Virus record (IMG/VR): IMGVR_UViG_3300025353_000003
Coordinates: 1 to 54,935 of that record
Reading direction: 5' to 3' (one strand)
DNA: 54,935 nucleotides
DNA from: a virus
Lineage: Duplodnaviria > Caudoviricetes
Each line of letters starts with the position of its first letter. Position 1 is the first letter of the stretch. Shown in pieces: positions 1 through 54,935 of this stretch. The position numbers and the translations under genes were made by a program. The notes under the pieces were generated by a model that had not been told where the DNA came from, ran no database searches, and saw only the letters and a list, made by a program, of their open reading frames with translations.

Positions 1-1
1 A

Positions 2-76
2 TATTAGACCGTGGTCAACACGATAAAACCGCAGTATGTAGTCGTTGCCAAAACAGTATTCCTCAAATGCGTTCAT
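2..76 (-). CDS. partial small hypothetical protein running off the window start (MNAFEEYCFGNDY...)
   Basis: ATG at 76 overlaps the 3' end of the 63..1082 gene; frame open to the window edge (translated by hand). Confidence 0.4.
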   Translation of the reverse strand, partial: MNAFEEYCFGNDYILRFYRVDHGLI

Positions 77-1082
77 TTTCTTCTTTCAACAAATATTCAC
101 CACGGAAAGGCATTCCTGTTTCAGCAAACATACTAGCCTTTGTAGCGCGGAGTATTGGTTTAACTTCACATTCTTCTCTAAGCCAATCAGGTAGCTTGTC
201 AGCACGGATGTCTTTAAATATACCAGTGTATTGACTCATATCTCTAGAATCATACCATTTGATTCTATCCCAGCCCATATCTGCATATACTCCTGGATAC
301 CGACGACTAAAGAATCCATTCTTGAATTGACATAAACAAGACTCAAGAGTAAATCTACCAATGTCGCTATAAGTTCCGTACTCTTTTGTAAATTCCTTCA
401 AAAACTTATCAGCAGTGGATTCAAGCGTAGCACATATTTTCTCAAAGTCATAATACTTTCCGTCATGTGAATTAGGCTGACGTTTATCAAATATAAATTC
501 GTCCATGCCTAGTAGAAAGAACATGCCGTTTCGATGAGAGCGCGAACCTGAGTAATCATTAAACATTAAGTCAGTACAATCTGCCCCAAAGCCATTGATA
601 GCAACATACTCAAGGTATGAGAATGTAGACAACCGCCCAAAGCTTTTAATAGAGTTAGCAATCTCCCAATACTGAGGATAGGTTTTATTAGACCAGAGTT
701 GAGCCTGAGTACCACCTGACTCCCTAAGTATTTCAGCATAAGAGTATAGACCTGAGATAGTATCTTTCTTTTGTTTATTCCTGTCACTATCAAAAGAAAG
801 ACGAGTCCATTGGTCATTAAATACCCTGTGAGCCTCTCGCCATTCAACATTGCTCTGAGGAATAGTCGGCATGAACTCCATAATCCGCATTGATGTGATT
901 GGATTCTGAGTATGCCCATTGATTACAGCGAACCATAGAGCAGTTTCATCGTCCCAGTTTAGACGCTTTTTAAGTTCAGGCATATAACTATACACCATGC
1001 CAGGATGGCACTTGAACACAAGGTTTAGATTATATAGCGATTTAAAATACGCTAATCTATTCTCTTTGAGTCGGTAGTCCAT
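63..1082 (-). CDS. amino acid:DNA transferase (aGPT-Pplase2-like, HhH-glycosylase fold), thymidine hypermodification
   Basis: 339 aa; FGRLSTFSYLE helix-hairpin-helix-like motif and LESCLCQFK (ExxLCxxK) motif followed by RYPGVY; TS homolog, kinase and PLP enzyme in the same genome. Confidence 0.8.
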   Translation of the reverse strand: MDYRLKENRLAYFKSLYNLNLVFKCHPGMVYSYMPELKKRLNWDDETALWFAVINGHTQNPITSMRIMEFMPTIPQSNVEWREAHRVFNDQWTRLSFDSDRNKQKKDTISGLYSYAEILRESGGTQAQLWSNKTYPQYWEIANSIKSFGRLSTFSYLEYVAINGFGADCTDLMFNDYSGSRSHRNGMFFLLGMDEFIFDKRQPNSHDGKYYDFEKICATLESTADKFLKEFTKEYGTYSDIGRFTLESCLCQFKNGFFSRRYPGVYADMGWDRIKWYDSRDMSQYTGIFKDIRADKLPDWLREECEVKPILRATKASMFAETGMPFRGEYLLKEENERI

Positions 1083-1252
1083 TAGAAATTCTCCTTGTAA
1101 AATTTATCAATAACTTTTTCAAGTTCTTTAATTTTAAATTGACCACCTTCTCTATTGCGAACTAATCCAATATAAATCTTTTCTTTCTTTTGTTCAGAAG
1201 ATATAAAGTATTTACCGATTAATACCCCCTCGCGTTTCAATTCTTCTTTCAT
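1082..1252 (-). CDS. small hypothetical protein (56 aa, MKEELKREG...DKFYKENF)
   Basis: Hand-translated; ATGA overlap with the upstream gene and TAATG overlap with the downstream gene. Confidence 0.65.
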   Translation of the reverse strand: MKEELKREGVLIGKYFISSEQKKEKIYIGLVRNREGGQFKIKELEKVIDKFYKENF

Positions 1253-1521
1253 TTGGGTATACCGATCATTGGCATCAAAGGTAACATAGCAGGTATAGGA
1301 ATTGGTGTAGAAACAGGAGTCGGAGTTACCATAGGGGTTTGTATTGCAGACCCAATTGGTTGCCCATATTGGTTAGAATAAACGATTGTATTACCTGTTA
1401 CTACCGCAGTCATAACTGGTTGCCCATATTGGTTGGTGTACTGCGCAATTTGAGCTTTACAAGCCGTAGAACCCGCTAAGTAGCCCACGCTGAATAGGAT
1501 TATTAAGATTATAAGTTTCAT
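1249..1521 (-). CDS. exported/membrane hypothetical protein with a duplicated Y(T/S)NQYGQP motif
   Basis: N-terminal hydrophobic signal-like segment, internal repeat, Pro-rich tail. Confidence 0.65.
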   Translation of the reverse strand: MKLIILIILFSVGYLAGSTACKAQIAQYTNQYGQPVMTAVVTGNTIVYSNQYGQPIGSAIQTPMVTPTPVSTPIPIPAMLPLMPMIGIPK

Positions 1522-1522
1522 A

Positions 1523-1678
1523 TCAATCCTCTAGACGTTTTTCAAGTTCATGTACGATTTCATCTTGCTCAAAATCAAACTCAGTTTGAGCATCGTCATT
1601 AATATCCATATGCCCAGCGAAGGGTACAGGCTCAGTTTTTTCAGCTTTTACGCGGTCTTCTGTTGTAAAGGTGGTCAT
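1523..1678 (-). CDS. small acidic hypothetical protein (51 aa, MTTFTTEDR...)
   Basis: Hand-translated; AAGGAA RBS upstream; fills the gap in the operon. Confidence 0.6.
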   Translation of the reverse strand: MTTFTTEDRVKAEKTEPVPFAGHMDINDDAQTEFDFEQDEIVHELEKRLED

Positions 1679-1679
1679 G

Positions 1680-1955
1680 TCAATTCCTTTGAGATGGGAT
1701 GCGGTTTAGGATTGCTTCTGCTATTAATGCTTTAAAATCATCTGCTTTGCCATAAGTATCATTTTCTAGTTCATATGCAATCTTAGCGCATGCTTCTCGT
1801 TCCATCAAGACTGCGGTCTTACTTGCTTCAATTGCCATTGTCATAATCTCAGCTTGAGCCAGAGCTAAAGCATCATCAAACTCTTTTTGAGTAAATAGAG
1901 TAGCCTGTGTTCCCTTTGCAAAGAACTGTTTTTGAAAATCAGTCATCTCAGTCAT
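1680..1955 (-). CDS. hypothetical phage protein (EREACAKIA motif)
   Basis: 91-aa ORF with ATGA coupling; motif common in small phage proteins. Confidence 0.7.
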   Translation of the reverse strand: MTEMTDFQKQFFAKGTQATLFTQKEFDDALALAQAEIMTMAIEASKTAVLMEREACAKIAYELENDTYGKADDFKALIAEAILNRIPSQRN

Positions 1956-2155
1956 TTTGCTAAATTCCTTTCTAGTATTACTGCAAGTTCAAGAGAAGTA
2001 TCCTCTAAATTATGTTGAATTAAACTCTTAGCGTACATTGCTGCTTGACTCCAGCTTTCTAACCAGACAGAGTAAGGGTCAAGTAATAAATCTTCAGCGT
2101 CTGCACGTTTGAGTAGTTTGTTCCAATCGTTAAAAGCAATTTCACATTCAGTCAT
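1952..2155 (-). CDS. hypothetical protein
   Basis: ORF track 1952..2191; ATG at 2155 (MTECEIAF) preferred because another small ORF occupies 2148..2288. Confidence 0.6.
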   Translation of the reverse strand: MTECEIAFNDWNKLLKRADAEDLLLDPYSVWLESWSQAAMYAKSLIQHNLEDTSLELAVILERNLAK

Positions 2156-2288
2156 TTTTATTCTTTCTATAATCATTGATAAATTTTTCAACTTTACGAA
2201 ACTTCTTTAAATAGTTCTGAAATCTATTAGGTATTGGAGTTGTTGCTTTAACCATGTAGAATTCATAAATATCTTGTTCTGGTATCAT
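2148..2288 (-). CDS. small hypothetical protein (MIPEQDIYEFY...)
   Basis: Hand-translated; TAATG coupling with the upstream ORF. Confidence 0.5.
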   Translation of the reverse strand: MIPEQDIYEFYMVKATTPIPNRFQNYLKKFRKVEKFINDYRKNKND

Positions 2289-2377
2289 TAAAAGTGTCCC
2301 CATCTAAGATATAAAGTGGTAAATACCATAATTACAATGAACAGCCCCATTACTCCGCCCAATAAGAATTCTTTCAT
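2288..2377 (-). CDS. 29-aa single-TM membrane peptide (MKEFLLGGVMGLFIVIMVF...)
   Basis: Hand-translated; ATGA and TAATG coupling on both sides; hydrophobic. Confidence 0.5.
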   Translation of the reverse strand: MKEFLLGGVMGLFIVIMVFTTLYLRWGHF

Positions 2378-2508
2378 CTTGTACCTTTCGTCCAGAGACT
2401 CGGTATAATACGAAACTCTTCAATCCTATGCTGCTGAGGATGACGAACTGGTACATAATTTTTAAAATCTCTAAAGTTTACAGGATTTTTAGCAACTGGC
2501 TTAATCAT
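2374..2508 (-). CDS. small hypothetical protein (44 aa)
   Basis: Hand-translated; GAGGAAA RBS; ATGA coupling downstream. Confidence 0.5.
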   Translation of the reverse strand: MIKPVAKNPVNFRDFKNYVPVRHPQQHRIEEFRIIPSLWTKGTR

Positions 2509-2509
2509 A

Positions 2510-3460
2510 TTATATTTCCTCTGTGTAAAAAGGTTCAACTATTTTCAGGCTCGGTGTTGAGCCTACAATCCAAAACAACGTACTGTCATCATAATCTAAT
2601 TGATTAGTAGACTTTAGGAACCGCCATATTTTTGCTTCATAAGTGGGATGAAAATCAATCCCGTCAAAGTTCTCGCCATTGAATTTATCCGTGTATTTAG
2701 CATACTTAGTATCATGCAATGAATGATGTTTCCATTCAAATGGGAGGTTATCCACGTCAATACCCATGATTGCGGCACGCTCGCGTATCCATTCCCACTT
2801 GCTAGGACCAATACCTACAGTATAGAGCTTTTCTACATTCTTAGGATCTTGAGATAACCCAAGTAATACACTGCAAAGAGAGTTACAAGAACCTGCAGGC
2901 ATTATGAGAGTTTTTACTTCAGCTGGAATATTCTTTGTTTGATTTGCACCAATCTGATGAAAGCCCAGAACGTCCTCAGGATGCTTTTTATGGTCGATGG
3001 TGATACCATAGTTGACCACAAGACTAGTTTCCTGCTCTAGACTGGTTACCATGCGTTGTAGCACTGGATTATATGGCGCATTGGCATACTCAAAGTGTGC
3101 ACCGAACCCAGCAGCGATCCTAGGATTATCGTGGCTCATTACAGTGTGAGGTTTAGAGTATACCACAACGCGGGTTTTTAAACCCAGATGCGCACCTACA
3201 ACAGCTGACATGCTAATCTGGGGAGATTGAACACTCGCTCCAGTTAGCACGTGGGTTTTACCCTTAGCGTTGCGAGTCATATACCAGATTAACTGACGGC
3301 ATTTAGAACCATTCGGTCCTGCATAACCTAACGGAGCAAAATAATCGTCCCGCTTGAACCAGATACCTCTATGGTTCTCAACGTCCGTTAGGTTATAGAG
3401 GTAATCCTCCCACTTGACCACTTTACGATCAAGAGAGAGTTTATCGAAGATAGTTTTCAT
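2510..3460 (-). CDS. PLP-dependent enzyme (fold type II, ACC deaminase/D-cysteine desulfhydrase-like), probably DNA-hypermodification decarboxylase
   Basis: WFKRDD...GPNGSKCRQL (PLP lysine), PAGSCNS phosphate loop, FHPTYEAK, LFWIVG; co-occurs with amino acid:DNA transferases. Confidence 0.8.
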   Translation of the reverse strand: MKTIFDKLSLDRKVVKWEDYLYNLTDVENHRGIWFKRDDYFAPLGYAGPNGSKCRQLIWYMTRNAKGKTHVLTGASVQSPQISMSAVVGAHLGLKTRVVVYSKPHTVMSHDNPRIAAGFGAHFEYANAPYNPVLQRMVTSLEQETSLVVNYGITIDHKKHPEDVLGFHQIGANQTKNIPAEVKTLIMPAGSCNSLCSVLLGLSQDPKNVEKLYTVGIGPSKWEWIRERAAIMGIDVDNLPFEWKHHSLHDTKYAKYTDKFNGENFDGIDFHPTYEAKIWRFLKSTNQLDYDDSTLFWIVGSTPSLKIVEPFYTEEI

Positions 3461-4227
3461 AGATATGTTTCAGCAATTTCCCAGAGTTTTTCATTGGCTC
3501 GAACCAATGGACTTGCCCCAATTATGCCTCGAGATGTCATATTGCGCCCAGTTTTTGTTTTGTAAGTGATTCCACCACGTACAAGGTTCTCCTGCACTCG
3601 GTTAAATACATTCCAAAGTTGAGGACCACCATCTTCATCTCTACGAGAGGTTAATAGGTTTCCTGGGTCAATATGTGCTCCGACAACCTGAAGAGCCATT
3701 TCACTTGCCTCGATAGCAAGGTTATAAACTTCTGTACCTGTTAATACCCGAGACATGAAGAGTTCAATACGACGAGCAGACTCCCGCGCTGAATTGATAA
3801 CACGCATAGCCTCGGTAATTACCCTATCTTCTGTTATTTCAAGATGACGCAAACGAGCTGCATAAATATCATGGGACTTAACAACCAACCCATTACCACA
3901 AACAATGCGGAACAGAGCAGCATCTAAACGCAGTGAGGTAGAGCCATCGTGAGAGTTGACAACGAGGATCTCAGGTACAGAACCATTAATAGCGATTAGA
4001 TTATCACGATGCCTCAAACGAATAAAATGTTCAACAGAGCGCGGGTCACGTACTCTAGGTTTGAGGGAATGAACTTGAGTAACAACGAAGTTATTCTCAG
4101 TCATAATATCAAGCACGTCAGATGTTTTAATCATCTGGTATTTAGCAGAAAGGTTATTACTTTGCAATGCATTGGATGCAGAGACTGGGAGTTCTAATTC
4201 TAAAGATGCATCTGAAGTTAAGATCAT
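3457..4227 (-). CDS. DUF932-family protein
   Basis: LVVNSHDGSTSLRL...FRIVCGNGLV and LWNVFNRVQENL motifs; ATG 4227 has an AGGAAA RBS. Confidence 0.8.
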   Translation of the reverse strand: MILTSDASLELELPVSASNALQSNNLSAKYQMIKTSDVLDIMTENNFVVTQVHSLKPRVRDPRSVEHFIRLRHRDNLIAINGSVPEILVVNSHDGSTSLRLDAALFRIVCGNGLVVKSHDIYAARLRHLEITEDRVITEAMRVINSARESARRIELFMSRVLTGTEVYNLAIEASEMALQVVGAHIDPGNLLTSRRDEDGGPQLWNVFNRVQENLVRGGITYKTKTGRNMTSRGIIGASPLVRANEKLWEIAETYL

Positions 4228-4229
4228 GA

Positions 4230-4334
4230 TTATTTTCCTGTAAAGATTATGAACAAAAGCCAAGCGACAGTAGCGTAGATAATAATATCAGCTACAAAAA
4301 AGTATGGGAAATATGCGCGGTAATTGAATTTCAT
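4230..4334 (-). CDS. 34-aa membrane peptide (MKFNYRAYFPYFFVADIII...)
   Basis: Hand-translated; strong AAAGGAAT RBS; one hydrophobic helix. Confidence 0.5.
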   Translation of the reverse strand: MKFNYRAYFPYFFVADIIIYATVAWLLFIIFTGK

Positions 4335-4336
4335 AA

Positions 4337-4510
4337 TTATTCCTTTATTTGTTTATTAGATGTATAAGCTAATTCATTTAACTTATTTTGAAACTTCTTC
4401 AGGTGCTTCTTTGGTACTGTTTTAGTGATACCTAACTTGCGGTCTAGGCGCTTGAAAACACCCTTGAGGAGTTCTTCCTCCTCAGTGGTGAATATTGAGC
4501 CACGATTCAT
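4337..4510 (-). CDS. small basic hypothetical protein (57 aa)
   Basis: Hand-translated; AGGAGA RBS. Confidence 0.55.
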   Translation of the reverse strand: MNRGSIFTTEEEELLKGVFKRLDRKLGITKTVPKKHLKKFQNKLNELAYTSNKQIKE

Positions 4511-4519
4511 AATTATCTC

Positions 4520-4837
4520 CTAACGAGCGGTTACGCGGATTGCGATTGATGCTGAGGGCTTGTAGTATTGTTGCAACTGAGCAGTAGTGATACCCATATC
4601 AGCGACCATTTGTTTATAGTCGTAGGTAGAGCGTTGGCTGAGTGTTACAGTTGCTTTGTAGAGGGCACTCTCGTATGTTCCTTCACCAGCGTTCTTGAAA
4701 ACATCTTTGAGTACATCTGCTTCCTGCTGTAGGTCAGCAATTTGAGCAAGCAAGATGCCGAGCTTATCAAGATCTTCCATTTGAGCATTCTGGCTCAAGG
4801 CTTGTGATACGAGGGTTGTCATGGTAGTGTGGTTCAT
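4520..4837 (-). CDS. hypothetical early protein
   Basis: 105-aa ORF behind a sigma70-like promoter and AAAGGAAATA RBS. Confidence 0.7.
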   Translation of the reverse strand: MNHTTMTTLVSQALSQNAQMEDLDKLGILLAQIADLQQEADVLKDVFKNAGEGTYESALYKATVTLSQRSTYDYKQMVADMGITTAQLQQYYKPSASIAIRVTAR

Positions 4838-4881
4838 TTTTATTTCCTTTATTAATCGTTTATTAAGTGAAGCTAAGTTAG

Positions 4882-4910
4882 ACTATACCTGAGAATATTT
4901 TAAAAGGCAA
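4882..4910 (-). promoter_or_regulatory. sigma70-like early promoter
   Basis: TTGCCT-17 nt-TATAGT on the - strand with an AT-rich upstream element. Confidence 0.7.
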
Positions 4911-4930
4911 GTGTTTTTAAAAATATATTT

Positions 4931-5764
4931 TTACCAGCCGTATCTGTCTGCACAGATTGGACCGATGCCACGTTCAACTGAGACTGGATCACTTAACGTG
5001 CGAGCACATACTGCGCATGATCCATATTTCTTCCCGTATGCGATTGCTGCACTGGCGGGATCACTAGCTACTGCAATAATGCGACCTTGAACCTCGTCAG
5101 TGCAATCCCGAGAGCCAAAGAACTTACCACGTAAAACTTTACCTAGGTATTGGTCACCTTCCTTAACGTATAACGCGCCTGCGTTCTGTCCTGAGGCAGG
5201 AGCAGGTGAAAAGGTAAATGTATCAAGACGCAACTTTGGACGTTGAATACCAGCAGACTGCGCTTTATTGAATGCGACCTCGATTGCTTCTACGGATACT
5301 GACGGAGCTAATGAGTCTTTCTCTGCCTTCTGCGCGGTGCGAGCCAACTCTTTAGCCACGCAATTTTGAACGGCAGCGAGTTGGCGTTCTGTTAGCGAGC
5401 CATACTTCTTGACTGAGTCATACATTGACCGTGCAAATTCAAAAGTGGCATGAGACTTCATCATCCAGTTGTACTCAGCTGGGAACTCTTTTTGAAAGTT
5501 ATGTACGGCTGTGGCTTCTTTGCGCTCTTTAGATTGACTATAAGAGTTGCGATTCTTTTCACGCTCAGTTGCGCTGGTTTTGAATTCATGAAAACCAACA
5601 CCCTTACAACTAAAGCATTGGCCAGTAAAGCTTCTGTTACTGGCGACCCAGATTCCTGTGCCAGCGCAATTTTTGCACTTTTCTTTGTAGAGGGTTACTG
5701 CTGAGTCAGACACTTTAGCGCTGACTGCAATTTCGTCTTCAGCTAGATCATATAGGCTTTGCAT
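4931..5764 (-). CDS. zinc-finger protein with C-terminal DUF6011 domain
   Basis: CKNCAGTG and CFSCKGVG (DnaJ-like CxxCxGxG); C-terminal CAVCARTLSDPVSVERGIGPICA. Confidence 0.75.
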   Translation of the reverse strand: MQSLYDLAEDEIAVSAKVSDSAVTLYKEKCKNCAGTGIWVASNRSFTGQCFSCKGVGFHEFKTSATEREKNRNSYSQSKERKEATAVHNFQKEFPAEYNWMMKSHATFEFARSMYDSVKKYGSLTERQLAAVQNCVAKELARTAQKAEKDSLAPSVSVEAIEVAFNKAQSAGIQRPKLRLDTFTFSPAPASGQNAGALYVKEGDQYLGKVLRGKFFGSRDCTDEVQGRIIAVASDPASAAIAYGKKYGSCAVCARTLSDPVSVERGIGPICADRYGW

Positions 5765-5811
5765 AATTATTTCCTTTATTGAATCGGTTATTGGGTGAAA
5801 CTATACAATGA

Positions 5812-5840
5812 ATTAAACCTCAAAAGCTTCATGAAGGCAA
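5812..5840 (-). promoter_or_regulatory. sigma70-like early promoter
   Basis: TTGCCT-17 nt-TTTAAT on the - strand; near-duplicate of the promoter at 4882-4910. Confidence 0.7.
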
Positions 5841-5891
5841 CATTTATTTTTGAGTGAAAACCCTTAGTTAGAAAAAGTGAGTGATAATAGG

Positions 5892-6022
5892 GGTGTTCGG
5901 TGACTTGACCCATTTTAGTTCTACCCACTCCTCCTCGCAGAGTTGACCGAACATCATTTGGGACCTAGTCCCACGAGTGGGTAGACCTAAAATGTGTTGA
6001 GTATTTATAACTTAATGCGAGG
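5892..6022 (+). promoter_or_regulatory. putative structured cis-regulatory RNA leader of the primase-helicase gene
   Basis: Pairings 5892-5901/5946-5955, 5903-5930/5975-6002, hairpin 5959-5973, and CCTCGCA (5933-5939) complementary to TGCGAGG over the RBS (6016-6022). Confidence 0.6.
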
Positions 6023-6033
6023 TAATAACGTAA

Positions 6034-8130
6034 ATGGCTAACAAATTCGGTTTCGATCTGAATGATTATAACCCAGAAGAAATAAACAAGAGCAAAGGCT
6101 TTACCTCTAGCTCTGTAGTCCCATATAAAATGAGAAATGCTAAGCGTTGGTTACTCTGGCGCTCAGAGAGGTATAGTGAACATGAACTTCATAGTACTCG
6201 TAAAGTTCCGTATTATGCTGACGGTACAGTTAGGCGCGGTACTCTTGATACCATTGAGGATTTAAGACGGCTAGAGACTTATGACGTAGCCGTTCAAATG
6301 CTAAGCAGAGGGAACTTCACTGGCTTGGGCTTTGCGCTGGGTCGGGATGGTGAAGGCTATTGGCAGGGCATTGACCTTGATGATATTTCACAGCATAAAA
6401 ATGATTCCCTAGCAGATAAATTACCTAGTTATGTTGAGCTGAGTCCGAGTGGCGACGGAGTACATGCCATTGGGTATGGTGAATACTTCCGCGGTAAGAA
6501 TCGCAGTTCTGAAAAAGGTTGGGAATATTACTCCCGTGCTAAGTACTTTACTTTTACAGGAAACAAGTTTAAGAATGATGCTGAGATTGTTGACCTTAAA
6601 CCTTTCATCAAAGAATATATTGATAGAGATATATCAGATGATAGAACAGAAAACAAAGCCTCATTAACCCATTTAATACTCAGTGAAAGTCAAATAGACG
6701 ATATTGAACGCGCACTCAAGTATATTGACCCAGATTGTTCTTATGATACATGGCTTCATATAGGTTTTAGCCTCGCTAGAGTGCCTGACGGATTTAGGTT
6801 ATTTTCTGAATGGTCTAAGCGGTCAGCAGGTAAGTTATGTAAAGTAGCCTCTGATGCTGATCTTGCAGATCAATGGAATGATATTCATGCTAACTCGAGA
6901 GGTGAGATTAGCCTTGGAACTTTATATCATCATGCTTCAAACAATCCTAAATTTATTGCTACCGAAGTAAGCACAACAGTAAAAGAACTCAGCGCGGTTA
7001 GCAATGATCCCTTAATCATTGACATCCAGCAGTGGATTGGTAAGATGATTGCGCCAGATTGGGTTGTTGATAACTTTATTGGAGAAGGTGTGCGGAGTAT
7101 TGCAGGTTCTCAAGGTAAAGGTAAAACGTCAATCATTGCTCCCTTATGCGCTAACGTGGCGCACCTTGTTACTCCTAACTTCTTGACACCACGGCATAGG
7201 CGCGTTGTGTTCTACTTTACTGAGGATACGAATCAAGTAAATAAGATGGTCATGGGAATGAAGATTCATCAAAGCAGGGAGTTCAGCAGTTCAGAAGAAA
7301 AAGAAGCTGAATGGCGTAAGTACTTTCAAATCAAACTCACGCAGAGGTATAAACCAAATCAAATAAAGAAGTTAGCCGAGGTAGTAAAAGACTATAACAC
7401 TGAGCAAGACGGAAAGAGCATACCTGCCCTGGTAGTATTTGACACTCAAGCTGCTAGTCTAGACGTAGAAGATGAGAATAATAATGCGGAACTCTCAAAG
7501 TTTATTAGTGAGATTAAGTTGCACTTCTGGGAGGCTTATCGTATTCCCGTATTGATTGTGACGCACATAACGAAGTCATCCGCTGATTTAGATAATTATA
7601 AAGACCTAACGTCACGTGGAGCTGGTTCGGTAGCTGGAGATTGCCACGGAACAATGGGGATTGTACATCCTCAAGGTATGACAGGAAGACTACTCGGCAA
7701 TGGTAAAGACCGCGACGGTGCAATCATTCAAGAGGTAAGAGTTGAAATCAAAAGACACGTTATTGAAGGTTTAACTCCTTACGGAGAGCCTATTGATATT
7801 GATTACTTTACTACCGAATACTTTGAGTCCAACCCTGATGATAGAGCTGAAGCAAAAGCAGAAGTAGCCACTAATGAGTTCATAGAGAGGGTTTACCGAG
7901 CTGTTCATCTTTTGAATGAAGAGAATCATATTGTAACTCTTGAATTACTCTCTAGACAGAAGCTGGGTGGGGCGCGGGATAGAGTTAAACAGGTTCTGGC
8001 TGACCTTGAAAGAATGGGTAGAATCTTTTCAACTAATCCTAAGGATCTTTCAAAAGATCAACGGACTGAACTGGGACTCGGTAATAATTCAGGTCTTTAC
8101 TATAAAGTAATGGGGACTTACCTTGGTTAA
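6034..8130 (+). CDS. primase-helicase (AEP primase + PriCT-2 + RepA/AAA_25-type helicase)
   Basis: GIDLDD, YVELSPSGDGVH and EYYSRAKYFTFTG AEP motifs; LKYIDPDCSYDTWLHIGFSL PriCT-2; Walker A GSQGKGKT, Walker B LVVFDT. Confidence 0.85.
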   Translation: MANKFGFDLNDYNPEEINKSKGFTSSSVVPYKMRNAKRWLLWRSERYSEHELHSTRKVPYYADGTVRRGTLDTIEDLRRLETYDVAVQMLSRGNFTGLGFALGRDGEGYWQGIDLDDISQHKNDSLADKLPSYVELSPSGDGVHAIGYGEYFRGKNRSSEKGWEYYSRAKYFTFTGNKFKNDAEIVDLKPFIKEYIDRDISDDRTENKASLTHLILSESQIDDIERALKYIDPDCSYDTWLHIGFSLARVPDGFRLFSEWSKRSAGKLCKVASDADLADQWNDIHANSRGEISLGTLYHHASNNPKFIATEVSTTVKELSAVSNDPLIIDIQQWIGKMIAPDWVVDNFIGEGVRSIAGSQGKGKTSIIAPLCANVAHLVTPNFLTPRHRRVVFYFTEDTNQVNKMVMGMKIHQSREFSSSEEKEAEWRKYFQIKLTQRYKPNQIKKLAEVVKDYNTEQDGKSIPALVVFDTQAASLDVEDENNNAELSKFISEIKLHFWEAYRIPVLIVTHITKSSADLDNYKDLTSRGAGSVAGDCHGTMGIVHPQGMTGRLLGNGKDRDGAIIQEVRVEIKRHVIEGLTPYGEPIDIDYFTTEYFESNPDDRAEAKAEVATNEFIERVYRAVHLLNEENHIVTLELLSRQKLGGARDRVKQVLADLERMGRIFSTNPKDLSKDQRTELGLGNNSGLYYKVMGTYLG

Positions 8131-8355
8131 TTCAAACCGTTTCTGTTCAGGCGGTTTGAGAAGTGATATAGACTATGGTCTGGAGTGTCAAACCGTTTAT
8201 AAAATTTCAAACCGTTTTAAGCGGGGCGGTTTGGCGCAATTCAAACCGCCTGATCTATTAGTGGGGGGACTCTGTACCCCTAATAGTCATTGGTGGTTTC
8301 AAACCGTTTATTGTATTCTCTTTAGAGGGAAACGGTTTGAAATAAACGGTTTGAA
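8131..8355. repeat. iteron-like array of TCAAACCG(TTT/CC) repeats, probable replication origin
   Basis: About 9 copies in both orientations (8131, 8150r, 8188, 8206, 8225r, 8240, 8298, 8330r, 8344r) plus inverted repeat 8255-8286, immediately after the primase-helicase. Confidence 0.7.
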
Positions 8356-8418
8356 AAATGAGGCTTTTCAATATGAGAAAAATAAGCGATAATTATATTA
8401 AACAATCTTCTAGGACTC

Positions 8419-8751
8419 GTGATGACTTCTGACACAAAGAAGCCCAGTGGTGGGCAAATAGGTAATACAAATCAGCAGGTGCGCGGAGCGTTTGCTGCAA
8501 TGCTAAGACGCAAGGTAACACAAAATCCAAAGAAGCTTGAGGCGATTGTGGATAACCTGCTTACGCTGGCTGAGGCTGGTGAGTCATGGGCGGTACGGGA
8601 ATTGAGCGACCGACTAGACGGGAAGGCTATTGCTGCTGTTGAAATGAGCGGACCAGACGGCAACCCAATCGAGGTAGAACAAGCAGGTACATTTGCAAAA
8701 GAGCTGATGGCGGTGCTGTTGTCAAAACGTCAAAAGGAGTCGGGAAATTGA
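8419..8751 (+). CDS. putative terminase small subunit
   Basis: GGQIGNTN N-terminus, helical core, VEMSGPDGNPIEV C-terminal motif; upstream of TerL. Confidence 0.6.
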   Translation: MMTSDTKKPSGGQIGNTNQQVRGAFAAMLRRKVTQNPKKLEAIVDNLLTLAEAGESWAVRELSDRLDGKAIAAVEMSGPDGNPIEVEQAGTFAKELMAVLLSKRQKESGN

Positions 8752-8993
8752 GCGAGCAGTTCAAACCGATGACTGCCCCTGACCCACACTGGGACGAAGA
8801 CGTCAAAGCAATGGAGCGTGGATTGCAGTTTTTTGCTGAACTCAAAAAGGAACGCGCAGTGCAAAAGCCCATGAACGCTTCTGAGATTGCTGGGTTATTT
8901 AACGTTAAGGCATCTACTCTTGATTCCAATGCAAATATCTTTAAGCTAATTGACGCAGTGCGGTTAGTAGAACAATTCCACGGGATTAAGTAA
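8748..8993 (+). CDS. hypothetical protein
   Basis: 81-aa ORF overlapping both neighbours. Confidence 0.6.
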   Translation: MSEQFKPMTAPDPHWDEDVKAMERGLQFFAELKKERAVQKPMNASEIAGLFNVKASTLDSNANIFKLIDAVRLVEQFHGIK

Positions 8994-10426
8994 TGCCCAC
9001 TGCTCTTGATAAAATCGTAGAGGATAAACTAAAGAACGCGCCAGACTTAAACTGCTTACCCGCTCCAATGCGAGCAGCGATTAAGGCAAGACTCACATGG
9101 CTATCAATTGCAAATGCTCATCAGATTAAGCCTGCTGGGGATTGGTGGTCAATCTGGTTACTGCTCGCTGGGCGCGGTGCAGGGAAAACGAGAACGGCAT
9201 CAGAGGAGATCTGGTGGGAGGCATGGACTGAGCCTGAGACAAGATGGCTCGTATCCGCGCCCACCAGTGCAGACGTGCGAGACACCTGCTTTGAGGGTGA
9301 GTCTGGAATACTGAACGTCATACCGCAGGAGATCATCGCTCCCAACGGATATAAATCATCACTCAATGAATTGACGCTAATCAACGGATCAATCATCAAA
9401 GGTATTCCCGCCAGTGAGCCAGGACGCTTCCGTGGTCCGCAGTTTCATGGTGGCTGGTTAGATGAACTCGCAGCATGGGATTACCTTGATGAGTCATGGG
9501 ATATGATTCAGTTCGGGATGCGCCTTGGGCAACGTCCAATCCTCATCTGCACGACTACTCCAAAGCCCAAGCCACTCATTGTTGACCTAGTAAACCGAGA
9601 CGGAGATGACGTTGCGTACGTTACGGCATCAACCTATGATAACATTGATAACCTCGCTCCGACGTTCAAGAAGCAGATCCTCCAATACGAGGGTACAAAC
9701 ATCGGTCGTCAAGAGTTATATGCCGAGCTGATTGACCCTGAGGAGTCAGGCATCATCAAGCGAGACTGGTTCAAGCTCTGGCCAGCTAGTAAGCCCCTGC
9801 CTCAGTTTCAATACGTCATTCAATCGTACGACTGCGCCACAAGCGACAAAACCGCGAACGACCCGACTGCCTGCGTAGTATTAGGAATCTTTAAACCTAG
9901 CCCAGACAAGCCAATGTCCGCGATGGTTATCGACTGCTGGACCGAACACATGCAGTATCCCGAGCTGAGACCGAGGGTCGTTGAGGAGTATGCCTCAATC
10001 TATGGCGATGACGACGAATGGGGCAACGGCAAAAAGGTAGACATGGTTCTGATTGAGGATAAGTCCGCAGGCATCTCATTGATTCAGGACTTACAGCGTG
10101 CAGGTCTACCAATCCGTCCGTACAATCCTGGCATGGCGGATAAGACCCAACGCTTAAACATCGTCAGTCCAATCATCGCAAAGGGTCTGGTATATCTACC
10201 CGAGTCCACGGAGAAGAAGGGACATCCGAGGAGTTGGTGTGGTCCATTCCTCAATCAACTTTGTGCATTCCCTGAGGTTCGGCATGATGACCTTGTTGAC
10301 GCTACCAGTCAAGCTTTGAGGTATTTGAGGGATTCTGGTTGGCTCGTCACAGATTTCATTTATAATGACGAGGATAAATACGTTGATGAAACCAAACCAC
10401 GCAGGGTAAATCCATATGCCGCTTAA
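8993..10426 (+). CDS. terL: terminase large subunit
   Basis: Walker A AGRGAGKT, Walker B GWLDELAAW, coupling motif TTTPKP, nuclease motifs QSYDCA, IEDKSAG, HDDLVDATSQAL. Confidence 0.95.
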   Translation: MPTALDKIVEDKLKNAPDLNCLPAPMRAAIKARLTWLSIANAHQIKPAGDWWSIWLLLAGRGAGKTRTASEEIWWEAWTEPETRWLVSAPTSADVRDTCFEGESGILNVIPQEIIAPNGYKSSLNELTLINGSIIKGIPASEPGRFRGPQFHGGWLDELAAWDYLDESWDMIQFGMRLGQRPILICTTTPKPKPLIVDLVNRDGDDVAYVTASTYDNIDNLAPTFKKQILQYEGTNIGRQELYAELIDPEESGIIKRDWFKLWPASKPLPQFQYVIQSYDCATSDKTANDPTACVVLGIFKPSPDKPMSAMVIDCWTEHMQYPELRPRVVEEYASIYGDDDEWGNGKKVDMVLIEDKSAGISLIQDLQRAGLPIRPYNPGMADKTQRLNIVSPIIAKGLVYLPESTEKKGHPRSWCGPFLNQLCAFPEVRHDDLVDATSQALRYLRDSGWLVTDFIYNDEDKYVDETKPRRVNPYAA

Positions 10427-13400
10427 CGAGTGGGACGATAACAGCATTCCCTTACCTGAGTCGCAGGACTTGATGCGTTATGAATTAGCTCGTAAAGGTT
10501 CAATGCCTTTGCAATCAAATGGATCCGATGTACCGTTGTTACCATCCGAGGCAGCAGGTCAGTATGTACCAGTCCCAATCGAGAAACCCCAGCCGTATTC
10601 CACAGCGACAAATATCTATCAAGCAGCAGCCGATAGGTTAGGCTTGACTGCAGTGCCACAGGCTCTCATGGCAGCTATGAGTAGCTTCCCCTCTGAGGTA
10701 GCGAAGGGCATCGGTCAACCTGAGGCAAGTGCTGTCCTACAGTATCAACCGACTTCCCGCTCTGCCAATCAAATGCTTCAAGCGTATGATCAATTTCATC
10801 CCCTAGGTAGTAATATGGGAGTTGGTCCTCTGCCTGAGACATGGCAACTGCCCGCCTCACTCACAGCTAATGACCTGAGAGTAGTCGCTAAGCAGAACCT
10901 AGAACGAATTAGAGAAGCTGCACGGATTAAAGAAGATTTTCAAAATGCTCAATCAGGTATACGTCGTGAGAGCAACCTCGGAGGTAACACCTACGGAGCG
11001 AACATTCAAAGTGCAGCCGAAGGAGTGGGCGACGTACTAGCGAGTCGGCAAGCTGCAGGTAAATCAGCAATCCCAGGAATACCAGACATAATCCCCGAGA
11101 CCAATATGTACGCTGTGCGTCCAGTGGGTCAGGGTCAATACATTGAGCCGACAGACCTGCCTAATGGAACTTCAGCACTCGGTAAGGTTTACGGAAACCT
11201 CGCTAATGAGATGGCTTATGGTCTTAAATTTGAGCCTGATGCCGAATCTAGATTTCAAGATTACTATAATCACTTTTTGATGACCACTCCTGAACTTGAG
11301 CAGGCATGGCAGGACTTTGCTTCTAATAAAATCTCCGAGATGTATCCCGATGCGCCAGATGCACCCGCTGCTCGTAGTGCATTTAACATGGCATTCCCAG
11401 GAGAAGTGGGCAGTGCTGAGCGATTGAAAATGATAGAAGAATTCAGAAGCTCTCCCGAGGCAATCGAGGCTGTTCAAAAAAGAGCGGATTACCGTCAAGC
11501 CCTACATGATGAACTCTACCTACTCAAAAATGCACCACGTAAAGGATTGACAGAGTCAGAACGTGAGGTAAAGAATGAAGAAGTTGAAAAGGTAGAAAAG
11601 TTACTCTCTAAAACAAAAAGTGCCCACCTACCCACTCAAGCTGAAATAGATGAACGCATCAAGGCGATTCATCAATACCTCGGTAAAGAATTTAAGACTG
11701 ACCTTACAAAGTGGGTTGGTACGGGACAAGGTCCAATGATGGAACTCGCTAAGCGAGGTATCACTCACCTGCCAGCTAGTGAGATATTGGGTCTTAGGGT
11801 TAATGACTCTACAAGTGCTGCCTCACAAATATTAAGAGAACGAAGAACCGAAGCAGGTATGCCGAGTGAAGGATTAGCGGGACAACTCCTCAATACAAAA
11901 AACGCTGAGATTAAAACCGCTACCGATGCATTCAATAAGCTCAACAGCCGTAAGAACCAGTTGGCTATGCAGAGCCAAGCGGAACTCCCTGACACTGACC
12001 CCACTGCTAACCCAATCCTCGGTGCTGAATACAAAGAGTTGACTAACCAGATTGACAATGCTTTTCGTGCAAAGTCTAAGTTAGAAAAAGAAGCTGAGAA
12101 CCTCAAAGTAGCTCAGGCATATGAGGCATTAAATGATTTAGCATATCAACCAACCACTGCTGGACGTATGCGTAATATGCCATATGGTCAACAACAGTTC
12201 TACCCTAATCTATTTAACAAAAAAGAGGGAGAGTTTATTACTCCCAATGAAGCACCAATGTTCAATATAGAAGGCGAGCCAATTAGAGACCTCGGGTATT
12301 CACAATCTGCAAAAGCTTATACCCACGCAATCATGAATGGTGAGATTCCGTTAGACCCAAAAACTGGTAAACCTTCAGTCAAATTAGATAAGTTCATTGA
12401 AGAACATACCGCACCGCGTATACGTCAAGAAGAACGCGAGCGCATAGCTGAACGTGATAAACTCGGTAACCTCAATAAGTACATGAAGCAGGTAGTAGAT
12501 CAACTCCCAGCTGAATCTACATTCGGGAATACAAAGGCTCTTGAAATTACAGACGTAATGCCATGGGAAGATATCCGTCGTCATGTGAGCCTCGCTGGTC
12601 TTGTATTTGACCATTGCATTGCACAAAGCAACGCACCCCATCCAGGAATCAATCCATTCACAGGTCAAAAGTATACACACTCGTACCCTGTTGACCCTGT
12701 GACTGGTAAAGCTCGTCTGAATCCAGGAGAAGATGAGTCAGTTAACCATGCTAGCTCATACATGACGGGTACACGAGCAGGTGAAAAGCGTATTACAGTA
12801 CTCATGGATAAAGAGTCGGGAATGCCCGTCGGTGCAATTGAGTTTAGAGATCAAAGAGACGGCAAATTTAACCTCGGATATATGCAGGCTCATAAAACCG
12901 ACTCAATTAGCAGACCATATAGAGAAGCATTTAAGGATTACCTAAATGCGCGCTCAGATATTATCCGCGGAGCTGGCAATGACCTTTCTAAGCATGACAT
13001 AATTGATACCTCGGTAGCTGGTTGGGAGTCTAAAGCATCTCAAACCTTAGGTATCCCGAAAGCTGATATAGTTCAATTAAACCTACCGCGCTTTGTTTCT
13101 AAAGAAGATATCAAAAATGCAGCTCCCGCGCCCAGTGCTACCCTTGCTAATGTTGACACTCATGCTAGCCTAATTGCTAGAAAGAATCAGTTAGTAGATC
13201 ATATTGAAGAATACAGACATGACCTACGTGATGCCCAACGGGATGACCCAACGGATCATGAAGAACATGAACGCATTCAAGGAATGATGGATGAGGCTCG
13301 CAATCAGATTGCAGACGTTAATTCTCGCTTAGAGAATATATCCAATAATGTACGTAATGCTCCAGCTATGCCAATTGACAGATATAATCGAGATCGCATA

Positions 13401-14057
13401 CCTACTCCAAGGGATATAGCTGATGCATATCTTGATGCTCAATATACACGTAGAATTAATGGAGACTTAGCACCAAACAATCCTCCACCTGAAGGTCATA
13501 AAAAAGGTGGCATCATTCGCATGAACCAAGGTGGTACTCCCAATCCAGAAGATACCTACGGTACATTCTCTTACACTCCAGACTATTATGCTGAAGTTGC
13601 GGATAATATAAGCCCTGAAGGTCGCAGTGGGGGTTATAATGATGCAGCGCGTCATGTTCTTGCAGCTGCTGATTTGACTCGTAGAATTGAAAGTGTACCG
13701 TTAATTGGTAAATACATTGCTGACCCTATAGTGAATGCTGCTGGGCATGTACATGAATATGCCAATTATTTAGAGAATATTGGTGGTAAAAAGCCTCAAA
13801 CCATCGAGGACATGCAACAAGATCTATATAATAATGCAGTAGGTAGGAAGTTAGGTGCAGGCTCTAAAAGTTTTCAAGAAATCATAGACAGAACTCCAGC
13901 CGTGCTAGACGTAGCCCCTTACCGAAAAGAAGAAGGTAAAGTATTTGTGCGTAATCCAAATGAAGTAAAAACACCCTATAAACCATTTGGTGCATTTAAT
14001 GAGGGTGGTTCGGTTAATACTGATGACATGCGTTACGAATTATTAAGGAAGAACTAA
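10416..14057 (+). CDS. large multidomain (polyvalent-like) virion-associated protein
   Basis: 1213 aa; coiled coils; PcfJ-like segment (DHCIAQ...ITVLMDKESGMPVGAIEF); C-terminal DAARH...HE...DLYNNAVGR domain; KKGG motifs. Confidence 0.6.
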   Translation: MPLNEWDDNSIPLPESQDLMRYELARKGSMPLQSNGSDVPLLPSEAAGQYVPVPIEKPQPYSTATNIYQAAADRLGLTAVPQALMAAMSSFPSEVAKGIGQPEASAVLQYQPTSRSANQMLQAYDQFHPLGSNMGVGPLPETWQLPASLTANDLRVVAKQNLERIREAARIKEDFQNAQSGIRRESNLGGNTYGANIQSAAEGVGDVLASRQAAGKSAIPGIPDIIPETNMYAVRPVGQGQYIEPTDLPNGTSALGKVYGNLANEMAYGLKFEPDAESRFQDYYNHFLMTTPELEQAWQDFASNKISEMYPDAPDAPAARSAFNMAFPGEVGSAERLKMIEEFRSSPEAIEAVQKRADYRQALHDELYLLKNAPRKGLTESEREVKNEEVEKVEKLLSKTKSAHLPTQAEIDERIKAIHQYLGKEFKTDLTKWVGTGQGPMMELAKRGITHLPASEILGLRVNDSTSAASQILRERRTEAGMPSEGLAGQLLNTKNAEIKTATDAFNKLNSRKNQLAMQSQAELPDTDPTANPILGAEYKELTNQIDNAFRAKSKLEKEAENLKVAQAYEALNDLAYQPTTAGRMRNMPYGQQQFYPNLFNKKEGEFITPNEAPMFNIEGEPIRDLGYSQSAKAYTHAIMNGEIPLDPKTGKPSVKLDKFIEEHTAPRIRQEERERIAERDKLGNLNKYMKQVVDQLPAESTFGNTKALEITDVMPWEDIRRHVSLAGLVFDHCIAQSNAPHPGINPFTGQKYTHSYPVDPVTGKARLNPGEDESVNHASSYMTGTRAGEKRITVLMDKESGMPVGAIEFRDQRDGKFNLGYMQAHKTDSISRPYREAFKDYLNARSDIIRGAGNDLSKHDIIDTSVAGWESKASQTLGIPKADIVQLNLPRFVSKEDIKNAAPAPSATLANVDTHASLIARKNQLVDHIEEYRHDLRDAQRDDPTDHEEHERIQGMMDEARNQIADVNSRLENISNNVRNAPAMPIDRYNRDRIPTPRDIADAYLDAQYTRRINGDLAPNNPPPEGHKKGGIIRMNQGGTPNPEDTYGTFSYTPDYYAEVADNISPEGRSGGYNDAARHVLAAADLTRRIESVPLIGKYIADPIVNAAGHVHEYANYLENIGGKKPQTIEDMQQDLYNNAVGRKLGAGSKSFQEIIDRTPAVLDVAPYRKEEGKVFVRNPNEVKTPYKPFGAFNEGGSVNTDDMRYELLRKN

Positions 14058-16693
14058 TGGCCACTCAAATGCCGATACCGCAAGACTATAACCGCCATAT
14101 TGATGGTGTAGAAGACGATACTGATGATGAATCCATCTATGAAATATTAGATGAAGAATCAGATGTAGAAGAATTGCCAGATGGTTCGGCTATCGTTCGT
14201 TTAGAAGACTTAAAAGGACCAGAAGACAATCCAGACTTCTATGAGAACCTTGCAGATTCAAGTATTGATAGCTGGGAATTAGATAAAATTGCTATAAAGT
14301 ATCTCGACTTAATCGAGAAAGATAAAGAAGCTCGAGAAGATCGCGATAAACAATACGAAGATGGTTTACGTAGAACAGGCTTGGGGCAAGATGCTCCTGG
14401 CGGTGCTCAATTCGCTGGAGCCTCAAAGGTAGTGCATCCAGTAATGGCAGAAGCCTGTGTAGACTTTGCAGCGCGAGCAATCAAAGAGTTATTCCCAGCT
14501 GAAGGACCAGTAAGAACTAAGATCATTGGCGAGGCTACAGAGGAAAAAACTGCTCGGGCAGAGCGTAAACGTGATTATATGAATTGGCAGTTGACCGAGC
14601 AGATTGAAGAGTATAGAGATGAAGAAGAGCAAATGCTCACTCAACTCCCACTCGGTGGCTCACAGTATATGAAGATGTGGTACGATGAACGAAAGAAACG
14701 TCCATGTGCGGAGTTTGTCCCGATTGATAATATCTACCTACCCTTCGCTGCTGGTAACTTCTATACCGCTGCACGAGTTACTGAGGTGCAAGACATAACT
14801 CAAGAAGAATTTGACATTCGTGTCAATTCAGGGCTTTATGCAGACTTAGAAGTATACCGTGCTAGTCAAGAGCCTGATGAGTCAAAAGCTGAAAAGGCGA
14901 ATAACAAGATTGAAGGTCGCAGTTCACAAGCTGACAATATTGATGGTATCCGCAGAGTATTTCATATCTTTACATGGTTAGAATTAGAAGATGATAACCT
15001 AAGTAAAACAGAGCGTGCACCTTACATTCTAATGATTGATGAGAATGAACGCTCAGTCGTAGGTTTATACAGAAACTGGGAGGATGGTGATGACACCTTC
15101 ACTAAGTTGGACTGGCTTATTGAGTTTAAATTCATACCTTGGCGTGGCGCTTATGCTATTGGCTTACCTCATCTTATTGGTGGGCTTAGTGCTGCTCTTA
15201 CTGGTGCATTACGTGCTTTATTGGACTCCGCCCACATCAACACCGCGCCCACAATGCTCAAGCTTAAAGGGGCTAAAATCAGTGGGCAATCGACTGTTAT
15301 TGAGCCTACGCAAGTTTCTGAGATTGAAGGAGCGCCAGGAGTAGACGATATTCGTAAGATTGCTATGGCTGTGCCTTTCAATCAACCGAGTCCTGTCTTA
15401 TTTCAACTTTTAGGATGGTTAACTGCAGCTGCAAAAGGAGTGGTAACCACTGCAGAAGAGAAGATTGCTGACGCAAGTAATAATATGCCTGTCGGAACTG
15501 CTCAAGCTCTAATTGAGCAAGGCTCAGTAGTGTTCTCATCAATCCATTCGCGATTACATGACTCACAACGCAGAGTATTCAAGGTTTTAACCCGCTTAAA
15601 TCGCTGGTATCTTGATGAACAGCGTAAAACTGAGATTGTTGCAGATTTAGAAATCACTCAAGAGGACTTTACTTATAATTCTGACGTTATTCCTGTCTCT
15701 GACCCACATATTTTTGCTGAAAGTCAGCGTTATGCCCAGATTCAAACCCTCGCAGCGCGTGCACAGGCTAATCCAGACCTATATAACCGCATAGAAGTTG
15801 AAAAGCGCATTCTCAAGCAGATCAAAATACCTGATATTAATGGAATTCTGCCCGATCCGCATGAAGTTGAGAATATGAACCCAGCTTTAGAGAATGTATC
15901 AATGACCCTCGGCAGACCAGTAGGTGCATTCCCGAATCAGGATCACCTCGCTCACTTCTTGACCCATTTGTCTTATGCAAAAGATCCAATTTTTGGGGCT
16001 AACCCAATTGTGGCTCCTCAATTTGTGCCTGCTTGCCTTGAGCATTTAAAGCAACATTTAACTTTATGGTATTTGAATCAGGTAGACGGATATGCTAGTG
16101 TGGCACTTGGTAAACCCTTCAATGCTCTAAAAGTACAAGAGGTTATTCAAGAGGCTCAAAAACTATTGGCTGTAGCCACGCAGCACGTTCATCAAGACTC
16201 TGCTCAAAACTTATCCGAAGTAGGTCAAGGTATTCAGCAGATGATGCAATTGATGAAGACTCTACAACAGCAACAGCCTCTACCACCTACTGACCCTAAT
16301 ATCATAGCTCAGGTTAATGCCCTCACACAAACTGCTATGGCTGAGACTACACGCAAACAGGCTGTGGATTCTGCTGAACTTCAATTGAAAGCGCAGAAAC
16401 AGAATCAAGATGCGCAAGAGAAAGAGGCTCAAATTGTGAGTCAGCAACAGATCGAAGCTGCAAAATTGACACATGCCGTAAATGTTATGACGATTGAAAA
16501 ACAATTTGAAGCAAAGCAGGCAGAAGTTCAGCATCAACAGGCGATGCAGCAAGCAGCGCAGCAACATGTTCAAAATACGCAACAATCCGCTCAAGAAGCC
16601 GAGCAATCAGCAATGCAACAGCAATTAGCAGCGCAAACAGAAGCACAACAATCTACAGCAGCACAACCTACTCAAGGAGAATTAAATGTCTGA
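14057..16693 (+). CDS. portal protein
   Basis: 878 aa after TerL; FAGASKVVHPVMAEACVDF, ALRALLDSAHIN, PVGTAQALIEQG motifs typical of P22-like large portals; Q/A-rich C-terminal barrel. Confidence 0.85.
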   Translation: MATQMPIPQDYNRHIDGVEDDTDDESIYEILDEESDVEELPDGSAIVRLEDLKGPEDNPDFYENLADSSIDSWELDKIAIKYLDLIEKDKEAREDRDKQYEDGLRRTGLGQDAPGGAQFAGASKVVHPVMAEACVDFAARAIKELFPAEGPVRTKIIGEATEEKTARAERKRDYMNWQLTEQIEEYRDEEEQMLTQLPLGGSQYMKMWYDERKKRPCAEFVPIDNIYLPFAAGNFYTAARVTEVQDITQEEFDIRVNSGLYADLEVYRASQEPDESKAEKANNKIEGRSSQADNIDGIRRVFHIFTWLELEDDNLSKTERAPYILMIDENERSVVGLYRNWEDGDDTFTKLDWLIEFKFIPWRGAYAIGLPHLIGGLSAALTGALRALLDSAHINTAPTMLKLKGAKISGQSTVIEPTQVSEIEGAPGVDDIRKIAMAVPFNQPSPVLFQLLGWLTAAAKGVVTTAEEKIADASNNMPVGTAQALIEQGSVVFSSIHSRLHDSQRRVFKVLTRLNRWYLDEQRKTEIVADLEITQEDFTYNSDVIPVSDPHIFAESQRYAQIQTLAARAQANPDLYNRIEVEKRILKQIKIPDINGILPDPHEVENMNPALENVSMTLGRPVGAFPNQDHLAHFLTHLSYAKDPIFGANPIVAPQFVPACLEHLKQHLTLWYLNQVDGYASVALGKPFNALKVQEVIQEAQKLLAVATQHVHQDSAQNLSEVGQGIQQMMQLMKTLQQQQPLPPTDPNIIAQVNALTQTAMAETTRKQAVDSAELQLKAQKQNQDAQEKEAQIVSQQQIEAAKLTHAVNVMTIEKQFEAKQAEVQHQQAMQQAAQQHVQNTQQSAQEAEQSAMQQQLAAQTEAQQSTAAQPTQGELNV

Positions 16694-16910
16694 AGCAATT
16701 AGCGCACATAAAAAGATGGCAATGGGAATCACAGAAGGTAATGTGATGAAAAAAGGCGGTAAAGTAAAGAAATATGCAAATGGTGGGGCTGTTGCTGAAA
16801 GCAAAGCAGCTAATCTGCCAGCTAAAGGTTCACCACTTAAAGCTGATTTTAATGCGGGTAAAATTAAAGTTGCCACCATGAAAAAAGGTGGTGCAGCTCG
16901 TGGTCGTTGA
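16686..16910 (+). CDS. small basic protein with KKGG/ANGG repeats
   Basis: 74 aa; AAGGAG RBS; three xKxGG/xAxGG motifs. Confidence 0.7.
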   Translation: MSEAISAHKKMAMGITEGNVMKKGGKVKKYANGGAVAESKAANLPAKGSPLKADFNAGKIKVATMKKGGAARGR

Positions 16911-17079
16911 TTTAATTGGTAAGCTAAAGAATAGGCGACTTGAAATCGCCCTTTCTCTTGCTGAAGGTGGGGCTATTAATATGGAAAGCTACCATCGCCT
17001 TGTAGGAATCAATTTAGGGCTTGCAGAAGCTCTTGATATGATTGACGAATTACTGAAAGAGCAAGACAAAGATTTGTAG
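16888..17079 (+). CDS. hypothetical head-region protein
   Basis: 63-aa helical ORF; true start may be GTG 16900. Confidence 0.65.
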   Translation: MVQLVVVDLIGKLKNRRLEIALSLAEGGAINMESYHRLVGINLGLAEALDMIDELLKEQDKDL

Positions 17080-17118
17080 TAAAACCGCTCTGTATAGAGC
17101 TTTTAAAAGGAGAGTCGC

Positions 17119-17541
17119 ATGACTTTTGATGTAGAACAAACGCTGCAAGAAGCATTTCCTGCAGTTGATCCAATGATCACACCCTTTGGTGCTCGCGTAC
17201 TAGTTCAGCTACGTGCCGTCAAAGAAAAAGTATCCAGCGCGGGTATATTACTCCCGTCTGAAACCAAAGAAACTGAAAAATGGAATACCCAAATCGGCAA
17301 AGTTCTAGCCGTTGGTCCTATTGCATTTAAACAGCGAGATACTAGTGAACCATGGCCAGAAGGCGCATGGGCTGAAGTCGGTGACTTCGTCCGTGTAGTT
17401 AAATGGGGTGGTGACCGATGGGAGGTCGACTATGTTGATGAAAATGGTTTGAATGGTAAGGCTCTATTTACCTTCTTTAACGACCATGAGTTAATCGGCA
17501 AAGTTACAGGGGATCCTCGTGCAATTAAAGCGTTCATTTAA
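17119..17541 (+). CDS. groES: GroES/Cpn10-like co-chaperonin
   Basis: PFGARVLVQ...SAGILLP...GKVLAVGP...VGDFV Cpn10 pattern; AAGGAG RBS. Confidence 0.8.
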   Translation: MTFDVEQTLQEAFPAVDPMITPFGARVLVQLRAVKEKVSSAGILLPSETKETEKWNTQIGKVLAVGPIAFKQRDTSEPWPEGAWAEVGDFVRVVKWGGDRWEVDYVDENGLNGKALFTFFNDHELIGKVTGDPRAIKAFI

Positions 17542-17561
17542 GTTTTGAAAGGAAAACTAGC

Positions 17562-18515
17562 ATGAATCCAACAGATAAAATGGAAACACAATTAGCAGTA
17601 GAAGAGTTACAAGATGGCGGTGCAGCAGTACAACTGCCAGATGGTGCATCAAATCCACAATCAACTGCAGAAGAGCATGATGATAATGACTTAGATGCAG
17701 GTGGAGATGATAACGATGAAGACCGCGAAAAGATTCGAGAGGCTAGACGTGAAGAACGTCGCTTGAAAAAGCAAATTCATCGTGAAAAAGTTAAAGAATC
17801 AAGTTCTCTTATAAATGCCCTAAAAAGACAGAACTCTGAACTATCTAACCGCTTAGCAGTTGTAGAGCGTAAAAGTTCAGGTGCTGAATTAGCTAGAGTT
17901 GATAAAGCAATTGAGGATGCTGGTGTTCAAGTTGAATATGCTAAGATGAAGCTATCCGAGGCAGTAGCTCAACAAGATGGGCAGGGAGTCACCCGCGCTC
18001 AGGAACTCTGGTATGAATCTAAGCGTAAACTTGAATCTCTTGAGAGCGTTAAGCATAATGCAACTCGCCAAATCAACCAACCACAACAGCAAAACATTCA
18101 AGTACCAGATCCTATGGTGCAAAAAATGGCTGCTGATTGGATGGAAGATAATCCATGGTATGACCCACGCGGTGGTAATGAAGAATCTGAAATTGCTCAA
18201 ATTGTTGACAAAAAACTTACAGCTGAGGGTTACGACCCAACTTCTGAAGATTATTGGGACGAACTAAGCGACCGCCTAAGCAAGTATATACCTAAACAAA
18301 GCCCTAGCGGTTCTAAACCCCAACAGAGACCAAGATCAGTTATGACCAGTTCAGGTAGAGATACTACAGCTACTACTAAGTCCAATGAATTCAGGATTAG
18401 TCCAGAGCGTGTGGCAGCAATGAAAGAAGCGGGTGCTTGGGAAAATCCTGAGTTACGTAAAAAGATGACACAGCGGTTCATAGATTATGACCGCGCAAAT
18501 AAGAATAGAGGTTAA
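17562..18515 (+). CDS. putative capsid scaffolding protein
   Basis: Acidic N-terminus, long coiled coil, WMEDNPWY motif; between portal and capsid genes. Confidence 0.6.
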   Translation: MNPTDKMETQLAVEELQDGGAAVQLPDGASNPQSTAEEHDDNDLDAGGDDNDEDREKIREARREERRLKKQIHREKVKESSSLINALKRQNSELSNRLAVVERKSSGAELARVDKAIEDAGVQVEYAKMKLSEAVAQQDGQGVTRAQELWYESKRKLESLESVKHNATRQINQPQQQNIQVPDPMVQKMAADWMEDNPWYDPRGGNEESEIAQIVDKKLTAEGYDPTSEDYWDELSDRLSKYIPKQSPSGSKPQQRPRSVMTSSGRDTTATTKSNEFRISPERVAAMKEAGAWENPELRKKMTQRFIDYDRANKNRG

Positions 18516-18517
18516 TC

Positions 18518-19054
18518 ATGAGTGATGATCGTTTGAAGAAAAATACTACCGCAGGTCGTGAAACTAGAGCCTCTCAGGATGTAAGTCGTGAGCCACCTGA
18601 GTCTAAAATGGTTTCATCTGATGAACGTCGTCGGATGTTTCGGTCAGAGTGGCAACAAGAAGCTTTACCAACAGTGCCTGAAATTCCTGGATTTCACCCT
18701 TGCTGGCTTTCAACTACAAATCAGTATGACCCTATTCATAAGCGTTTACGTATGGGCTATACCCCTGTAGTTGCGGAGGATGTTCCTGGCTTTGAACATT
18801 TGAAAGTAAAGTCTGGAGAAATGGAAGGATTTATCTCAGTTAATGAGATGGTTCTTTATAAAATTCCTAATGATATTTATCAGGAAATCATGCAAGAAAT
18901 GCATCATGATGCTCCGATGGATGAACAAACCAAGATCAAACTTCAACAAGAACAGCTCTTAAGCGCTAAAGATAATAGCGGCAAACGTCTTGGTAATGTT
19001 GAAGGTGATGGTATGGAATTTGACATGAGTAAAAAAGCCCCCGTATTTGAATAA
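18518..19054 (+). CDS. conserved head-region hypothetical protein
   Basis: 178 aa; PEIPGFHPCWL...RMGYTPV pattern; GAGG RBS. Confidence 0.65.
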   Translation: MSDDRLKKNTTAGRETRASQDVSREPPESKMVSSDERRRMFRSEWQQEALPTVPEIPGFHPCWLSTTNQYDPIHKRLRMGYTPVVAEDVPGFEHLKVKSGEMEGFISVNEMVLYKIPNDIYQEIMQEMHHDAPMDEQTKIKLQQEQLLSAKDNSGKRLGNVEGDGMEFDMSKKAPVFE

Positions 19055-19060
19055 AAGAGG

Positions 19061-19196
19061 CTATAATTGGTTGCATAATAAGCGCTAGAAGTTTAGCGCT
19101 TAGTTCTAAAGAATTCGCAGTACTTAAAATCGCGATAATGTGATTTTGCTAAATCGGCTTTGAACAAAGCTAAAAACCAAAATCTATTAACCATTT
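19061..19196 (+). promoter_or_regulatory. TATAAT element followed by a multi-hairpin leader of the capsid operon
   Basis: CTATAAT at 19061; hairpins 19079-19102, 19126-19147, 19157-19170. Confidence 0.45.
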
Positions 19197-19209
19197 TAAG
19201 GAGCAATCT

Positions 19210-19779
19210 ATGTCAGCTACTAACGCTCCATTTGGTTTGCGCCCTGCATTCTTTCCAACAGGTTTGGAACGTGCTCAGGCTCTAACAAATGGTATCCCGT
19301 CTGGCTATGCGACCAATATTTTAAAAGGTCAGCCAGTCTCGTATTCCGCGAACAGTGGTCAGATCATTCCCGTCGCTACGACTGAAGCCTTTTCAGGCTC
19401 ATTTCAAGGTGTCGAGTTTACTGATACAACTGGTCGTCGTCGTGTTTCTAATTACTGGCCAGCTAGTACTACAGGCACAAATATCATCGCTTATTTTTAT
19501 AATGATCAACAAATCGTTTATGAAATTCAAGCTGATGGCGCTGTCGCACAAACTGCTATCGGTAACGAAGCAAACTTCACTAATCTAACGGCTGGTTCAA
19601 CAACCACTGGTTTGTCCCAATGCACTATGTCTGCTTCTTTAGTAGGCTCTAGTACACAAGGTCAAATGCGTATTGTTGATATCGCACCGAACGTTGACAA
19701 TAACTGGGGAGACGCTTATACAGTTGTACGTGTACAGATCTCTAAACCTCAGTTTGTTGCCGTCGTAACCGCAATTTAA
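19210..19779 (+). CDS. capsid decoration/minor capsid protein
   Basis: MSATNAPFGLRP N-terminus, beta-rich, directly upstream of the major capsid gene; AAGGAG RBS. Confidence 0.6.
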   Translation: MSATNAPFGLRPAFFPTGLERAQALTNGIPSGYATNILKGQPVSYSANSGQIIPVATTEAFSGSFQGVEFTDTTGRRRVSNYWPASTTGTNIIAYFYNDQQIVYEIQADGAVAQTAIGNEANFTNLTAGSTTTGLSQCTMSASLVGSSTQGQMRIVDIAPNVDNNWGDAYTVVRVQISKPQFVAVVTAI

Positions 19780-19792
19780 GGAGAACTGAACT

Positions 19793-20707
19793 ATGGCAGC
19801 CCCGATGCGCAGTACGGACTTCCGATCAATAGTTGAGCCTATCCTCAACGAATCTTTTGACGGTGTCTATGACCAACGTGCCGATGAATGGTCCACGGTT
19901 TTCCGTGAACAGTCAGGCATTCCACGTAACTATCATGAAGAGCCAGTATTGTATGGTTTTGGTGCAGCTCCTCAATTGCCTGATGGTAGCCCAGTAAGCT
20001 ATCAACAAGGTGGTGTGTTATTCCTCCAACGCTATGTATACCAAGTATTCGGCTTGGCATTTGCTTTGACTAAAGTTTTAGTCGAAGATGGTGACCATAT
20101 CCGTATCGGTCAGGTATATGCAAAACATTTGGCTCAATCATTGATTGAAACCAAAGAGTTGCTATGTGCTAACATTTTGAATCGTGCATTCAATAGTTCG
20201 TACATTGGCGGTGATGGTGTAGCATTGAATACAGCTGCTCACCCAATTGTTAACGGCACAACAAGCAATTTGCTTTCCACTGCTGCTAACTTATCCCAGA
20301 CTTCACTTGAGCAAATGTTGATTCAGGTTCGTCAAGCTGTTGACAACAACGGTAAGAAGATCCGCCTCCAACCATTAAAACTGGTTGTGGCTCCTGGCAA
20401 CGTGTTCCAAGCAGAAGTATTGTTGAAATCTGTTCTACGCGCTGGTACAGCAAACAATGATATCAATCCAATTAAATCAATTGGCTTGCTACCAGAAGGT
20501 GCTTCAGTAATCAGCCGTTTGACTTCAGCAACTAACTGGTGGGTTCAAACAGATGCACCAGAAGGCATGAAGTTAATGATGCGTCGTGCGCTTGAAAAAA
20601 CCATGGAAGGCGATTTTGAAACCGACTCCATGCGCTATAAAGCAACTGAGCGTTATTGGCCAAGCTGGACTGACTGGCGTTCTATGTATGGAACACCTGG
20701 AGTCTAA
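19793..20707 (+). CDS. major capsid protein (HK97 fold)
   Basis: 304 aa; GGDGVALNTAAHP, LKLVVAPG, EGDFETDSMRYKATERY motifs; strong RBS; followed by a terminator. Confidence 0.85.
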   Translation: MAAPMRSTDFRSIVEPILNESFDGVYDQRADEWSTVFREQSGIPRNYHEEPVLYGFGAAPQLPDGSPVSYQQGGVLFLQRYVYQVFGLAFALTKVLVEDGDHIRIGQVYAKHLAQSLIETKELLCANILNRAFNSSYIGGDGVALNTAAHPIVNGTTSNLLSTAANLSQTSLEQMLIQVRQAVDNNGKKIRLQPLKLVVAPGNVFQAEVLLKSVLRAGTANNDINPIKSIGLLPEGASVISRLTSATNWWVQTDAPEGMKLMMRRALEKTMEGDFETDSMRYKATERYWPSWTDWRSMYGTPGV

Positions 20708-20717
20708 TGTAGTTAGG

Positions 20718-20749
20718 GGGCTGAGTCAAAAGCTCAGCCCTTTCTTTTT
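20718..20749 (+). terminator. rho-independent terminator after the major capsid gene
   Basis: GGGCTGAG-TCAAAAG-CTCAGCCC followed by TTTCTTTTT. Confidence 0.85.
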
Positions 20750-20786
20750 AATGTAATCTGTCTAAGCTTTTCAAGGAGAAAGACAA

Positions 20787-21785
20787 ATGCCACAATTTTC
20801 AGACGACCTATTCTTAGGTAGCGCTACTACCAATATGGGTACTAGCACAAATCATACTTCCGCTGCATCTCTAACAGCTTCAATTGCCACAACAGGTGGC
20901 GGTACATTAACTGTTACAGCATGGACTGGATCTTCTTTAGCAGTAGGTATGGTACTTGTCGGTGCAAACGTCACTGCAGGTACAACCATTACTGCATTCG
21001 GTACAGGCACTGGTGGATTAGGCACATATCTCGTATCTATATCACAAACAGCAGCATCAGCAGCTGTAACTGCATACGGCACATCAGATCTTGGTGATCC
21101 ATCATTGATGAGCCAAGGTGTAGGACCACTTGGTCGTATTTATGTTTGGGACCTCGTACCTGTTGCATTAGTTGCAAATAACATTGCTACTGCACAAATC
21201 GGTGGTGTAGGTACTGCATTGACATTAACCGCAGGTAAAGGTGTACAGTCAATCATCGGTAAAGCAGGTCAAACTCTTTATCAATTAGACGTGCCACGTG
21301 CAGTTAGTGTAACGACAGCATCAGGTTCACCAACGGCTTCGACAATCACAGTAACAGGTGTTGACTTCTATGGTCAAGCAATGAGTGAGGCTATTACTTC
21401 TAGCGCTTCAGCTTCTACGGCTGTTAACGGTAAAAAAGCATTTTTCCAAATCAGCGGTATTACCTCAAGCGCATCAACTACAGTGAATATTACTGTCGGC
21501 ACTACTGACATTCTTGGTTTCCCTGTTCGTATCACTGTAGTACCATTCTTGGCTACAATCAAACAAGGTACTACATTGGCGCAAGATGCAGGAACTTTTG
21601 TAGCTGCTGATGCAACTAATCCTGCAACTACGACTTCAGGCGATGTACGTGGTACTTATGTAGCATCTGCAGCAAATGACGGTATTAAGCGCATTGTTGG
21701 CGGTATCTTAGTCCCTGGTATTGGTTCAGGACCAAATGCAACTCGTTTGGGCGCGCTAGGTGTTAACCAAAACTTAGTAGTTTAA
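20787..21785 (+). CDS. virion structural protein (head fibre/decoration-like)
   Basis: 332 aa, T/G/A/S-rich beta protein; [12 protein letters not shown]-terminus; late operon. Confidence 0.6.
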
Positions 21786-21799
21786 TCGGAGATTAAGTC

Positions 21800-22330
21800 A
21801 TGGCAACTAACAACTTTAAACGTATGACTAAGATGCAAACTTCTGAGCCTACGGCAGATGAAGTAGGCTCAGGCATGAAAAAAGGCGGCAAAACCAAAAA
21901 GATGGCTATGGGTGGTTTACCTGTAGCTGCCCCTATGGCTCGTCGCCCAATGCTTACTCGTCCTCCAATGGCAGCACCTGCCTTACTTCAACGCAAAAAT
22001 GGCGGTGAAAGTAAATCAGAAGAAGTCAGAGAAGAACGCGAAATCAAATCTGTAAAGAAAGATTTGAAAAAGCATGAAAGTGAAAAAGCTAGTAAAGCTC
22101 ACCATGGTTTGAAAAAAGGTGGTAGAGCTGTTCCTGGAGCACTATTAGGTGGCGTAACTGATGCACCAAACCGTAAAAAAGCTGGTACTGAAGGTGTTGA
22201 AAACCCAGGATATAAAAATGGTGGGGTTGTTAAAAACAAATCAGCTGGTTATAAAGATGGCGGTCACGTGGCTATGACTTGTAAGAGCCAAGGTGGTTTT
22301 ACTGTTAAAAAGAAAATGTCTACGTATTAA
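21800..22330 (+). CDS. basic protein with multiple KKGG-type repeats (putative internal head protein)
   Basis: 176 aa, Lys-rich, at least six xKxGG/xAxGG motifs. Confidence 0.65.
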   Translation: MATNNFKRMTKMQTSEPTADEVGSGMKKGGKTKKMAMGGLPVAAPMARRPMLTRPPMAAPALLQRKNGGESKSEEVREEREIKSVKKDLKKHESEKASKAHHGLKKGGRAVPGALLGGVTDAPNRKKAGTEGVENPGYKNGGVVKNKSAGYKDGGHVAMTCKSQGGFTVKKKMSTY

Positions 22331-22336
22331 GAATGT

Positions 22337-22362
22337 AGGGGAGCTAGTCTCCCCTCATTTTT
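22337..22362 (+). terminator. rho-independent terminator
   Basis: AGGGGAG-CTAGT-CTCCCCT followed by CATTTTT. Confidence 0.7.
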
Positions 22363-22381
22363 AAACTTTGGAGAATAAAAT

Positions 22382-23131
22382 ATGACTGCATCAGTTTCGT
22401 CAGCAACCGTCAAAGGCGCGTATGAGCCGTTTGACTTACAAGTTGCTCGTGGCCAGATTTATGGTCACAGTACTGTAAATATTTATGGATTTCAATCCGC
22501 TGTAACAACAACTCAAATTCCTTTGTGGGAAAACGCTACTGCGTACACTTTTCCAGGATCAGCTGTAGTTATGACTTTAGCTAGTGCTTCTGCTTCTGAT
22601 ACCGCAGTTAAGATTCAAATTAATGGTCTTGATGCCAATTACAACGCTATTTCTGAATCTGTTTCTTTGAATGGTACGACAGGTGTAAATACTGTAAACA
22701 GTTATCTGCGTATTAACAGTTTAATTACCACTTCTGGTAATGCAGTGGGAATTGTTACGGCTAAAAACGGTGGAACAACTTACGCTCAAATTAACATAGG
22801 ATTCGGTCGCAGTTTGATGTCAATCTATACCGTACCTAATGGTTTTGATTTTTATTTAAAGCGTGTTGATGCTAATTCATCTTTTAACGGTAACAACGCC
22901 AATTACATCTATTATCAAAATCAAAGTACAAATATCGCTGGTGTAAATATTATTAGCCAAAAAGCTCCATTTGTAACAGGTTATAGCGCATTGCGAGTTA
23001 TGCCTCGTAAGTTTTCAGCAAAAACTGACCTGCAGTTTTTATTCGTAACTAGTGCCAGTACAGCATCTATTAACTTAGGTGTTGAAGGTTATCTAATTCA
23101 ATCTGATGTTTCTACGAATGTGACCCCATAA
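22382..23131 (+). CDS. virion structural protein
   Basis: 249-aa beta-rich ORF; [12 protein letters not shown] motif; GGAG RBS. Confidence 0.6.
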
Positions 23132-23132
23132 T

Positions 23133-23294
23133 ATGCCGCTAATTAAATCAAAATCTAAAGCTGCTTTCAGTAAAAATGTAGCTGCTGAAGTTAATGCGGG
23201 TAAACCGCAAAAACAAGCGGTAGCGATTGCGTATAGTGAAAAACGCGCTGCTAAAAAGACTGGCGGAAAGATTACCAAGATTGCGGGATGGTAA
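23133..23294 (+). CDS. small basic protein ([16 protein letters not shown]...KQAVAIAYS; DUF6496-like)
   Basis: Hand-translated 53 aa; [13 protein letters not shown] motif; fills the gap between two late genes. Confidence 0.75.
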
Positions 23295-24353
23295 ATGTCT
23301 ACCTCTGGAACTGTTTCACAAACAGTCGTTAGCGTTCAAGACCTCATAGATCACGGTGCTCGCCGTGCGGGTAAGCTCGCTGAGGAACTCACCGTAGAAC
23401 AAGTAAGCGCTGCTAAAACCAGCCTCTATTACCTTCTATCAAGTCTTACTAATTGGGGTATTAATTACTGGGCAATTAATAAGTATGTTACGGGGCTAAT
23501 CCCAGATCAGGCTTATTATACTTTACCAGTTGGAACTGTGGATGTCCTAAATGCAAATTATAGAACTACTACAAATATTACTTCTGGAGCTTATAGTACT
23601 TCAGGGACTGTTGCTAATGCATTTGATGGTGTTGGACAAAGTATCTGCCAACTCACCACAAACACAGGCGCTATTGGTATCAACAATGGTTCAGGCAATC
23701 CTGTTTATATTAACACTGTAGGTATTTTATGTGCAGTTACAGGGTCGGTAACCATTCAGATTCAAGCTTCAGCAAATGGTTCTACTTGGACTTCAGTAGC
23801 ATCTCCTGGAGCTATTAATTGGGTAGCGGGTACGTGGTTATATTATGACCTGCCTACTACTGAGACTCAACCTTATTGGCGTATTCAACAGATCTCTGGT
23901 GTGAATATGGGTGTAAATCAAGTGCAATTTGGTACAATGCCTATTGCAATACCGATGGCTCGTATGAACAGAGATGATTACTCAAATCTACCAAACAGAC
24001 AATTTCAGTCACTCAGACCATTGCAATATTGGTTTAATCGTACAATCCCACAGCCGAATATGGAAGTCTGGCCAGTGCCTAATTCTATTCAGCCTCAGAT
24101 TGAACTCTGGTTAAATCGATACATTCAAGACGTAGGAGATTTGAATGGTGAAATTGAGATTCCGCAATACATGTATTTAGCGGTACAGTGGGGATTGGCT
24201 CACCAGATGGCATGTGAATTGCCTCAGGTGGACCCACAGCGCATGGTATATTGCGAACAGCAATACGAAAAACACCTACTCATGGCTCAAAATGAAAACC
24301 GCGATAAATCGCCTATTTATTTTGCACCGAATATTTCAGCATACACCAGATGA
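23295..24353 (+). CDS. head-tail adaptor-like protein with inserted discoidin/F5-8-like domain
   Basis: Helical N- and C-termini (LTNWGINYW, RMNRDDYSNLPN, VWPVP) around a beta insert (NAFDG...IQASANGSTWT...YWRI). Confidence 0.55.
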   Translation: MSTSGTVSQTVVSVQDLIDHGARRAGKLAEELTVEQVSAAKTSLYYLLSSLTNWGINYWAINKYVTGLIPDQAYYTLPVGTVDVLNANYRTTTNITSGAYSTSGTVANAFDGVGQSICQLTTNTGAIGINNGSGNPVYINTVGILCAVTGSVTIQIQASANGSTWTSVASPGAINWVAGTWLYYDLPTTETQPYWRIQQISGVNMGVNQVQFGTMPIAIPMARMNRDDYSNLPNRQFQSLRPLQYWFNRTIPQPNMEVWPVPNSIQPQIELWLNRYIQDVGDLNGEIEIPQYMYLAVQWGLAHQMACELPQVDPQRMVYCEQQYEKHLLMAQNENRDKSPIYFAPNISAYTR

Positions 24354-24964
24354 ATTATTCTAAAGTATATTCTCAACTTATAACACGCGCTCAATTGCGC
24401 GGGAAAGTTGACGGATATAAAGAACGCCATCACATTATGCCAAAAGCATTGGGAGGTTTAGATTCTAAAGAAAATTTAGTTGAATTAACATCTCGTGAGC
24501 ATTTTATAGCTCACATGCTTTTAGCGCACATTTACGGTAAATACATGTGGTATGCTGTTGTTAAAATGGTTGGTCAAAACCCGTATATGAACAGTAGGTT
24601 GTATTCAATAGCTAGAGAAAAATATTCAGAAGTTTTGAAAGGTAATAAATTTAGTAAAGGTGTTGTTCATAATTCTAAAACTAGATTAAAAATGTCTGAT
24701 TCTCAGAAAAAAGCAGCTCCATTGAGAGAAAAATCTATAGCTGAAAAAAGAACTTTAGATCCTGAATATGATAAATTAATATTTGAAAAACGCTCTTATG
24801 CGACTAGTTGTAGAAAAGAAGGTTATCAAAAGAAATCTGGACTTGAATTTAAACGCCGTTTTAATTCTGATCCTGAATATGCAAAACGTATTTCTGAAAA
24901 CAGAAGGCGGGCAGCTATGGCAAGCCATGAGGCTTTAAGACAAAAAAGGCTTTTAAATGCCTAA
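24350..24964 (+). mobile_element. free-standing HNH homing endonuclease (NUMOD3-type tail)
   Basis: YKERHHIMPKALGGLDSKENLVELTSREHFIAHMLL; HNSKTRLKMS NUMOD3-like motif; AT-rich; overlaps both neighbours. Confidence 0.85.
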
Positions 24965-25325
24965 ATTCTTAAACACCCTAGGTAATAACGTATTGAGTGT
25001 TTTCGTATGTGATAGATGCCATATGAAGAGACCCTATTCAGATATGCGCTCTGACGGTAATATCCCCGCTATTAAAGTTTGTTCTGAATCGTGTTCAGAT
25101 TCTCTGGATCCTTATAGGCTTCCCGCTAGACAACCTGAGAAAATTTCAATCAGATTTCCGCGCCCAGATGCTGACATTGCAGAGTATAATGACGCTATTA
25201 CGACTGATCCTAACGTCGTAAATACCCCTAACAATGTAACACAAGGTACTGCTGGAGAATACGGTATTGCACCTGAAACTTCAGAAGATGATATTGACGG
25301 AAACTTGGATTCATTAGCGCCATGA
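24957..25325 (+). CDS. Cys-rich (CxxC...CxxxC) hypothetical late protein
   Basis: VCDRC...KVCSESCSDSLDPYRLP...RFPRPD. Confidence 0.7.
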   Translation: MPKFLNTLGNNVLSVFVCDRCHMKRPYSDMRSDGNIPAIKVCSESCSDSLDPYRLPARQPEKISIRFPRPDADIAEYNDAITTDPNVVNTPNNVTQGTAGEYGIAPETSEDDIDGNLDSLAP

Positions 25326-25936
25326 ACGATTCTTTTGTATATTCTTGGTCAGACCATAAAACCTCTAAGGTGTATGTAGGGGTTCATAAAGGTTCTGATG
25401 ATGACGGTTACATTTGTTCTTCTAAGTATATGCTTAAAGAATACAAAGAAAGACCGCAAGATTTCACTCGTCAAATTATTGCCAAAGGCGCATGGAAAGA
25501 TTGCATCACTTTTGAAAAGAAAATCAATGAACAACTTATAAAGTCTATTGATACAACTTACAATCGTCACGCTTTTCCAGCGATTGTAAATGAAATTCAC
25601 CCTATGTTGGGTAAAAAACATTCTGAACAAACTAAAACTAAATGGATCGGAAGAAAACATACCGATGAAGTTTTGAAGAAAATAGGTTCAAAATTAAAAG
25701 GTAGAGTTTCTCCTAGAAAAGGCGTTACCCTTTCTGATGAAACAAAAGCTAAAATTAGTCAAAACAGCTTTTGGAAAAATAAAACTGGTCCGAATGCGGG
25801 CAGAAAATTTTCAGAAGAAGCTAAAAAGAACATGAGTATATCTGCTTTGAATAAAGCACCTATATCAGAACAAACCCGATTAAAATTGAGCGAATCTAGT
25901 AAGCTCTCTTGGAAAAAACGAAAAGGCATTCTATGA
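25322..25936 (+). mobile_element. free-standing GIY-YIG homing endonuclease with NUMOD3 repeats
   Basis: FVYSW...KVYVGVHKG...YICSS; repeated GKKHSEQTK / GRKHTDEV / LSDETKAKIS motifs. Confidence 0.85.
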
Positions 25937-28900
25937 ATGTAAGAATTAGCCAACTTCCTACCGCTCCTTCAGCCATTACTGGAGCTGAATTAGTACCTAT
26001 TGTTCAAAATGGCCAAACAGTCCAGACTACTATCGCTAATATAGTTGCTAGCCCTAGTCAAACTCAAACCTTCTTAACAATTAATAATGAACCTACATTG
26101 CCCAATAGTCGTTACATCAGTAGTGGTGTTGGCATTGGGCATACTGATAGTGGTGCTCAAGGTGTTTACTCATTATATCTAAATGGGACTTCTGGCTCGC
26201 TTGAGTTAGCTTCTACAGGCATTATTGCAAAGACTACTGCAAATACAATCGCTGCTAGAACAATATCAGTTAGTGGAGCAGGTCTAGCAATAGCAAATGG
26301 CAGTGGTGTTAGTGGAAACCCTACACTTTCAGTTACAGGGCTTCTATACTCCTTAGCAAACACTGTCGGCACAGGATTACTGGCTACTGCGGGTGGCGCT
26401 AACATCACCCCAGTAAGTATTACTGGAACAAGTGGTCAAATCACAGTTACCAATGGAGATGGTAGTTCAGGCAACCCTAACATTGCTATAACCCCTACAG
26501 GTGTCACTTCAGGCACATACGGTAATGCATCTACTATTCCTGTATTTACAGTGAATAGCCTCGGACAAATTACCTCGATAAGTACTCAAGCAATCAATGC
26601 CCCGACTTATCAAGGAATATGGAATGCTAATACAAATACTCCAACTTTGGTGTCTAGTGTAGGAACTCAAGGATATTACTATGTAGTCTCCGTGGCAGGC
26701 AATACCAATTTAAATGGTGTTACTGGTTGGAATGTAGGTGACTGGGCAATTTTCTCAGGCGGAATATGGGAAAAGATCCCTGGTTCTTCTACTGAATCAT
26801 TTACTAATCTTATTACTACTAATTTACAAGTTGGTGGTCTTACAGGTTACATGTATGCTAATAACACTACGGGTAACGTAACTGCTTCTACAACTATTCC
26901 TACTACAGCGTTGAGTGGAACAATCACTAATGCTCAGTTAGCTAACTCTACTATTTCTGGAGTATCTTTAGGTTCTAACTTATTTAGTTTGACTCTAGGT
27001 ACTGGTCTTTCAGGTAGCTCATACAACGGTTCAGGTGCTATTACCGCTGCCATAGCGAATACTGCAGTTGCCGCTGCGAGCTATGGTTCTGCTACTCAAG
27101 TAGGCACGTTCACTGTAAATGCGCAAGGTCAACTAACTCTTGCTGCTAACGTTACTGTAACTCCTGCTGTAGGCTCTATTACTGGACTCGGCACTGGTGT
27201 AGCCGCTGCCCTCGCCTTGCCCGTAAGTGGCTCAGGCAATATTGTTCTGACCACTTCACCTACATTGATTACTCCTGCATTAGGCACTCCTGCCTCAGGA
27301 GTAATGACCAATGTTACGGGTTTGCCTTTAACCACTGGCGTAACTGGTTTATTACCGATTGCTAATGGTGGTACAAATAGCTCTGCTACTCCGACTAATG
27401 GCGGTGTTGGCTATGGTACTGGAACAGCTCATGCGTATTCATCAGCAGGCACAAACGGTCAATTTCTACAATCAACTGGGGCGGGTTCTCCTGCATGGGC
27501 TACAATTAGTTCAACTGCGAGCACTATTGGAATAGCCAGTAACTCAACTAATGCAAGTTACTTCCCGCTGTTTTACACTGCAGCGACTGCAGCTTCTGCC
27601 ACAACAGCATATACCGCATCAAATTACAGTTTTAATCCTTCTACTGGAACTTTGAGCGTTACTTCTCTTTTAGAGAATACGTATAACATTGTATCTCAAA
27701 AAGACATTGGTACAGCGCCTAATCAGATTCCTCTGAATCAATATCTTGGTAAGCTGGCGTTTATGGATGTCCTAGACACAGTAAACAGCAACGTACAGCA
27801 GACTACCAATACAACTAACGAAGGTCCGAGCCTACTTCTTGATTTTGCTAATAGCAAGACTCTTGACCCACGCATTACCTTCTCACGTCCAACAACAGCG
27901 ACCTACTACAATGGTATTACTAGCGCGGTAGCTGAACAGAATTTGGCTTTATATAGCCAAACTCTTAGTAACGCATTGTGGGTCTTCTCTTCTGGTTCAA
28001 TAACAGGGTCAAATGTTACAGCCCCCGATGGAATGGCTACAGCTTCTCAAATTACATTTACAGCACAATATGCTGGAGTAAGTCAAAATATTACACCCAT
28101 ATCAGGTGCTACTTATACAGGCTCTCTTTATATCCAATCAGTAAGTGGAAATACAAACTTACACCTTTTCTTATCAGGAAATGGTCTTTACTTACAAATA
28201 AGCCCAATAACAGTAACAACTACATGGACACGATATACATTTACTGTAACGAACTGGAATGCAACTTACCCAATTCAAATCGGAGTTCAAGATAGAAACG
28301 CAACTGGGCAGCCTACAGTAATAAATCTTTGGGGCGCACAAGTTGAACAAAGAGCTTCTGCCACAGCATACAACGCAACCACTACAACGGCTATAACGAA
28401 CTATATCCCTGCCTTACAGACTGCGCCTAATAACGTAGCTCGGTTTGACTGCAACCCCACAACAGGCGAAAGCCTTGGATTGTTGATTGAGGAAGCTAGG
28501 ACGAATTTACAAACTTACTCTGCTGGAGTTGGCGGTACTGGATGGAACTTATCTAATGCAACCGCAAACTTGACTGCTACTATTGCACCAGACGGAACTC
28601 AAACAGCTTCTTTAATTACTGAGTCTACTGCAACAGGATCTCATGGTTTTTCTAAAATTATAGTTGTAGCAAATGCTACTGCATACACGATTAGTTACTA
28701 TGTAAAACAATTTGGTAATACTACGAGAAATTTAGCTTTATACGATATTAATACAAGTAGTGCTGCTTATATCAATATCAGTAATATGACTCAGATTAGT
28801 GGTAGTTTTACTGTTTCATTTGCAAGTGTTGGTAACGGTTGGACAAGAATTTCATATACAGGAACATCTACTAGCACATCAGGCGGAACATATATTTATT

Positions 28901-29466
28901 TGACACAAGGCACAACAACTTCTTATGCTGGAGATGGCTATAGTGGTTTTTATGTCTGGGGCGCACAGTTAGAAGCTGGAGCATTCCTTACCTCATATAT
29001 CCCAACAGTAGCTAGTCCGGTAACAAGAGTTGCTGATTTAGCTTCTGTTGCAACTACAGGCTGGTATAACATCTCTCAAGGAACTTGGTTTGGTTCTGTT
29101 GCTACAAAAGCAACAAATTCTGCCCCAAGAATCGTAGGAACTTCTTCATCTTCAAGAACTCCATTATGTATGAATAGCGCATTTAATGGCTTCATGTATG
29201 ATGGTGCAAGTGTTCAATCAGCTAATACTTCTACTGTTAATACAACGTCTAAATTAGCAACTTCATGGATTGGCACAACTGGTTCTGTAAGTTTAAATGG
29301 TGGGGCTGTAGTAACTGGCGCTCAACCAACTGGATATGCAAATATAACAAACATAAATATTGGTAACGATAGTGGCTCTACTCAGTTTATAAATTCAACT
29401 ATTCAAAAAGTTGCCTACTACCCAATCGCCCTATCCAACGCTGAAATCATGGAGATGACCTCATAA
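25933..29466 (+). CDS. long tail fibre/spike protein
   Basis: G/T/S-rich fibre repeats; two carbohydrate-binding-like modules (APDG...WGAQ) and a C-terminal ConA/LamG-like domain; ATG 25933 preferred over TTG 25909. Confidence 0.8.
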   Translation: MNVRISQLPTAPSAITGAELVPIVQNGQTVQTTIANIVASPSQTQTFLTINNEPTLPNSRYISSGVGIGHTDSGAQGVYSLYLNGTSGSLELASTGIIAKTTANTIAARTISVSGAGLAIANGSGVSGNPTLSVTGLLYSLANTVGTGLLATAGGANITPVSITGTSGQITVTNGDGSSGNPNIAITPTGVTSGTYGNASTIPVFTVNSLGQITSISTQAINAPTYQGIWNANTNTPTLVSSVGTQGYYYVVSVAGNTNLNGVTGWNVGDWAIFSGGIWEKIPGSSTESFTNLITTNLQVGGLTGYMYANNTTGNVTASTTIPTTALSGTITNAQLANSTISGVSLGSNLFSLTLGTGLSGSSYNGSGAITAAIANTAVAAASYGSATQVGTFTVNAQGQLTLAANVTVTPAVGSITGLGTGVAAALALPVSGSGNIVLTTSPTLITPALGTPASGVMTNVTGLPLTTGVTGLLPIANGGTNSSATPTNGGVGYGTGTAHAYSSAGTNGQFLQSTGAGSPAWATISSTASTIGIASNSTNASYFPLFYTAATAASATTAYTASNYSFNPSTGTLSVTSLLENTYNIVSQKDIGTAPNQIPLNQYLGKLAFMDVLDTVNSNVQQTTNTTNEGPSLLLDFANSKTLDPRITFSRPTTATYYNGITSAVAEQNLALYSQTLSNALWVFSSGSITGSNVTAPDGMATASQITFTAQYAGVSQNITPISGATYTGSLYIQSVSGNTNLHLFLSGNGLYLQISPITVTTTWTRYTFTVTNWNATYPIQIGVQDRNATGQPTVINLWGAQVEQRASATAYNATTTTAITNYIPALQTAPNNVARFDCNPTTGESLGLLIEEARTNLQTYSAGVGGTGWNLSNATANLTATIAPDGTQTASLITESTATGSHGFSKIIVVANATAYTISYYVKQFGNTTRNLALYDINTSSAAYINISNMTQISGSFTVSFASVGNGWTRISYTGTSTSTSGGTYIYLTQGTTTSYAGDGYSGFYVWGAQLEAGAFLTSYIPTVASPVTRVADLASVATTGWYNISQGTWFGSVATKATNSAPRIVGTSSSSRTPLCMNSAFNGFMYDGASVQSANTSTVNTTSKLATSWIGTTGSVSLNGGAVVTGAQPTGYANITNINIGNDSGSTQFINSTIQKVAYYPIALSNAEIMEMTS

Positions 29467-29903
29467 TGGCAACTAAAAAACTCGTTGGTTCGGATAGAAA
29501 CCAAGTACCATACAACCGTGACCTTGGTACTATGGCTTGGCAAAACGCATCTGCTGTTAGCTCTACAGGCACTTTAGGCTTTGCCCCTAGTACAGGTGTA
29601 GGCGGTGCAGTAACTCAGATTACCTCAAGAACTACTGGAGTAACTTTAAATAACTCTACTGGTGCAATCACTTTATTCTCTGCTGCTGGCTCTGCTACTG
29701 CCGCTACATTCACGGTAACGAATAGCCAAGTAGCTGCAACGGATGTCATTGTATTGAATCAAAAATCAGCCACCAACCTTTATATTTTATTGGTAACTGC
29801 CGTATCTGCTGGCTCATTCAATATCACGTTCTACACCACAGGCGGTACATCCACCGATGCCCCTGTAATCAATTTTGCTGTTATTAAAGGCTCTGTAAAC
29901 TAA
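29466..29903 (+). CDS. fibre-associated structural protein
   Basis: 145 aa; GGAVTQITSRTTGVTLN...INFAVIKG; TAATG coupling. Confidence 0.65.
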   Translation: MATKKLVGSDRNQVPYNRDLGTMAWQNASAVSSTGTLGFAPSTGVGGAVTQITSRTTGVTLNNSTGAITLFSAAGSATAATFTVTNSQVAATDVIVLNQKSATNLYILLVTAVSAGSFNITFYTTGGTSTDAPVINFAVIKGSVN

Positions 29904-31660
29904 TGACAATCTCAAATAACTACCCAACAATTCGCCCAAGTTTAGACTTAGACTTTGCTAACTCAGAACAGCTAGACCCACGCATTACCTTCAGCCGTTC
30001 TACAACAGCAGCCTATTACGATGCCAATACTACTGCGTTAGCAGAGCAGAATTTGTTGTTGCAATCTGGAACATTAACTAATGCCGCTTGGTCTGCTGTT
30101 AATGGGACTTCTTCCACAAGTGCAATTTTAGCTTCTGATGGAATTTCTTATTATCAAATCATTACCGCAACATCTGGTGGAAATAGATTTCAACAAATTC
30201 TCACTACATTAACAACAGGTTTAGTTTATACACTCACATTTGAACTTTATGCAGGAACTTCAAATTATGCGGGTATTGTTGCTGGCAATAGCAATTCTGC
30301 TGGCGCAATCTTCAATCTTTCTACTGGTAGTGTAGTCAGCACGTCGGGAACAGGAGTAACCGCATCCATTAGTGCTATGTTAGCAAACGGGGCATACCGA
30401 TGTTCCCTCACGTTTACATCACTTGGAACAAGTATTTATGCAGGGTTTGGTGTGTCTGATGGCACTACTTACAATTCAAGTGTTTACCCTTCGGCATCAA
30501 CTGGAACGATTAGTGGTCAACTCTCTCAGCTTGAACAAAGAAATTCAAGAACTGCCTACAATGCCACAACCACAAGTGCCATAACAAACTACATCCCTGT
30601 ACTCCAGACAGCACCAATTAACCAAGCTCGCTTTGACCATGACCCAGTAGCAAGAACTTCATTGGGATTATTGATAGAACAACAGAGCACGAATTTATGG
30701 CTACAAAGTCAGTTTGCTAGTGGGTGGTCTACTACAAATAGCACTACAAGCCTATTAAATAATATTGCACCTGATGGTACTCAAACTGCATCTCTATTGG
30801 TGGATAACACTACAAATGGTGGTCACCTTGTTCAACAATTTGCTACCACCACTGCTACATCCCATACTATAAGTGTATATGCAAAAGCATATCAACTATC
30901 TAGCATAATGCTTTACAGCTATTGGGATAGTAAAGGAACTGGGTTTAACTTATCAACTGGCAATATATTTACAATTACAGGAGTGACACAAAATACATCC
31001 AATTCAATTACCCCAGTTGGCAACGGCTGGTATAGGTGTTCTATTACCTCCACAGCAACAGCACAGACTGGTGCAACAGGCGGTATTTATACAGTTTCTG
31101 GAACAACATTTAGCTACGCTGGAACAGGACAAGGAATCTATATCTGGGGTGCTCAACTCGAAGCCTTAGGATTCCCAACGTCTTATATCCCTACACAAGC
31201 AAGTCAAGTAACAAGGGCAGCAGATAACGCTAGTATGACTGGGGTGAACTTTAGTAGTTGGTATAACAATCAGCAGGGAGCACTATTTGCAAATTATAGA
31301 ATGACAAACATAACTACAGTTTGTGGAATAAGTCTTAAATCTTCTATTAATAGCGGAAATATTATTAGCGTCGTAGATAATTCAAATAGTTTATCCGTTT
31401 ACGTTAACGGCGCTGTATCAGCATCTTCAAATTTTGGAATCGTTACGCAAAATTTGCCATATAAGAACGCATTGTCTTATCAAGTTAATAATTTTGGTTT
31501 TAATAGGAATGGAGTTACTACGGTAACAAGTTCTTCTGGAGCAATACCCAGTTTTATAGATAATTGGACAATAACTAATATTAATGGGACTGTATCTAAA
31601 TTTTCTTATTACCCAGTAGCCCTTACTGCAACTCAACTTCAATCCCTAACAGGAAGCTAA
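29903..31660 (+). CDS. second fibre/spike protein, paralog of the C-terminal half of 25933..29466
   Basis: PSLDLDFANSEQLDPRITFSRST...ARFDHDP..SLGLLIEQQSTNL...WGAQLE aligns with the preceding fibre. Confidence 0.75.
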   Translation: MTISNNYPTIRPSLDLDFANSEQLDPRITFSRSTTAAYYDANTTALAEQNLLLQSGTLTNAAWSAVNGTSSTSAILASDGISYYQIITATSGGNRFQQILTTLTTGLVYTLTFELYAGTSNYAGIVAGNSNSAGAIFNLSTGSVVSTSGTGVTASISAMLANGAYRCSLTFTSLGTSIYAGFGVSDGTTYNSSVYPSASTGTISGQLSQLEQRNSRTAYNATTTSAITNYIPVLQTAPINQARFDHDPVARTSLGLLIEQQSTNLWLQSQFASGWSTTNSTTSLLNNIAPDGTQTASLLVDNTTNGGHLVQQFATTTATSHTISVYAKAYQLSSIMLYSYWDSKGTGFNLSTGNIFTITGVTQNTSNSITPVGNGWYRCSITSTATAQTGATGGIYTVSGTTFSYAGTGQGIYIWGAQLEALGFPTSYIPTQASQVTRAADNASMTGVNFSSWYNNQQGALFANYRMTNITTVCGISLKSSINSGNIISVVDNSNSLSVYVNGAVSASSNFGIVTQNLPYKNALSYQVNNFGFNRNGVTTVTSSSGAIPSFIDNWTITNINGTVSKFSYYPVALTATQLQSLTGS

Positions 31661-31662
31661 TC

Positions 31663-31986
31663 ATGCAAGATTTTTATCTCCGCTTTAATGACGAAGTACA
31701 AGCTACTTTAGTTCTCTATACCACTACTGTAACGGCTGAAACGCTGGATGAGGAAGGTAACATCGTTACTGAAGCCTCAGTAGAGGTAAAGCCTAACTAC
31801 CAGAACATCGACACAATCGGTGTTATCTATGAGTCAGCACCAGAACCACTACCAGACCCATATACGCCTGTACCTTATGACGGCTGGTTTGTGAATGTGC
31901 GCTTAGTTGGTGAAGAAGATGCTGCAGCTTTACAGCCATTTAACATTGACCCAAAACCTTATCCAATGAGAGTTTGGGCGACCTAA
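31663..31986 (+). CDS. putative fibre assembly/chaperone protein
   Basis: Acidic 107 aa; NIDTIGVIY...GWFVNVR...PMRVWA; follows the spike gene. Confidence 0.5.
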   Translation: MQDFYLRFNDEVQATLVLYTTTVTAETLDEEGNIVTEASVEVKPNYQNIDTIGVIYESAPEPLPDPYTPVPYDGWFVNVRLVGEEDAAALQPFNIDPKPYPMRVWAT

Positions 31987-32015
31987 ATCAGCTATAATTT
32001 TTAAAAAGGATTTAT

Positions 32016-32639
32016 ATGTCTCAGACAGGCTTTACCCCTTTAAAAATCTATGCCAGTTCCGCGGTAGGGAATACTCCCTCCGCCTCTAACCTCATCAATG
32101 ATACGTCAGGTTCAGAGCTGGCAATTAACATTGCTGACGGTAAATTATTCTATAAAGATAGCACTGGAACGGTTCAAGTGATTGCCACAAAAGCAAGCAC
32201 TGTGAATGTGGCTTCTTTTTCAGGCGGTACAACAGGCTTAACCCCTAATACTGCTTCTACAGGTGCGATAACTCTTTCAGGAACTTTGGTTGCAGGTAAC
32301 GGAGGAACTGGTGTAGCTACTCTTTCTGGATTAGCCTACGGTAACGGTACAAGCCCGTTCACAGCTGCTACAGCTGCTCAAGTGGTAGCAGTTATTGGTT
32401 CCACTGCAGTTACAAACGCTACTAACTCTGTCAATGCTACCAATTCAACAAATGCTACCAATTCAACAAATGCTACAAACGCCGTTCAATCTACAAAGAT
32501 TACTAATTCAGGTGGATGGAGTGTAACTCCTAGCGGTACAAAATTGTATTTTAATTATAACGGTACAAATATAGGCTCATTAGATTCATCTGGAAACTTT
32601 ATTGCTCTTGCTAACGTAACTGCATACGGAACACCGTAA
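32016..32639 (+). CDS. short tail fibre protein
   Basis: ELAINIADGKLFYKD N-terminal motif, NATNS repeats, C-terminal LDSSGNFIALANVTAY. Confidence 0.65.
   Translation: MSQTGFTPLKIYASSAVGNTPSASNLINDTSGSELAINIADGKLFYKDSTGTVQVIATKASTVNVASFSGGTTGLTPNTASTGAITLSGTLVAGNGGTGVATLSGLAYGNGTSPFTAATAAQVVAVIGSTAVTNATNSVNATNSTNATNSTNATNAVQSTKITNSGGWSVTPSGTKLYFNYNGTNIGSLDSSGNFIALANVTAYGTP
32433..32476 (+). repeat. 18-bp tandem repeat (AATGCTACCAATTCAACA) encoding NATNST
   Basis: About 2.4 exact copies inside the fibre gene. Confidence 0.8.
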
Positions 32640-33385
32640 TGACTTTACCTTCTTCTGGAACTTTATCTTTACAACAAATTGCCGCTGAGTTTGGCGGAAG
32701 TAACCCTATTTCTTTAAATCAGTATTACAGAGGCGGCAGCTTAGTAAAAGATACTATTGCTAATGCTAGCATACCTGCTAGTGGTGCTATTTCTGTTTCT
32801 AATTTTTATAATGCTAGTAGTAATATTGTGCAGCTTACTAGTAGTTTTTCAGGGGCTGGTCTATCAGGCGGGGTTACTTACGTAACTTTTACAGGGCAAA
32901 ATATTGGAGATTTACTTTTAGCTTTTGGTACTACTAATCAAAATGCTCCCAATGGAATTACCGCTGGATGGACAATTGCGGGGAATGCCTATGTAAGTAA
33001 TAGAAGTTTAACTATAGCTTATAAATTTGCAGATACAACCGCAGCTGATACAATTTATTTTTATGGTTCAGGAGATAGCCCTTATTCCCATTGCGGTGGT
33101 ATGCGGTTATTAAACGGTAAAGGTATTGGCGCTTTTGCTTTTAATACCAATGGAGGTACAACAGGTTCTCCGAGTATGCCTGCCCTTACACTACAAAAAA
33201 CAAATGGCTCATCTGCAGTGGCTTGTGCAACTTATCTTATGGATGGTACAGGAGTTTCAACAGACCCAGCATCTATATTTACAAATGGCATGGGGTTTGT
33301 AGCAGGGGTTACTTACTATAATGGTGGAGTTATATATGATTATCCTACCGTAAATATAGGTTGTTCTGTTGAAATTTTAGCTTAA
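32639..33385 (+). CDS. putative fibre-tip adhesin / receptor-binding protein
   Basis: MTLPSSGTLSLQQIAAEFGGSNPISLNQYY...SGAISVSNFY N-terminal module typical of fibre-tip proteins; Gly-rich variable C-terminus. Confidence 0.6.
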   Translation: MTLPSSGTLSLQQIAAEFGGSNPISLNQYYRGGSLVKDTIANASIPASGAISVSNFYNASSNIVQLTSSFSGAGLSGGVTYVTFTGQNIGDLLLAFGTTNQNAPNGITAGWTIAGNAYVSNRSLTIAYKFADTTAADTIYFYGSGDSPYSHCGGMRLLNGKGIGAFAFNTNGGTTGSPSMPALTLQKTNGSSAVACATYLMDGTGVSTDPASIFTNGMGFVAGVTYYNGGVIYDYPTVNIGCSVEILA

Positions 33386-33504
33386 GGAAAAATATGATAT
33401 ACGCCACAATACCAAATCAAGACCCAACTCCAAAACCAATTCCATGCAAATAAATTTAAGGGTAAAACGCTAGCCCATTTTTAGCGTAAATTAAAGGAAA
33501 TAAA

Positions 33505-33669
33505 ATGAATTTAACAGTAGATCTTGTAAATGGCATTCTTCAATATTTAGGTAATCGCCCATATGTTGAAGTGGCACATTTAATAACTGGCATTCAAACT
33601 GAGGCTGCTGCTCAAGCACCTGCGGCAGATATTGATCCTGCTGAACCCGCGTCACAAGCTGCGGAGTAA
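33505..33669 (+). CDS. small hypothetical protein (54 aa, ILQYLGNRPYVEV motif)
   Basis: Hand-translated; AAAGGAAATA RBS. Confidence 0.7.
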   Translation: MNLTVDLVNGILQYLGNRPYVEVAHLITGIQTEAAAQAPAADIDPAEPASQAAE

Positions 33670-33672
33670 ACC

Positions 33673-33936
33673 ATGGATTGGTCAGCTGTTATAGGTGTCG
33701 CTGCAATCATCGTTACTATTTTTAACGGTGTTGTGGGATATTGGGTAAAACAAGTCTCAAAAAGCCAAGATAACCTCACAGCTGATCACCGAGCTATTGC
33801 CAAAGATTTAAGAAGTCTTGAAATCAGAGTATCAGATGAATACGTCAAAAAGTCAGATATAAATTCTAGATTTGATCGAATAGACATGCTCCTTGATAAA
33901 ATTATGGACAAGTTAGACACTAAGGCGGACAAATGA
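33673..33936 (+). CDS. membrane-anchored coiled-coil protein (holin/antiholin-like)
   Basis: N-terminal TM then coiled coil (EYVKKSD...RIDMLLDKI); start of the lysis cassette. Confidence 0.55.
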   Translation: MDWSAVIGVAAIIVTIFNGVVGYWVKQVSKSQDNLTADHRAIAKDLRSLEIRVSDEYVKKSDINSRFDRIDMLLDKIMDKLDTKADK

Positions 33937-34433
33937 GTTGGCTTGAACAAATAGCCCCCACAATTGCTACGTGCCTTGGTGGTCCTCTGGCAGGATTAGC
34001 TGTCACTGCTCTTTCTAAATTGTTTGGCGTAGAGCCTGATCAAGTCAAAGACATGATTGACAATAATAAATTGTCAGCTGATCAAATTGCTGCAGTAAAA
34101 GAGGAAGAAATTAAGTTTAAAGAACAAACTCAAGCGTTAGGCTTGAATTTTGAACAGCTCGCAGTGGAGGATAGAAAAAGTGCTCGCGAAATGCAAACAG
34201 TTACTCATTCTATTGTGCCTCCTACTCTTTCTATTCTTGTTACTTTTGGGTTCTTTGGCATACTTGCCTATCTTATGCTTCACCCTGCTGATACTCAGAA
34301 TACACCCTTAATGATTATGTTGGGTTCACTCGGCACTGCCTGGACAGGTATCATTGCGTTTTATTTCGGTTCCAGCGCGGGTAGTCAAAAGAAAGATCAA
34401 ATGTTATATAACTCTCAACCTACTCAACAATGA
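33933..34433 (+). CDS. putative holin (3-TM holin-like)
   Basis: IAPTIATCLGGPLAG, EDRKSARE, two C-terminal TMs ending FYFGSS; precedes the endolysin. Confidence 0.7.
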   Translation: MSWLEQIAPTIATCLGGPLAGLAVTALSKLFGVEPDQVKDMIDNNKLSADQIAAVKEEEIKFKEQTQALGLNFEQLAVEDRKSAREMQTVTHSIVPPTLSILVTFGFFGILAYLMLHPADTQNTPLMIMLGSLGTAWTGIIAFYFGSSAGSQKKDQMLYNSQPTQQ

Positions 34434-34942
34434 ACACTAATTTTGACAAGTGTTTAGACATGCTGCTTGATGATGAAGGCGGGTTTGTTAATAATGCAAA
34501 AGATCCAGGAGGTATGACTAACCTTGGAGTTACACGTGCTGCTTGGGAATCTTTTGTAGGTCGCGCATCTTCTGAAAAAGAAATGCGTAACTTAACTCGT
34601 AAATCAGTAATTTCATTTTATGAAAAGAAATATTGGGATGCCTGTAAGTGCGATGATTTACCTTCAGGTATTGATTACTTAATTTTTGATTTTGCAGTTA
34701 ACGCTGGTGTAGGTACTGCTGTAAAACTGCTTCAGAATGTCTTAGGTATTGCTAGAGATGGATCTGTTGGACCTGTTACCCTTCAAAATGTGGATATTAG
34801 TGACAAAATAGATCTCATAAGTCGGTATTCATCAGCTAAAATTAAACATTATGAAGATTTACCCACTTTTCCTGAATTTGGCAAGGGATGGCTAAATCGC
34901 GTTGAATTAGTCAAATCTAAAGCCTGTTCAATGTTAGGATAG
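34430..34942 (+). CDS. endolysin, glycoside hydrolase family 108 with PG-binding domain
   Basis: EGGFVNNAKDPGGMTNLGVT, FDFAVNAG, FGKGWLNRV. Confidence 0.92.
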   Translation: MNTNFDKCLDMLLDDEGGFVNNAKDPGGMTNLGVTRAAWESFVGRASSEKEMRNLTRKSVISFYEKKYWDACKCDDLPSGIDYLIFDFAVNAGVGTAVKLLQNVLGIARDGSVGPVTLQNVDISDKIDLISRYSSAKIKHYEDLPTFPEFGKGWLNRVELVKSKACSMLG

Positions 34943-34944
34943 AT

Positions 34945-35586
34945 ATGAGCACCGTAATTCCCGCTGCCGCGATGACCTATGACAATTTGACGTCTAATAC
35001 TCTTCAGTATTTAGAACGTCAAGACCCTGCTGTTGTAAATCAGATTCCAACTTTCATCATGCTCGCTGAATTTGAAATCGCTGAGATGATGAAGTCATTA
35101 GGGCAACAACAAGTAGCTCAAGGGGTTATGACAATCGGTAACCCTGTTATCCCTAAACCTGCAAGGTGGCGTAAAACAACTTCATTTAACGTAACTGTAA
35201 ACAACAAAGTACAACCTGTATTTTTACGTAAGTATGAATATTTACGTAATTATTCACCTAACGGTTCTACCACAGGAACTCCACTTTACTATGCCGATTA
35301 TGATTATGACAATTGGCTCGTAACCCCTGCACCTGATGCAGCTTACTCTTTTGAGGTTTTATATTATGAACGAATTCAACCATTATCTTCTGAAAATCAA
35401 ACAAATTGGATTACACGTAATGCACCTAATGCGATGCTTTATGGAACACTGCTTCAAGCTATGCCGTTTTTAAAGAATGATCAACGTCAGATTTTTCAAC
35501 AGAAATATACTGAGGCAATCACTGCATTGACAAATGAAGATAAATTACGTATTGCTGACAGGCAAGCTATAGCACAGGACTCTTAA
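34945..35586 (+). CDS. head-tail adaptor/tail tubular protein A-like
   Basis: IPTFIMLAE, GTPLYYA, VTPAPD, NWITRNAPNAMLYGTL adaptor-type pattern. Confidence 0.65.
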   Translation: MSTVIPAAAMTYDNLTSNTLQYLERQDPAVVNQIPTFIMLAEFEIAEMMKSLGQQQVAQGVMTIGNPVIPKPARWRKTTSFNVTVNNKVQPVFLRKYEYLRNYSPNGSTTGTPLYYADYDYDNWLVTPAPDAAYSFEVLYYERIQPLSSENQTNWITRNAPNAMLYGTLLQAMPFLKNDQRQIFQQKYTEAITALTNEDKLRIADRQAIAQDS

Positions 35587-35588
35587 TC

Positions 35589-36803
35589 ATGGAATATATT
35601 AATCCGTTTACAGGCGCTACTATTTCACCTTCACAAGTGGGATATACCGCGCTCAGTATTTCTACAAATACCACTTTGCAATGGCCAGTTAACGGTAATG
35701 GTACAATAGATTTAGCTTCTAATATTTTAGAAATAACCGCTACTACGACTGGTCTAAAGTTAATTTTACCTGCAGCGAATGAGGTATCAACAGGTCAAGC
35801 CCTCATTATACGTAACGTAGGTTCAAATGCTTTTACTGTTACTGATAATGGTAGTAACACTGTAATTTCAATTTCATCAGGAATTGCTAAGTATATTTAC
35901 GTAACTGATAACACCTCAGCTAACGGCATCTGGACTAATGTTCAATTCGGTTCAGGTACTTCTTCTGCTGATGCGGCATCACTTGCGGGTTATGGTTTAA
36001 CCCCGATTAACACAACTTTAAATCAACAATATGCTACTCAAACGTATTCAGCAAATTCAACTTTAACTGCAAACAACCGCGCTGCTTTTGCGGTGTGGAC
36101 AGGCGGAGCAGGAACAATCGTTTTACCGCCTTCATCAATCGGTAACGGCTGGTTTATAATGATTGCCAATGATGGTACTGGTATATTGAATATTGCAACA
36201 CAAGGTACTGATACTCTTGATGGATTAACTACTCGTCAACTTCAACTTACTGAATCATTTGTAGTAGTTTGTACAGGCTCTGGATTTAATACTTTTGGAT
36301 ACGGTCAAGCTACTCAATTTGCTTTTACTCAGCTTTCATTGTTAATAACGGGTGGTACTTATACTTTAACAACTTCTCAGGCTTCTAACTTAATTCAAGA
36401 ATATAGTGGAACTTTGACTAGCAATCAGATTGTAATCTTACCCCCAACAGTTCAACTGTATTCATTAAGTAACAATACTACGGGTGCATTTTCACTTACA
36501 TTCAAAACTACTGCAATAGGTGGTTCTACTTTGACTTTAGCGTCTGGTCAAACTATCATCGCGGTATGTGACGGTACAAACGTATACAACTCACAAACCG
36601 CTGCAACTTCTACTGCTAGTTCATTAACCCTCGGTAACGGCGCTTTTGCTAACCCTTCTTTAAACTTTACGGGTGATACTTCTACGGGTGTTTACTTAGC
36701 AGCTTCTGGATTATTAGGATTTTCAGCTGCAGGAGCATTAGGTATGAGTTTAGGGTCTTCAGGCTTGACGGTAGTTAATGGTATTGGTGGAGGAACATTT
36801 TGA
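35589..36803 (+). CDS. tail structural protein
   Basis: 404 aa with repeated beta modules (LILPAA, IVLPPS, VILPPT). Confidence 0.6.
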   Translation: MEYINPFTGATISPSQVGYTALSISTNTTLQWPVNGNGTIDLASNILEITATTTGLKLILPAANEVSTGQALIIRNVGSNAFTVTDNGSNTVISISSGIAKYIYVTDNTSANGIWTNVQFGSGTSSADAASLAGYGLTPINTTLNQQYATQTYSANSTLTANNRAAFAVWTGGAGTIVLPPSSIGNGWFIMIANDGTGILNIATQGTDTLDGLTTRQLQLTESFVVVCTGSGFNTFGYGQATQFAFTQLSLLITGGTYTLTTSQASNLIQEYSGTLTSNQIVILPPTVQLYSLSNNTTGAFSLTFKTTAIGGSTLTLASGQTIIAVCDGTNVYNSQTAATSTASSLTLGNGAFANPSLNFTGDTSTGVYLAASGLLGFSAAGALGMSLGSSGLTVVNGIGGGTF

Positions 36804-38572
36804 CAGCTAATGTCATCTCGTTGAGTATCCCTGCTGGTGTTCAGCAGGATGGTACTTTATTTGACTCTCCAATGTTTGTTGATGGGCGCTGGATGCGGTT
36901 TCAGCGCGGTCGTCCACGTAAAATAGGCGGTTATAAAGGTATCTTCCTGGATGCTCCTGGGATTGCTAGAGGTATGACCATGCAGTCGCAAGATGGTTTA
37001 AACTACGTATATGCTGGATTTAACAATAGCTTACAATATTGGCAAACTGATAATGATGATGGTGTAGGTACTGGTCCCGCTGCTATTACATTAAATTCTT
37101 CATATTTTACTTCTAATGTTGATAATCTATGGCAGTTTGATATTGGTTATGATTCTAATGGCACAGGATCTCTTAATCTGGTGGCACATCCTGGTCAAAA
37201 CTTGAACCATATAGATAGCACTGTCAATACTCCTGTTTTGACTGGCGCATTCCCAGGAGGTTCACTTACTGGTGTGGGTGTCTTTACCGTAACTGGAAGT
37301 GCAACAGGCAGCACCATTACTCTAACTACTGCGGATTATAGAATTGGATTAGGTCAGTCTGTTACAGGGACTGGTATTGCTGCAAATACAGTGGTCACAA
37401 ATGTGGTCATAGTAACTTCACCTTCTATTTCTACTACAATCACGATTAACCATGCCGTATCAGGAACACCAACCTCATTTACTTTTGACAATCATATATC
37501 AGTTTCAGGTGGCGCTTGTATGCTGTACCCATATCTATTTGTGTATGGTAACAATGGGCTTATTCAAAACTGTGCAGCTGGTGATTTTACTGACTGGGTC
37601 AGTGCAGACTCTAATGCAAATAATGTCTCATCTACTAAAGTCATTAAAGGTATGGCTCTAAGAGGTGGTACTACTTCTCCTGCGGGGTTATTTTGGTCTC
37701 TTGATCAACTTACTCGTGTGAGTTATGCGCCTCAAACACTAGGTACATCTACAATCTACTGGCGATATGATATCATATCCACTCAAACCTCTATTATGTC
37801 ATCGCAATGTGTTATTGAGTATGATGGTATCATATATTGGATAGCAGTTGATAGATTCTTAATGTACAATGGCGTAGTCCAAGAAGTTCCTAATAATACT
37901 AACTTAAACTACTTCTTTGACAATTTAAACTTTGCTCAGCGGCAAAAAGTATGGGCAGCGAAAATTCCTCGTTGGGGTGAAATCTGGTGGTTCTACCCAC
38001 ATGGTGATTCTACTGAGTGTAATAATGCAATTATATTTAATGTCCGTGATCAAGTCTGGTATGACGCAGGTTTTGCTGAAGGTTCTCAACGCTCAGCAGG
38101 TACATTTTCTGAAGTATTTAAGTATCCTATTTGGGCAGACAATGTTACAAACATCGCAGGTGCTAATACAATCTGGCAACATGAGAGCGGTGTAGATCAA
38201 GTCTATCTCAGTAATGTCAATGCAATTGAGTCCTACTTTGAGACGAATAGCATTGGTTGGGTGACAGGTGGTCCAGGACAACGCACTGTACAAGGCGCAA
38301 ATAAGTGGATTCGCTTAGAACGCGTAGAGCCTGATTTTGTACAATCTGGTGCAATGACTTTGACTGTAACAGGTAAAGGTTATGCAGATGATGTTGATGA
38401 TCCTTCTACCCCCTATACTTTTACATCAGATACGCTTAAAATTGATATGCGTGAACAACGTAGAGAAATGCGTTTACGTTTTACTAGTAATGTATCTGGT
38501 GGTAATTATGAAACAGGCAACATATTGTTAAGTGCAGATATTGGTGATGAGCGTAGTACAGGCAACCCATGA
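36800..38572 (+). CDS. tail nozzle / DNA stabilization protein (P22 gp10 / T7 tubular B-like)
   Basis: 590 aa; MRFQRGRPRKIGG, beta-propeller-like repeats, GEIWWFYP, RVEPDF. Confidence 0.65.
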   Translation: MTANVISLSIPAGVQQDGTLFDSPMFVDGRWMRFQRGRPRKIGGYKGIFLDAPGIARGMTMQSQDGLNYVYAGFNNSLQYWQTDNDDGVGTGPAAITLNSSYFTSNVDNLWQFDIGYDSNGTGSLNLVAHPGQNLNHIDSTVNTPVLTGAFPGGSLTGVGVFTVTGSATGSTITLTTADYRIGLGQSVTGTGIAANTVVTNVVIVTSPSISTTITINHAVSGTPTSFTFDNHISVSGGACMLYPYLFVYGNNGLIQNCAAGDFTDWVSADSNANNVSSTKVIKGMALRGGTTSPAGLFWSLDQLTRVSYAPQTLGTSTIYWRYDIISTQTSIMSSQCVIEYDGIIYWIAVDRFLMYNGVVQEVPNNTNLNYFFDNLNFAQRQKVWAAKIPRWGEIWWFYPHGDSTECNNAIIFNVRDQVWYDAGFAEGSQRSAGTFSEVFKYPIWADNVTNIAGANTIWQHESGVDQVYLSNVNAIESYFETNSIGWVTGGPGQRTVQGANKWIRLERVEPDFVQSGAMTLTVTGKGYADDVDDPSTPYTFTSDTLKIDMREQRREMRLRFTSNVSGGNYETGNILLSADIGDERSTGNP

Positions 38573-38802
38573 TAGTCTATGATCCACGAGGACAAACATG
38601 GGATAGCTGGTGCGCTTTGATGGCGGAATTATTTGCGCCTCAGCAATTAGGGACAGTAACTGAAGATCATTGGCAAGATTGGGCAAATGGTATGCAAAGT
38701 ATTGGATATTTTGTAAATTCAGGTATTCCTGATGCTAGAGGCTTCACTAGATGGCAAGATTGGGCTTCTCGTTTAGTTGGTATTATGTCAATAAATGGAT
38801 AA
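38569..38802 (+). CDS. small Trp-rich hypothetical tail-region protein
   Basis: 77 aa; ATGA coupling. Confidence 0.7.
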   Translation: MIVYDPRGQTWDSWCALMAELFAPQQLGTVTEDHWQDWANGMQSIGYFVNSGIPDARGFTRWQDWASRLVGIMSING

Positions 38803-38805
38803 AAA

Positions 38806-39180
38806 ATGACACCTTCAGAAATTATTATGGCAGATGCTACTAAGCATGGTAGAGATCCTAAAGCAGCAGTCTTGGCTGTTCATGAGTTAATGCGACGAAA
38901 ACTAGGATTCGTGCTAAGTACACCAAAATCAGTATTGGTCTTATGTAGAATCAATGATGATGACTATGAAGTTCATCTATATAGTGAAGGATCTCCTTTA
39001 GAGATCTCAAAAGCGATGTTAAAATTTTATGAAGACATCAAGAAAATTAAGATTAAGACGTTATATGGAGAAGCTGATAACCCTCAAATTATCAACTTAC
39101 TGAAACAATTAGCAGTTCGTGAAGGCACAGAGATTCTGAACCCAGACAGACCCAACTACAATTGGATGATGCACGTATGA
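38806..39180 (+). CDS. hypothetical protein preceding the ejection genes
   Basis: 124-aa ORF; ATGA coupling downstream. Confidence 0.65.
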   Translation: MTPSEIIMADATKHGRDPKAAVLAVHELMRRKLGFVLSTPKSVLVLCRINDDDYEVHLYSEGSPLEISKAMLKFYEDIKKIKIKTLYGEADNPQIINLLKQLAVREGTEILNPDRPNYNWMMHV

Positions 39181-41129
39181 GATATGATCATTTTACAATG
39201 CTCCCAGAAAGAGCATTTCAAAAGAAACTAACAGGCATATTTGGCTCAGCCCCGACTACTCTAGAAGGTGGTGGAGGTGGCGGTATCATGGCTGCTGTGG
39301 TTATCATTGCCACTGTAGCTGCTGCCGTTATGACAGATGGGGCTTCATTGGCTCTAACTTCAGAATTAGATACTGCGGCATTAGGCACAGAAGGTGCAAT
39401 TGCTGTTGATACAGGTGTTACTGCAACTCAATTGACTGCAGAAGCTTCAGCCTTAACAGCAGATGCAGGTCTATCGGCAGATGCTATTGTGGCTACTTCG
39501 GAGTCAGCACAAGCAGCATCTGATTTGGCAATGGCTAATGAGGCTGCTAATACAGCTATTGCAACTACTCAAGCAGGTGAAGACATGGCGATGGGTCAAG
39601 CTGCGGCAGATGCTGCCTCAATGACAGGTAATGCAGCTCTTGATACCACATTACAAACTGCAGGTACTGGCGCTCTAAAGAGTGCTGGAATGAACACTGC
39701 AAATCAATTACTCACTACTGGTTCTATTGACCCTAATAAAGTGCTTAACGCAGGTGCAACAGGTGCTGTAATGGGCGGTGTAAGTAGTGGATTAACACAG
39801 CTAGGTGGCGTTAACCCTTTAATCGCCAATACTGTTGCAGGTGCTGGAGCTGGCGCTACTGGGGCTTCTTTAAATGGTACAGACGTAGGTAAAGGCGCAT
39901 TGACTGGCGGTGCTGGCGGTGCTGCTTCAGGTGTCGCCAATGTAGCGGGTAAAGAATTAGGTTTAGATCCTACATCGCAAGGTGCTCTATCAGGAGCAAT
40001 TCGTGGCGGTACAATGGCTGCGGTTAATAATGGCAGTGTTGGCACTGGAGCATTAACAGGCGCAGTTGTAGGTGGTGCATCATCAGCTGGTAATCAAATA
40101 GGCACTGGAATACAGAATGCAGCTACTGATAGTACAGGAAACAATAGCCTGCTCGGTCAAGTATTAGGTGGCACTGCAGGTTATGAAGCTAAAAGCTTAA
40201 TGAGTCCAACCTCTACACAACCTGCAGCTCATATGGTTGGAGTACCGACAACAGGTGCATTACCTAGAACATCTGTCACAGGTGCACCTATTGCTTCGCA
40301 ACCTAGTACTGCTACTACTGCAGGTGGCAACACAGGAATGCCTACGTTTGCATCAAGTCATAATAATGTATCAGAAGTTGCACTTCCAGGTGGCGGGGCA
40401 GGGATTCCTGTAGCTTCTTCCCCGAATGCAAGCTTAGGTACAGCATCTAATTTATTTCCAACTTCAGGTCTAAATGCTTCAGGTTTACCTGCTCAATTAA
40501 CCCCTGGAGTTTTAACTTCAAATGCTGTTCCGTCTAGTCAAGATAACACTGCTCAACTTGAACATATTAAGCAACTCTACCCACAACTAGCTAACGTAGA
40601 TCCTAGAATATTAGATTCATTAATATCCAGTCCAGTTACTATGAAAGAAGGTGGTATTGTAAAAATGGCATATGGGGGTTCACCTTCATTTGAATATGCT
40701 CAACAGATGCTTGGAGTACCGCAAGTAAAAGAATCTGCAGCGGAACAAGCTGCATACGGTAATCCTACAGGCGGATATCGCAGATCTTTAGCAGCAACGC
40801 ATTTTATTAATGGGCGAAAAGACGGTGGTGGAATTCATAGTCTGGAATATGGAGCGCATGTTCCTGAATTTGTAACAGGAAAAACTGGACATTATGTGAA
40901 AGGCAAAGGCGATGGGCAATCTGATGATATACCTGCTATGCTGGCTAATGGTGAGTATGTTTTTGATGCTGATACTGTGGCTTCTCTGGGTAATGGTTCA
41001 AGCGATGCTGGATCTAAAGTCCTAGATAAGATGCGTGAAGAAATTAGAAAACATAAGAGATCTGCTTCAGCAAAAGAAATTCCCCCTAAAGCTAAATCTC
41101 CTTTAGAATACATGAAAGGTAAAGCATAA
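39177..41129 (+). CDS. putative internal virion/ejection protein
   Basis: N-terminal hydrophobic segment, G/A-rich glycine zippers, C-terminal GDGQSDDIPAMLANGEYV domain; ATG 39177 overlaps the upstream stop. Confidence 0.65.
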   Translation: MRYDHFTMLPERAFQKKLTGIFGSAPTTLEGGGGGGIMAAVVIIATVAAAVMTDGASLALTSELDTAALGTEGAIAVDTGVTATQLTAEASALTADAGLSADAIVATSESAQAASDLAMANEAANTAIATTQAGEDMAMGQAAADAASMTGNAALDTTLQTAGTGALKSAGMNTANQLLTTGSIDPNKVLNAGATGAVMGGVSSGLTQLGGVNPLIANTVAGAGAGATGASLNGTDVGKGALTGGAGGAASGVANVAGKELGLDPTSQGALSGAIRGGTMAAVNNGSVGTGALTGAVVGGASSAGNQIGTGIQNAATDSTGNNSLLGQVLGGTAGYEAKSLMSPTSTQPAAHMVGVPTTGALPRTSVTGAPIASQPSTATTAGGNTGMPTFASSHNNVSEVALPGGGAGIPVASSPNASLGTASNLFPTSGLNASGLPAQLTPGVLTSNAVPSSQDNTAQLEHIKQLYPQLANVDPRILDSLISSPVTMKEGGIVKMAYGGSPSFEYAQQMLGVPQVKESAAEQAAYGNPTGGYRRSLAATHFINGRKDGGGIHSLEYGAHVPEFVTGKTGHYVKGKGDGQSDDIPAMLANGEYVFDADTVASLGNGSSDAGSKVLDKMREEIRKHKRSASAKEIPPKAKSPLEYMKGKA

Positions 41130-42655
41130 TGGGTGCACTAGCTACCGCAACACCAAATACTACTGGAGTAATGGCTCCAAATATGGGTCAAAATTTAACG
41201 GCTACTGGGGATTCTTCATCTAATTCAGCACAATTACCATCTAATTGGCAATCAAACTATACAGGTTCATTTGCCGATATGCTTGGATGGCAACCTGATA
41301 TTCAACAATATGCGGCTAACAACAGCGCTGGATATACTTTACCGTCTAATTACTCTGCGCCAACTGCACCATCAGGGAATATTTCAGGTGGAACAGGCAC
41401 AGGTGGTTTATCTTCACTAGTAAATTCAGGAAAAGCAAATATGGCTAATACAAACCCACTTTCAATGACGCCAGTAACACCATCAACAGGAGCAATAGCT
41501 CCGAATCTAGGTGTCACTGCAGGTTCTGCTCCTGGAGCTGGAGGTATGACGCAAGGTACAGCTCTACCGAATATTACCACCACTCAAATGCAAGCTACGG
41601 CTACTCCGCAGTTCTATACTGATTATTTAAATCAAATAGCCCAGCAAGGCGGTGCAGCTGCAAAGAATGCTCAGTATGTTGGTGCTACTGATTTGCAGAA
41701 TCAAGCCTTCGGTAATGTTCAAGGTAATGTGGGTAATTACCAACCTGCGCTTACCAATGCTACTAATCTAGCTTCTAGCGTTGGTGGTACTAGTCTAGCT
41801 GATGCTATTGGTAATTATGGGCATTCTAATATTGCTGCCAATTTAGCTCCTCAAACCACAGCTGGTATTGTAGGTTCAGGTCAATTTGGTTCAAGTCGCG
41901 GTGCTGCAGCTTTAGGTCAAGTGATGGCTAATGCTGACCTCGGTATCACTCAACAACAACAAACAGCCTTGCAACAAGACCAAGCCAATAAGATAGCTGC
42001 TGCTAATAGTCTTGGTAATTTAGCAACTACCACTCAGAATCTTGGATTAGGTGATACTAACGCTCTTGCCACACTCGGTGCTCAAAAACAGACTATTGGT
42101 CAGAATGCTGAATTGTTCCCAATGTCTCAATTAGCATCTGAGTCCAATCTACTTAAAGGCGCTACAATACCTACAGCTACAAGTTCAAGCTATACTGGTC
42201 CAATTCCTGGAGCTTACAACAACTCTCCACTATCTCAGATTGCAGGTGTTGGTGCTACATTAGCTGGAACTGGTCTAGGTCAAACATTGTTTGGTTCACC
42301 TGCTACTGGTGGTCAACCTGCAACTTCTGGAGCTTTAGGTAGCATGGTAAATGCAGCTAAAAATTATATTGGATCATTAGGCGGTGCATCTGGTTCAGGT
42401 ATAACTATGGATTCTAGTGGAAATGCAGTTCCTGGCTCTTATCCATTGAGCGATGGAGGAACTATAACAGTCAATAATGATGGTAGTCAGTCTATTAAAG
42501 CTGCGGATGGGACTGTTCAGAACTTTGATGCGAGTGGTCAACCATATATTGGAGCAACAGACAGTGGTAATCCAGCTCCTGTAATTGAGCCGTCATACCC
42601 AACAACTGACACTGGTGCAATTGATTATAGCGGTACGAATTGGGGAGGAGGTTAA
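41129..42655 (+). CDS. putative ejection/DNA-transfer protein
   Basis: 508 aa, Q/N/A/G-rich; SGQFGSSRG motif; P22 gp7/gp20-like position. Confidence 0.6.
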   Translation: MGALATATPNTTGVMAPNMGQNLTATGDSSSNSAQLPSNWQSNYTGSFADMLGWQPDIQQYAANNSAGYTLPSNYSAPTAPSGNISGGTGTGGLSSLVNSGKANMANTNPLSMTPVTPSTGAIAPNLGVTAGSAPGAGGMTQGTALPNITTTQMQATATPQFYTDYLNQIAQQGGAAAKNAQYVGATDLQNQAFGNVQGNVGNYQPALTNATNLASSVGGTSLADAIGNYGHSNIAANLAPQTTAGIVGSGQFGSSRGAAALGQVMANADLGITQQQQTALQQDQANKIAAANSLGNLATTTQNLGLGDTNALATLGAQKQTIGQNAELFPMSQLASESNLLKGATIPTATSSSYTGPIPGAYNNSPLSQIAGVGATLAGTGLGQTLFGSPATGGQPATSGALGSMVNAAKNYIGSLGGASGSGITMDSSGNAVPGSYPLSDGGTITVNNDGSQSIKAADGTVQNFDASGQPYIGATDSGNPAPVIEPSYPTTDTGAIDYSGTNWGGG

Positions 42656-42657
42656 TC

Positions 42658-44387
42658 ATGGCAGCTACATTAGGGGCATTACCCACAGCTCCAGCGGGAA
42701 TTGGTACAGACCCAACTGCCCAACAGGAATATCTTGATGCATTAACTAAAGTCGCTGATTCTCTAGAGAACAGAGGCGGTACAAACTACTTTAACGTAGC
42801 AGCAGGTTTTCTAAAACCTACTCGTTCAGGCTCATTTGGTGAATCAGCTGGTAATGCAGCAGAAGCTGTAGGTAAAGACATTGAACGTGAGAAAGAACTT
42901 GCTCCTAGCCTCGCTATGATGCGTGCTCAGATTTCTGGTCAAAAATATACTATGCAGAATGATGCTAAGGCTTTAAATTTATTGAGTTCTACCCTGGGAG
43001 TTGAACCTACTGAAGTACCGAATGCTTTAAGTAATGGTAATCTTAATTCGAGCCAAACCTCTAAGTTACAGCAAATCTACCCATTAGTAGCTTCTCTATC
43101 TCCAGCTCGTGGTGAGATGGTTAAGAACATGGTGGAAATGGCTAATAATTCTACTAAGGCAGGTGCAGAGGCATCTAATGCTGAGATCACTCGTCAAAGT
43201 TCGGTGCTGAATATAATCCTAATTTTGAGATTCAAGGTAATACGGCAGTTCCTGTTTTACCTACGTTTAAACCACCTGTTGCTAATGGAACAATCTCAAG
43301 TCCATTTGGAGAACGTAAAAACCCATTTGACCAGACAAAGACTGAATTTCATAACGGCATTGATTTTGCTGCTGCAGCTAATTCACCTGTTGAAGCAGTG
43401 ATTCCTGGTACAGTTTCAAAAATTGAGAAATCACCTGATGGATATGGTAACCGAGTATTAGTTCAACATGCTAATGGTACTAGCTCTTATTATGCTCATT
43501 TGAATGATATTAATGTCAAAGAGGGTGATGCTCTAACTCCTGGACAAACTGTAGGTACTGTCGGTTCTACGGGTAAATCTACAGGCGCACATGTTGAGTT
43601 TGGAGTTCTGGATAAAACTGGTAACCCTATTGATGCCAACTCTTTATTTGCTAAGCCTACGGAAACTTCTACTACTAACACTTCTGCTAGACTACCAGGA
43701 GAAACATATGTGATGTGGAAAGAAAGAGTCGGAGAAGAGCGTAAAGCTGATATAGCTGTAACTCAAAAAGCTAGAGAAGAACGTAGTAAACAGCCCCAAA
43801 TCCAAGCTGATGAAATCAATGCTTTAGGCAATTACAAATCAGTTAGTTATAATAGTAATCAACTGGGTCAATTAAGCTCACTCGTTGCTAAAAACAGAGA
43901 TGTTATGGATCTGATGAATAAAAATGGTATATTCTCAGTAGTTGGAGCTTTAGTTCAAAATGGAGTTAGTACTCCTTGGGGGGCTATTAGTGCTGATGTG
44001 AACTCTGCAATCCAAAAAACTTTACCCCTTGAAAAACAAGCCGTTGCTCGTCAAATCTCTCAGTTGATATATGAACAAAATCAAATGGTCATGAAGGCTG
44101 GTAAAAGCATTTATGGTCCTCAAATTAGTAATGCTGATGCAGTGCTTATGGCTAAGCCTGGATTTAACCCTGAGGATCCTTCTAAGTATATTATGAACAT
44201 GGCCACAAAGATGAGTCTTGTTAATAAATATAATGGTATAGTTTCAGATAAGATGGATGATTGGATGCATAACAATCCAAAACTTCCTACTCGTGACTTT
44301 TTCAGATCTACTGACTATAGAAATGCTGTAGATGAATTTAATATTATGCATAAAAACTTACTTCAGGGGCTAAATTATGGCGGATAA
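42658..44387 (+). pseudogene. ejection protein with M23 peptidase domain, interrupted by a -1 frameshift near 43195
   Basis: The -1 frame opens after TGA 43182-43184 and reads KFGAEY...ISSPFGER...FHNGIDF into ORF 43398..44387 (YGN, YAHL, GSTGKSTGAHVEF): complete M23 HxxxD plus HxE/HxH-type motifs. Confidence 0.75.
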
Positions 44388-45510
44388 TCCAATCATCTCT
44401 GATGAAGAAGCACAAGCTAGACTCAAGGATATGTTCCCTGAGGCTTACGCTCTCAATGCAGAAGAACCTAAATCTTCAGTAACTGTAGAAAGTGCCCCTG
44501 CATTTGGTCCTTGGAGTGCTGGAGCTACTGGCGCTGCACTCGGTACAGCTTTAGGTAAAACAGGTGTTACAGCATTACCTAATGAGCCTAATACTTCAGG
44601 TAGATTTAAAACTGCTAATATTCGCTCTACAGTATTAAATGAATCTGCAGATAGAGCGTTAAATGAGTTAGAAAATTTAAAAACAGCACATGCGGGGACT
44701 GTTGACACTGCGTTTGCTTCGCATTTGAATGCTCAAGCTGAATTAGAAAATGCATTGAAAGCCAAATTAGAGGCTCAAGCTTTACATAATGATATTATGC
44801 CTAGTAGTTCTTTAGGTAAAGAGATTCCAGTTGATACCGCTGGTGCAAAGTGGGGTGATAAGATTAACCTAGCAGGTACTCCCGCTGTAGCTGATGTAAG
44901 AGGGGCTGCAATTCTAGGTAATCAGGCTCGTGATTTACCACCGAGCGTAGCTGAAAAGTTTAATCTAACTAATCTTACAAACCGACAGGGTCAAGGTATA
45001 TTGGTACCTAATACTGTTGATACTAATTATTTGACTCCTGCTCAACAATCAGCTAAAGAGGCTTTAGCATCTGCAGAAGCAAGACATGCCAAGGCTGTTG
45101 AGAATGCTGCTAAAGCTCAATATGAATTAGAGAAATTAAGAAGTTCAATTTCTAAACCTGTCGCAATGGCACAGCGAGCTTTCAATAGTGTAAATGAGAG
45201 AGCTACACAAGCTGCAAGAGCTGCAGAAGAACTCGCTCCTGAGGCTACTAACATCGCTAAACAAGCGGGTAAATTTGTAGGTAAACTTCCAATAATCAAT
45301 ACTGTTGCAGGTGGTTTAGGTGGTTATCAAACCATGCAAGGTGTTGAAAACTGGAATAAGGGCAACAAGTTAGAAGGCGCTATGGATGTTATGGGTGGCG
45401 TGGGTGGGGGATTAATGCTCTATCCGCATCCTTATGCAAAAGCTGCTGGGGCTGTACTATCTGCCCCACCTTTAGCCTATGAAGCCTATAAACTAATTAC
45501 TGAAAAATAA
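44377..45510 (+). CDS. putative ejection protein (Ala-rich coiled coil, C-terminal glycine zippers)
   Basis: 377 aa; last gene of the + strand block. Confidence 0.55.
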   Translation: MADNPIISDEEAQARLKDMFPEAYALNAEEPKSSVTVESAPAFGPWSAGATGAALGTALGKTGVTALPNEPNTSGRFKTANIRSTVLNESADRALNELENLKTAHAGTVDTAFASHLNAQAELENALKAKLEAQALHNDIMPSSSLGKEIPVDTAGAKWGDKINLAGTPAVADVRGAAILGNQARDLPPSVAEKFNLTNLTNRQGQGILVPNTVDTNYLTPAQQSAKEALASAEARHAKAVENAAKAQYELEKLRSSISKPVAMAQRAFNSVNERATQAARAAEELAPEATNIAKQAGKFVGKLPIINTVAGGLGGYQTMQGVENWNKGNKLEGAMDVMGGVGGGLMLYPHPYAKAAGAVLSAPPLAYEAYKLITEK

Positions 45511-45511
45511 G

Positions 45512-45718
45512 CTAACCTATACGAACTACCTTAGCTCTACGGAGTATTGTTTCATATTCTATCTTTGCTTTATCATCCAATTTACGCAGAGGTAGTTCTT
45601 GATAATACTTGTATTTAGCTTGATATGCGGGTAGCTCTGATGGGCGAACCCATCCATATTGCTTAATCCAGCGTTCTTCAATATTAGTACCGCTTGCTGT
45701 CCATATATGTTCATTCAT
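45512..45718 (-). CDS. hypothetical protein
   Basis: MNEHIWTASGT... ATG 45718 overlaps the upstream stop; converges on the + strand block. Confidence 0.65.
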   Translation of the reverse strand: MNEHIWTASGTNIEERWIKQYGWVRPSELPAYQAKYKYYQELPLRKLDDKAKIEYETILRRAKVVRIG

Positions 45719-46076
45719 CTTTAGTTTCCTTTTTAGGGCTGAATTGTTCATGCCAATCCTCTAGAATCTGAAGCAAATGTTTTCTAAAGTTTTGGCGGGT
45801 TACAAACTCACTAGGCTGATACATGTTTATAAAACGCTGTAGCGGATCAAATACTCCTTGAAAATCATCCTTAGGTTCAGGTAATATATCAGTTGGATCT
45901 TTTGAAGCTGGTGTAATTATACCGTAAATTTGATCTGTCATTGGGGCATCTTTGCCCATCATGATTAGATCTTCTATTTCTTTAGCTGTTATTACTTTTT
46001 TAACTTCTACCAATTTAGGTGTTTTAGTTTCTACTTTTTCAATTGCTTTTGCAGGTTCTGGTTTTTTAGTTGCCAT
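45711..46076 (-). CDS. hypothetical protein
   Basis: 121-aa ORF with GGAG RBS. Confidence 0.7.
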   Translation of the reverse strand: MATKKPEPAKAIEKVETKTPKLVEVKKVITAKEIEDLIMMGKDAPMTDQIYGIITPASKDPTDILPEPKDDFQGVFDPLQRFINMYQPSEFVTRQNFRKHLLQILEDWHEQFSPKKETKDE

Positions 46077-46263
46077 CGTTTCTACTCTCCCATTTTCTAT
46101 AAGTTGGATGTTTATGTTCCCACCATCTATGCGGTTTATACCGACCCATTTTTAGTGTTAATCTAAGAAAGCTAAACCGAGATTGAATAGCAGAGCGAGA
46201 CTGCCTTCTACGAACTTCCATAGGGCTTTTACTCCTACGCGGTATTAGCTCTCTTGTTATCAT
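46066..46263 (-). CDS. small basic hypothetical protein
   Basis: 65-aa Arg-rich ORF; ATGA coupling with the RuvC-like gene. Confidence 0.55.
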   Translation of the reverse strand: MITRELIPRRSKSPMEVRRRQSRSAIQSRFSFLRLTLKMGRYKPHRWWEHKHPTYRKWESRNDGN

Positions 46264-46745
46264 TTACTTGTCTTCAATAAATATAATGCTAACAATGCTG
46301 ATTCAGCACGACCATCATCCTTTTTACGTTTAAATAGATCAGATTTAGATGGCCAAGTTCTCATAGCCATCTCCCGTGCACCATCTTTACTTGAATTCAC
46401 TCCCATAATCTTTTTCCACACTGCTGGGGTTACAAGCTTGTAGGGCATATCTACCCCTGCTAAAACCCCCTCTAAAATACCTAGAGAACGACCGAATGAA
46501 AACATACTTGTAACACCCTGTCCTGGCATTGCATTTACTTGTTCAATAATACCTTCTATTGATTGAGTCTTAAAGAGCCTTAATTCAGCCACAATACTTT
46601 GAGGATTTACTCTCTGTTTTATTGATTTACCAGAAGTATAAGAAAGAGTGGGCATGTCAAATACCTGCACAATTGCCCCACCTTTATCTAATACTGAAAA
46701 TGCTCCGCTGATTCCTGGATCAATACCTAAATAAAAATCACTCAT
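46260..46745 (-). CDS. RuvC-like Holliday junction resolvase
   Basis: LGIDPGISGA, IIEQVNAMPGQGVTSMFSFG, VTPAVWKK, DDGRAESALLA; ATG 46745. Confidence 0.85.
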   Translation of the reverse strand: MSDFYLGIDPGISGAFSVLDKGGAIVQVFDMPTLSYTSGKSIKQRVNPQSIVAELRLFKTQSIEGIIEQVNAMPGQGVTSMFSFGRSLGILEGVLAGVDMPYKLVTPAVWKKIMGVNSSKDGAREMAMRTWPSKSDLFKRKKDDGRAESALLALYLLKTSK

Positions 46746-47605
46746 TATTTTCCTCTTTGTAAATGGTTCACACAACCTAATAGCTGTGCATTTAAAGTTA
46801 ATTCTGAATCATGCTGTTCACAATACCATTTACCGTCTTCAATAGGTTTAGAATATTCGCATGTGCGGCAATTCATCAATGGCTCTTTTTGATTATAACA
46901 GACTTCTTTAAAATCACACCATCTACAAGGAAATACCTCAATATTTTCACCAATACCTGCGGGACGCAGTTCAGCTGCTAGTAGAACCTTAATACGTTTT
47001 AAAATTTCATTTTGAATGTGGATGTCTGGCTTGATACGTCTAACGTAGTATCGCTCATCGTTCTTATTTAGGGCAATATAAAGCCCTCGTTCTATGCCAC
47101 TGAATAGCATACCCGCTTGAACTTGATAATAATGCATTGGCTTGGATAAGGCAACACCTTTCTTTTCTAAATCTTTAAAAGAATTATCATTATGAGTCTT
47201 TGCCTCAAGAACATGAGGTGTATTTTCAGCTCCAGGTACACCCTTTATAACCCCATCTATTTTTACTACAAAATGTCCAGTGTCATCAGTGAAAGTAAAT
47301 TGATTATCATTTGAATCAATATCATGCACTGTAAAGCCTGCAAGCCTCAAATCAGCTATTATTCTAGTCTCTTGCAGGTGTCCTGTTTCAAATAGACGAA
47401 GCATTCTGCCGTCAAATTCAAAATTATCATATCCACGCCAACTCATCCATATTTTACGAATACATTCTTCACCAATGCTAGATGCACCTAACCTAGACAA
47501 CCGCATTGTCTCAGCTTTACTCTCTTTTATAGCGGTATACACTGCAGACACCATTTCATCCTCCTGTGCGGGGATCATAATTGGTGCTGGTTTCTTTATT
47601 GCCAT
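46745..47605 (-). CDS. PD-(D/E)xK (Cas4-like/RecB-like) exonuclease
   Basis: LGASSIGEECIRK, KIDG, LEAKT, YYQVQ, C-terminal CRWCDFKEVC and CRTC. Confidence 0.85.
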   Translation of the reverse strand: MAIKKPAPIMIPAQEDEMVSAVYTAIKESKAETMRLSRLGASSIGEECIRKIWMSWRGYDNFEFDGRMLRLFETGHLQETRIIADLRLAGFTVHDIDSNDNQFTFTDDTGHFVVKIDGVIKGVPGAENTPHVLEAKTHNDNSFKDLEKKGVALSKPMHYYQVQAGMLFSGIERGLYIALNKNDERYYVRRIKPDIHIQNEILKRIKVLLAAELRPAGIGENIEVFPCRWCDFKEVCYNQKEPLMNCRTCEYSKPIEDGKWYCEQHDSELTLNAQLLGCVNHLQRGK

Positions 47606-47622
47606 GCTATTTCCTTTATTTA

Positions 47623-47770
47623 GGTGGGGCTACTCGCTGCACACTCCAGTGTTATCCGTGATTAACACTTTAATGCATCCGCTTTTGCCCCATAGTTGGT
47701 GGGGTTACTCAGTCTTTTTAGTCGTTCGTCTTAGAGTACTTGAGCTGAATAGTGTCAGGGTAACCCCATA
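47623..47770 (-). ncRNA. two tandem GGGG..CCCC-closed structured RNA-like elements
   Basis: On the - strand both read TATGGGG...GAGTA(A/G)CCCCACC with internal hairpins; intergenic between SSB and exonuclease. Confidence 0.5.
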
Positions 47771-47775
47771 AGCCG

Positions 47776-48276
47776 TTAATCCCAAGGATTCTTTTTCTTA
47801 CCTTCTTTAGGTGTATTCTTTGGGATATCTTCTTCTAAATCAACAATAGCATCTTTCTTTGGAGCTACTTTTGGAGCTATATCTCCTTTTGAAGCATAAC
47901 CAATGATGCGGTTTTTATCAGAATAACCCTCAGTACCTTTTTCAATATCAAGGACTGCTGTGAATTGGCGCTCAAGCAATTCATCAACAGAGTTAGCATT
48001 TGGCTTACCGCATGCGCGTGCCCAAGCTGAAACCTGCTCACGACCAATCTTTTGAGCCTTTTCTGAATCATTATGAATATTAAAATTGTTCCAGATCTTA
48101 CGACCCGCAGCTTTGCCAGAGACCACTTCAAAAGTAGCAGCGATCATTTGACCACCTTTCTTTGTTGTTTTCTCTTCAGCCTCGGTACATTTTAATTCAT
48201 AGTCACCTTTTGGTAAAGGTTCAAAATTGCGATCTTCTACTACGTAGTCATTTAAATCAAATCCGAATTTAGACAT
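47776..48276 (-). CDS. DUF669-family single-stranded DNA-binding protein
   Basis: FEPLPKGDY...GRKIWNNFN...KNRI, C-terminal KKNPWD. Confidence 0.8.
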   Translation of the reverse strand: MSKFGFDLNDYVVEDRNFEPLPKGDYELKCTEAEEKTTKKGGQMIAATFEVVSGKAAGRKIWNNFNIHNDSEKAQKIGREQVSAWARACGKPNANSVDELLERQFTAVLDIEKGTEGYSDKNRIIGYASKGDIAPKVAPKKDAIVDLEEDIPKNTPKEGKKKNPWD

Positions 48277-48295
48277 TTAATGCTCCTTTAGGTTA

Positions 48296-49033
48296 TTAAG
48301 ATATTACAGGGATATTTTTAGAGATTTCCTCAATGGTCATCTCAAAAGAGTCAGGACATGCATAACGATTCTTTGCAATATACGCTGGACTTTCTGTTAC
48401 ATGTAAAAGACGTTCACCAGTTGTAACTCCACGATTTACAGTGTTGTTAAAACCTACATCAGCTTTTTTGACAATCACTTTAAAACCAGCATATGCAATA
48501 ACGTCACACCATTCCTGTAACAAAGCGTTGCATCTGTTAGGTAACTTAGGTGTAAAGCGATCATATGGCTCAGTTAGTGGATTCTCATAACGCACTACGT
48601 TAGCATGTGCAAGTAGAACAATGTTCATACCACGCTTACGACGTAAAGCATCTAATCCCTGAAGAATCTCACGGAAAGCCTCAGCTACGTAAACCTGATT
48701 TTTACCATACCCTAGATCTTTAGCATCGTACGAGGCTTCAATATCTTTAGATATTAAAGGCTCAACAAGCCAATCTACCGAGTCGATAACGAGGGTTTTA
48801 AACTTATGATCTTCTTTTAGAAGAGTCTTGATGTTATCAACGACGTTATTTACTTCAGAAGCTCTGGGGAATGATACTACATCCAATGAATCTAACCCAT
48901 CTTCTGTATTGATGAAAATTGGAGATGGAAATTGAGATGCAATCGTACTCTTTCCAATACCATGATTCCCATAAATACATATACGAGGGGGAAGTTCCTG
49001 CTTACCTTTTATCAAGGCATCCATAAAACTCAT
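48296..49033 (-). CDS. Sak4-like / AAA_24 ssDNA-annealing ATPase
   Basis: IYGNHGIGKST, TLVIDSVDWL, IVLLAH, AKNRY. Confidence 0.85.
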   Translation of the reverse strand: MSFMDALIKGKQELPPRICIYGNHGIGKSTIASQFPSPIFINTEDGLDSLDVVSFPRASEVNNVVDNIKTLLKEDHKFKTLVIDSVDWLVEPLISKDIEASYDAKDLGYGKNQVYVAEAFREILQGLDALRRKRGMNIVLLAHANVVRYENPLTEPYDRFTPKLPNRCNALLQEWCDVIAYAGFKVIVKKADVGFNNTVNRGVTTGERLLHVTESPAYIAKNRYACPDSFEMTIEEISKNIPVIS

Positions 49034-49046
49034 ATTATTTCCTTTA

Positions 49047-49358
49047 TTAAAAGTTTAAATAAACTGCAAAGTACTGAAAGGTTCGGCTGTCAAACTGCAA
49101 CAACTTAATCTCATGGCCAGGACTATTTTGCGCTAATACTCCAACGCACACTGCCGACAACTTAGGATCCCCAATCATGCAGAGATAATCACCTTCTTGA
49201 AAATCCTTTAGAGCTTCCCGTGCATGTGCCACAGGATCATCATAAATCGTATTAGTAAATACGTGCTCAATTTCTCCAAAACGAGCAGCATCTTTAATAG
49301 TCTTACCTTGGGAGTTATCTACTACCCATACGACACTAGGTTCTATTTCATCATTCAT
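49047..49358 (-). CDS. hypothetical protein (alpha/beta)
   Basis: 103-aa ORF with AAAGGAAA RBS; DYLCMIGDP motif. Confidence 0.7.
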   Translation of the reverse strand: MNDEIEPSVVWVVDNSQGKTIKDAARFGEIEHVFTNTIYDDPVAHAREALKDFQEGDYLCMIGDPKLSAVCVGVLAQNSPGHEIKLLQFDSRTFQYFAVYLNF

Positions 49359-49383
49359 TTTTTCCTTTCCGTCTTTATTTCAA

Positions 49384-51147
49384 TTATAAAAAGCGCGTAG
49401 CGCCAATGTCGTTTATTGTTTTCATTATAGCTGAAAAATACCAGTCATAGTTCAAATCAGTTGGTATATTTTTAGGTAATACCATACACTCTCGTGCTCC
49501 ATCAGTCTTTGCTACTTTATTGCCGTTTGTTGCATAAGTAATTGGAGGTAACTTTTCTTTTGTTTGATACCATCTAACTGTTCTACCGAGGTATTTATCC
49601 CCTTGCACTCCACCACCTGTTACTCCTCTTACGCTAATGAAGTTCGTTAATGCTGAGTTCATAACTGTTTCTTTAAACTCAGTTCCGTATGCCAACCAAT
49701 TGGCAACTGCTTTAGACACTATAGGTGCGGTTGGGTTCTTACTGAGATTGATTTCACTATAGATACCTTTAATTTTTACAGAGCGGTCTTGCTTTACTGC
49801 AAAGTAATTATTAACGTCTTTAAGAGCTACTACTCTATACGGAGTTGACTCAAAGCTAAAACCTGTTGATTTACTAAATTGAGCTATGATCTCATGAACC
49901 TTTGTGACTTCATTTCTTTTATGTTTAAGCATTATGCCGTCAGTATTGGCAGAAACAACCTGAACTCCGTTATCTTCTAAAGTTTCAATAAGGCTCAATA
50001 GAGTTAACTGCCCAGTGAGGACAATGTTAAGCATGACATCAGGTGAATACAAGACAGAATACTTACTAGCAGTTTTACCGAATGTACCATTCAATGCAAT
50101 CCGCAATGAATCTGCAATTACCATGTTCTTTTGACGTTTACCCTCTAACCGCCTCTCAAAGACTTTACGATACTCCTCAATAAATCTGCTACCAGTATTA
50201 GCGGGAACAAGATTACAATTAAGCAAAATAGAGGGGTAATAACTAGATACGTCATAATCCACAATCTGGTAGGTGTCATCCGTGACATAGCAAACCTTTC
50301 TATCATGTTGCGAGTGTAAACCACCTACACCCATTTGGTAGATACCACTGTTTATCTTAACGAGGTCGTCCTTCAAGAAGTCAGGCAGTACCACGTGACC
50401 ACTTGTAGCCTTTACCTCGTACACGTGCTCAGACATCCGTTTTACCAGCTGCTTTAAGCCTTCATTTTTGAAATTGATAAAGCTGGGAGTAATGTATCGA
50501 ACTGATTTAGGAATCTGCACATTACCGCGCTTTAACCCTAACTTTTTGATGAACATCTGTTCAGCTACTTGAGAGTCAGATTTAGATCGTGCATCAAACC
50601 CGTATTCCTTGCTAATCTCAACTCTAAGCTGGAGTTGCCCCTGCAGGCGATTGTAAAGCTCTTCTGTAGTGTCTAAGTCATTCTTACAATACTCTGCAAT
50701 CATCTTATGATCGGCTGGATCAATCATAGCAGAATGATGAAAAGGTAAATCTTGAAGGGTAGGCATGTTCATACGAGCACCATATGTCTTTAGGCTTACA
50801 AAACTAGGCGCGACTTCTATTAAGTCAATATGATCTATCAAAGGCATCTTAAACCCAAATTGACGTTCAGCATCCCAAGCCATCAAATTATCACCAATTA
50901 TCTTATCGCCTAACTTTTTACAATCAAGGATTGAATTACCCGCCATAAAGTAACTTACGATAGGCATATCAAATCTCATACCATTAAAGCTAATGAATGT
51001 ATTCTTAGACTTGAATAGATCTTTGAGTTGAATGCGAGCATCTTCCTCCTGCCCCCAGATCTCAAAATATGTTTGGCTCTCAAGAATCTTACCCATCAAT
51101 AAAAACAGATTAGGGGCAAGTTCTATATCGAAAACAATTGTACTCAT
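49384..51147 (-). CDS. family B DNA polymerase
   Basis: Exo I FDIE, Exo II FNGMRFD, Exo III YCKNDL; motif A YDVSSYYP, motif B RIALNGTFGK, motif C SANTDG. Confidence 0.9.
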   Translation of the reverse strand: MSTIVFDIELAPNLFLLMGKILESQTYFEIWGQEEDARIQLKDLFKSKNTFISFNGMRFDMPIVSYFMAGNSILDCKKLGDKIIGDNLMAWDAERQFGFKMPLIDHIDLIEVAPSFVSLKTYGARMNMPTLQDLPFHHSAMIDPADHKMIAEYCKNDLDTTEELYNRLQGQLQLRVEISKEYGFDARSKSDSQVAEQMFIKKLGLKRGNVQIPKSVRYITPSFINFKNEGLKQLVKRMSEHVYEVKATSGHVVLPDFLKDDLVKINSGIYQMGVGGLHSQHDRKVCYVTDDTYQIVDYDVSSYYPSILLNCNLVPANTGSRFIEEYRKVFERRLEGKRQKNMVIADSLRIALNGTFGKTASKYSVLYSPDVMLNIVLTGQLTLLSLIETLEDNGVQVVSANTDGIMLKHKRNEVTKVHEIIAQFSKSTGFSFESTPYRVVALKDVNNYFAVKQDRSVKIKGIYSEINLSKNPTAPIVSKAVANWLAYGTEFKETVMNSALTNFISVRGVTGGGVQGDKYLGRTVRWYQTKEKLPPITYATNGNKVAKTDGARECMVLPKNIPTDLNYDWYFSAIMKTINDIGATRFL

Positions 51148-51410
51148 TAGTCTTGATTTATGTAACGTGAAGTTGGCTCACCTGAACAATCATCAAGAGA
51201 AGTGGGGTACTCCAATTCAATTAACTTCTCAATAAAATGAATAGACTTGTTTAAATCTTCTAGACCATTCTTTTCATGATATCGTTCTAGGTACTTAGTA
51301 GCGCATCCGACAAAGTAGCCCCTACCGTATAAGCGATAGATTCTATCCCAATGTTGCTCACCATTTACCTTATAATGTCTACCGCCCACCTGCTTGTCAT
51401 TTGCTGACAT
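51147..51410 (-). CDS. DUF3310 (T7 gp1.7-like nucleotide kinase) protein
   Basis: QVGGRHYK...GCATKYLERYHEKNGLEDLNKSIHFIEKLIE; ATG 51410. Confidence 0.75.
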   Translation of the reverse strand: MSANDKQVGGRHYKVNGEQHWDRIYRLYGRGYFVGCATKYLERYHEKNGLEDLNKSIHFIEKLIELEYPTSLDDCSGEPTSRYINQD

Positions 51411-52380
51411 TTTTCTTCTCCCTGTTTGCAATATAAAGATGCGTTGCTAATTTCCAATCTGAAGCGATGATCTTGTCTGCCCATGCTCTGCCGTCACTAA
51501 TTTTATACTTACGCTCATGCGATACCATCGCCATCGGATGAGCCACATATGTGAAGAATTCGTTTATATATCCCTGATTACTGAATGGATCTTTGCAGAA
51601 CTCCTCACACTCATGCAGGAACAATTCAGATGACCCCTCATACAGCTTTCTAGGTTGTACCACCCCACTTGAGTAATGATCAAAATTCTCAGCAATTGGA
51701 GGGTTCTCCATATACGGCATCGCGTTATATAACTCAGTATAAAGATGAAGATTATTTGAAATTGAATAATACCGACCGACAGGTAGTTCAAGTGCAACAG
51801 CAACAAACTCTTGAATTACAGAGAAGTGAACAGGATTTGCACCACATGCCCCCCACCAGAAATCATTACTCCTATTATTGATAGTTATGTCTAAACGACC
51901 ATCATTGATAGCAAAGATTAACTGAGTATTACAGGCTTTATCCTTAGTACTCTTATTGAAATCACTTGAATCCCAAAGTTGAATGACCGCTTGACGAGAG
52001 TTAGGATCTTCTTTTAGATGCTTGATCACCTCATTCAATTGGTCAAATCCAAAATGCTTACGCATTCTATACCCATAAGCAGCATTAAAGCGTACTCCAT
52101 CATCTGAGAATTGACCTATAGTAGAATTAAATTGTTTTAGAAACAATACATCATCCCGACCAGCTAGCATCCAGATACTCTCCATAAGATGAAAAATAGG
52201 ATTGGCATCGCGCTCCTGAAAAAACAGTACGCGTTCAGTAGGCTCTTGAATAATTGTTAATACAGGCTCATTAATCCTATAAGCTTTGCCATTGCGAGTC
52301 TCTACCAATTTGCCAGCTACTTTAAAGCGCCAGAGTGTGTCCGTGAATAATTCATTGACGTTTATGGAACATATCTCCAT
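51397..52380 (-). CDS. thymidylate synthase homolog, likely dUMP hydroxymethylase
   Basis: TRNG, NPIFHLMESIWMLAG, FSDDG, AYGYR, SRQAVIQLWD, KDKACN (catalytic Cys), RSNDFWWGACGAN (Asn = dUMP type), NLHLY. Confidence 0.85.
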   Translation of the reverse strand: MEICSINVNELFTDTLWRFKVAGKLVETRNGKAYRINEPVLTIIQEPTERVLFFQERDANPIFHLMESIWMLAGRDDVLFLKQFNSTIGQFSDDGVRFNAAYGYRMRKHFGFDQLNEVIKHLKEDPNSRQAVIQLWDSSDFNKSTKDKACNTQLIFAINDGRLDITINNRSNDFWWGACGANPVHFSVIQEFVAVALELPVGRYYSISNNLHLYTELYNAMPYMENPPIAENFDHYSSGVVQPRKLYEGSSELFLHECEEFCKDPFSNQGYINEFFTYVAHPMAMVSHERKYKISDGRAWADKIIASDWKLATHLYIANREKKNVSK

Positions 52381-52382
52381 TA

Positions 52383-53243
52383 TTAGAACTCCTGTGTTGT
52401 TTTATATAACTGCCGTGGTTTACCTTCACCTTTATCTACTCTAATATATTTATCATACTCGCACATGATATTTTGACAATCATGCAGGGTTAAATCTGCC
52501 AACTTTGAATTGCTGTTAATTAGTTTACCTCGCACTTCTATCAACTCAGAATTGAATTGTTCCTGAGTTAAATTCTTTGTTAAAGTGCGATTATGCAATC
52601 TATTTAAACCGCGCTTACTTCCTGGACCGATTGGTGCCCACGTGCATAGATCCTTAGCGTTCATCAGTTGACCCATTATGTAAGTCAAATCTGCTGAGAC
52701 TTGACCAGCTAGGAATGTTTTTATACCGAACGATTGTGATAGTACAGTAGTCACTTCTTCTATTGAGTCATTGCTGATTGCTTTACGTATATCATTTGCA
52801 AAGAATACAGTTGGGTTAATGATGTAAGAAGTAAGATTTGCAGCTTTTGTGGCACCGACTACGTTGGTTGGGTAGACTACGTAAGCTGAACTATACATCT
52901 TCTCCCCTTTTAAACGTAGAATATCCAATTGCTTTATAAATTCATCACCATCAAATTCCTCTACCCGATTGACAATTAGTTTTTTGTCCATTAGGTACTG
53001 TAGGGTTGGTGGCCAATTTATCAATCTAGCAATTAAAGCCTTAAACCATACATCCCCGACGTTGTTGGTATAATAGTTCTTGAGTAACCACTTTGTAACG
53101 CGGTCATCGCGCCTACGAATATTGCAGAACCGATATTTGTTTATAATAGGATCCATTGTCAATAAGCCAAAGTTCGCCTCTTTATTTAAGCGTACCTGTT
53201 CCCGCTCATTAGCGAAGTAAATCAAAGTATCAAAGAGTTCCAT
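52383..53243 (-). CDS. aGPT-Pplase1-like (clade 1) amino acid/amine:DNA transferase
   Basis: EREQVR...TMDPIINKYRFCNIRRRDDRVT, INWPPTL, FLAGQVSADL, GPGSKRGL, DCQNIMCEYDKYIR. Confidence 0.85.
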   Translation of the reverse strand: MELFDTLIYFANEREQVRLNKEANFGLLTMDPIINKYRFCNIRRRDDRVTKWLLKNYYTNNVGDVWFKALIARLINWPPTLQYLMDKKLIVNRVEEFDGDEFIKQLDILRLKGEKMYSSAYVVYPTNVVGATKAANLTSYIINPTVFFANDIRKAISNDSIEEVTTVLSQSFGIKTFLAGQVSADLTYIMGQLMNAKDLCTWAPIGPGSKRGLNRLHNRTLTKNLTQEQFNSELIEVRGKLINSNSKLADLTLHDCQNIMCEYDKYIRVDKGEGKPRQLYKTTQEF

Positions 53244-53821
53244 TTTCAGCTTTCTTAAGTATGTTTAATGTCTCATCAAAAGCATTGGTATGGTCAATCG
53301 TTATGATCTTTACTCCCCCCGCTTTATGTAAGTTCATACACGCATCATACGTAGACTTATGCGCACTTATCGTGTTCTTTGGATTAAAGGGTTTATCTTC
53401 TCCCCTGCTATCCCTGCGAGTTTGCACTCTCTGTAAACATACTGCCAATGGGGTATCGAGGATTGCCGCAACGTATGCACCAGTGGGCTTGAGCATCTGT
53501 GTTGTGATTGCTCCTGGACCCACTTTTGAGAGGAGTAAACCTTCAAGCAGAACATGACCCCTAGGATAAGCAGCCAAGGCTCTATCTGCAATTTCTTCTT
53601 GAGTACTGATACCATCTGTACCTCCACAAGTATTTTCGTATGATCCTATCACATATAGAGGTTGGCTCAGCCCTTCACTTGAGAGGTCAACTTCATATCC
53701 CCAATGCTTTTTAGGCTTGATAGTCAGGCAGAATCTTTGCAGGGTAATCCGTCAGAAATTTACGGGCAACAGTGGTCTTACCTGAGCCTGACGTACCGCG
53801 TAAAGATAGAATGACATTCAT
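53230..53821 (-). pseudogene. P-loop 5-hydroxymethyluracil DNA kinase-like gene, split by a frameshift near 53720
   Basis: Hand translation from ATG 53821: MNVILSLRGTSGSGKTTVARK (Walker A), stop at 53711; adjacent frame continues IKPKKHWGY...VIGSYENTCGGTDG...LLEGLL...CLQRVQTRR into ORF 53230..53652. Confidence 0.8.
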
Positions 53822-53866
53822 GCTATTTCCTTTATTGGATTATTGAGAAACAATTATAACCTACTT

Positions 53867-54016
53867 TCATTTCTCTTGTGCCTTTTTTAATAAAGCCTGT
53901 AATTCTTTAACTGTAAGCTCATTTACCAACTTTACTTTTGGCTTGCATTTATGTGGCTTGACATCAAAAACATCAAGAAGAGCATCGCATTTACCGCAAG
54001 ATATTCTCATTGTCAT
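53867..54016 (-). CDS. small CxxC protein ending KAQEK (49 aa)
   Basis: Hand-translated MTMRISCGKCDALL...LLKKAQEK; starts in one repeat and ends in the next. Confidence 0.65.
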   Translation of the reverse strand: MTMRISCGKCDALLDVFDVKPHKCKPKVKLVNELTVKELQALLKKAQEK

Positions 54017-54198
54017 TTCTCTTGTGCCTTTCCCATTGGTTCAATCGTTACTGTTTCCCATTTAACTTCACCAGTCTTTGCGTTTTTCCATCCATGCTTT
54101 GTGTAGGTAGCTGGATAAATACAAGATGGATGCCAATCAAGTCTAGTTTCTTGCACCGCCACAACTTCTAAGTCGGTCTGCATATCTTTAAGGTTCAT
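54013..54198 (-). CDS. small hypothetical protein ending KAQEK (61 aa)
   Basis: Start at the ATG of repeat 54195-54213; end in repeat 54013-54031. Confidence 0.65.
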   Translation of the reverse strand: MNLKDMQTDLEVVAVQETRLDWHPSCIYPATYTKHGWKNAKTGEVKWETVTIEPMGKAQEK

Positions 54199-54214
54199 TT
54201 CTCTTGTGCCTTTC

Positions 54215-54430
54215 TTAAATTTCATCGGGGTCAAACCCCTTAGATTTCAACCAGTTATCAAGCAATTCATGTGCTTCGTCCTCTAATCCAACTGGCACTC
54301 TGCGTTCTACATAGGTGGTGTCAGGGTTTTGAAATTCAGGCTTAACTGGAAATGTAACATTCATATCTGCTATATCAAACTTAACAGATTGCCCTTCACC
54401 TTTTGGTATTGCTTTTCCAAAATCATTCAT
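54215..54430 (-). CDS. small hypothetical protein (71 aa)
   Basis: Starts at the ATG in repeat 54427-54445; stops 1 nt before the next repeat. Confidence 0.65.
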   Translation of the reverse strand: MNDFGKAIPKGEGQSVKFDIADMNVTFPVKPEFQNPDTTYVERRVPVGLEDEAHELLDNWLKSKGFDPDEI

Positions 54431-54753
54431 TTCTCTTGTGCCTTTCTTAGTATTGCTCTAGCAAAACTTGTGCTGTCAAACCAATCAACATATTGATGAA
54501 CAGTAGCTTCTTGTTCTATTTCTTCATCAGTAAGTTCTTCTTTTAAAAAGCATGGGCTATCTTTTCTATGCACAGTATTGAGTGCTGAAGGTTCTCCACA
54601 AGCACAAAGTAGTGTCTTTGCTGAATGGGTGTAGAGTGGAATAACGCTTTTCCATGAAACATCAGGTTTGGCTAACCCTTTGCCATTCATAATGAAGCTA
54701 ATATCCTCATCATCTTCTACCATCCACGCTACTGGTTCATTAGTTTCCATCAT
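54427..54753 (-). CDS. hypothetical protein (EPVAW...IPLYTH...LTDEEI...FARAILRKAQEK)
   Basis: 108 aa; short motifs typical of small mosaic phage proteins. Confidence 0.7.
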   Translation of the reverse strand: MMETNEPVAWMVEDDEDISFIMNGKGLAKPDVSWKSVIPLYTHSAKTLLCACGEPSALNTVHRKDSPCFLKEELTDEEIEQEATVHQYVDWFDSTSFARAILRKAQEK

Positions 54754-54934
54754 CTAACCTTTGCATTAGTATTTTCAAACAAACATCTTTTTCTTTAATC
54801 TGTTCTTTCATGCTTTCTATTTCAGCTTGTTGCTGGCGTAGCATCATCCTATTAAACTCATCACGTTTGCATAAAGCGGCAATTCTGTTTGCGTCAGATT
54901 GGTTTTCATAAAAAGCATCTTCTTCAGCTTTACA
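54740..54934 (-). CDS. partial hypothetical protein (…MLRQQQAEIE…), 5' end outside the window
   Basis: Hand-translated open frame from the window end to TAA 54740-54742. Confidence 0.55.
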   Translation of the reverse strand, partial: CKAEEDAFYENQSDANRIAALCKRDEFNRMMLRQQQAEIESMKEQIKEKDVCLKILMQRLDDGN

Positions 54935-54935
54935 A

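What the first reader, a model, noticed from the sequence alone, without database searches (positions are those of the whole stretch)
5892..6036. Pseudoknot-like leader with an anti-Shine-Dalgarno upstream of the primase-helicase: candidate replication switch
Seen: helix A GGTGTTCGGT(5892-5901)/ACCGAACATC(5946-5955). Helix B of about 26 bp, 5903-5930/5975-6002, with two mismatches and G-U pairs that favour RNA on the + strand. Hairpin TGGGAC-CTA-GTCCCA (5959-5973). CCTCGCA (5933-5939) is exactly complementary to TGCGAGG (6016-6022), which covers the GAGG RBS of the primase gene (ATG 6034). The order A-B-A'-B' means the helices are pseudoknotted or mutually exclusive. Established analogy: IncI/IncB plasmid rep genes are controlled by long-range pseudoknots. 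Inference: an undescribed cis-regulatory RNA that times or autoregulates replication-protein translation.
Basis: partly seen in the sequence, partly recalled or inferred. Interest (0 to 1): 0.75.

Follow-up and report, generated by a model that had tools for sequence, protein, structure and literature searches.

The report
Conserved switch-like leader RNA before phage primase
The stretch in front of this uncultured freshwater phage's primase-helicase gene encodes a conserved, previously uncatalogued folded RNA whose inner part can pair with the gene's ribosome-binding site, so it most likely controls how much replication protein is made.

Summary
The window is a 54.9-kb, about 98% complete viral record. 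The element lies in the divergent intergenic region, in front of the primase-helicase gene that opens the rightward operon.

I found 16 distinct versions of this leader upstream of orthologous primases (37-100% aa identity). They keep helices A, B, C and two small hairpins through compensatory changes:
- In helix B, 12 of 24 pairs changed on both sides.
- When arms were swapped between clades, none of 20,000 re-pairings matched the true pairing for A, B or C.
- Wobble pairs place the RNA on the + strand (26 G.U versus 1).
- Helix C covers the Shine-Dalgarno in 16 of 16 leaders.
- A conserved -10 box puts the 5' arm of A at the transcript's 5' end.

No Rfam family matches.

Best reading is a two-state translational switch. 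In the open state the full 28-bp B forms and the SD is free. In the closed state A and C stack at the base of outer B and the one-turn inner B unzips. Function, trigger and transcript ends are untested. Membership of the HDV-like ribozyme and IncI rep-leader families fails. Terminator, RNase III and trans-pairing readings remain open.

The parts
5854..5863 (+). Conserved upstream box GTGAAAACCC. Its role is unknown; it may be an operator or activator site, or part of the promoter.
   Evidence: The same or a similar box (GTGAAAACCC, GGGGAAACCC, GGGGATACCC) lies upstream of the -10 box in the related leaders (sequences). In the window there is 1 exact copy, and 6 matches at up to 1 mismatch against 3.0 expected, so it is not a repeated promoter motif.
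5883..5888 (+). -10-like hexamer GATAAT; the inferred transcription start lies about 5894-5896.
   Evidence: TATAAT, CATAAT, CAAAAT or GAAAAT stands 4-7 nt before the 5' arm of helix A in all distinct leader types (read). This is inferred. The sigma-70 scan found no full promoter in the window, L051 or L053. It did find an upstream TTGAAA-17-TAAAAT in L016.
5892..5901 (+). Helix A, 5' arm. It pairs with 5946-5955. Probably only about 5895-5901 is transcribed, which gives 7 bp.
   Evidence: Compensatory variants: L001 UGCGUGG/CCACGCA, L018 and L019 GCAUGGU/ACCAUGC, L053 U-A to C-G, L024 G-C to A-U, and a paired 1-bp deletion in L002, L004 and L016. Swap test 0 of 20,000.
5902..5906 (+). Extension of helix A (pairs with 5940-5944, with G5945 bulged). 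These bases are shared with the base of helix B.
   Evidence: Predicted in folds of the nascent prefix for the window and its relatives. The window's A5903-U5943 pair is G-C in L051.
5903..5918 (+). Helix B, outer block, 5' arm. It pairs with 5987-6002: 15 pairs plus the C5910.U5995 mismatch.
   Evidence: Most of the compensatory changes lie here.
5919..5919 (+). Position of helix B that is never paired (U5919 opposite C5986). It separates the inner and outer blocks.
   Evidence: Columns 42-121 of alignment A3 are unpaired in 12 of 12 sequences. The inner block is 11-12 bp in 14 of 16 leaders.
5920..5930 (+). Helix B, inner block, 5' arm (pairs with 5975-5985, 11 bp). This is the proposed toggle helix.
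   Evidence: Duplex energy -18.8 kcal/mol.
5931..5942 (+). Small hairpin P3: CUC (5931-5933), a 6-nt loop, then GAG (5940-5942).
   Evidence: Predicted in the minimum-energy fold. Kept in 10 of 12 window-type leaders. L019 has GCC/GGC and L050 has AACC/GGUU at the same place (read).
5933..5945 (+). Helix C, 5' arm. The anti-SD core CCUCGCA is 5933-5939; the extension GAGUUG is 5940-5945.
   Evidence: The arm abuts the 3' arm of helix A (gap 0).
5946..5955 (+). Helix A, 3' arm.
5959..5973 (+). Hairpin P4 (UGGGAC-CUA-GUCCCA). Its sequence and length vary between leaders.
   Evidence: Other sequences form a hairpin at the same place in relatives and in DNA contigs of other runs.
5975..6002 (+). 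Helix B, 3' arm: inner block 5975-5985, unpaired C5986, outer block 5987-6002. It contains the invariant GACCUAA.
6003..6015 (+). A/U-rich linker. It contains UAACUU (6008-6013), the partner of the helix C extension, and a TATAAC (6006-6011).
   Evidence: At least 5 U in the first 8 nt after B in 11 of 16 leaders; the window has 4.
6016..6022 (+). Helix C, 3' arm UGCGAGG, which includes the Shine-Dalgarno GAGG (6019-6022).
   Evidence: In 16 of 16 leaders this arm ends 2-11 nt before the start codon.
6034..8130 (+). Primase-helicase gene (698 aa), the first gene of the rightward operon.
   Evidence: Pfam PriCT_2 (7.5e-13) and AAA_25 (3.6e-14). PHROG DNA primase/helicase families. The N-terminus is conserved in homologs.

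Best explanation
The region encodes the 5' leader (about 140 nt, from roughly 5895 to 6033) of the mRNA that begins with the primase-helicase gene. It is a cis-acting RNA switch that controls access of the ribosome to the Shine-Dalgarno.

Open state: the full 28-bp helix B forms, capped by the small hairpins P3 and P4. The 5' end, the anti-SD and the SD are all single-stranded, so translation can start. This is the computed minimum-energy fold.

Closed state: the 5'-terminal bases pair with 5946-5955 (helix A), and the adjoining anti-SD 5933-5939(-5945) pairs with the SD region 6016-6022 (helix C). Because the two 'inner' arms are contiguous on one strand, A and C can stack into one helix of about 20 bp. 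That helix sits at the base of the outer half of B as a three-way junction (a pseudoknot). This is only possible if the one-turn inner half of B (5920-5930 with 5975-5985) unzips. The switch therefore trades inner B (about -19 kcal/mol) for A plus C (about -21 to -37 kcal/mol before loop penalties).

During transcription, A, extended by 5 bp that borrow the first bases of B, is the first structure that can form. The leader is therefore likely set co-transcriptionally and then relaxes, or is pushed one way by a factor not yet known.

Shown by computation: the helices, their covariation, their strand, the coverage of the SD, the adjacency of the arms, and the energies.

Inferred: the transcript start, that C blocks initiation, the three-way-junction geometry, and any trigger.
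For: 1. The family is real. 16 distinct leaders stand upstream of orthologous primases. A covariance model built on 12 of them hits only these leaders, on the + strand in 14 of 35 sources searched. It finds nothing elsewhere in the window and nothing in 18 loci of more distant primases.

2. Helix B. RNAalifold predicts 24 pairs, 12 of them with changes on both sides. With the structure I named, 89.5% of cells are paired against 82.6% in shuffles (0 of 500 shuffles reach it) and against 26-45% when partners are slid by 1-3 columns.

3. Helices A and C. Their arms differ completely between clades yet stay complementary; the table of helices is. In the swap test over 8 clade representatives, summed cognate duplex energy against 20,000 derangements was:
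- A: -125.2 versus a mean of -89.3 (best derangement -114.8)
- B: -292.2 versus -122.2
- C: -114.9 versus -72.3 (best derangement -97.7)
No derangement reached the cognate value for any helix. The result was the same with 11 representatives.

4. The 3' arm of C ends 2-11 nt before the start codon in 16 of 16 leaders and contains the only SD-like purine run.

5. Strand. B has 26 G.U among 390 pairs on the + strand and 1 among 359 on the - strand. It is more stable on the + strand in 12 of 16 leaders.

6. Geometry. The 5' arm of A is 0-1 nt from B in 16 of 16 leaders. The 5' arm of C abuts or overlaps the 3' arm of A in 13 of 16 (gap 6-8 nt in the other 3).

7. Inner B. It is 11-12 bp in 14 of 16 leaders and is bounded by a position unpaired in 12 of 12. 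Summed duplex energies of outer B + A + C are at or below that of full B in 16 of 16.

8. Folding order. Folds of nascent prefixes give the extended A hairpin before the 3' arm of B exists. The full leader folds into B (window -45.6 kcal/mol, against -32.7 when the 5' arm of B is barred from pairing).

9. A conserved -10-like box lies 4-7 nt before helix A.
Against: - There is no experimental or transcript evidence. No RNA run holds the phage, so the 5' end, the existence of a full-length leader and any regulation are all inferred.
- The sigma-70 scan calls no promoter upstream of A in the window, L051 or L053.
- A TAGACC-N17-TATAAC inside the leader (5983-5988 and 6006-6011) could be an internal promoter that bypasses the element. 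The equivalent TGGACC-18-TACAAT is called in L016.
- The minimum-energy fold leaves the SD free, and ViennaRNA cannot score the closed pseudoknotted state. My energy sums ignore loop and pseudoknot penalties, so the balance between the two states is uncertain.
- A, B and C share no bases except through the extensions, which is unusual for a switch and would also fit structures that coexist in trans.
- In single sequences A and C are only weakly above shuffles (C: 6-457 of 1000 shuffles as good; A: 0-278 of 1000).
- Within the 12 closest leaders A has only 1 pair with a change on both sides.
- In three clades the arms of C and A are 6-8 nt apart, so stacking is not universal.
- The invariant GACCUAA in B and the U-rich tract after B are not explained by this model.
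Confidence: 0.5

Rival explanations
1. Transcription attenuator that also yields a leader-derived riboregulator. Helix B followed by the U-rich tract acts as an intrinsic terminator just after the promoter of the rightward operon, and the extended helix A acts as anti-terminator by holding the first bases of B. Terminated leaders of about 115 nt would carry the anti-SD at their apex and could repress read-through mRNAs in trans. This would resemble the leader-encoded antisense RNAs of phages P1 (c4) and P4 (CI), and the short terminated transcript at the lambda late promoter; all three comparisons are recalled, not taken from a call.
For: - At least 5 U in the first 8 nt after B in 11 of 16 leaders, although U makes up only 0.25-0.33 of the leaders.
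- The extension of A takes the 5 basal bases of the 5' arm of B, which are the pairs next to the U tract, and that extension covaries.
- The gene heads the long rightward operon holding terminase, portal and the structural genes, a place where phages often put a terminator and antitermination.
- The anti-SD is single-stranded in the B state (opening energy 0.83 kcal/mol).
Against: - The window's own tract is weak (AUUUAUAA, 4 U), and those of L053 and L001 are weaker (3 U).
- B is a 25-30-bp branched stem, not a compact GC-rich hairpin. The terminator scan reports nothing here, but its loop limit of 3-8 nt means it could not see B, so that blank does not weigh.
- A U/A-rich stretch before an SD is also what a plain unstructured ribosome landing site looks like.
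- No Rfam C4 match at E up to 10.
- Termination alone does not explain why C must cover the SD in cis-linked sequence, or why A sits at the extreme 5' end.
Confidence: 0.2
2. RNase III processing site. The 25-30-bp helix B is a substrate for host RNase III. Cutting it would separate the apex (anti-SD, 3' arm of A) from the SD-bearing mRNA. That would either free translation for good, or release an apex fragment that can dock back through A and C on the remaining outer B. The never-paired position would set the cleavage pattern.
For: - B is 22 bp or longer in 16 of 16 leaders, longer than a terminator or a simple switch needs.
- One position is always unpaired, 12 of 12.
- The middle of B (UUAG.../...CCUAA) is conserved in sequence rather than only in pairing.
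- That phage early mRNAs are often processed by RNase III is established knowledge, recalled here.
Against: Nothing here measures cleavage. The length and the mismatch are equally explained by the two-block switch. The host and its RNase III are unknown. Conservation of the sequence could instead reflect a protein site or the possible internal promoter.
Confidence: 0.15
3. Pairing in trans. With B fully formed, the 5' tail (5' arm of A) and the SD tail (3' arm of C) lie side by side at the base of B. Their partners are one continuous strand at the apex, too far away to reach within the same molecule. The tails of one leader would therefore bind the apex of another, forming a three-way junction made from two molecules (head-to-tail dimers or chains). 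Primase translation would then fall as the concentration of leader RNA, and so the phage gene dosage, rises.
For: - A, B and C share no bases, so all three can coexist only in trans or with B half-open.
- In the B state all four arms are accessible (opening energies 0.8-1.6 kcal/mol for the cores), and the duplexes are strong (A -13.8, C -11.1 to -15.1 kcal/mol).
- The arms are adjacent: A5'-B5' gap 0-1 nt in 16 of 16 leaders, and C5'-A3' abutting in 13 of 16.
- Leaders behave as exchangeable cassettes. One contig in run X11 has the same flanks but 128 other letters in place of 5903-6032. L004 and L037 have near-identical leaders, yet their primases are 70% and 49% identical to the window's. 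This is what one expects of specificity determinants.
Against: - A cis closed state with inner B unzipped satisfies the same constraints and is energetically competitive, so trans pairing is not required.
- There is no data on RNA abundance or oligomers.
- Cassette exchange is common in phage mosaics for other reasons.
- Covariation cannot tell cis from trans pairing.
Confidence: 0.12
4. DNA-level element. The inverted repeats mark an origin of replication, a cruciform or an operator next to the replication gene, rather than an RNA.
For: - It lies in the divergent control region beside the primase-helicase gene.
- The DNA fold of the + strand is also better than shuffles (z = -2.76), and the - strand RNA fold is nearly as good as the + strand (-45.6, z = -2.56).
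- The middle of B is conserved in sequence.
Against: - Wobble pairs are one-sided: 26 G.U on the + strand against 1 on the - strand in B. Duplex DNA or a symmetric protein site would not produce this.
- One helix always lands on the SD of the downstream gene, 16 of 16.
- 28-bp arms 44 bp apart that change by compensation are not how operators or iterons evolve.
- No iteron family is present beyond two-copy short repeats.
Confidence: 0.04
5. Self-cleaving HDV-like ribozyme. A would be P1, inner B would be P2, CUC/GAG would be P3, and the hairpin would be P4, giving the nested double pseudoknot.
For: - The order of arms (P1-P2-P3-P3'-P1'-P4-P2') and a 7-bp P1 in several leaders match the fold described in PMC13635239 (passages).
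- The P3 loop contains CUCCUCGC-like sequence, which I recall from the genomic HDV ribozyme. This is recall, not a call.
Against: - The catalytic cytosine in J4/2 is not conserved. The base or bases between the hairpin and the 3' arm of B are C only in the window type, and A, UA, UU, U or nothing in the others.
- No two-pair P1.1 is evident.
- The outer 15 bp of B covary but would have to be unpaired in that fold.
- P1 would start at the transcription start, leaving nothing to cleave off.
- No HDV-type Rfam family appears even at E up to 10.
Confidence: 0.02

Closest known systems
5' leader of the maturation-protein gene of RNA phage MS2 (long-distance pairing of an upstream complementary sequence with the SD, delayed by a metastable 5' hairpin)
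   Same: An upstream complementary sequence pairs over a long distance with the SD. Hairpins lie in between. A hairpin at the extreme 5' end forms first during synthesis. Conservation is through covariation rather than sequence, and the outcome is set by folding kinetics (passages of PMC4615214).
   Different: In MS2 the equilibrium fold is the inhibitory one, whereas here the computed equilibrium fold (full B) leaves the SD free. MS2 has no 28-bp competitor helix. It is an RNA genome, not a DNA phage mRNA. There is no sequence relationship.
   Same: A long-range pseudoknot in the leader of a replication-protein gene decides translation initiation (passages of PMC4705826).
   Different: There the pseudoknot pairs 4 nt next to the SD and activates translation by keeping the site open. 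It needs translation and termination of a leader peptide and is countered by an antisense RNA. Here the pairing covers the SD itself. No upstream ORF is conserved. An antisense promoter-like site was called in the leader in only 1 of the 5 regions scanned, L016.
Leader-encoded antisense RNAs of phages P1/P7 (c4) and P4 (CI); Rfam C4 family (recalled)
   Same: A segment of the same transcript, upstream of its target, carries sequences complementary to the ribosome-binding region of a downstream gene. Specificity changes by covariation of the two partners. In P4 the system controls the operon that holds the primase-helicase gene.
   Different: No match to the Rfam C4 model at E up to 10. Those RNAs are cut out by RNase P and act in trans, and there is no evidence for processing here. 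The fold is different.
Autogenous translational operators of T4-type replication genes (the gene 32 leader pseudoknot)
   Same: A structured leader with a 5' pseudoknot followed by an A/U-rich unstructured stretch up to the RBS of a replication protein. The protein represses its own mRNA (search listing and abstract start of PMC535899; the rest is recalled).
   Different: In gene 32 the pseudoknot nucleates protein binding and does not itself pair with the SD. No protein partner is known here.
HDV-like ribozyme fold
   Same: The crossing order of helices matches, as do a short 5'-terminal helix, a 3-bp P3 with a C-rich loop, and a variable P4 (one search gives the family's features).
   Different: There is no conserved catalytic C, no P1.1, and no Rfam hit. 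The outer half of B is incompatible with the compact fold.
   Same: Two complementary, covarying segments that cannot reach each other within one molecule and therefore pair between molecules. This is the precedent for the trans reading.
   Different: The loops of pRNA are 4 nt long and build a ring on the packaging motor. Here the arms are 7-13 nt and one of them is an SD. Nothing shows oligomers.

Membership tests
HDV-like self-cleaving ribozymes | Nested double pseudoknot: P1 crosses P2, with P3 and P4 inside (PMC13635239) | tested here: met
   The order A5'-B5'-P3-A3'-P4-B3' is seen in the window and in all 16 leaders. This holds only if just the inner block of B is taken as P2.
HDV-like self-cleaving ribozymes | Catalytic cytosine in J4/2, between P4 and the 3' strand of P2 | tested here: not met
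   The bases between the hairpin and the 3' arm of B are C in the window type only. Elsewhere they are A, UA, UU, U or nothing (loop ends printed).
HDV-like self-cleaving ribozymes | Two-pair P1.1 between the P3 loop and the bases after P1 | tested here: inconclusive
   No conserved complementary dinucleotides were seen by eye between the P3 loop and the AUCAU or AA that follows the 3' arm of A. This was not tested formally.
HDV-like self-cleaving ribozymes | Match to the Rfam HDV-type covariance models | tested here: not met
   The E-value scan of 5500-6400 up to E = 10 lists 6 weak matches, none to a ribozyme family. There were no matches at gathering score in the window plus 5 loci.
IncI-alpha/IncB rep-leader pseudoknot control | Leader-peptide ORF whose termination next to the rep RBS triggers the pseudoknot | tested here: not met
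   Small ORFs differ in start, frame and end among the 16 leaders. Several leaders have none ending near the start codon.
IncI-alpha/IncB rep-leader pseudoknot control | The pseudoknot pairs beside the SD, not on it, and activates translation | tested here: not met
   The 3' arm of C includes the SD-like run in 16 of 16 leaders. The sign of the effect was not testable.
IncI-alpha/IncB rep-leader pseudoknot control | Antisense RNA gene opposite the leader | tested here: inconclusive
   A promoter-like site on the - strand inside the leader was called only in L016. None was called in the window, L051, L002 or L053. L051 has a terminator-like hairpin on the - strand just upstream of helix A.
P1 c4 / P4 CI antisense RNAs (Rfam C4) | Match to the family's covariance model | tested here: not met
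   No C4 match at E up to 10 or at gathering score.
P1 c4 / P4 CI antisense RNAs (Rfam C4) | Antisense segment encoded in the same transcript, upstream of the RBS it pairs with (recalled) | tested here: met
   The 5' arm of helix C lies 70-90 nt upstream of the SD it matches, in 16 of 16 leaders.
P1 c4 / P4 CI antisense RNAs (Rfam C4) | Excision of the small RNA by RNase P and action in trans (recalled) | not testable with these tools
   No RNA data were available.
Intrinsic terminator / attenuator | A stable stem followed directly by a U tract | tested here: inconclusive
   At least 5 U in 8 after B in 11 of 16 leaders; the window has 4. The scan tool cannot score a stem whose loop exceeds 8 nt.
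Intrinsic terminator / attenuator | An alternative structure that takes bases of the terminator stem | tested here: met
   The extension of A pairs 5902-5906, the basal bases of the 5' arm of B, and it covaries.
SD-sequestering leader switch (MS2 maturation-gene type) | Long-distance pairing of an upstream sequence with the SD, kept by covariation | tested here: met
   Helix C: 16 of 16 leaders, and swap test 0 of 20,000.
SD-sequestering leader switch (MS2 maturation-gene type) | The equilibrium structure is the inhibitory one | tested here: not met
   The nested minimum-energy fold is the B state with the SD unpaired. The pseudoknotted state could not be scored.
Riboswitch | A conserved ligand-binding core of a known class | tested here: not met
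   No Rfam family matches. An unknown ligand cannot be excluded.

The most novel reading that the evidence does not exclude
The three helices are meant to coexist, and they do so between molecules. The 5' end and the ribosome-binding site of one leader clamp onto the apex strand of another leader, forming a three-way junction built from two RNAs. Translation of the replication protein would then be shut off as leader RNA accumulates with phage genome copies. This would be an RNA-only gene-dosage sensor. Because its A and C arms are cassette-like and fast-changing, it would also define which co-infecting relatives can cross-repress each other.
Probability: 0.12. Interest if true: 0.85.

Novelty: new variant of a known kind. 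Interest (0 to 1): 0.62.

Why it matters
Control of replication proteins by leader RNA structure is well worked out for plasmids and for a few model phages. It is almost unknown for the uncultured phages that dominate lakes.

This leader is a compact natural design of about 140 nt with three separately covarying long-range helices that cannot all be closed at once. A one-turn helix appears to act as the toggle, and the ribosome-binding site is one of the arms.

If the two-state model holds, it offers:
- a clean system for studying how pseudoknot and three-way-junction switches are balanced energetically and set during transcription;
- a handle on how these phages time or limit the first gene of their long rightward operon;
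- a new RNA family for databases, since nothing in Rfam 15 matches.

The cassette-like exchange of leaders between otherwise similar phages suggests that the element is under selection for specificity. If so, it would link RNA structure to competition between related phages.

Tried and rejected
- **GenBank phages.** blastn with 5700-6400 gave no match. tblastn with the primase found only partial matches at 32% identity or less among the 15 best records, and none of the 154 records covers 80% of the protein. There is therefore no cultured relative to look at.
- **Pattern scans of viral contigs.** After filtering, all listed hits were chance matches inside coding sequence: 8 candidates inspected, and the 12 best of 116. 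No new members came from this.
- **Second protein-profile scan of viral contigs.** It returned the same records and no new leader.
- **Expression data.** No RNA holder is listed for the phage. Only DNA contigs could be laid.
- **Chance.** Rejected because of conservation and covariation.
- **HDV-like ribozyme, IncI-type control and C4-type RNA as family assignments.** Rejected; see the membership test.
- **Conserved leader peptide.** Rejected.
- **Upstream box GTGAAAACCC as a repeated phage promoter motif.** Rejected: 1 exact copy, and 6 matches at up to 1 mismatch against 3.0 expected, with 11 of 100 shuffles doing as well.
- **Internal promoter TTGACC-16-TATATT called in L002.** Its -10 lies in the variable hairpin P4 and is not conserved in the window.
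- **All three helices closed in full in one molecule.** Rejected on geometry, by inference: a 1-nt linker cannot span a 28-bp helix.
- **Literature searches** (titles and abstract starts of the listed papers only). None described a structured leader upstream of phage primase genes. Searches failed on term format and were re-sent.
- **Supplementary motif lists.** Those of the large RNA-motif surveys that came up (PMC5737381, PMC8040213, PMC2864571) could not be opened and might list a related motif.

Full report
**What is there**

The window is a viral record of 54,935 bases, about 98% complete. Positions 5765-6033 are the divergent region between two genes. One is a leftward gene (4931-5764, with a DUF6011 C-terminus). 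The other is a rightward gene (6034-8130) with PriCT_2 and AAA_25 domains, a primase-helicase.

PHROG matches fill in the surroundings. The DNA polymerase, SSB, annealing protein, exonuclease, resolvase and thymidylate synthase are all leftward, at 46-53 kb. The primase-helicase is followed on the same strand by the large terminase (8993) and the portal (14057). The finding therefore sits at the head of the long rightward operon.

**The observation**

- B has 28 positions: 24 Watson-Crick pairs, two G.U and two mismatches.
- A has ten pairs, including one G.U.
- The hairpin is at 5959-5973.
- CCTCGCA (5933-5939) is the exact complement of TGCGAGG (6016-6022), which holds GAGG, the only SD-like run before ATG 6034.

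In the single sequence the fold is only moderately unusual. The minimum free energy is -46.9 kcal/mol, z = -2.78, and 3 of 200 shuffles fold as well. The other strand gives z = -2.56. Rfam gives nothing. The best of six weak E-value matches has 20 bits against a gathering score of 94, and no match reaches gathering score in the window plus five related loci.

**Relatives**

GenBank phages hold no DNA relative, and their primases are distant (32% identity or less over part of the protein among the 15 best records).

The protein collections hold homologs of 37-78% identity. Scans of viral, metagenome and genome contigs with the protein and with profiles A1 and A4 fetched the DNA around them.

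Reading the 330 nt upstream of each start, and collapsing identical leaders, gave 16 distinct leaders. These are the window (identical in L034), L001, L002, L004, L010, L016, L018, L019, L024, L037, L050, L051, L052, L053, L055 and L059. Five loci with more distant primases (L027, L028, L029, L057, L058) show nothing similar.

A covariance model built from the 12 window-type leaders was run over 35 sources.
- It hit the leader on the + strand in 14 sources.
- It missed L001 and L010 at E up to 1.
- It found no second copy in the window.
- It found nothing in 18 loci of distant primases.

The element therefore belongs to one clade of freshwater phages. Runs holding the phage are freshwater or lake metagenomes.

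**Covariation**

*Helix B.*
- It is the core of the minimum-energy fold of every one of the 16 leaders.
- On the 12-sequence alignment RNAalifold predicts 24 pairs, 12 with changes on both sides.
- With A, B and P3 written as a pseudoknotted structure, 89.5% of cells pair, against 82.6% in column shuffles (0 of 500 reach it) and 26-45% when partners are slid by one to three columns.
- In that count, 13 pairs carry double changes, 12 in B and 1 in A.
- In A, four sequences have lost one base on both arms.

*Helices A and C between clades.* Both arms differ outright yet stay complementary.
- A is GUGUUCGGU/ACCGAACAU in the window, UGCGUGG/CCACGCA in L001 and GCAUGGU/ACCAUGC in L018 and L019.
- C takes these forms:

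| Leader | 5' arm / 3' arm |
|---|---|
| window | CCUCGCA / UGCGAGG |
| L016 | UCCACUAAA / UUUAGUGGA |
| L055 | CUCCACCA / UGGUGGAG |
| L024, L051 | CUCCGC / GCGGAG |
| L050 | ACCUACUA / UAGUAGGU |
| L001 | GUAUUCCGCUU / AAGCGGAAUAU |
| L018 | UCUCUAGU / ACUAGAGA |
| L019 | CCAUCAUUG / CAAUGGUGG |

*Swap test.* This test does not depend on an alignment. I paired each leader's 5' segment with the 3' segment of another clade. With 8 clade representatives, the cognate sum beats all 20,000 derangements for each helix:
- A: -125.2 against a mean of -89.3
- B: -292.2 against -122.2
- C: -114.9 against -72.3

The result is the same with 11 representatives.

Single-sequence shuffles are much weaker, as expected for 7-13-bp helices. 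For C, 6-457 of 1000 shuffles do as well; for A, 0-278 of 1000.

One caveat concerns the 5' arm of C. It lies in the P3 loop in the window type but 3' of P3 in the L001 type. The pairing has therefore been kept by function rather than by strict positional homology.

**Strand and transcript**

B contains 26 G.U pairs among 390 on the + strand, against 1 among 359 on the - strand, and is more stable on the + strand in 12 of 16 leaders. The selected molecule is therefore the + strand RNA, the sense of the primase gene. A and C do not discriminate between the strands.

A hexamer of the type TATAAT, GATAAT, CATAAT or CAAAAT lies 4-7 nt before the 5' arm of A in all leader types. From this I infer a start at about 5894-5896 in the window, which makes A a 7-bp helix formed by the very 5' end.

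This is inference. The consensus scan calls no promoter there in the window, L051 or L053, although it does in L016. No RNA run holds the phage.

1. A position of B is never paired (U5919 opposite C5986; 12 of 12). It splits B into an inner block of 11-12 bp in 14 of 16 leaders and an outer block of 9-15 bp.
2. The 5' arm of A is 0-1 nt from B in 16 of 16 leaders. The 5' arm of C abuts or overlaps the 3' arm of A in 13 of 16, with a gap of 6-8 nt in L055, L024 and L059. The 3' arm of C ends 2-11 nt before the start codon in 16 of 16.
3. In folds of the nascent RNA, A is lengthened by 5 bp (5902-5906 with 5940-5944). These pairs use the first bases of B, and they covary: A-U in the window, G-C in L051.
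4. The same GAGUUG can instead pair with UAACUU (6008-6013), extending C to 13 bp in the window, L002 and L004.
5. The stretch after B is U-rich, with at least 5 U in 8 in 11 of 16 leaders; the window has 4.

**How it most likely works**

A, full B and C cannot all be closed in one molecule. The partners of the 5' tail and of the SD tail lie at the apex of a 28-bp rod, while the tails are at its base, one of them on a 1-nt linker (geometry, inferred).

They can coexist if the inner turn of B opens. Then A and C, whose inner arms are one continuous strand, stack at the base of outer B as a three-way junction with the SD buried. The two freed inner-B strands serve as the connecting linkers.

Summed duplex energies of outer B + A + C are at or below that of full B in 16 of 16 leaders. 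For the window, inner B is worth -18.8 kcal/mol against -16.4 and -15.8 for A and C. These sums ignore loop and pseudoknot costs, so I read the two states as roughly balanced.

The nested minimum-energy fold is the open state (-45.6 kcal/mol; -32.7 if the 5' arm of B is barred). The extended A hairpin is what forms first during synthesis.

I therefore propose a two-state translational switch, open when B is full and closed when A and C clamp the SD. It would be set co-transcriptionally, and some unidentified input may bias it. The closest mechanistic precedent is the MS2 maturation-gene leader, where an upstream sequence pairs with the SD and a 5' metastable hairpin sets the timing (PMC4615214, passages). 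In MS2, however, the equilibrium fold is the closed one.

**Rivals**

*Attenuator.* The U tract after B, and the fact that the A extension takes the basal bases of B, fit an attenuator at the head of the operon. Such an attenuator would release a leader RNA of about 115 nt carrying an exposed anti-SD. The window's own tract is weak.

*RNase III.* The constant length of B (22 bp or more in all leaders) and its fixed mismatch also fit an RNase III site.

*Trans pairing.* Because the helices share no bases and all four arms are accessible in the B state (opening energies 0.8-1.6 kcal/mol), pairing between molecules is thermodynamically plausible. It would make the element a dosage sensor. Two observations give a hint in that direction:
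- A contig in run X11 carries the same flanks with 128 different letters in place of 5903-6032.
- L004 and L037 have near-identical leaders in front of primases that are 70% and 49% identical to the window's.

*DNA-level.* One-sided wobble pairs and the constant targeting of the SD argue against an origin or operator.

*HDV-like ribozyme.* This is excluded as a family assignment. The arm order matches, but the catalytic cytosine of J4/2 (PMC13635239, passages) is present only in the window type, outer B covaries, and no Rfam ribozyme model matches.

In ColIb-P9 the pseudoknot pairs beside the SD and activates translation. It depends on a leader peptide and is opposed by an antisense RNA (PMC4705826, passages). 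Here C covers the SD, no upstream ORF is conserved, and an antisense promoter-like site appears in only one of the five regions scanned. The resemblance is one of theme, a long-range pairing in a replication-gene leader, not of family or of sign.

**Novelty**

No Rfam family matches. Three full-text searches brought up no description of such a leader (titles and abstract starts only). The supplementary motif lists of the large surveys could not be opened.

The kind of mechanism, an SD-sequestering leader with alternative folds, is known. What appears new is the architecture: three non-overlapping crossing helices, a one-turn toggle inside a long helix, and a 5'-terminal arm. I file it as a new variant of a known kind.

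**Limits**

- Everything about function is inferred.
- The 16 leaders come from few clades and several are close relatives.
- E-values of my covariance model are rough.
- The closed state could not be scored with a pseudoknot-aware energy model.
- The comparisons with P1 c4, P4 CI, phi29 pRNA, lambda late control and RNase III rest on recall, not on calls.

Noticed in passing
window 6015-6041: A nine-codon ORF (ATG at 6015, inside the 3' arm of helix C) runs across the primase start in another frame and stops at 6039-6041. In L002, L004 and L037 a 4-codon ORF from the equivalent ATG stops right at or overlapping the primase ATG. It is not conserved in the other clades.
   Followed up: partly
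window 5983-5988 and 6006-6011: TAGACC-N17-TATAAC sits inside the leader, and the equivalent T[AG]GACC-N17/18-TA[TC]AA[CT] is in most window-type leaders. It is called as a promoter only in L016 (TGGACC-18-TACAAT). It could be an internal promoter that bypasses the leader, or the reason why GACCUAA is invariant. The window version lacks the T at the last position of the -10.
   Followed up: partly
window 5903-6032 (run X11): One 215-nt DNA contig has the window's promoter region and gene start but 128 other letters in place of 130. The leader appears to be exchanged as a cassette between otherwise matching flanks.
   Followed up: no
L004 1610-1760 and L037 1216-1366: These leaders are nearly identical, differing by one base in the leader, although the primases downstream are 70% and 49% identical to the window's. 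L001 and L010 show the same pattern. There is a recombination boundary near the start of the gene.
   Followed up: no
L051 385-409 (- strand): A terminator-like hairpin with a T run on the - strand overlaps the spacer of the presumed leader promoter. It may be an operator palindrome, or the end of an antisense transcript. Similar small palindromes lie at the same place in L052, L059 and L053 (read).
   Followed up: no
L016 1478-1507 (- strand): TTGACA-18-TATTGT is a promoter-like site on the - strand with 10 of 12 matches. It starts in the first codons of the primase gene and points back through the leader. It is not found in the window, L002, L051 or L053.
   Followed up: partly
window 5788-5800, 5847-5859, 5851-5860, 5878-5887: Short direct repeats of the type TTGGGTGAAA / TTGAGTGAAA / TGAGTGATAA lie between the two divergent genes. 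They may be sites for a regulator of the divergent promoters.
   Followed up: no
window 10416-14057: A 1213-aa ORF between the large terminase and the portal has no PHROG match at 1e-5.
   Followed up: no
window 4931-5764 (- strand): The divergent neighbour carries a DUF6011 C-terminal domain (1.1e-13) and matches phrog_4046, of unknown function (1.8e-88). Its start lies 130 nt from helix A, so it probably shares the control region.
   Followed up: no

Follow-up and report, generated by a model that had tools for sequence, protein, structure and literature searches.

An uncultivated phage lineage from fresh water, represented by a near-complete IMG/VR contig of 54,935 nt (98% by CheckV; this whole stretch is referred to as the window in the following), very probably encodes a pathway of the 5-hmdU-based thymidine-hypermodification kind. 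Swapping thymine for a chemically decorated base is a known anti-restriction strategy, and the gene set in the window is complete for it, combining known enzyme types in a new mix. This reading rests on homology to bench-characterised enzymes, to which the pathway enzymes are 28-41% identical, on conserved catalytic residues, on a fold match to a PaMx11 enzyme and on the conservation of the cluster; the same evidence backs the 5hmU-based hypermodification proposed in the initial annotation of this DNA. We also consider the broader account likely, namely that a freshwater phage carries one hypermodification cluster, split by the contig ends, that its mechanism follows that of its homologs and that a frameshift in the kinase gene stems from misassembly or reflects a minor variant. 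All seven genes were found at their previously noted places by their open reading frames, Pfam and PHROGs, with scores, for the six besides the kinase, far above what chance would yield:

63-1082, minus strand: amino-acid:DNA transferase (AADT; aGPT-Pplase2; PF18724) with the motif E247-S248-x-x-C251
2510-3460, minus strand: PLP-dependent enzyme (phrog_3650), homologous to the decarboxylase gp226 of ViI, with K53 as predicted Schiff-base lysine
49384-51147, minus strand: family-B-like DNA polymerase, predicted to incorporate 5-hmdUTP (phrog_1252, E 1.6e-160)
51147-51431, minus strand: DUF3310 protein, candidate nucleotide-kinase-related accessory (PF11753, 25.4 bits against a cut-off of 24)
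51397-52380, minus strand: thymidylate-synthase (TS) homolog, predicted dUMP hydroxymethylase, with C150 as nucleophile and N182 as uracil-specifying residue
52383-53243, minus strand: aGPT-Pplase1 (PF18723, Pfam 'HMUDK_hel'), helix-hairpin-helix glycosylase-like, role unproven
53230-53821, minus strand: putative 5-hmdU DNA kinase (P-loop) with a Walker A motif, assigned by the similarity of an intact relative to PaMx11 gp49 and M6 gp54

The contiguous minus-strand run of P-loop kinase, Pplase1, TS homolog, DUF3310 protein and family B polymerase was thus confirmed. The transferase and the PLP enzyme, initially reported for the other end of the window, are present as well, but belong to the same contiguous cluster, which is split by the ends of the linear contig. 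On the minus strand, its order is PLP enzyme, small ORFs, AADT, contig ends, small ORFs, kinase, Pplase1, TS homolog, DUF3310 protein and polymerase. Of 25 related IMG/VR loci, 21 have the AADT immediately upstream of the kinase, while the remaining four start at or after the kinase. The PLP gene is kept in four of five larger relatives, with 72% identity, including a 58,381-bp record of 100% completeness, and five genes co-occur across the relatives of the phage.

Judging from the functions of the reference enzymes in phages ViI, M6 and PaMx11, as given in Lee et al., 2021 (PMC8989533) and its Table 1, this pathway would comprise five steps. The TS homolog would convert dUMP to 5-hmdUMP, which host kinases, possibly together with the DUF3310 protein, would bring to the triphosphate level, so that the phage polymerase could insert 5-hmdU into DNA. 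The P-loop kinase would then add one phosphate to the hydroxymethyl group on DNA, yielding 5-PmdU, with Pplase1 probably assisting in DNA or base handling; the pyrophosphorylation assumed in the initial annotation does not agree with the single phosphate found by Lee et al., 2021 (PMC8989533). Subsequently, Cys251 of the AADT would attack C6, helped by a divalent metal held by E247 and S248; the phosphate would depart, and a free amino acid would join the exocyclic methylene. Lastly, the PLP enzyme would use K53 to strip the carboxyl group from the attached amino acid.

Both proteins match their aGPT-Pplase families: the AADT reaches 47.6 bits for PF18724 (E 2.3e-12; cut-off 26.2) and Pplase1 132.9 bits for PF18723 (E 1.9e-38; cut-off 25). 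By alignment, the AADT retains the catalytic Cys and the metal ligands: E247, S248 and C251 are aligned with E243, T244 and C247 of PaMx11 and with E222, T223 and C226 of SH-Ab 15599, the published transferase motif being E-T-x-x-C (PMC11472151; PMC13458397), with conservation of at least 90% for E247 and C251 across 39 sequences. Its AF2 model (pLDDT 95.7) matches the PaMx11 transferase PUGT (8z2m) with a Z-score of 17.6 and an rmsd of 3.4 Å over 250 residues, whereas the next matches, glycosylases, reach 8.5. On the sequence level, it shares 28% identity with the ViI serine:DNA transferase gp247 (E 8e-24) and has no BLAST match to the glycine-type enzymes of M6 and PaMx11; its best matches in cultured phages are uncharacterised mycobacteriophage proteins (35% identity). 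Its homologs are few, with only 164 representatives at E <= 1e-3 among 1.84 billion proteins and no full-length match above 48% identity; in other metagenomes, homologs form fusions with Tet_JBP, P-loop kinase or PALP domains.

The PLP enzyme is assigned to phrog_3650 (E 5e-88) and reaches only 23.1 bits for PALP, against a cut-off of 35. Its identity to ViI gp226, a decarboxylase of the amino-acid:thymine adduct (PMC8989533), is 36% across 374 alignment columns (E 3.7e-68). In addition, gp226 has an extension at its N-terminus and an insertion of ~60 residues in its interior, both of which are absent from the window enzyme. K53 is aligned with K92 of ViI and K36 of M6, and BLAST yields no significant match to M6 gp52. 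In a tblastn search, homologs were found in 348 phage records, mostly with Ackermannviridae hosts.

The product is likely formed by attaching an amino acid and then decarboxylating the adduct, and since decarboxylation by a PLP enzyme requires a free alpha-amine, the amino acid would have to be attached via its side chain. Both tailoring enzymes belong to the ViI type, and a search of the six frames of the window detected no radical-SAM domain, which makes 5-(2-aminoethoxy)methyl-dU (5-NeOmdU), formed from O-serinyl-T, our best single guess for the exact product, albeit a tentative one. The donor amino acid is not settled: 28% identity to gp247 and the residue after the catalytic Cys, an invariant Q in the window lineage, do not establish serine specificity. 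Every characterised type has a different residue at this position (W in ViI, K in the glycine-type and G in the diamine-type enzymes), two pocket residues are able to switch the donor and, at the E 1e-50 cut-off of the published network, the AADT would fall outside the ViI cluster (PMC13458397). Together with the low identity to gp247 and the small number of homologs described above, this lends some plausibility to the same pathway with another donor, such as threonine, homoserine, cysteine or a side-chain-attached diamino acid, although we are inclined to doubt it. In that case, decarboxylation would give a hypermodified thymidine that has not yet been described. However, the PLP enzyme that accompanies it clearly belongs to the gp226 type, the pairing of both enzyme types yields 5-NeOmdU in ViI, and nothing points positively to any one of the other donors.

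While a P-loop kinase is indeed present, as initially annotated, its gene is not a single open frame in the window. It is divided into a 36-residue piece with the Walker A motif GSGKT (53821-53711), which ends at a stop, and the remainder, which lies in a different frame (53751-53230); compared with its relatives, two bases are missing after 53722. If this interruption were real, no 5-PmdU would be formed and the DNA would contain at most 5-hmdU or plain T, but such a dead system is very improbable. Contigs from runs X1, X2 and X4, which come from three studies, one of them maybe that of the source sample, hold 'GG' behind 53722 and are otherwise identical (all three runs covering the site; X3 has no coverage there). 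Likewise, all 24 relatives have an uninterrupted frame at the site (in 23 it is full length, in one it is truncated by the contig end), and the gene shows no further damage downstream of the break, where it is 86-90% identical to many relatives. The frameshift goes back to an error of the assembly or to a minor variant and does not characterise the phage population. Comparison of an intact relative (L007) with PaMx11 gp49 gives 34% identity over 192 residues (E 2.5e-26) and with M6 gp54 31% (E 1.3e-10), whereas the kinase is not ViI-like (E 0.018 against gp243). Of the profile searches proposed earlier, those for the two Pplase families exceeded their cut-offs, but the window piece and the intact relative score 20.1 and 23.3 bits for 5-HMUDK (PF18748), below the cut-off of 27.

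The TS homolog matches PF00303 (E 7.8e-21) and phrog_5131 (E 6.8e-103). The initially noted Asn-type motif is borne out, as R170-S171-N172-D173 and N182 are aligned with RSCD...N of ThyA, and C150 with its nucleophile. The nearest cultured relatives are PaMx11 gp51 (41% identity) and M6 gp58 (40%), both over the full length and both from phages with modified bases proven to derive from 5-hmdU (PMC8989533). A gene annotated as deoxyuridylate hydroxymethyltransferase (DUHM_BPSP1-like) in SH-Ab 15599, a phage known to carry a 5hmdU-derived base, is 30% identical. The kinase also fits the generic AAA_33 family (29.4 bits) while missing the 5-HMUDK cut-off, and the Pplase folds resemble DNA glycosylases, but an ordinary thymidylate synthase beside kinase and helix-hairpin-helix proteins acting on other substrates (e.g. 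in nucleotide salvage or DNA repair) is hardly credible, given that the best solved relative of the TS homolog is the CMP 5-hydroxymethylase MilA (5b6d, E 9.8e-23), 10 orders of magnitude ahead of ThyA (~3e-12), that its nearest cultured relatives are those of M6 and PaMx11, that the AADT has the Cys and metal motif of 5-PmdU transferases and a fold far closer to PUGT than to glycosylases, and that the five genes travel as a set.

Pplase1 starts inside the kinase gene, with an overlap of 14 nt at the kinase stop. The protein is 30% identical to M6 gp55 (E 5.7e-32) and more distant from ViI gp160 (E 5e-7), and 959 clusters contain homologs of near its length. The best structural match of its AF2 model (pLDDT 91.6) is PUGT (Z 11.6), tied with DUF2419 and Ogg glycosylases (Z ~10). 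The initial annotation had called it a transferase, but the account in PMC8989533 shows no such activity for Pplase1, and M6 gp55 was dispensable in the reconstitution described there. The DUF3310 protein is 49% identical to M6 gp61, which occupies the same place just upstream of the polymerase. In the T7 nucleotide kinase gp1.7, DUF3310 is found at residues 122-184 (E 4.5e-23); a direct BLAST comparison of the two proteins is not significant. The polymerase has 1s5j as its sole sequence match in the PDB (E 9.4e-7) and is 37-40% identical to polymerases from diverse siphoviruses, with no BLAST similarity to those of M6 or PaMx11.

With Pfam, none of the six frames of the window yielded an HD hydrolase or a dCMP deaminase, both of which M6 and PaMx11 possess, a MazG, which ViI possesses, or a dUTPase. 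Given that no dTTP- or dUTP-clearing enzyme and no dCMP deaminase were found, the gene content does not support the full replacement of T that had been proposed earlier, and replacement in this phage may be partial.

Compared with known systems, the cluster reads as a mosaic, with kinase, Pplase1, TS homolog and DUF3310 protein resembling those of M6 and PaMx11, and transferase and PLP enzyme resembling those of ViI. M6 (5-NedU) and PaMx11 (5-AcNmdU), both Pseudomonas siphoviruses of the Mesyanzhinovviridae, provide the closest characterised relatives of the former four proteins (30-49% identity) and share the core order of AADT, tailoring genes, kinase, Pplase1, TS and, further on, DUF3310 protein and polymerase. 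By contrast, the AADT and the PLP enzyme in the window are not of their glycine type, their radical-SAM isomerase, FAD lyase and acetyltransferase have no counterpart there, its polymerase belongs to another family, and its virion module is different. The Salmonella phage ViI (Kuttervirus) makes 5-NeOmdU with the 5-HMUDK gp67/gp243, the serine:DNA transferase gp247, the PLP decarboxylase gp226 and the Pplase1 gp160 (PMC8989533). As in the window, kinase, Pplase1, Pplase2 and PLP enzyme occur without a radical-SAM enzyme, and both phages share the catalytic Lys and the E-[TS]-x-x-C region. However, ViI is a 157-kb myovirus with scattered genes and two kinases, whereas the window phage has a 55-kb genome with a single cluster and one kinase, and its kinase, Pplase1 and TS homolog are not ViI-like. 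The Acinetobacter phage SH-Ab 15599 (alpha-dapT) and phiW-14 (putrescinyl-T) follow the same logic of dUMP hydroxymethylase, 5-HMUDK and Pplase2 (PMC13458397), their transferases have the same catalytic Cys and metal ligands, and the Pplase1 of SH-Ab 15599 is 30% identical to that in the window. Yet they use diamines directly and need no PLP decarboxylase (PMC13458397), and their pocket residues G227 and D238 correspond to Q and to R or Y in the window AADT.

The portal of the window phage is related to those of HTVC023P-type podoviruses, with 32-33% identity to HTVC023P and HTVC027P, and of Caulobacter 'Riverwalk' phages. HTVC023P-type pelagiphages (Podoviridae), likewise known mostly from metagenomes, carry TS and aGPT-Pplase1 as 'partner AMGs' adjoining the polymerase (PMC9599517), and with their description in 2022 the podovirus setting, initially regarded as a novelty, had a precedent. 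The set reported there is TS and Pplase1 beside PolA (PMC9599517), to which the freshwater lineage adds kinase, AADT and PLP enzyme, next to a family-B-like polymerase. Metavirome surveys of such thymidine-hypermodification clusters already exist.

The initial annotation had proposed that this phage replaces thymidine with 5-hydroxymethyluridine and modifies it further, and such a hypermodification system is supported by the homology of the encoded proteins to bench-characterised enzymes, by conserved catalytic residues and by a fold match between the predicted amino-acid:DNA transferase (AADT) and PUGT, the PaMx11 transferase. Systems with a 5-hmdU DNA kinase (5-HMUDK) and an AADT were reportedly described by Iyer in 2013 and by Lee in 2018 and 2021. 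This kind of pathway is well established (PMC5889632; PMC8989533). All seven genes that had been named were found in the window, with ORF, Pfam and PHROG evidence:

49384–51147, minus strand: DNA polymerase (phrog_1252, E 1.6e-160)
51147–51431, minus strand: DUF3310 protein, just above the Pfam cut-off
51397–52380, minus strand: thymidylate synthase (TS) homolog (PF00303, E 7.8e-21; phrog_5131, E 6.8e-103)
52383–53243, minus strand: aGPT-Pplase1 protein, Pplase1 (PF18723, E 1.9e-38)
53821–53230, minus strand: P-loop kinase, frame split in the window
63–1082, minus strand: AADT, of the aGPT-Pplase2 type (PF18724, 47.6 bits, cut-off 26.2)
2510–3460, minus strand: PLP enzyme (phrog_3650, E 5e-88; Pfam PALP below cut-off)

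These genes lie at the two ends of the window, as had been described, but they do not form separate groups, since the gene order in relatives unites both ends in one cluster. In 25 related IMG/VR loci, at 60–65% Pplase1 identity, a single strand carries the PLP enzyme, small ORFs, AADT, kinase, Pplase1, TS homolog, DUF3310 and polymerase. The kinase is directly preceded by AADT in 21 of these loci, the other four starting at or after the kinase, and the PLP gene (72% identity) is present in four of the five larger relatives, among them a record of 58,381 bases with a rated completeness of 100%; the larger relative without it is a 54% fragment. When the window is closed into a circle, it shows the relatives' gene order, plus four small minus-strand ORFs between AADT and kinase (54013–54934; 73, 71, 108 and at least 64 codons). 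Scanning the three complete ORFs yielded no Pfam match, and the three of the four that were compared have no counterpart in the 25 related loci. What appears to be a variable or shared element separates the kinase from the small ORFs upstream of it (53861–54100): numerous contig pieces, short and of high depth, start or stop there, and two freshwater metagenome runs (X2 and X3) contain joints that omit about 122–126 bases (53885 to about 54010). In one relative (L007), Pplase1 and the TS homolog are separated by an inserted HNH/NUMOD3 homing endonuclease (6211–6879). At least part of an 801-base test stretch is contained in 20 runs from 16 studies of freshwater and lake metagenomes, and nine of these runs contain at least half of its sampled words.

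The window proteins were compared by BLASTP with bench-characterised enzymes, for whose activities we rely on the account in PMC8989533. The TS homolog is 41% identical to PaMx11 gp51 and 40% to M6 gp58. Among solved structures, the CMP 5-hydroxymethylase MilA is its best match (E 9.8e-23), with ThyA ten orders of magnitude worse (E 3e-12). Cys150 occupies the nucleophile position, and the protein's earlier assignment to the Asn type is borne out by the alignment, in which Asn182 matches the Asn of ThyA, as opposed to the Asp of the cytosine-specific MilA. Together, its closeness to MilA and these two residues fit a dUMP hydroxymethylase. Pplase1 resembles M6 gp55 (30%, E 5.7e-32), and its model (pLDDT 91.6) has an HhH glycosylase-like fold, as does the AADT model. 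The top match of the Pplase1 model is PUGT at Z 11.6, with DUF2419 and Ogg enzymes too close behind (about Z 10) to be set apart, and a profile-profile comparison of Pplase1 with Pplase2 gave no meaningful alignment (probability 0.2%). The sole longer protein found with a Pplase1 domain, P0271, is a single metagenomic gene call of 1020 residues in which this domain is fused to a family-A DNA polymerase domain (PF00476); the fusion hints that Pplase1 might work at the replication fork. No Pplase1–kinase fusion appeared among the longer proteins in our word-based search, which is weak for long proteins.

The DUF3310 protein is 49% identical to M6 gp61. DUF3310 is also the C-terminal domain of the T7 nucleotide kinase gp1.7 (E 4.5e-23), and the link between the two proteins stems solely from this shared Pfam domain, a direct BLAST comparison being not significant (E 0.13); the DUF3310 loci considered were that of the window and those of L027 (9845–10231) and L037 (2167–2757). 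In both the window and M6, a stand-alone DUF3310 protein is encoded directly before the polymerase, although the polymerases belong to different families, and it may serve the phosphorylation of 5-hmdUMP. The sole PDB sequence match of the window's polymerase is 1s5j (E 9.4e-7, residues 327–463; entry title 'DNA polymerase I'), which we take to be an archaeal family-B enzyme, making an assignment to family B plausible. Its match to Pfam DNA_pol_B_exo2 scores 22.4 bits (cut-off 24), and its homologs are variously annotated as polymerase B, polymerase II or plain 'DNA polymerase'.

From its ATG at 53821 the kinase reads for 36 codons, including the Walker A motif, up to a stop at 53711–53713, while the remaining kinase sequence lies in a different frame, from 53751 to 53230. 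DNA alignment with relatives places a 2-base gap in the window directly after 53722. The kinase frame is open through this site in all 24 relatives with sequence upstream of Pplase1 (23 full-length, with 196–197 codons, and one truncated by the contig end). We also compared assembled contigs from four freshwater metagenome runs of four studies over 53300–54100. Three of these runs (X1, X2 and X4, with X3 lacking coverage) span the site, and each has 'GG' (plus strand) behind 53722 in contigs that otherwise show no difference from the window, one of the three possibly being the sample from which the window was assembled. The two extra bases restore the kinase frame. We therefore attribute the frameshift to the deposited contig, as an error or a minor variant, and regard the population allele as intact; an enzyme cloned from the deposited record, which lacks the two bases, would be dead.

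Among the profiles of the proposed families, those of Pplase1 and Pplase2 match above their cut-offs, but that of 5-HMUDK (PF18748) stays below the Pfam threshold of 27 bits, scoring 20.1 bits with the window piece and 23.3 bits with an intact relative. For sequence comparisons of the kinase we used the intact L007 protein, whose downstream part shares 90% identity with the window. It matches PaMx11 gp49 over its full length (34% over 192 residues, E 2.5e-26), with Walker A and downstream motifs common to both, as well as M6 gp54 (31%, E 1.3e-10). The kinase further matches phrog_800 (E 1.2e-9), annotated as 'terminase small subunit', a label also found on the records of M6 gp54 and PaMx11 gp49. 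A complex prediction for kinase and Pplase1 from alignments scored 0.00, which is no verdict for or against binding.

The closest characterised enzyme to the AADT is the serine:DNA transferase gp247 of ViI (28%, E 8e-24), which differs in the residues around the catalytic Cys, whereas the glycine transferases M6 gp51 and PaMx11 gp46 gave no BLAST match. Its nearest relatives in cultured phages come from mycobacteriophages; they are uncharacterised and 35% identical. Structures and mutagenesis reported for Pplase2 enzymes indicate that a Glu-Thr pair binds a divalent metal and that a Cys four residues on attacks C6 (PMC11472151; PMC13458397), the catalytic residues being E243/T244/C247 in PaMx11 (PMC11472151) and E222/T223/C226 in the Acinetobacter phage 15599 (PMC13458397). 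At the aligned site, the AADT reads E247-S248-C249-L250-C251, with Ser replacing the Thr of E-T-x-x-C, and across the 39 sequences of a homolog alignment, E247 and C251 each reach 90% conservation or more. The AlphaFold2 model built from this alignment has a mean pLDDT of 95.7. Foldseek ranked PUGT first (probability 1.00, E about 0.1), and VIA-align superimposed the model on the PUGT structure (8z2m) with Z 17.6 and an rmsd of 3.4 Å over 250 residues, followed by HhH glycosylases at Z 8.5; a phmmer search of PDB sequences found nothing meaningful, PUGT having surfaced through the fold search only. In the window's lineage, the catalytic Cys is followed by an invariant Q, which no characterised type has at this position. 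In a related enzyme, two pocket residues suffice for a donor switch (PMC13458397). Since the alignment at 227–243 (15599 numbering) slides by one or two residues between runs, we do not derive the donor from pocket residues and state only that the predicted pocket differs from all characterised types. Several metagenomic AADT homologs (P0010, P0013, P0019, P0021, P0022, P0032 and P0041) are fused to a Tet_JBP dioxygenase, a P-loop kinase (including HMUD2) or PALP, and one fused homolog of this set bears an intein with an HNH endonuclease. A Tet_JBP search of the window itself gave no match, an uninformative result given that the control likewise matched in none of the genomes.

As to the tailoring step, the PLP enzyme is 36% identical to the ViI decarboxylase gp226 (E 3.7e-68) and has no significant BLASTP match to M6 gp52 (E 0.078 or worse); its K53 aligns with the predicted Schiff-base lysines K92 of ViI and K36 of M6. 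A six-frame search of the window gave no Radical_SAM match, while the positive control matched in 14 of 14 genomes. The M6-type set for 5-NedU, consisting of a gp51-type glycine transferase, the radical-SAM isomerase gp53 and a gp52-type PLP decarboxylase, is not matched by the window; of the ViI pathway to 5-NeOmdU, the window shows the gp226-type PLP decarboxylase without a radical-SAM isomerase. Because the PLP step is described as requiring a free alpha-amine (PMC8989533) and no radical-SAM isomerase is there to unmask one, the amino acid would most likely be attached through its side chain, like serine in ViI; with serine here too, decarboxylation would give 5-NeOmdU, the leading candidate for the product. 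Each step of this mechanism is deduced from homology. Conservation of the AADT clade extends across a widespread lineage of freshwater phages, and no characterised transferase reaches 30% identity with it. We consider it possible, if rather doubtful, that this AADT attaches an amino acid other than serine via the side chain and, with the gp226-like decarboxylase, yields an undescribed thymidine hypermodification. A sister sublineage (L002–L006) encodes a 2OG-Fe(II) oxygenase between AADT and kinase (L002 2468–3049; PF13640, 29.5 bits, cut-off 27), and its member L004 has no PLP gene within 3 kb upstream of AADT; two extra ORFs of L004 (1301–1816 and 1964–2701) have no Pfam match. With an oxygenase adjoining the transferase and no PLP gene seen nearby, this sublineage may use a different tailoring chemistry and make another derivative. 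DNA modified in this way is resistant to restriction enzymes and can introduce sequencing bias, and the transferases are attractive as DNA-labelling tools.

Given that the BLASTP matches are split between M6/PaMx11 and ViI enzymes, the cluster is, by homology, a mosaic: its core is of the M6/PaMx11 type, its transfer and tailoring enzymes are of the ViI type, and the polymerase is related to neither the M6 nor the PaMx11 enzyme. An HD hydrolase and a dCMP deaminase are part of the gene sets of M6 and PaMx11, and a MazG-like enzyme is found in ViI; by contrast, neither these domains nor a dUTPase were detected by Pfam in the six frames of the window, in searches whose positive controls gave matches. 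Lee et al. 2021 report 352 and 713 contigs with 5-HMUDK homologs in IMG/VR2 and GOV2.0, respectively, as well as 'combinatorial permutations' of hypermodification genes, for which they propose a modular gene pool (PMC8989533). The cluster in the window, in which an M6/PaMx11-type core is joined to ViI-type tailoring, is a concrete case of such a pool.

The podovirus-like setting predicted from the genes, which had been regarded as unusual for such a system, would fit the portal protein of this phage: it is 46.5% identical to that of Caulobacter phage RW and 32–33% to those of the pelagiphages HTVC023P/027P. Among 30 ORFs of the structural region, many of them without any match, PHROGs revealed no sheath or tube family, and the only tape-measure match spans 70 residues. 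The setting is not new, however, as the HTVC023P type, assigned to the Podoviridae and carrying a TS and an aGPT-Pplase1 gene beside the polymerase, was already described in 2022 (PMC9599517). The novelty is thus modest and lies in the full compact five-gene cluster in a freshwater lineage and in its specific combination of M6/PaMx11-type and ViI-type enzymes.

The window spans one entire IMG/VR virus record of 54,935 bases. The record is linear, with an estimated completeness of 98%, and no tRNA genes were found in the window. A megablast search of 50,697 phage records with 49384–53821 returned no near-identical genome. On the plus strand, the region of roughly 6 to 45.5 kb encodes a primase/helicase-like protein, the terminase large subunit, the portal, head and tail proteins and an M23-peptidase protein, while replication, recombination and nucleotide functions are located on the minus strand at both ends, with genes for the polymerase, a DUF669 protein, a Sak4-like protein, a Cas4-like exonuclease and a RuvC-like resolvase. 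Three further early genes were noted:

3457–4263: DUF932 gene (E 9.4e-24), its stop overlapping the start of the PLP gene
4931–5764: DUF6011 protein
49047–49358: Pam3_gp32-like protein, adjoining the polymerase

Between terminase and portal, a 1213-codon ORF (10416–14057) has no PHROG match at 1e-5 and a weak DUF6973 match near its C-terminus. Between portal and head genes, 17119–17541 matches a GroES-like co-chaperonin (phrog_3188, E 9.8e-9), and two homing-endonuclease genes (24350–24964, phrog_655, E 1.8e-44; 25322–25936, phrog_314, E 3.3e-13) flank a 122-codon ORF in the structural module.
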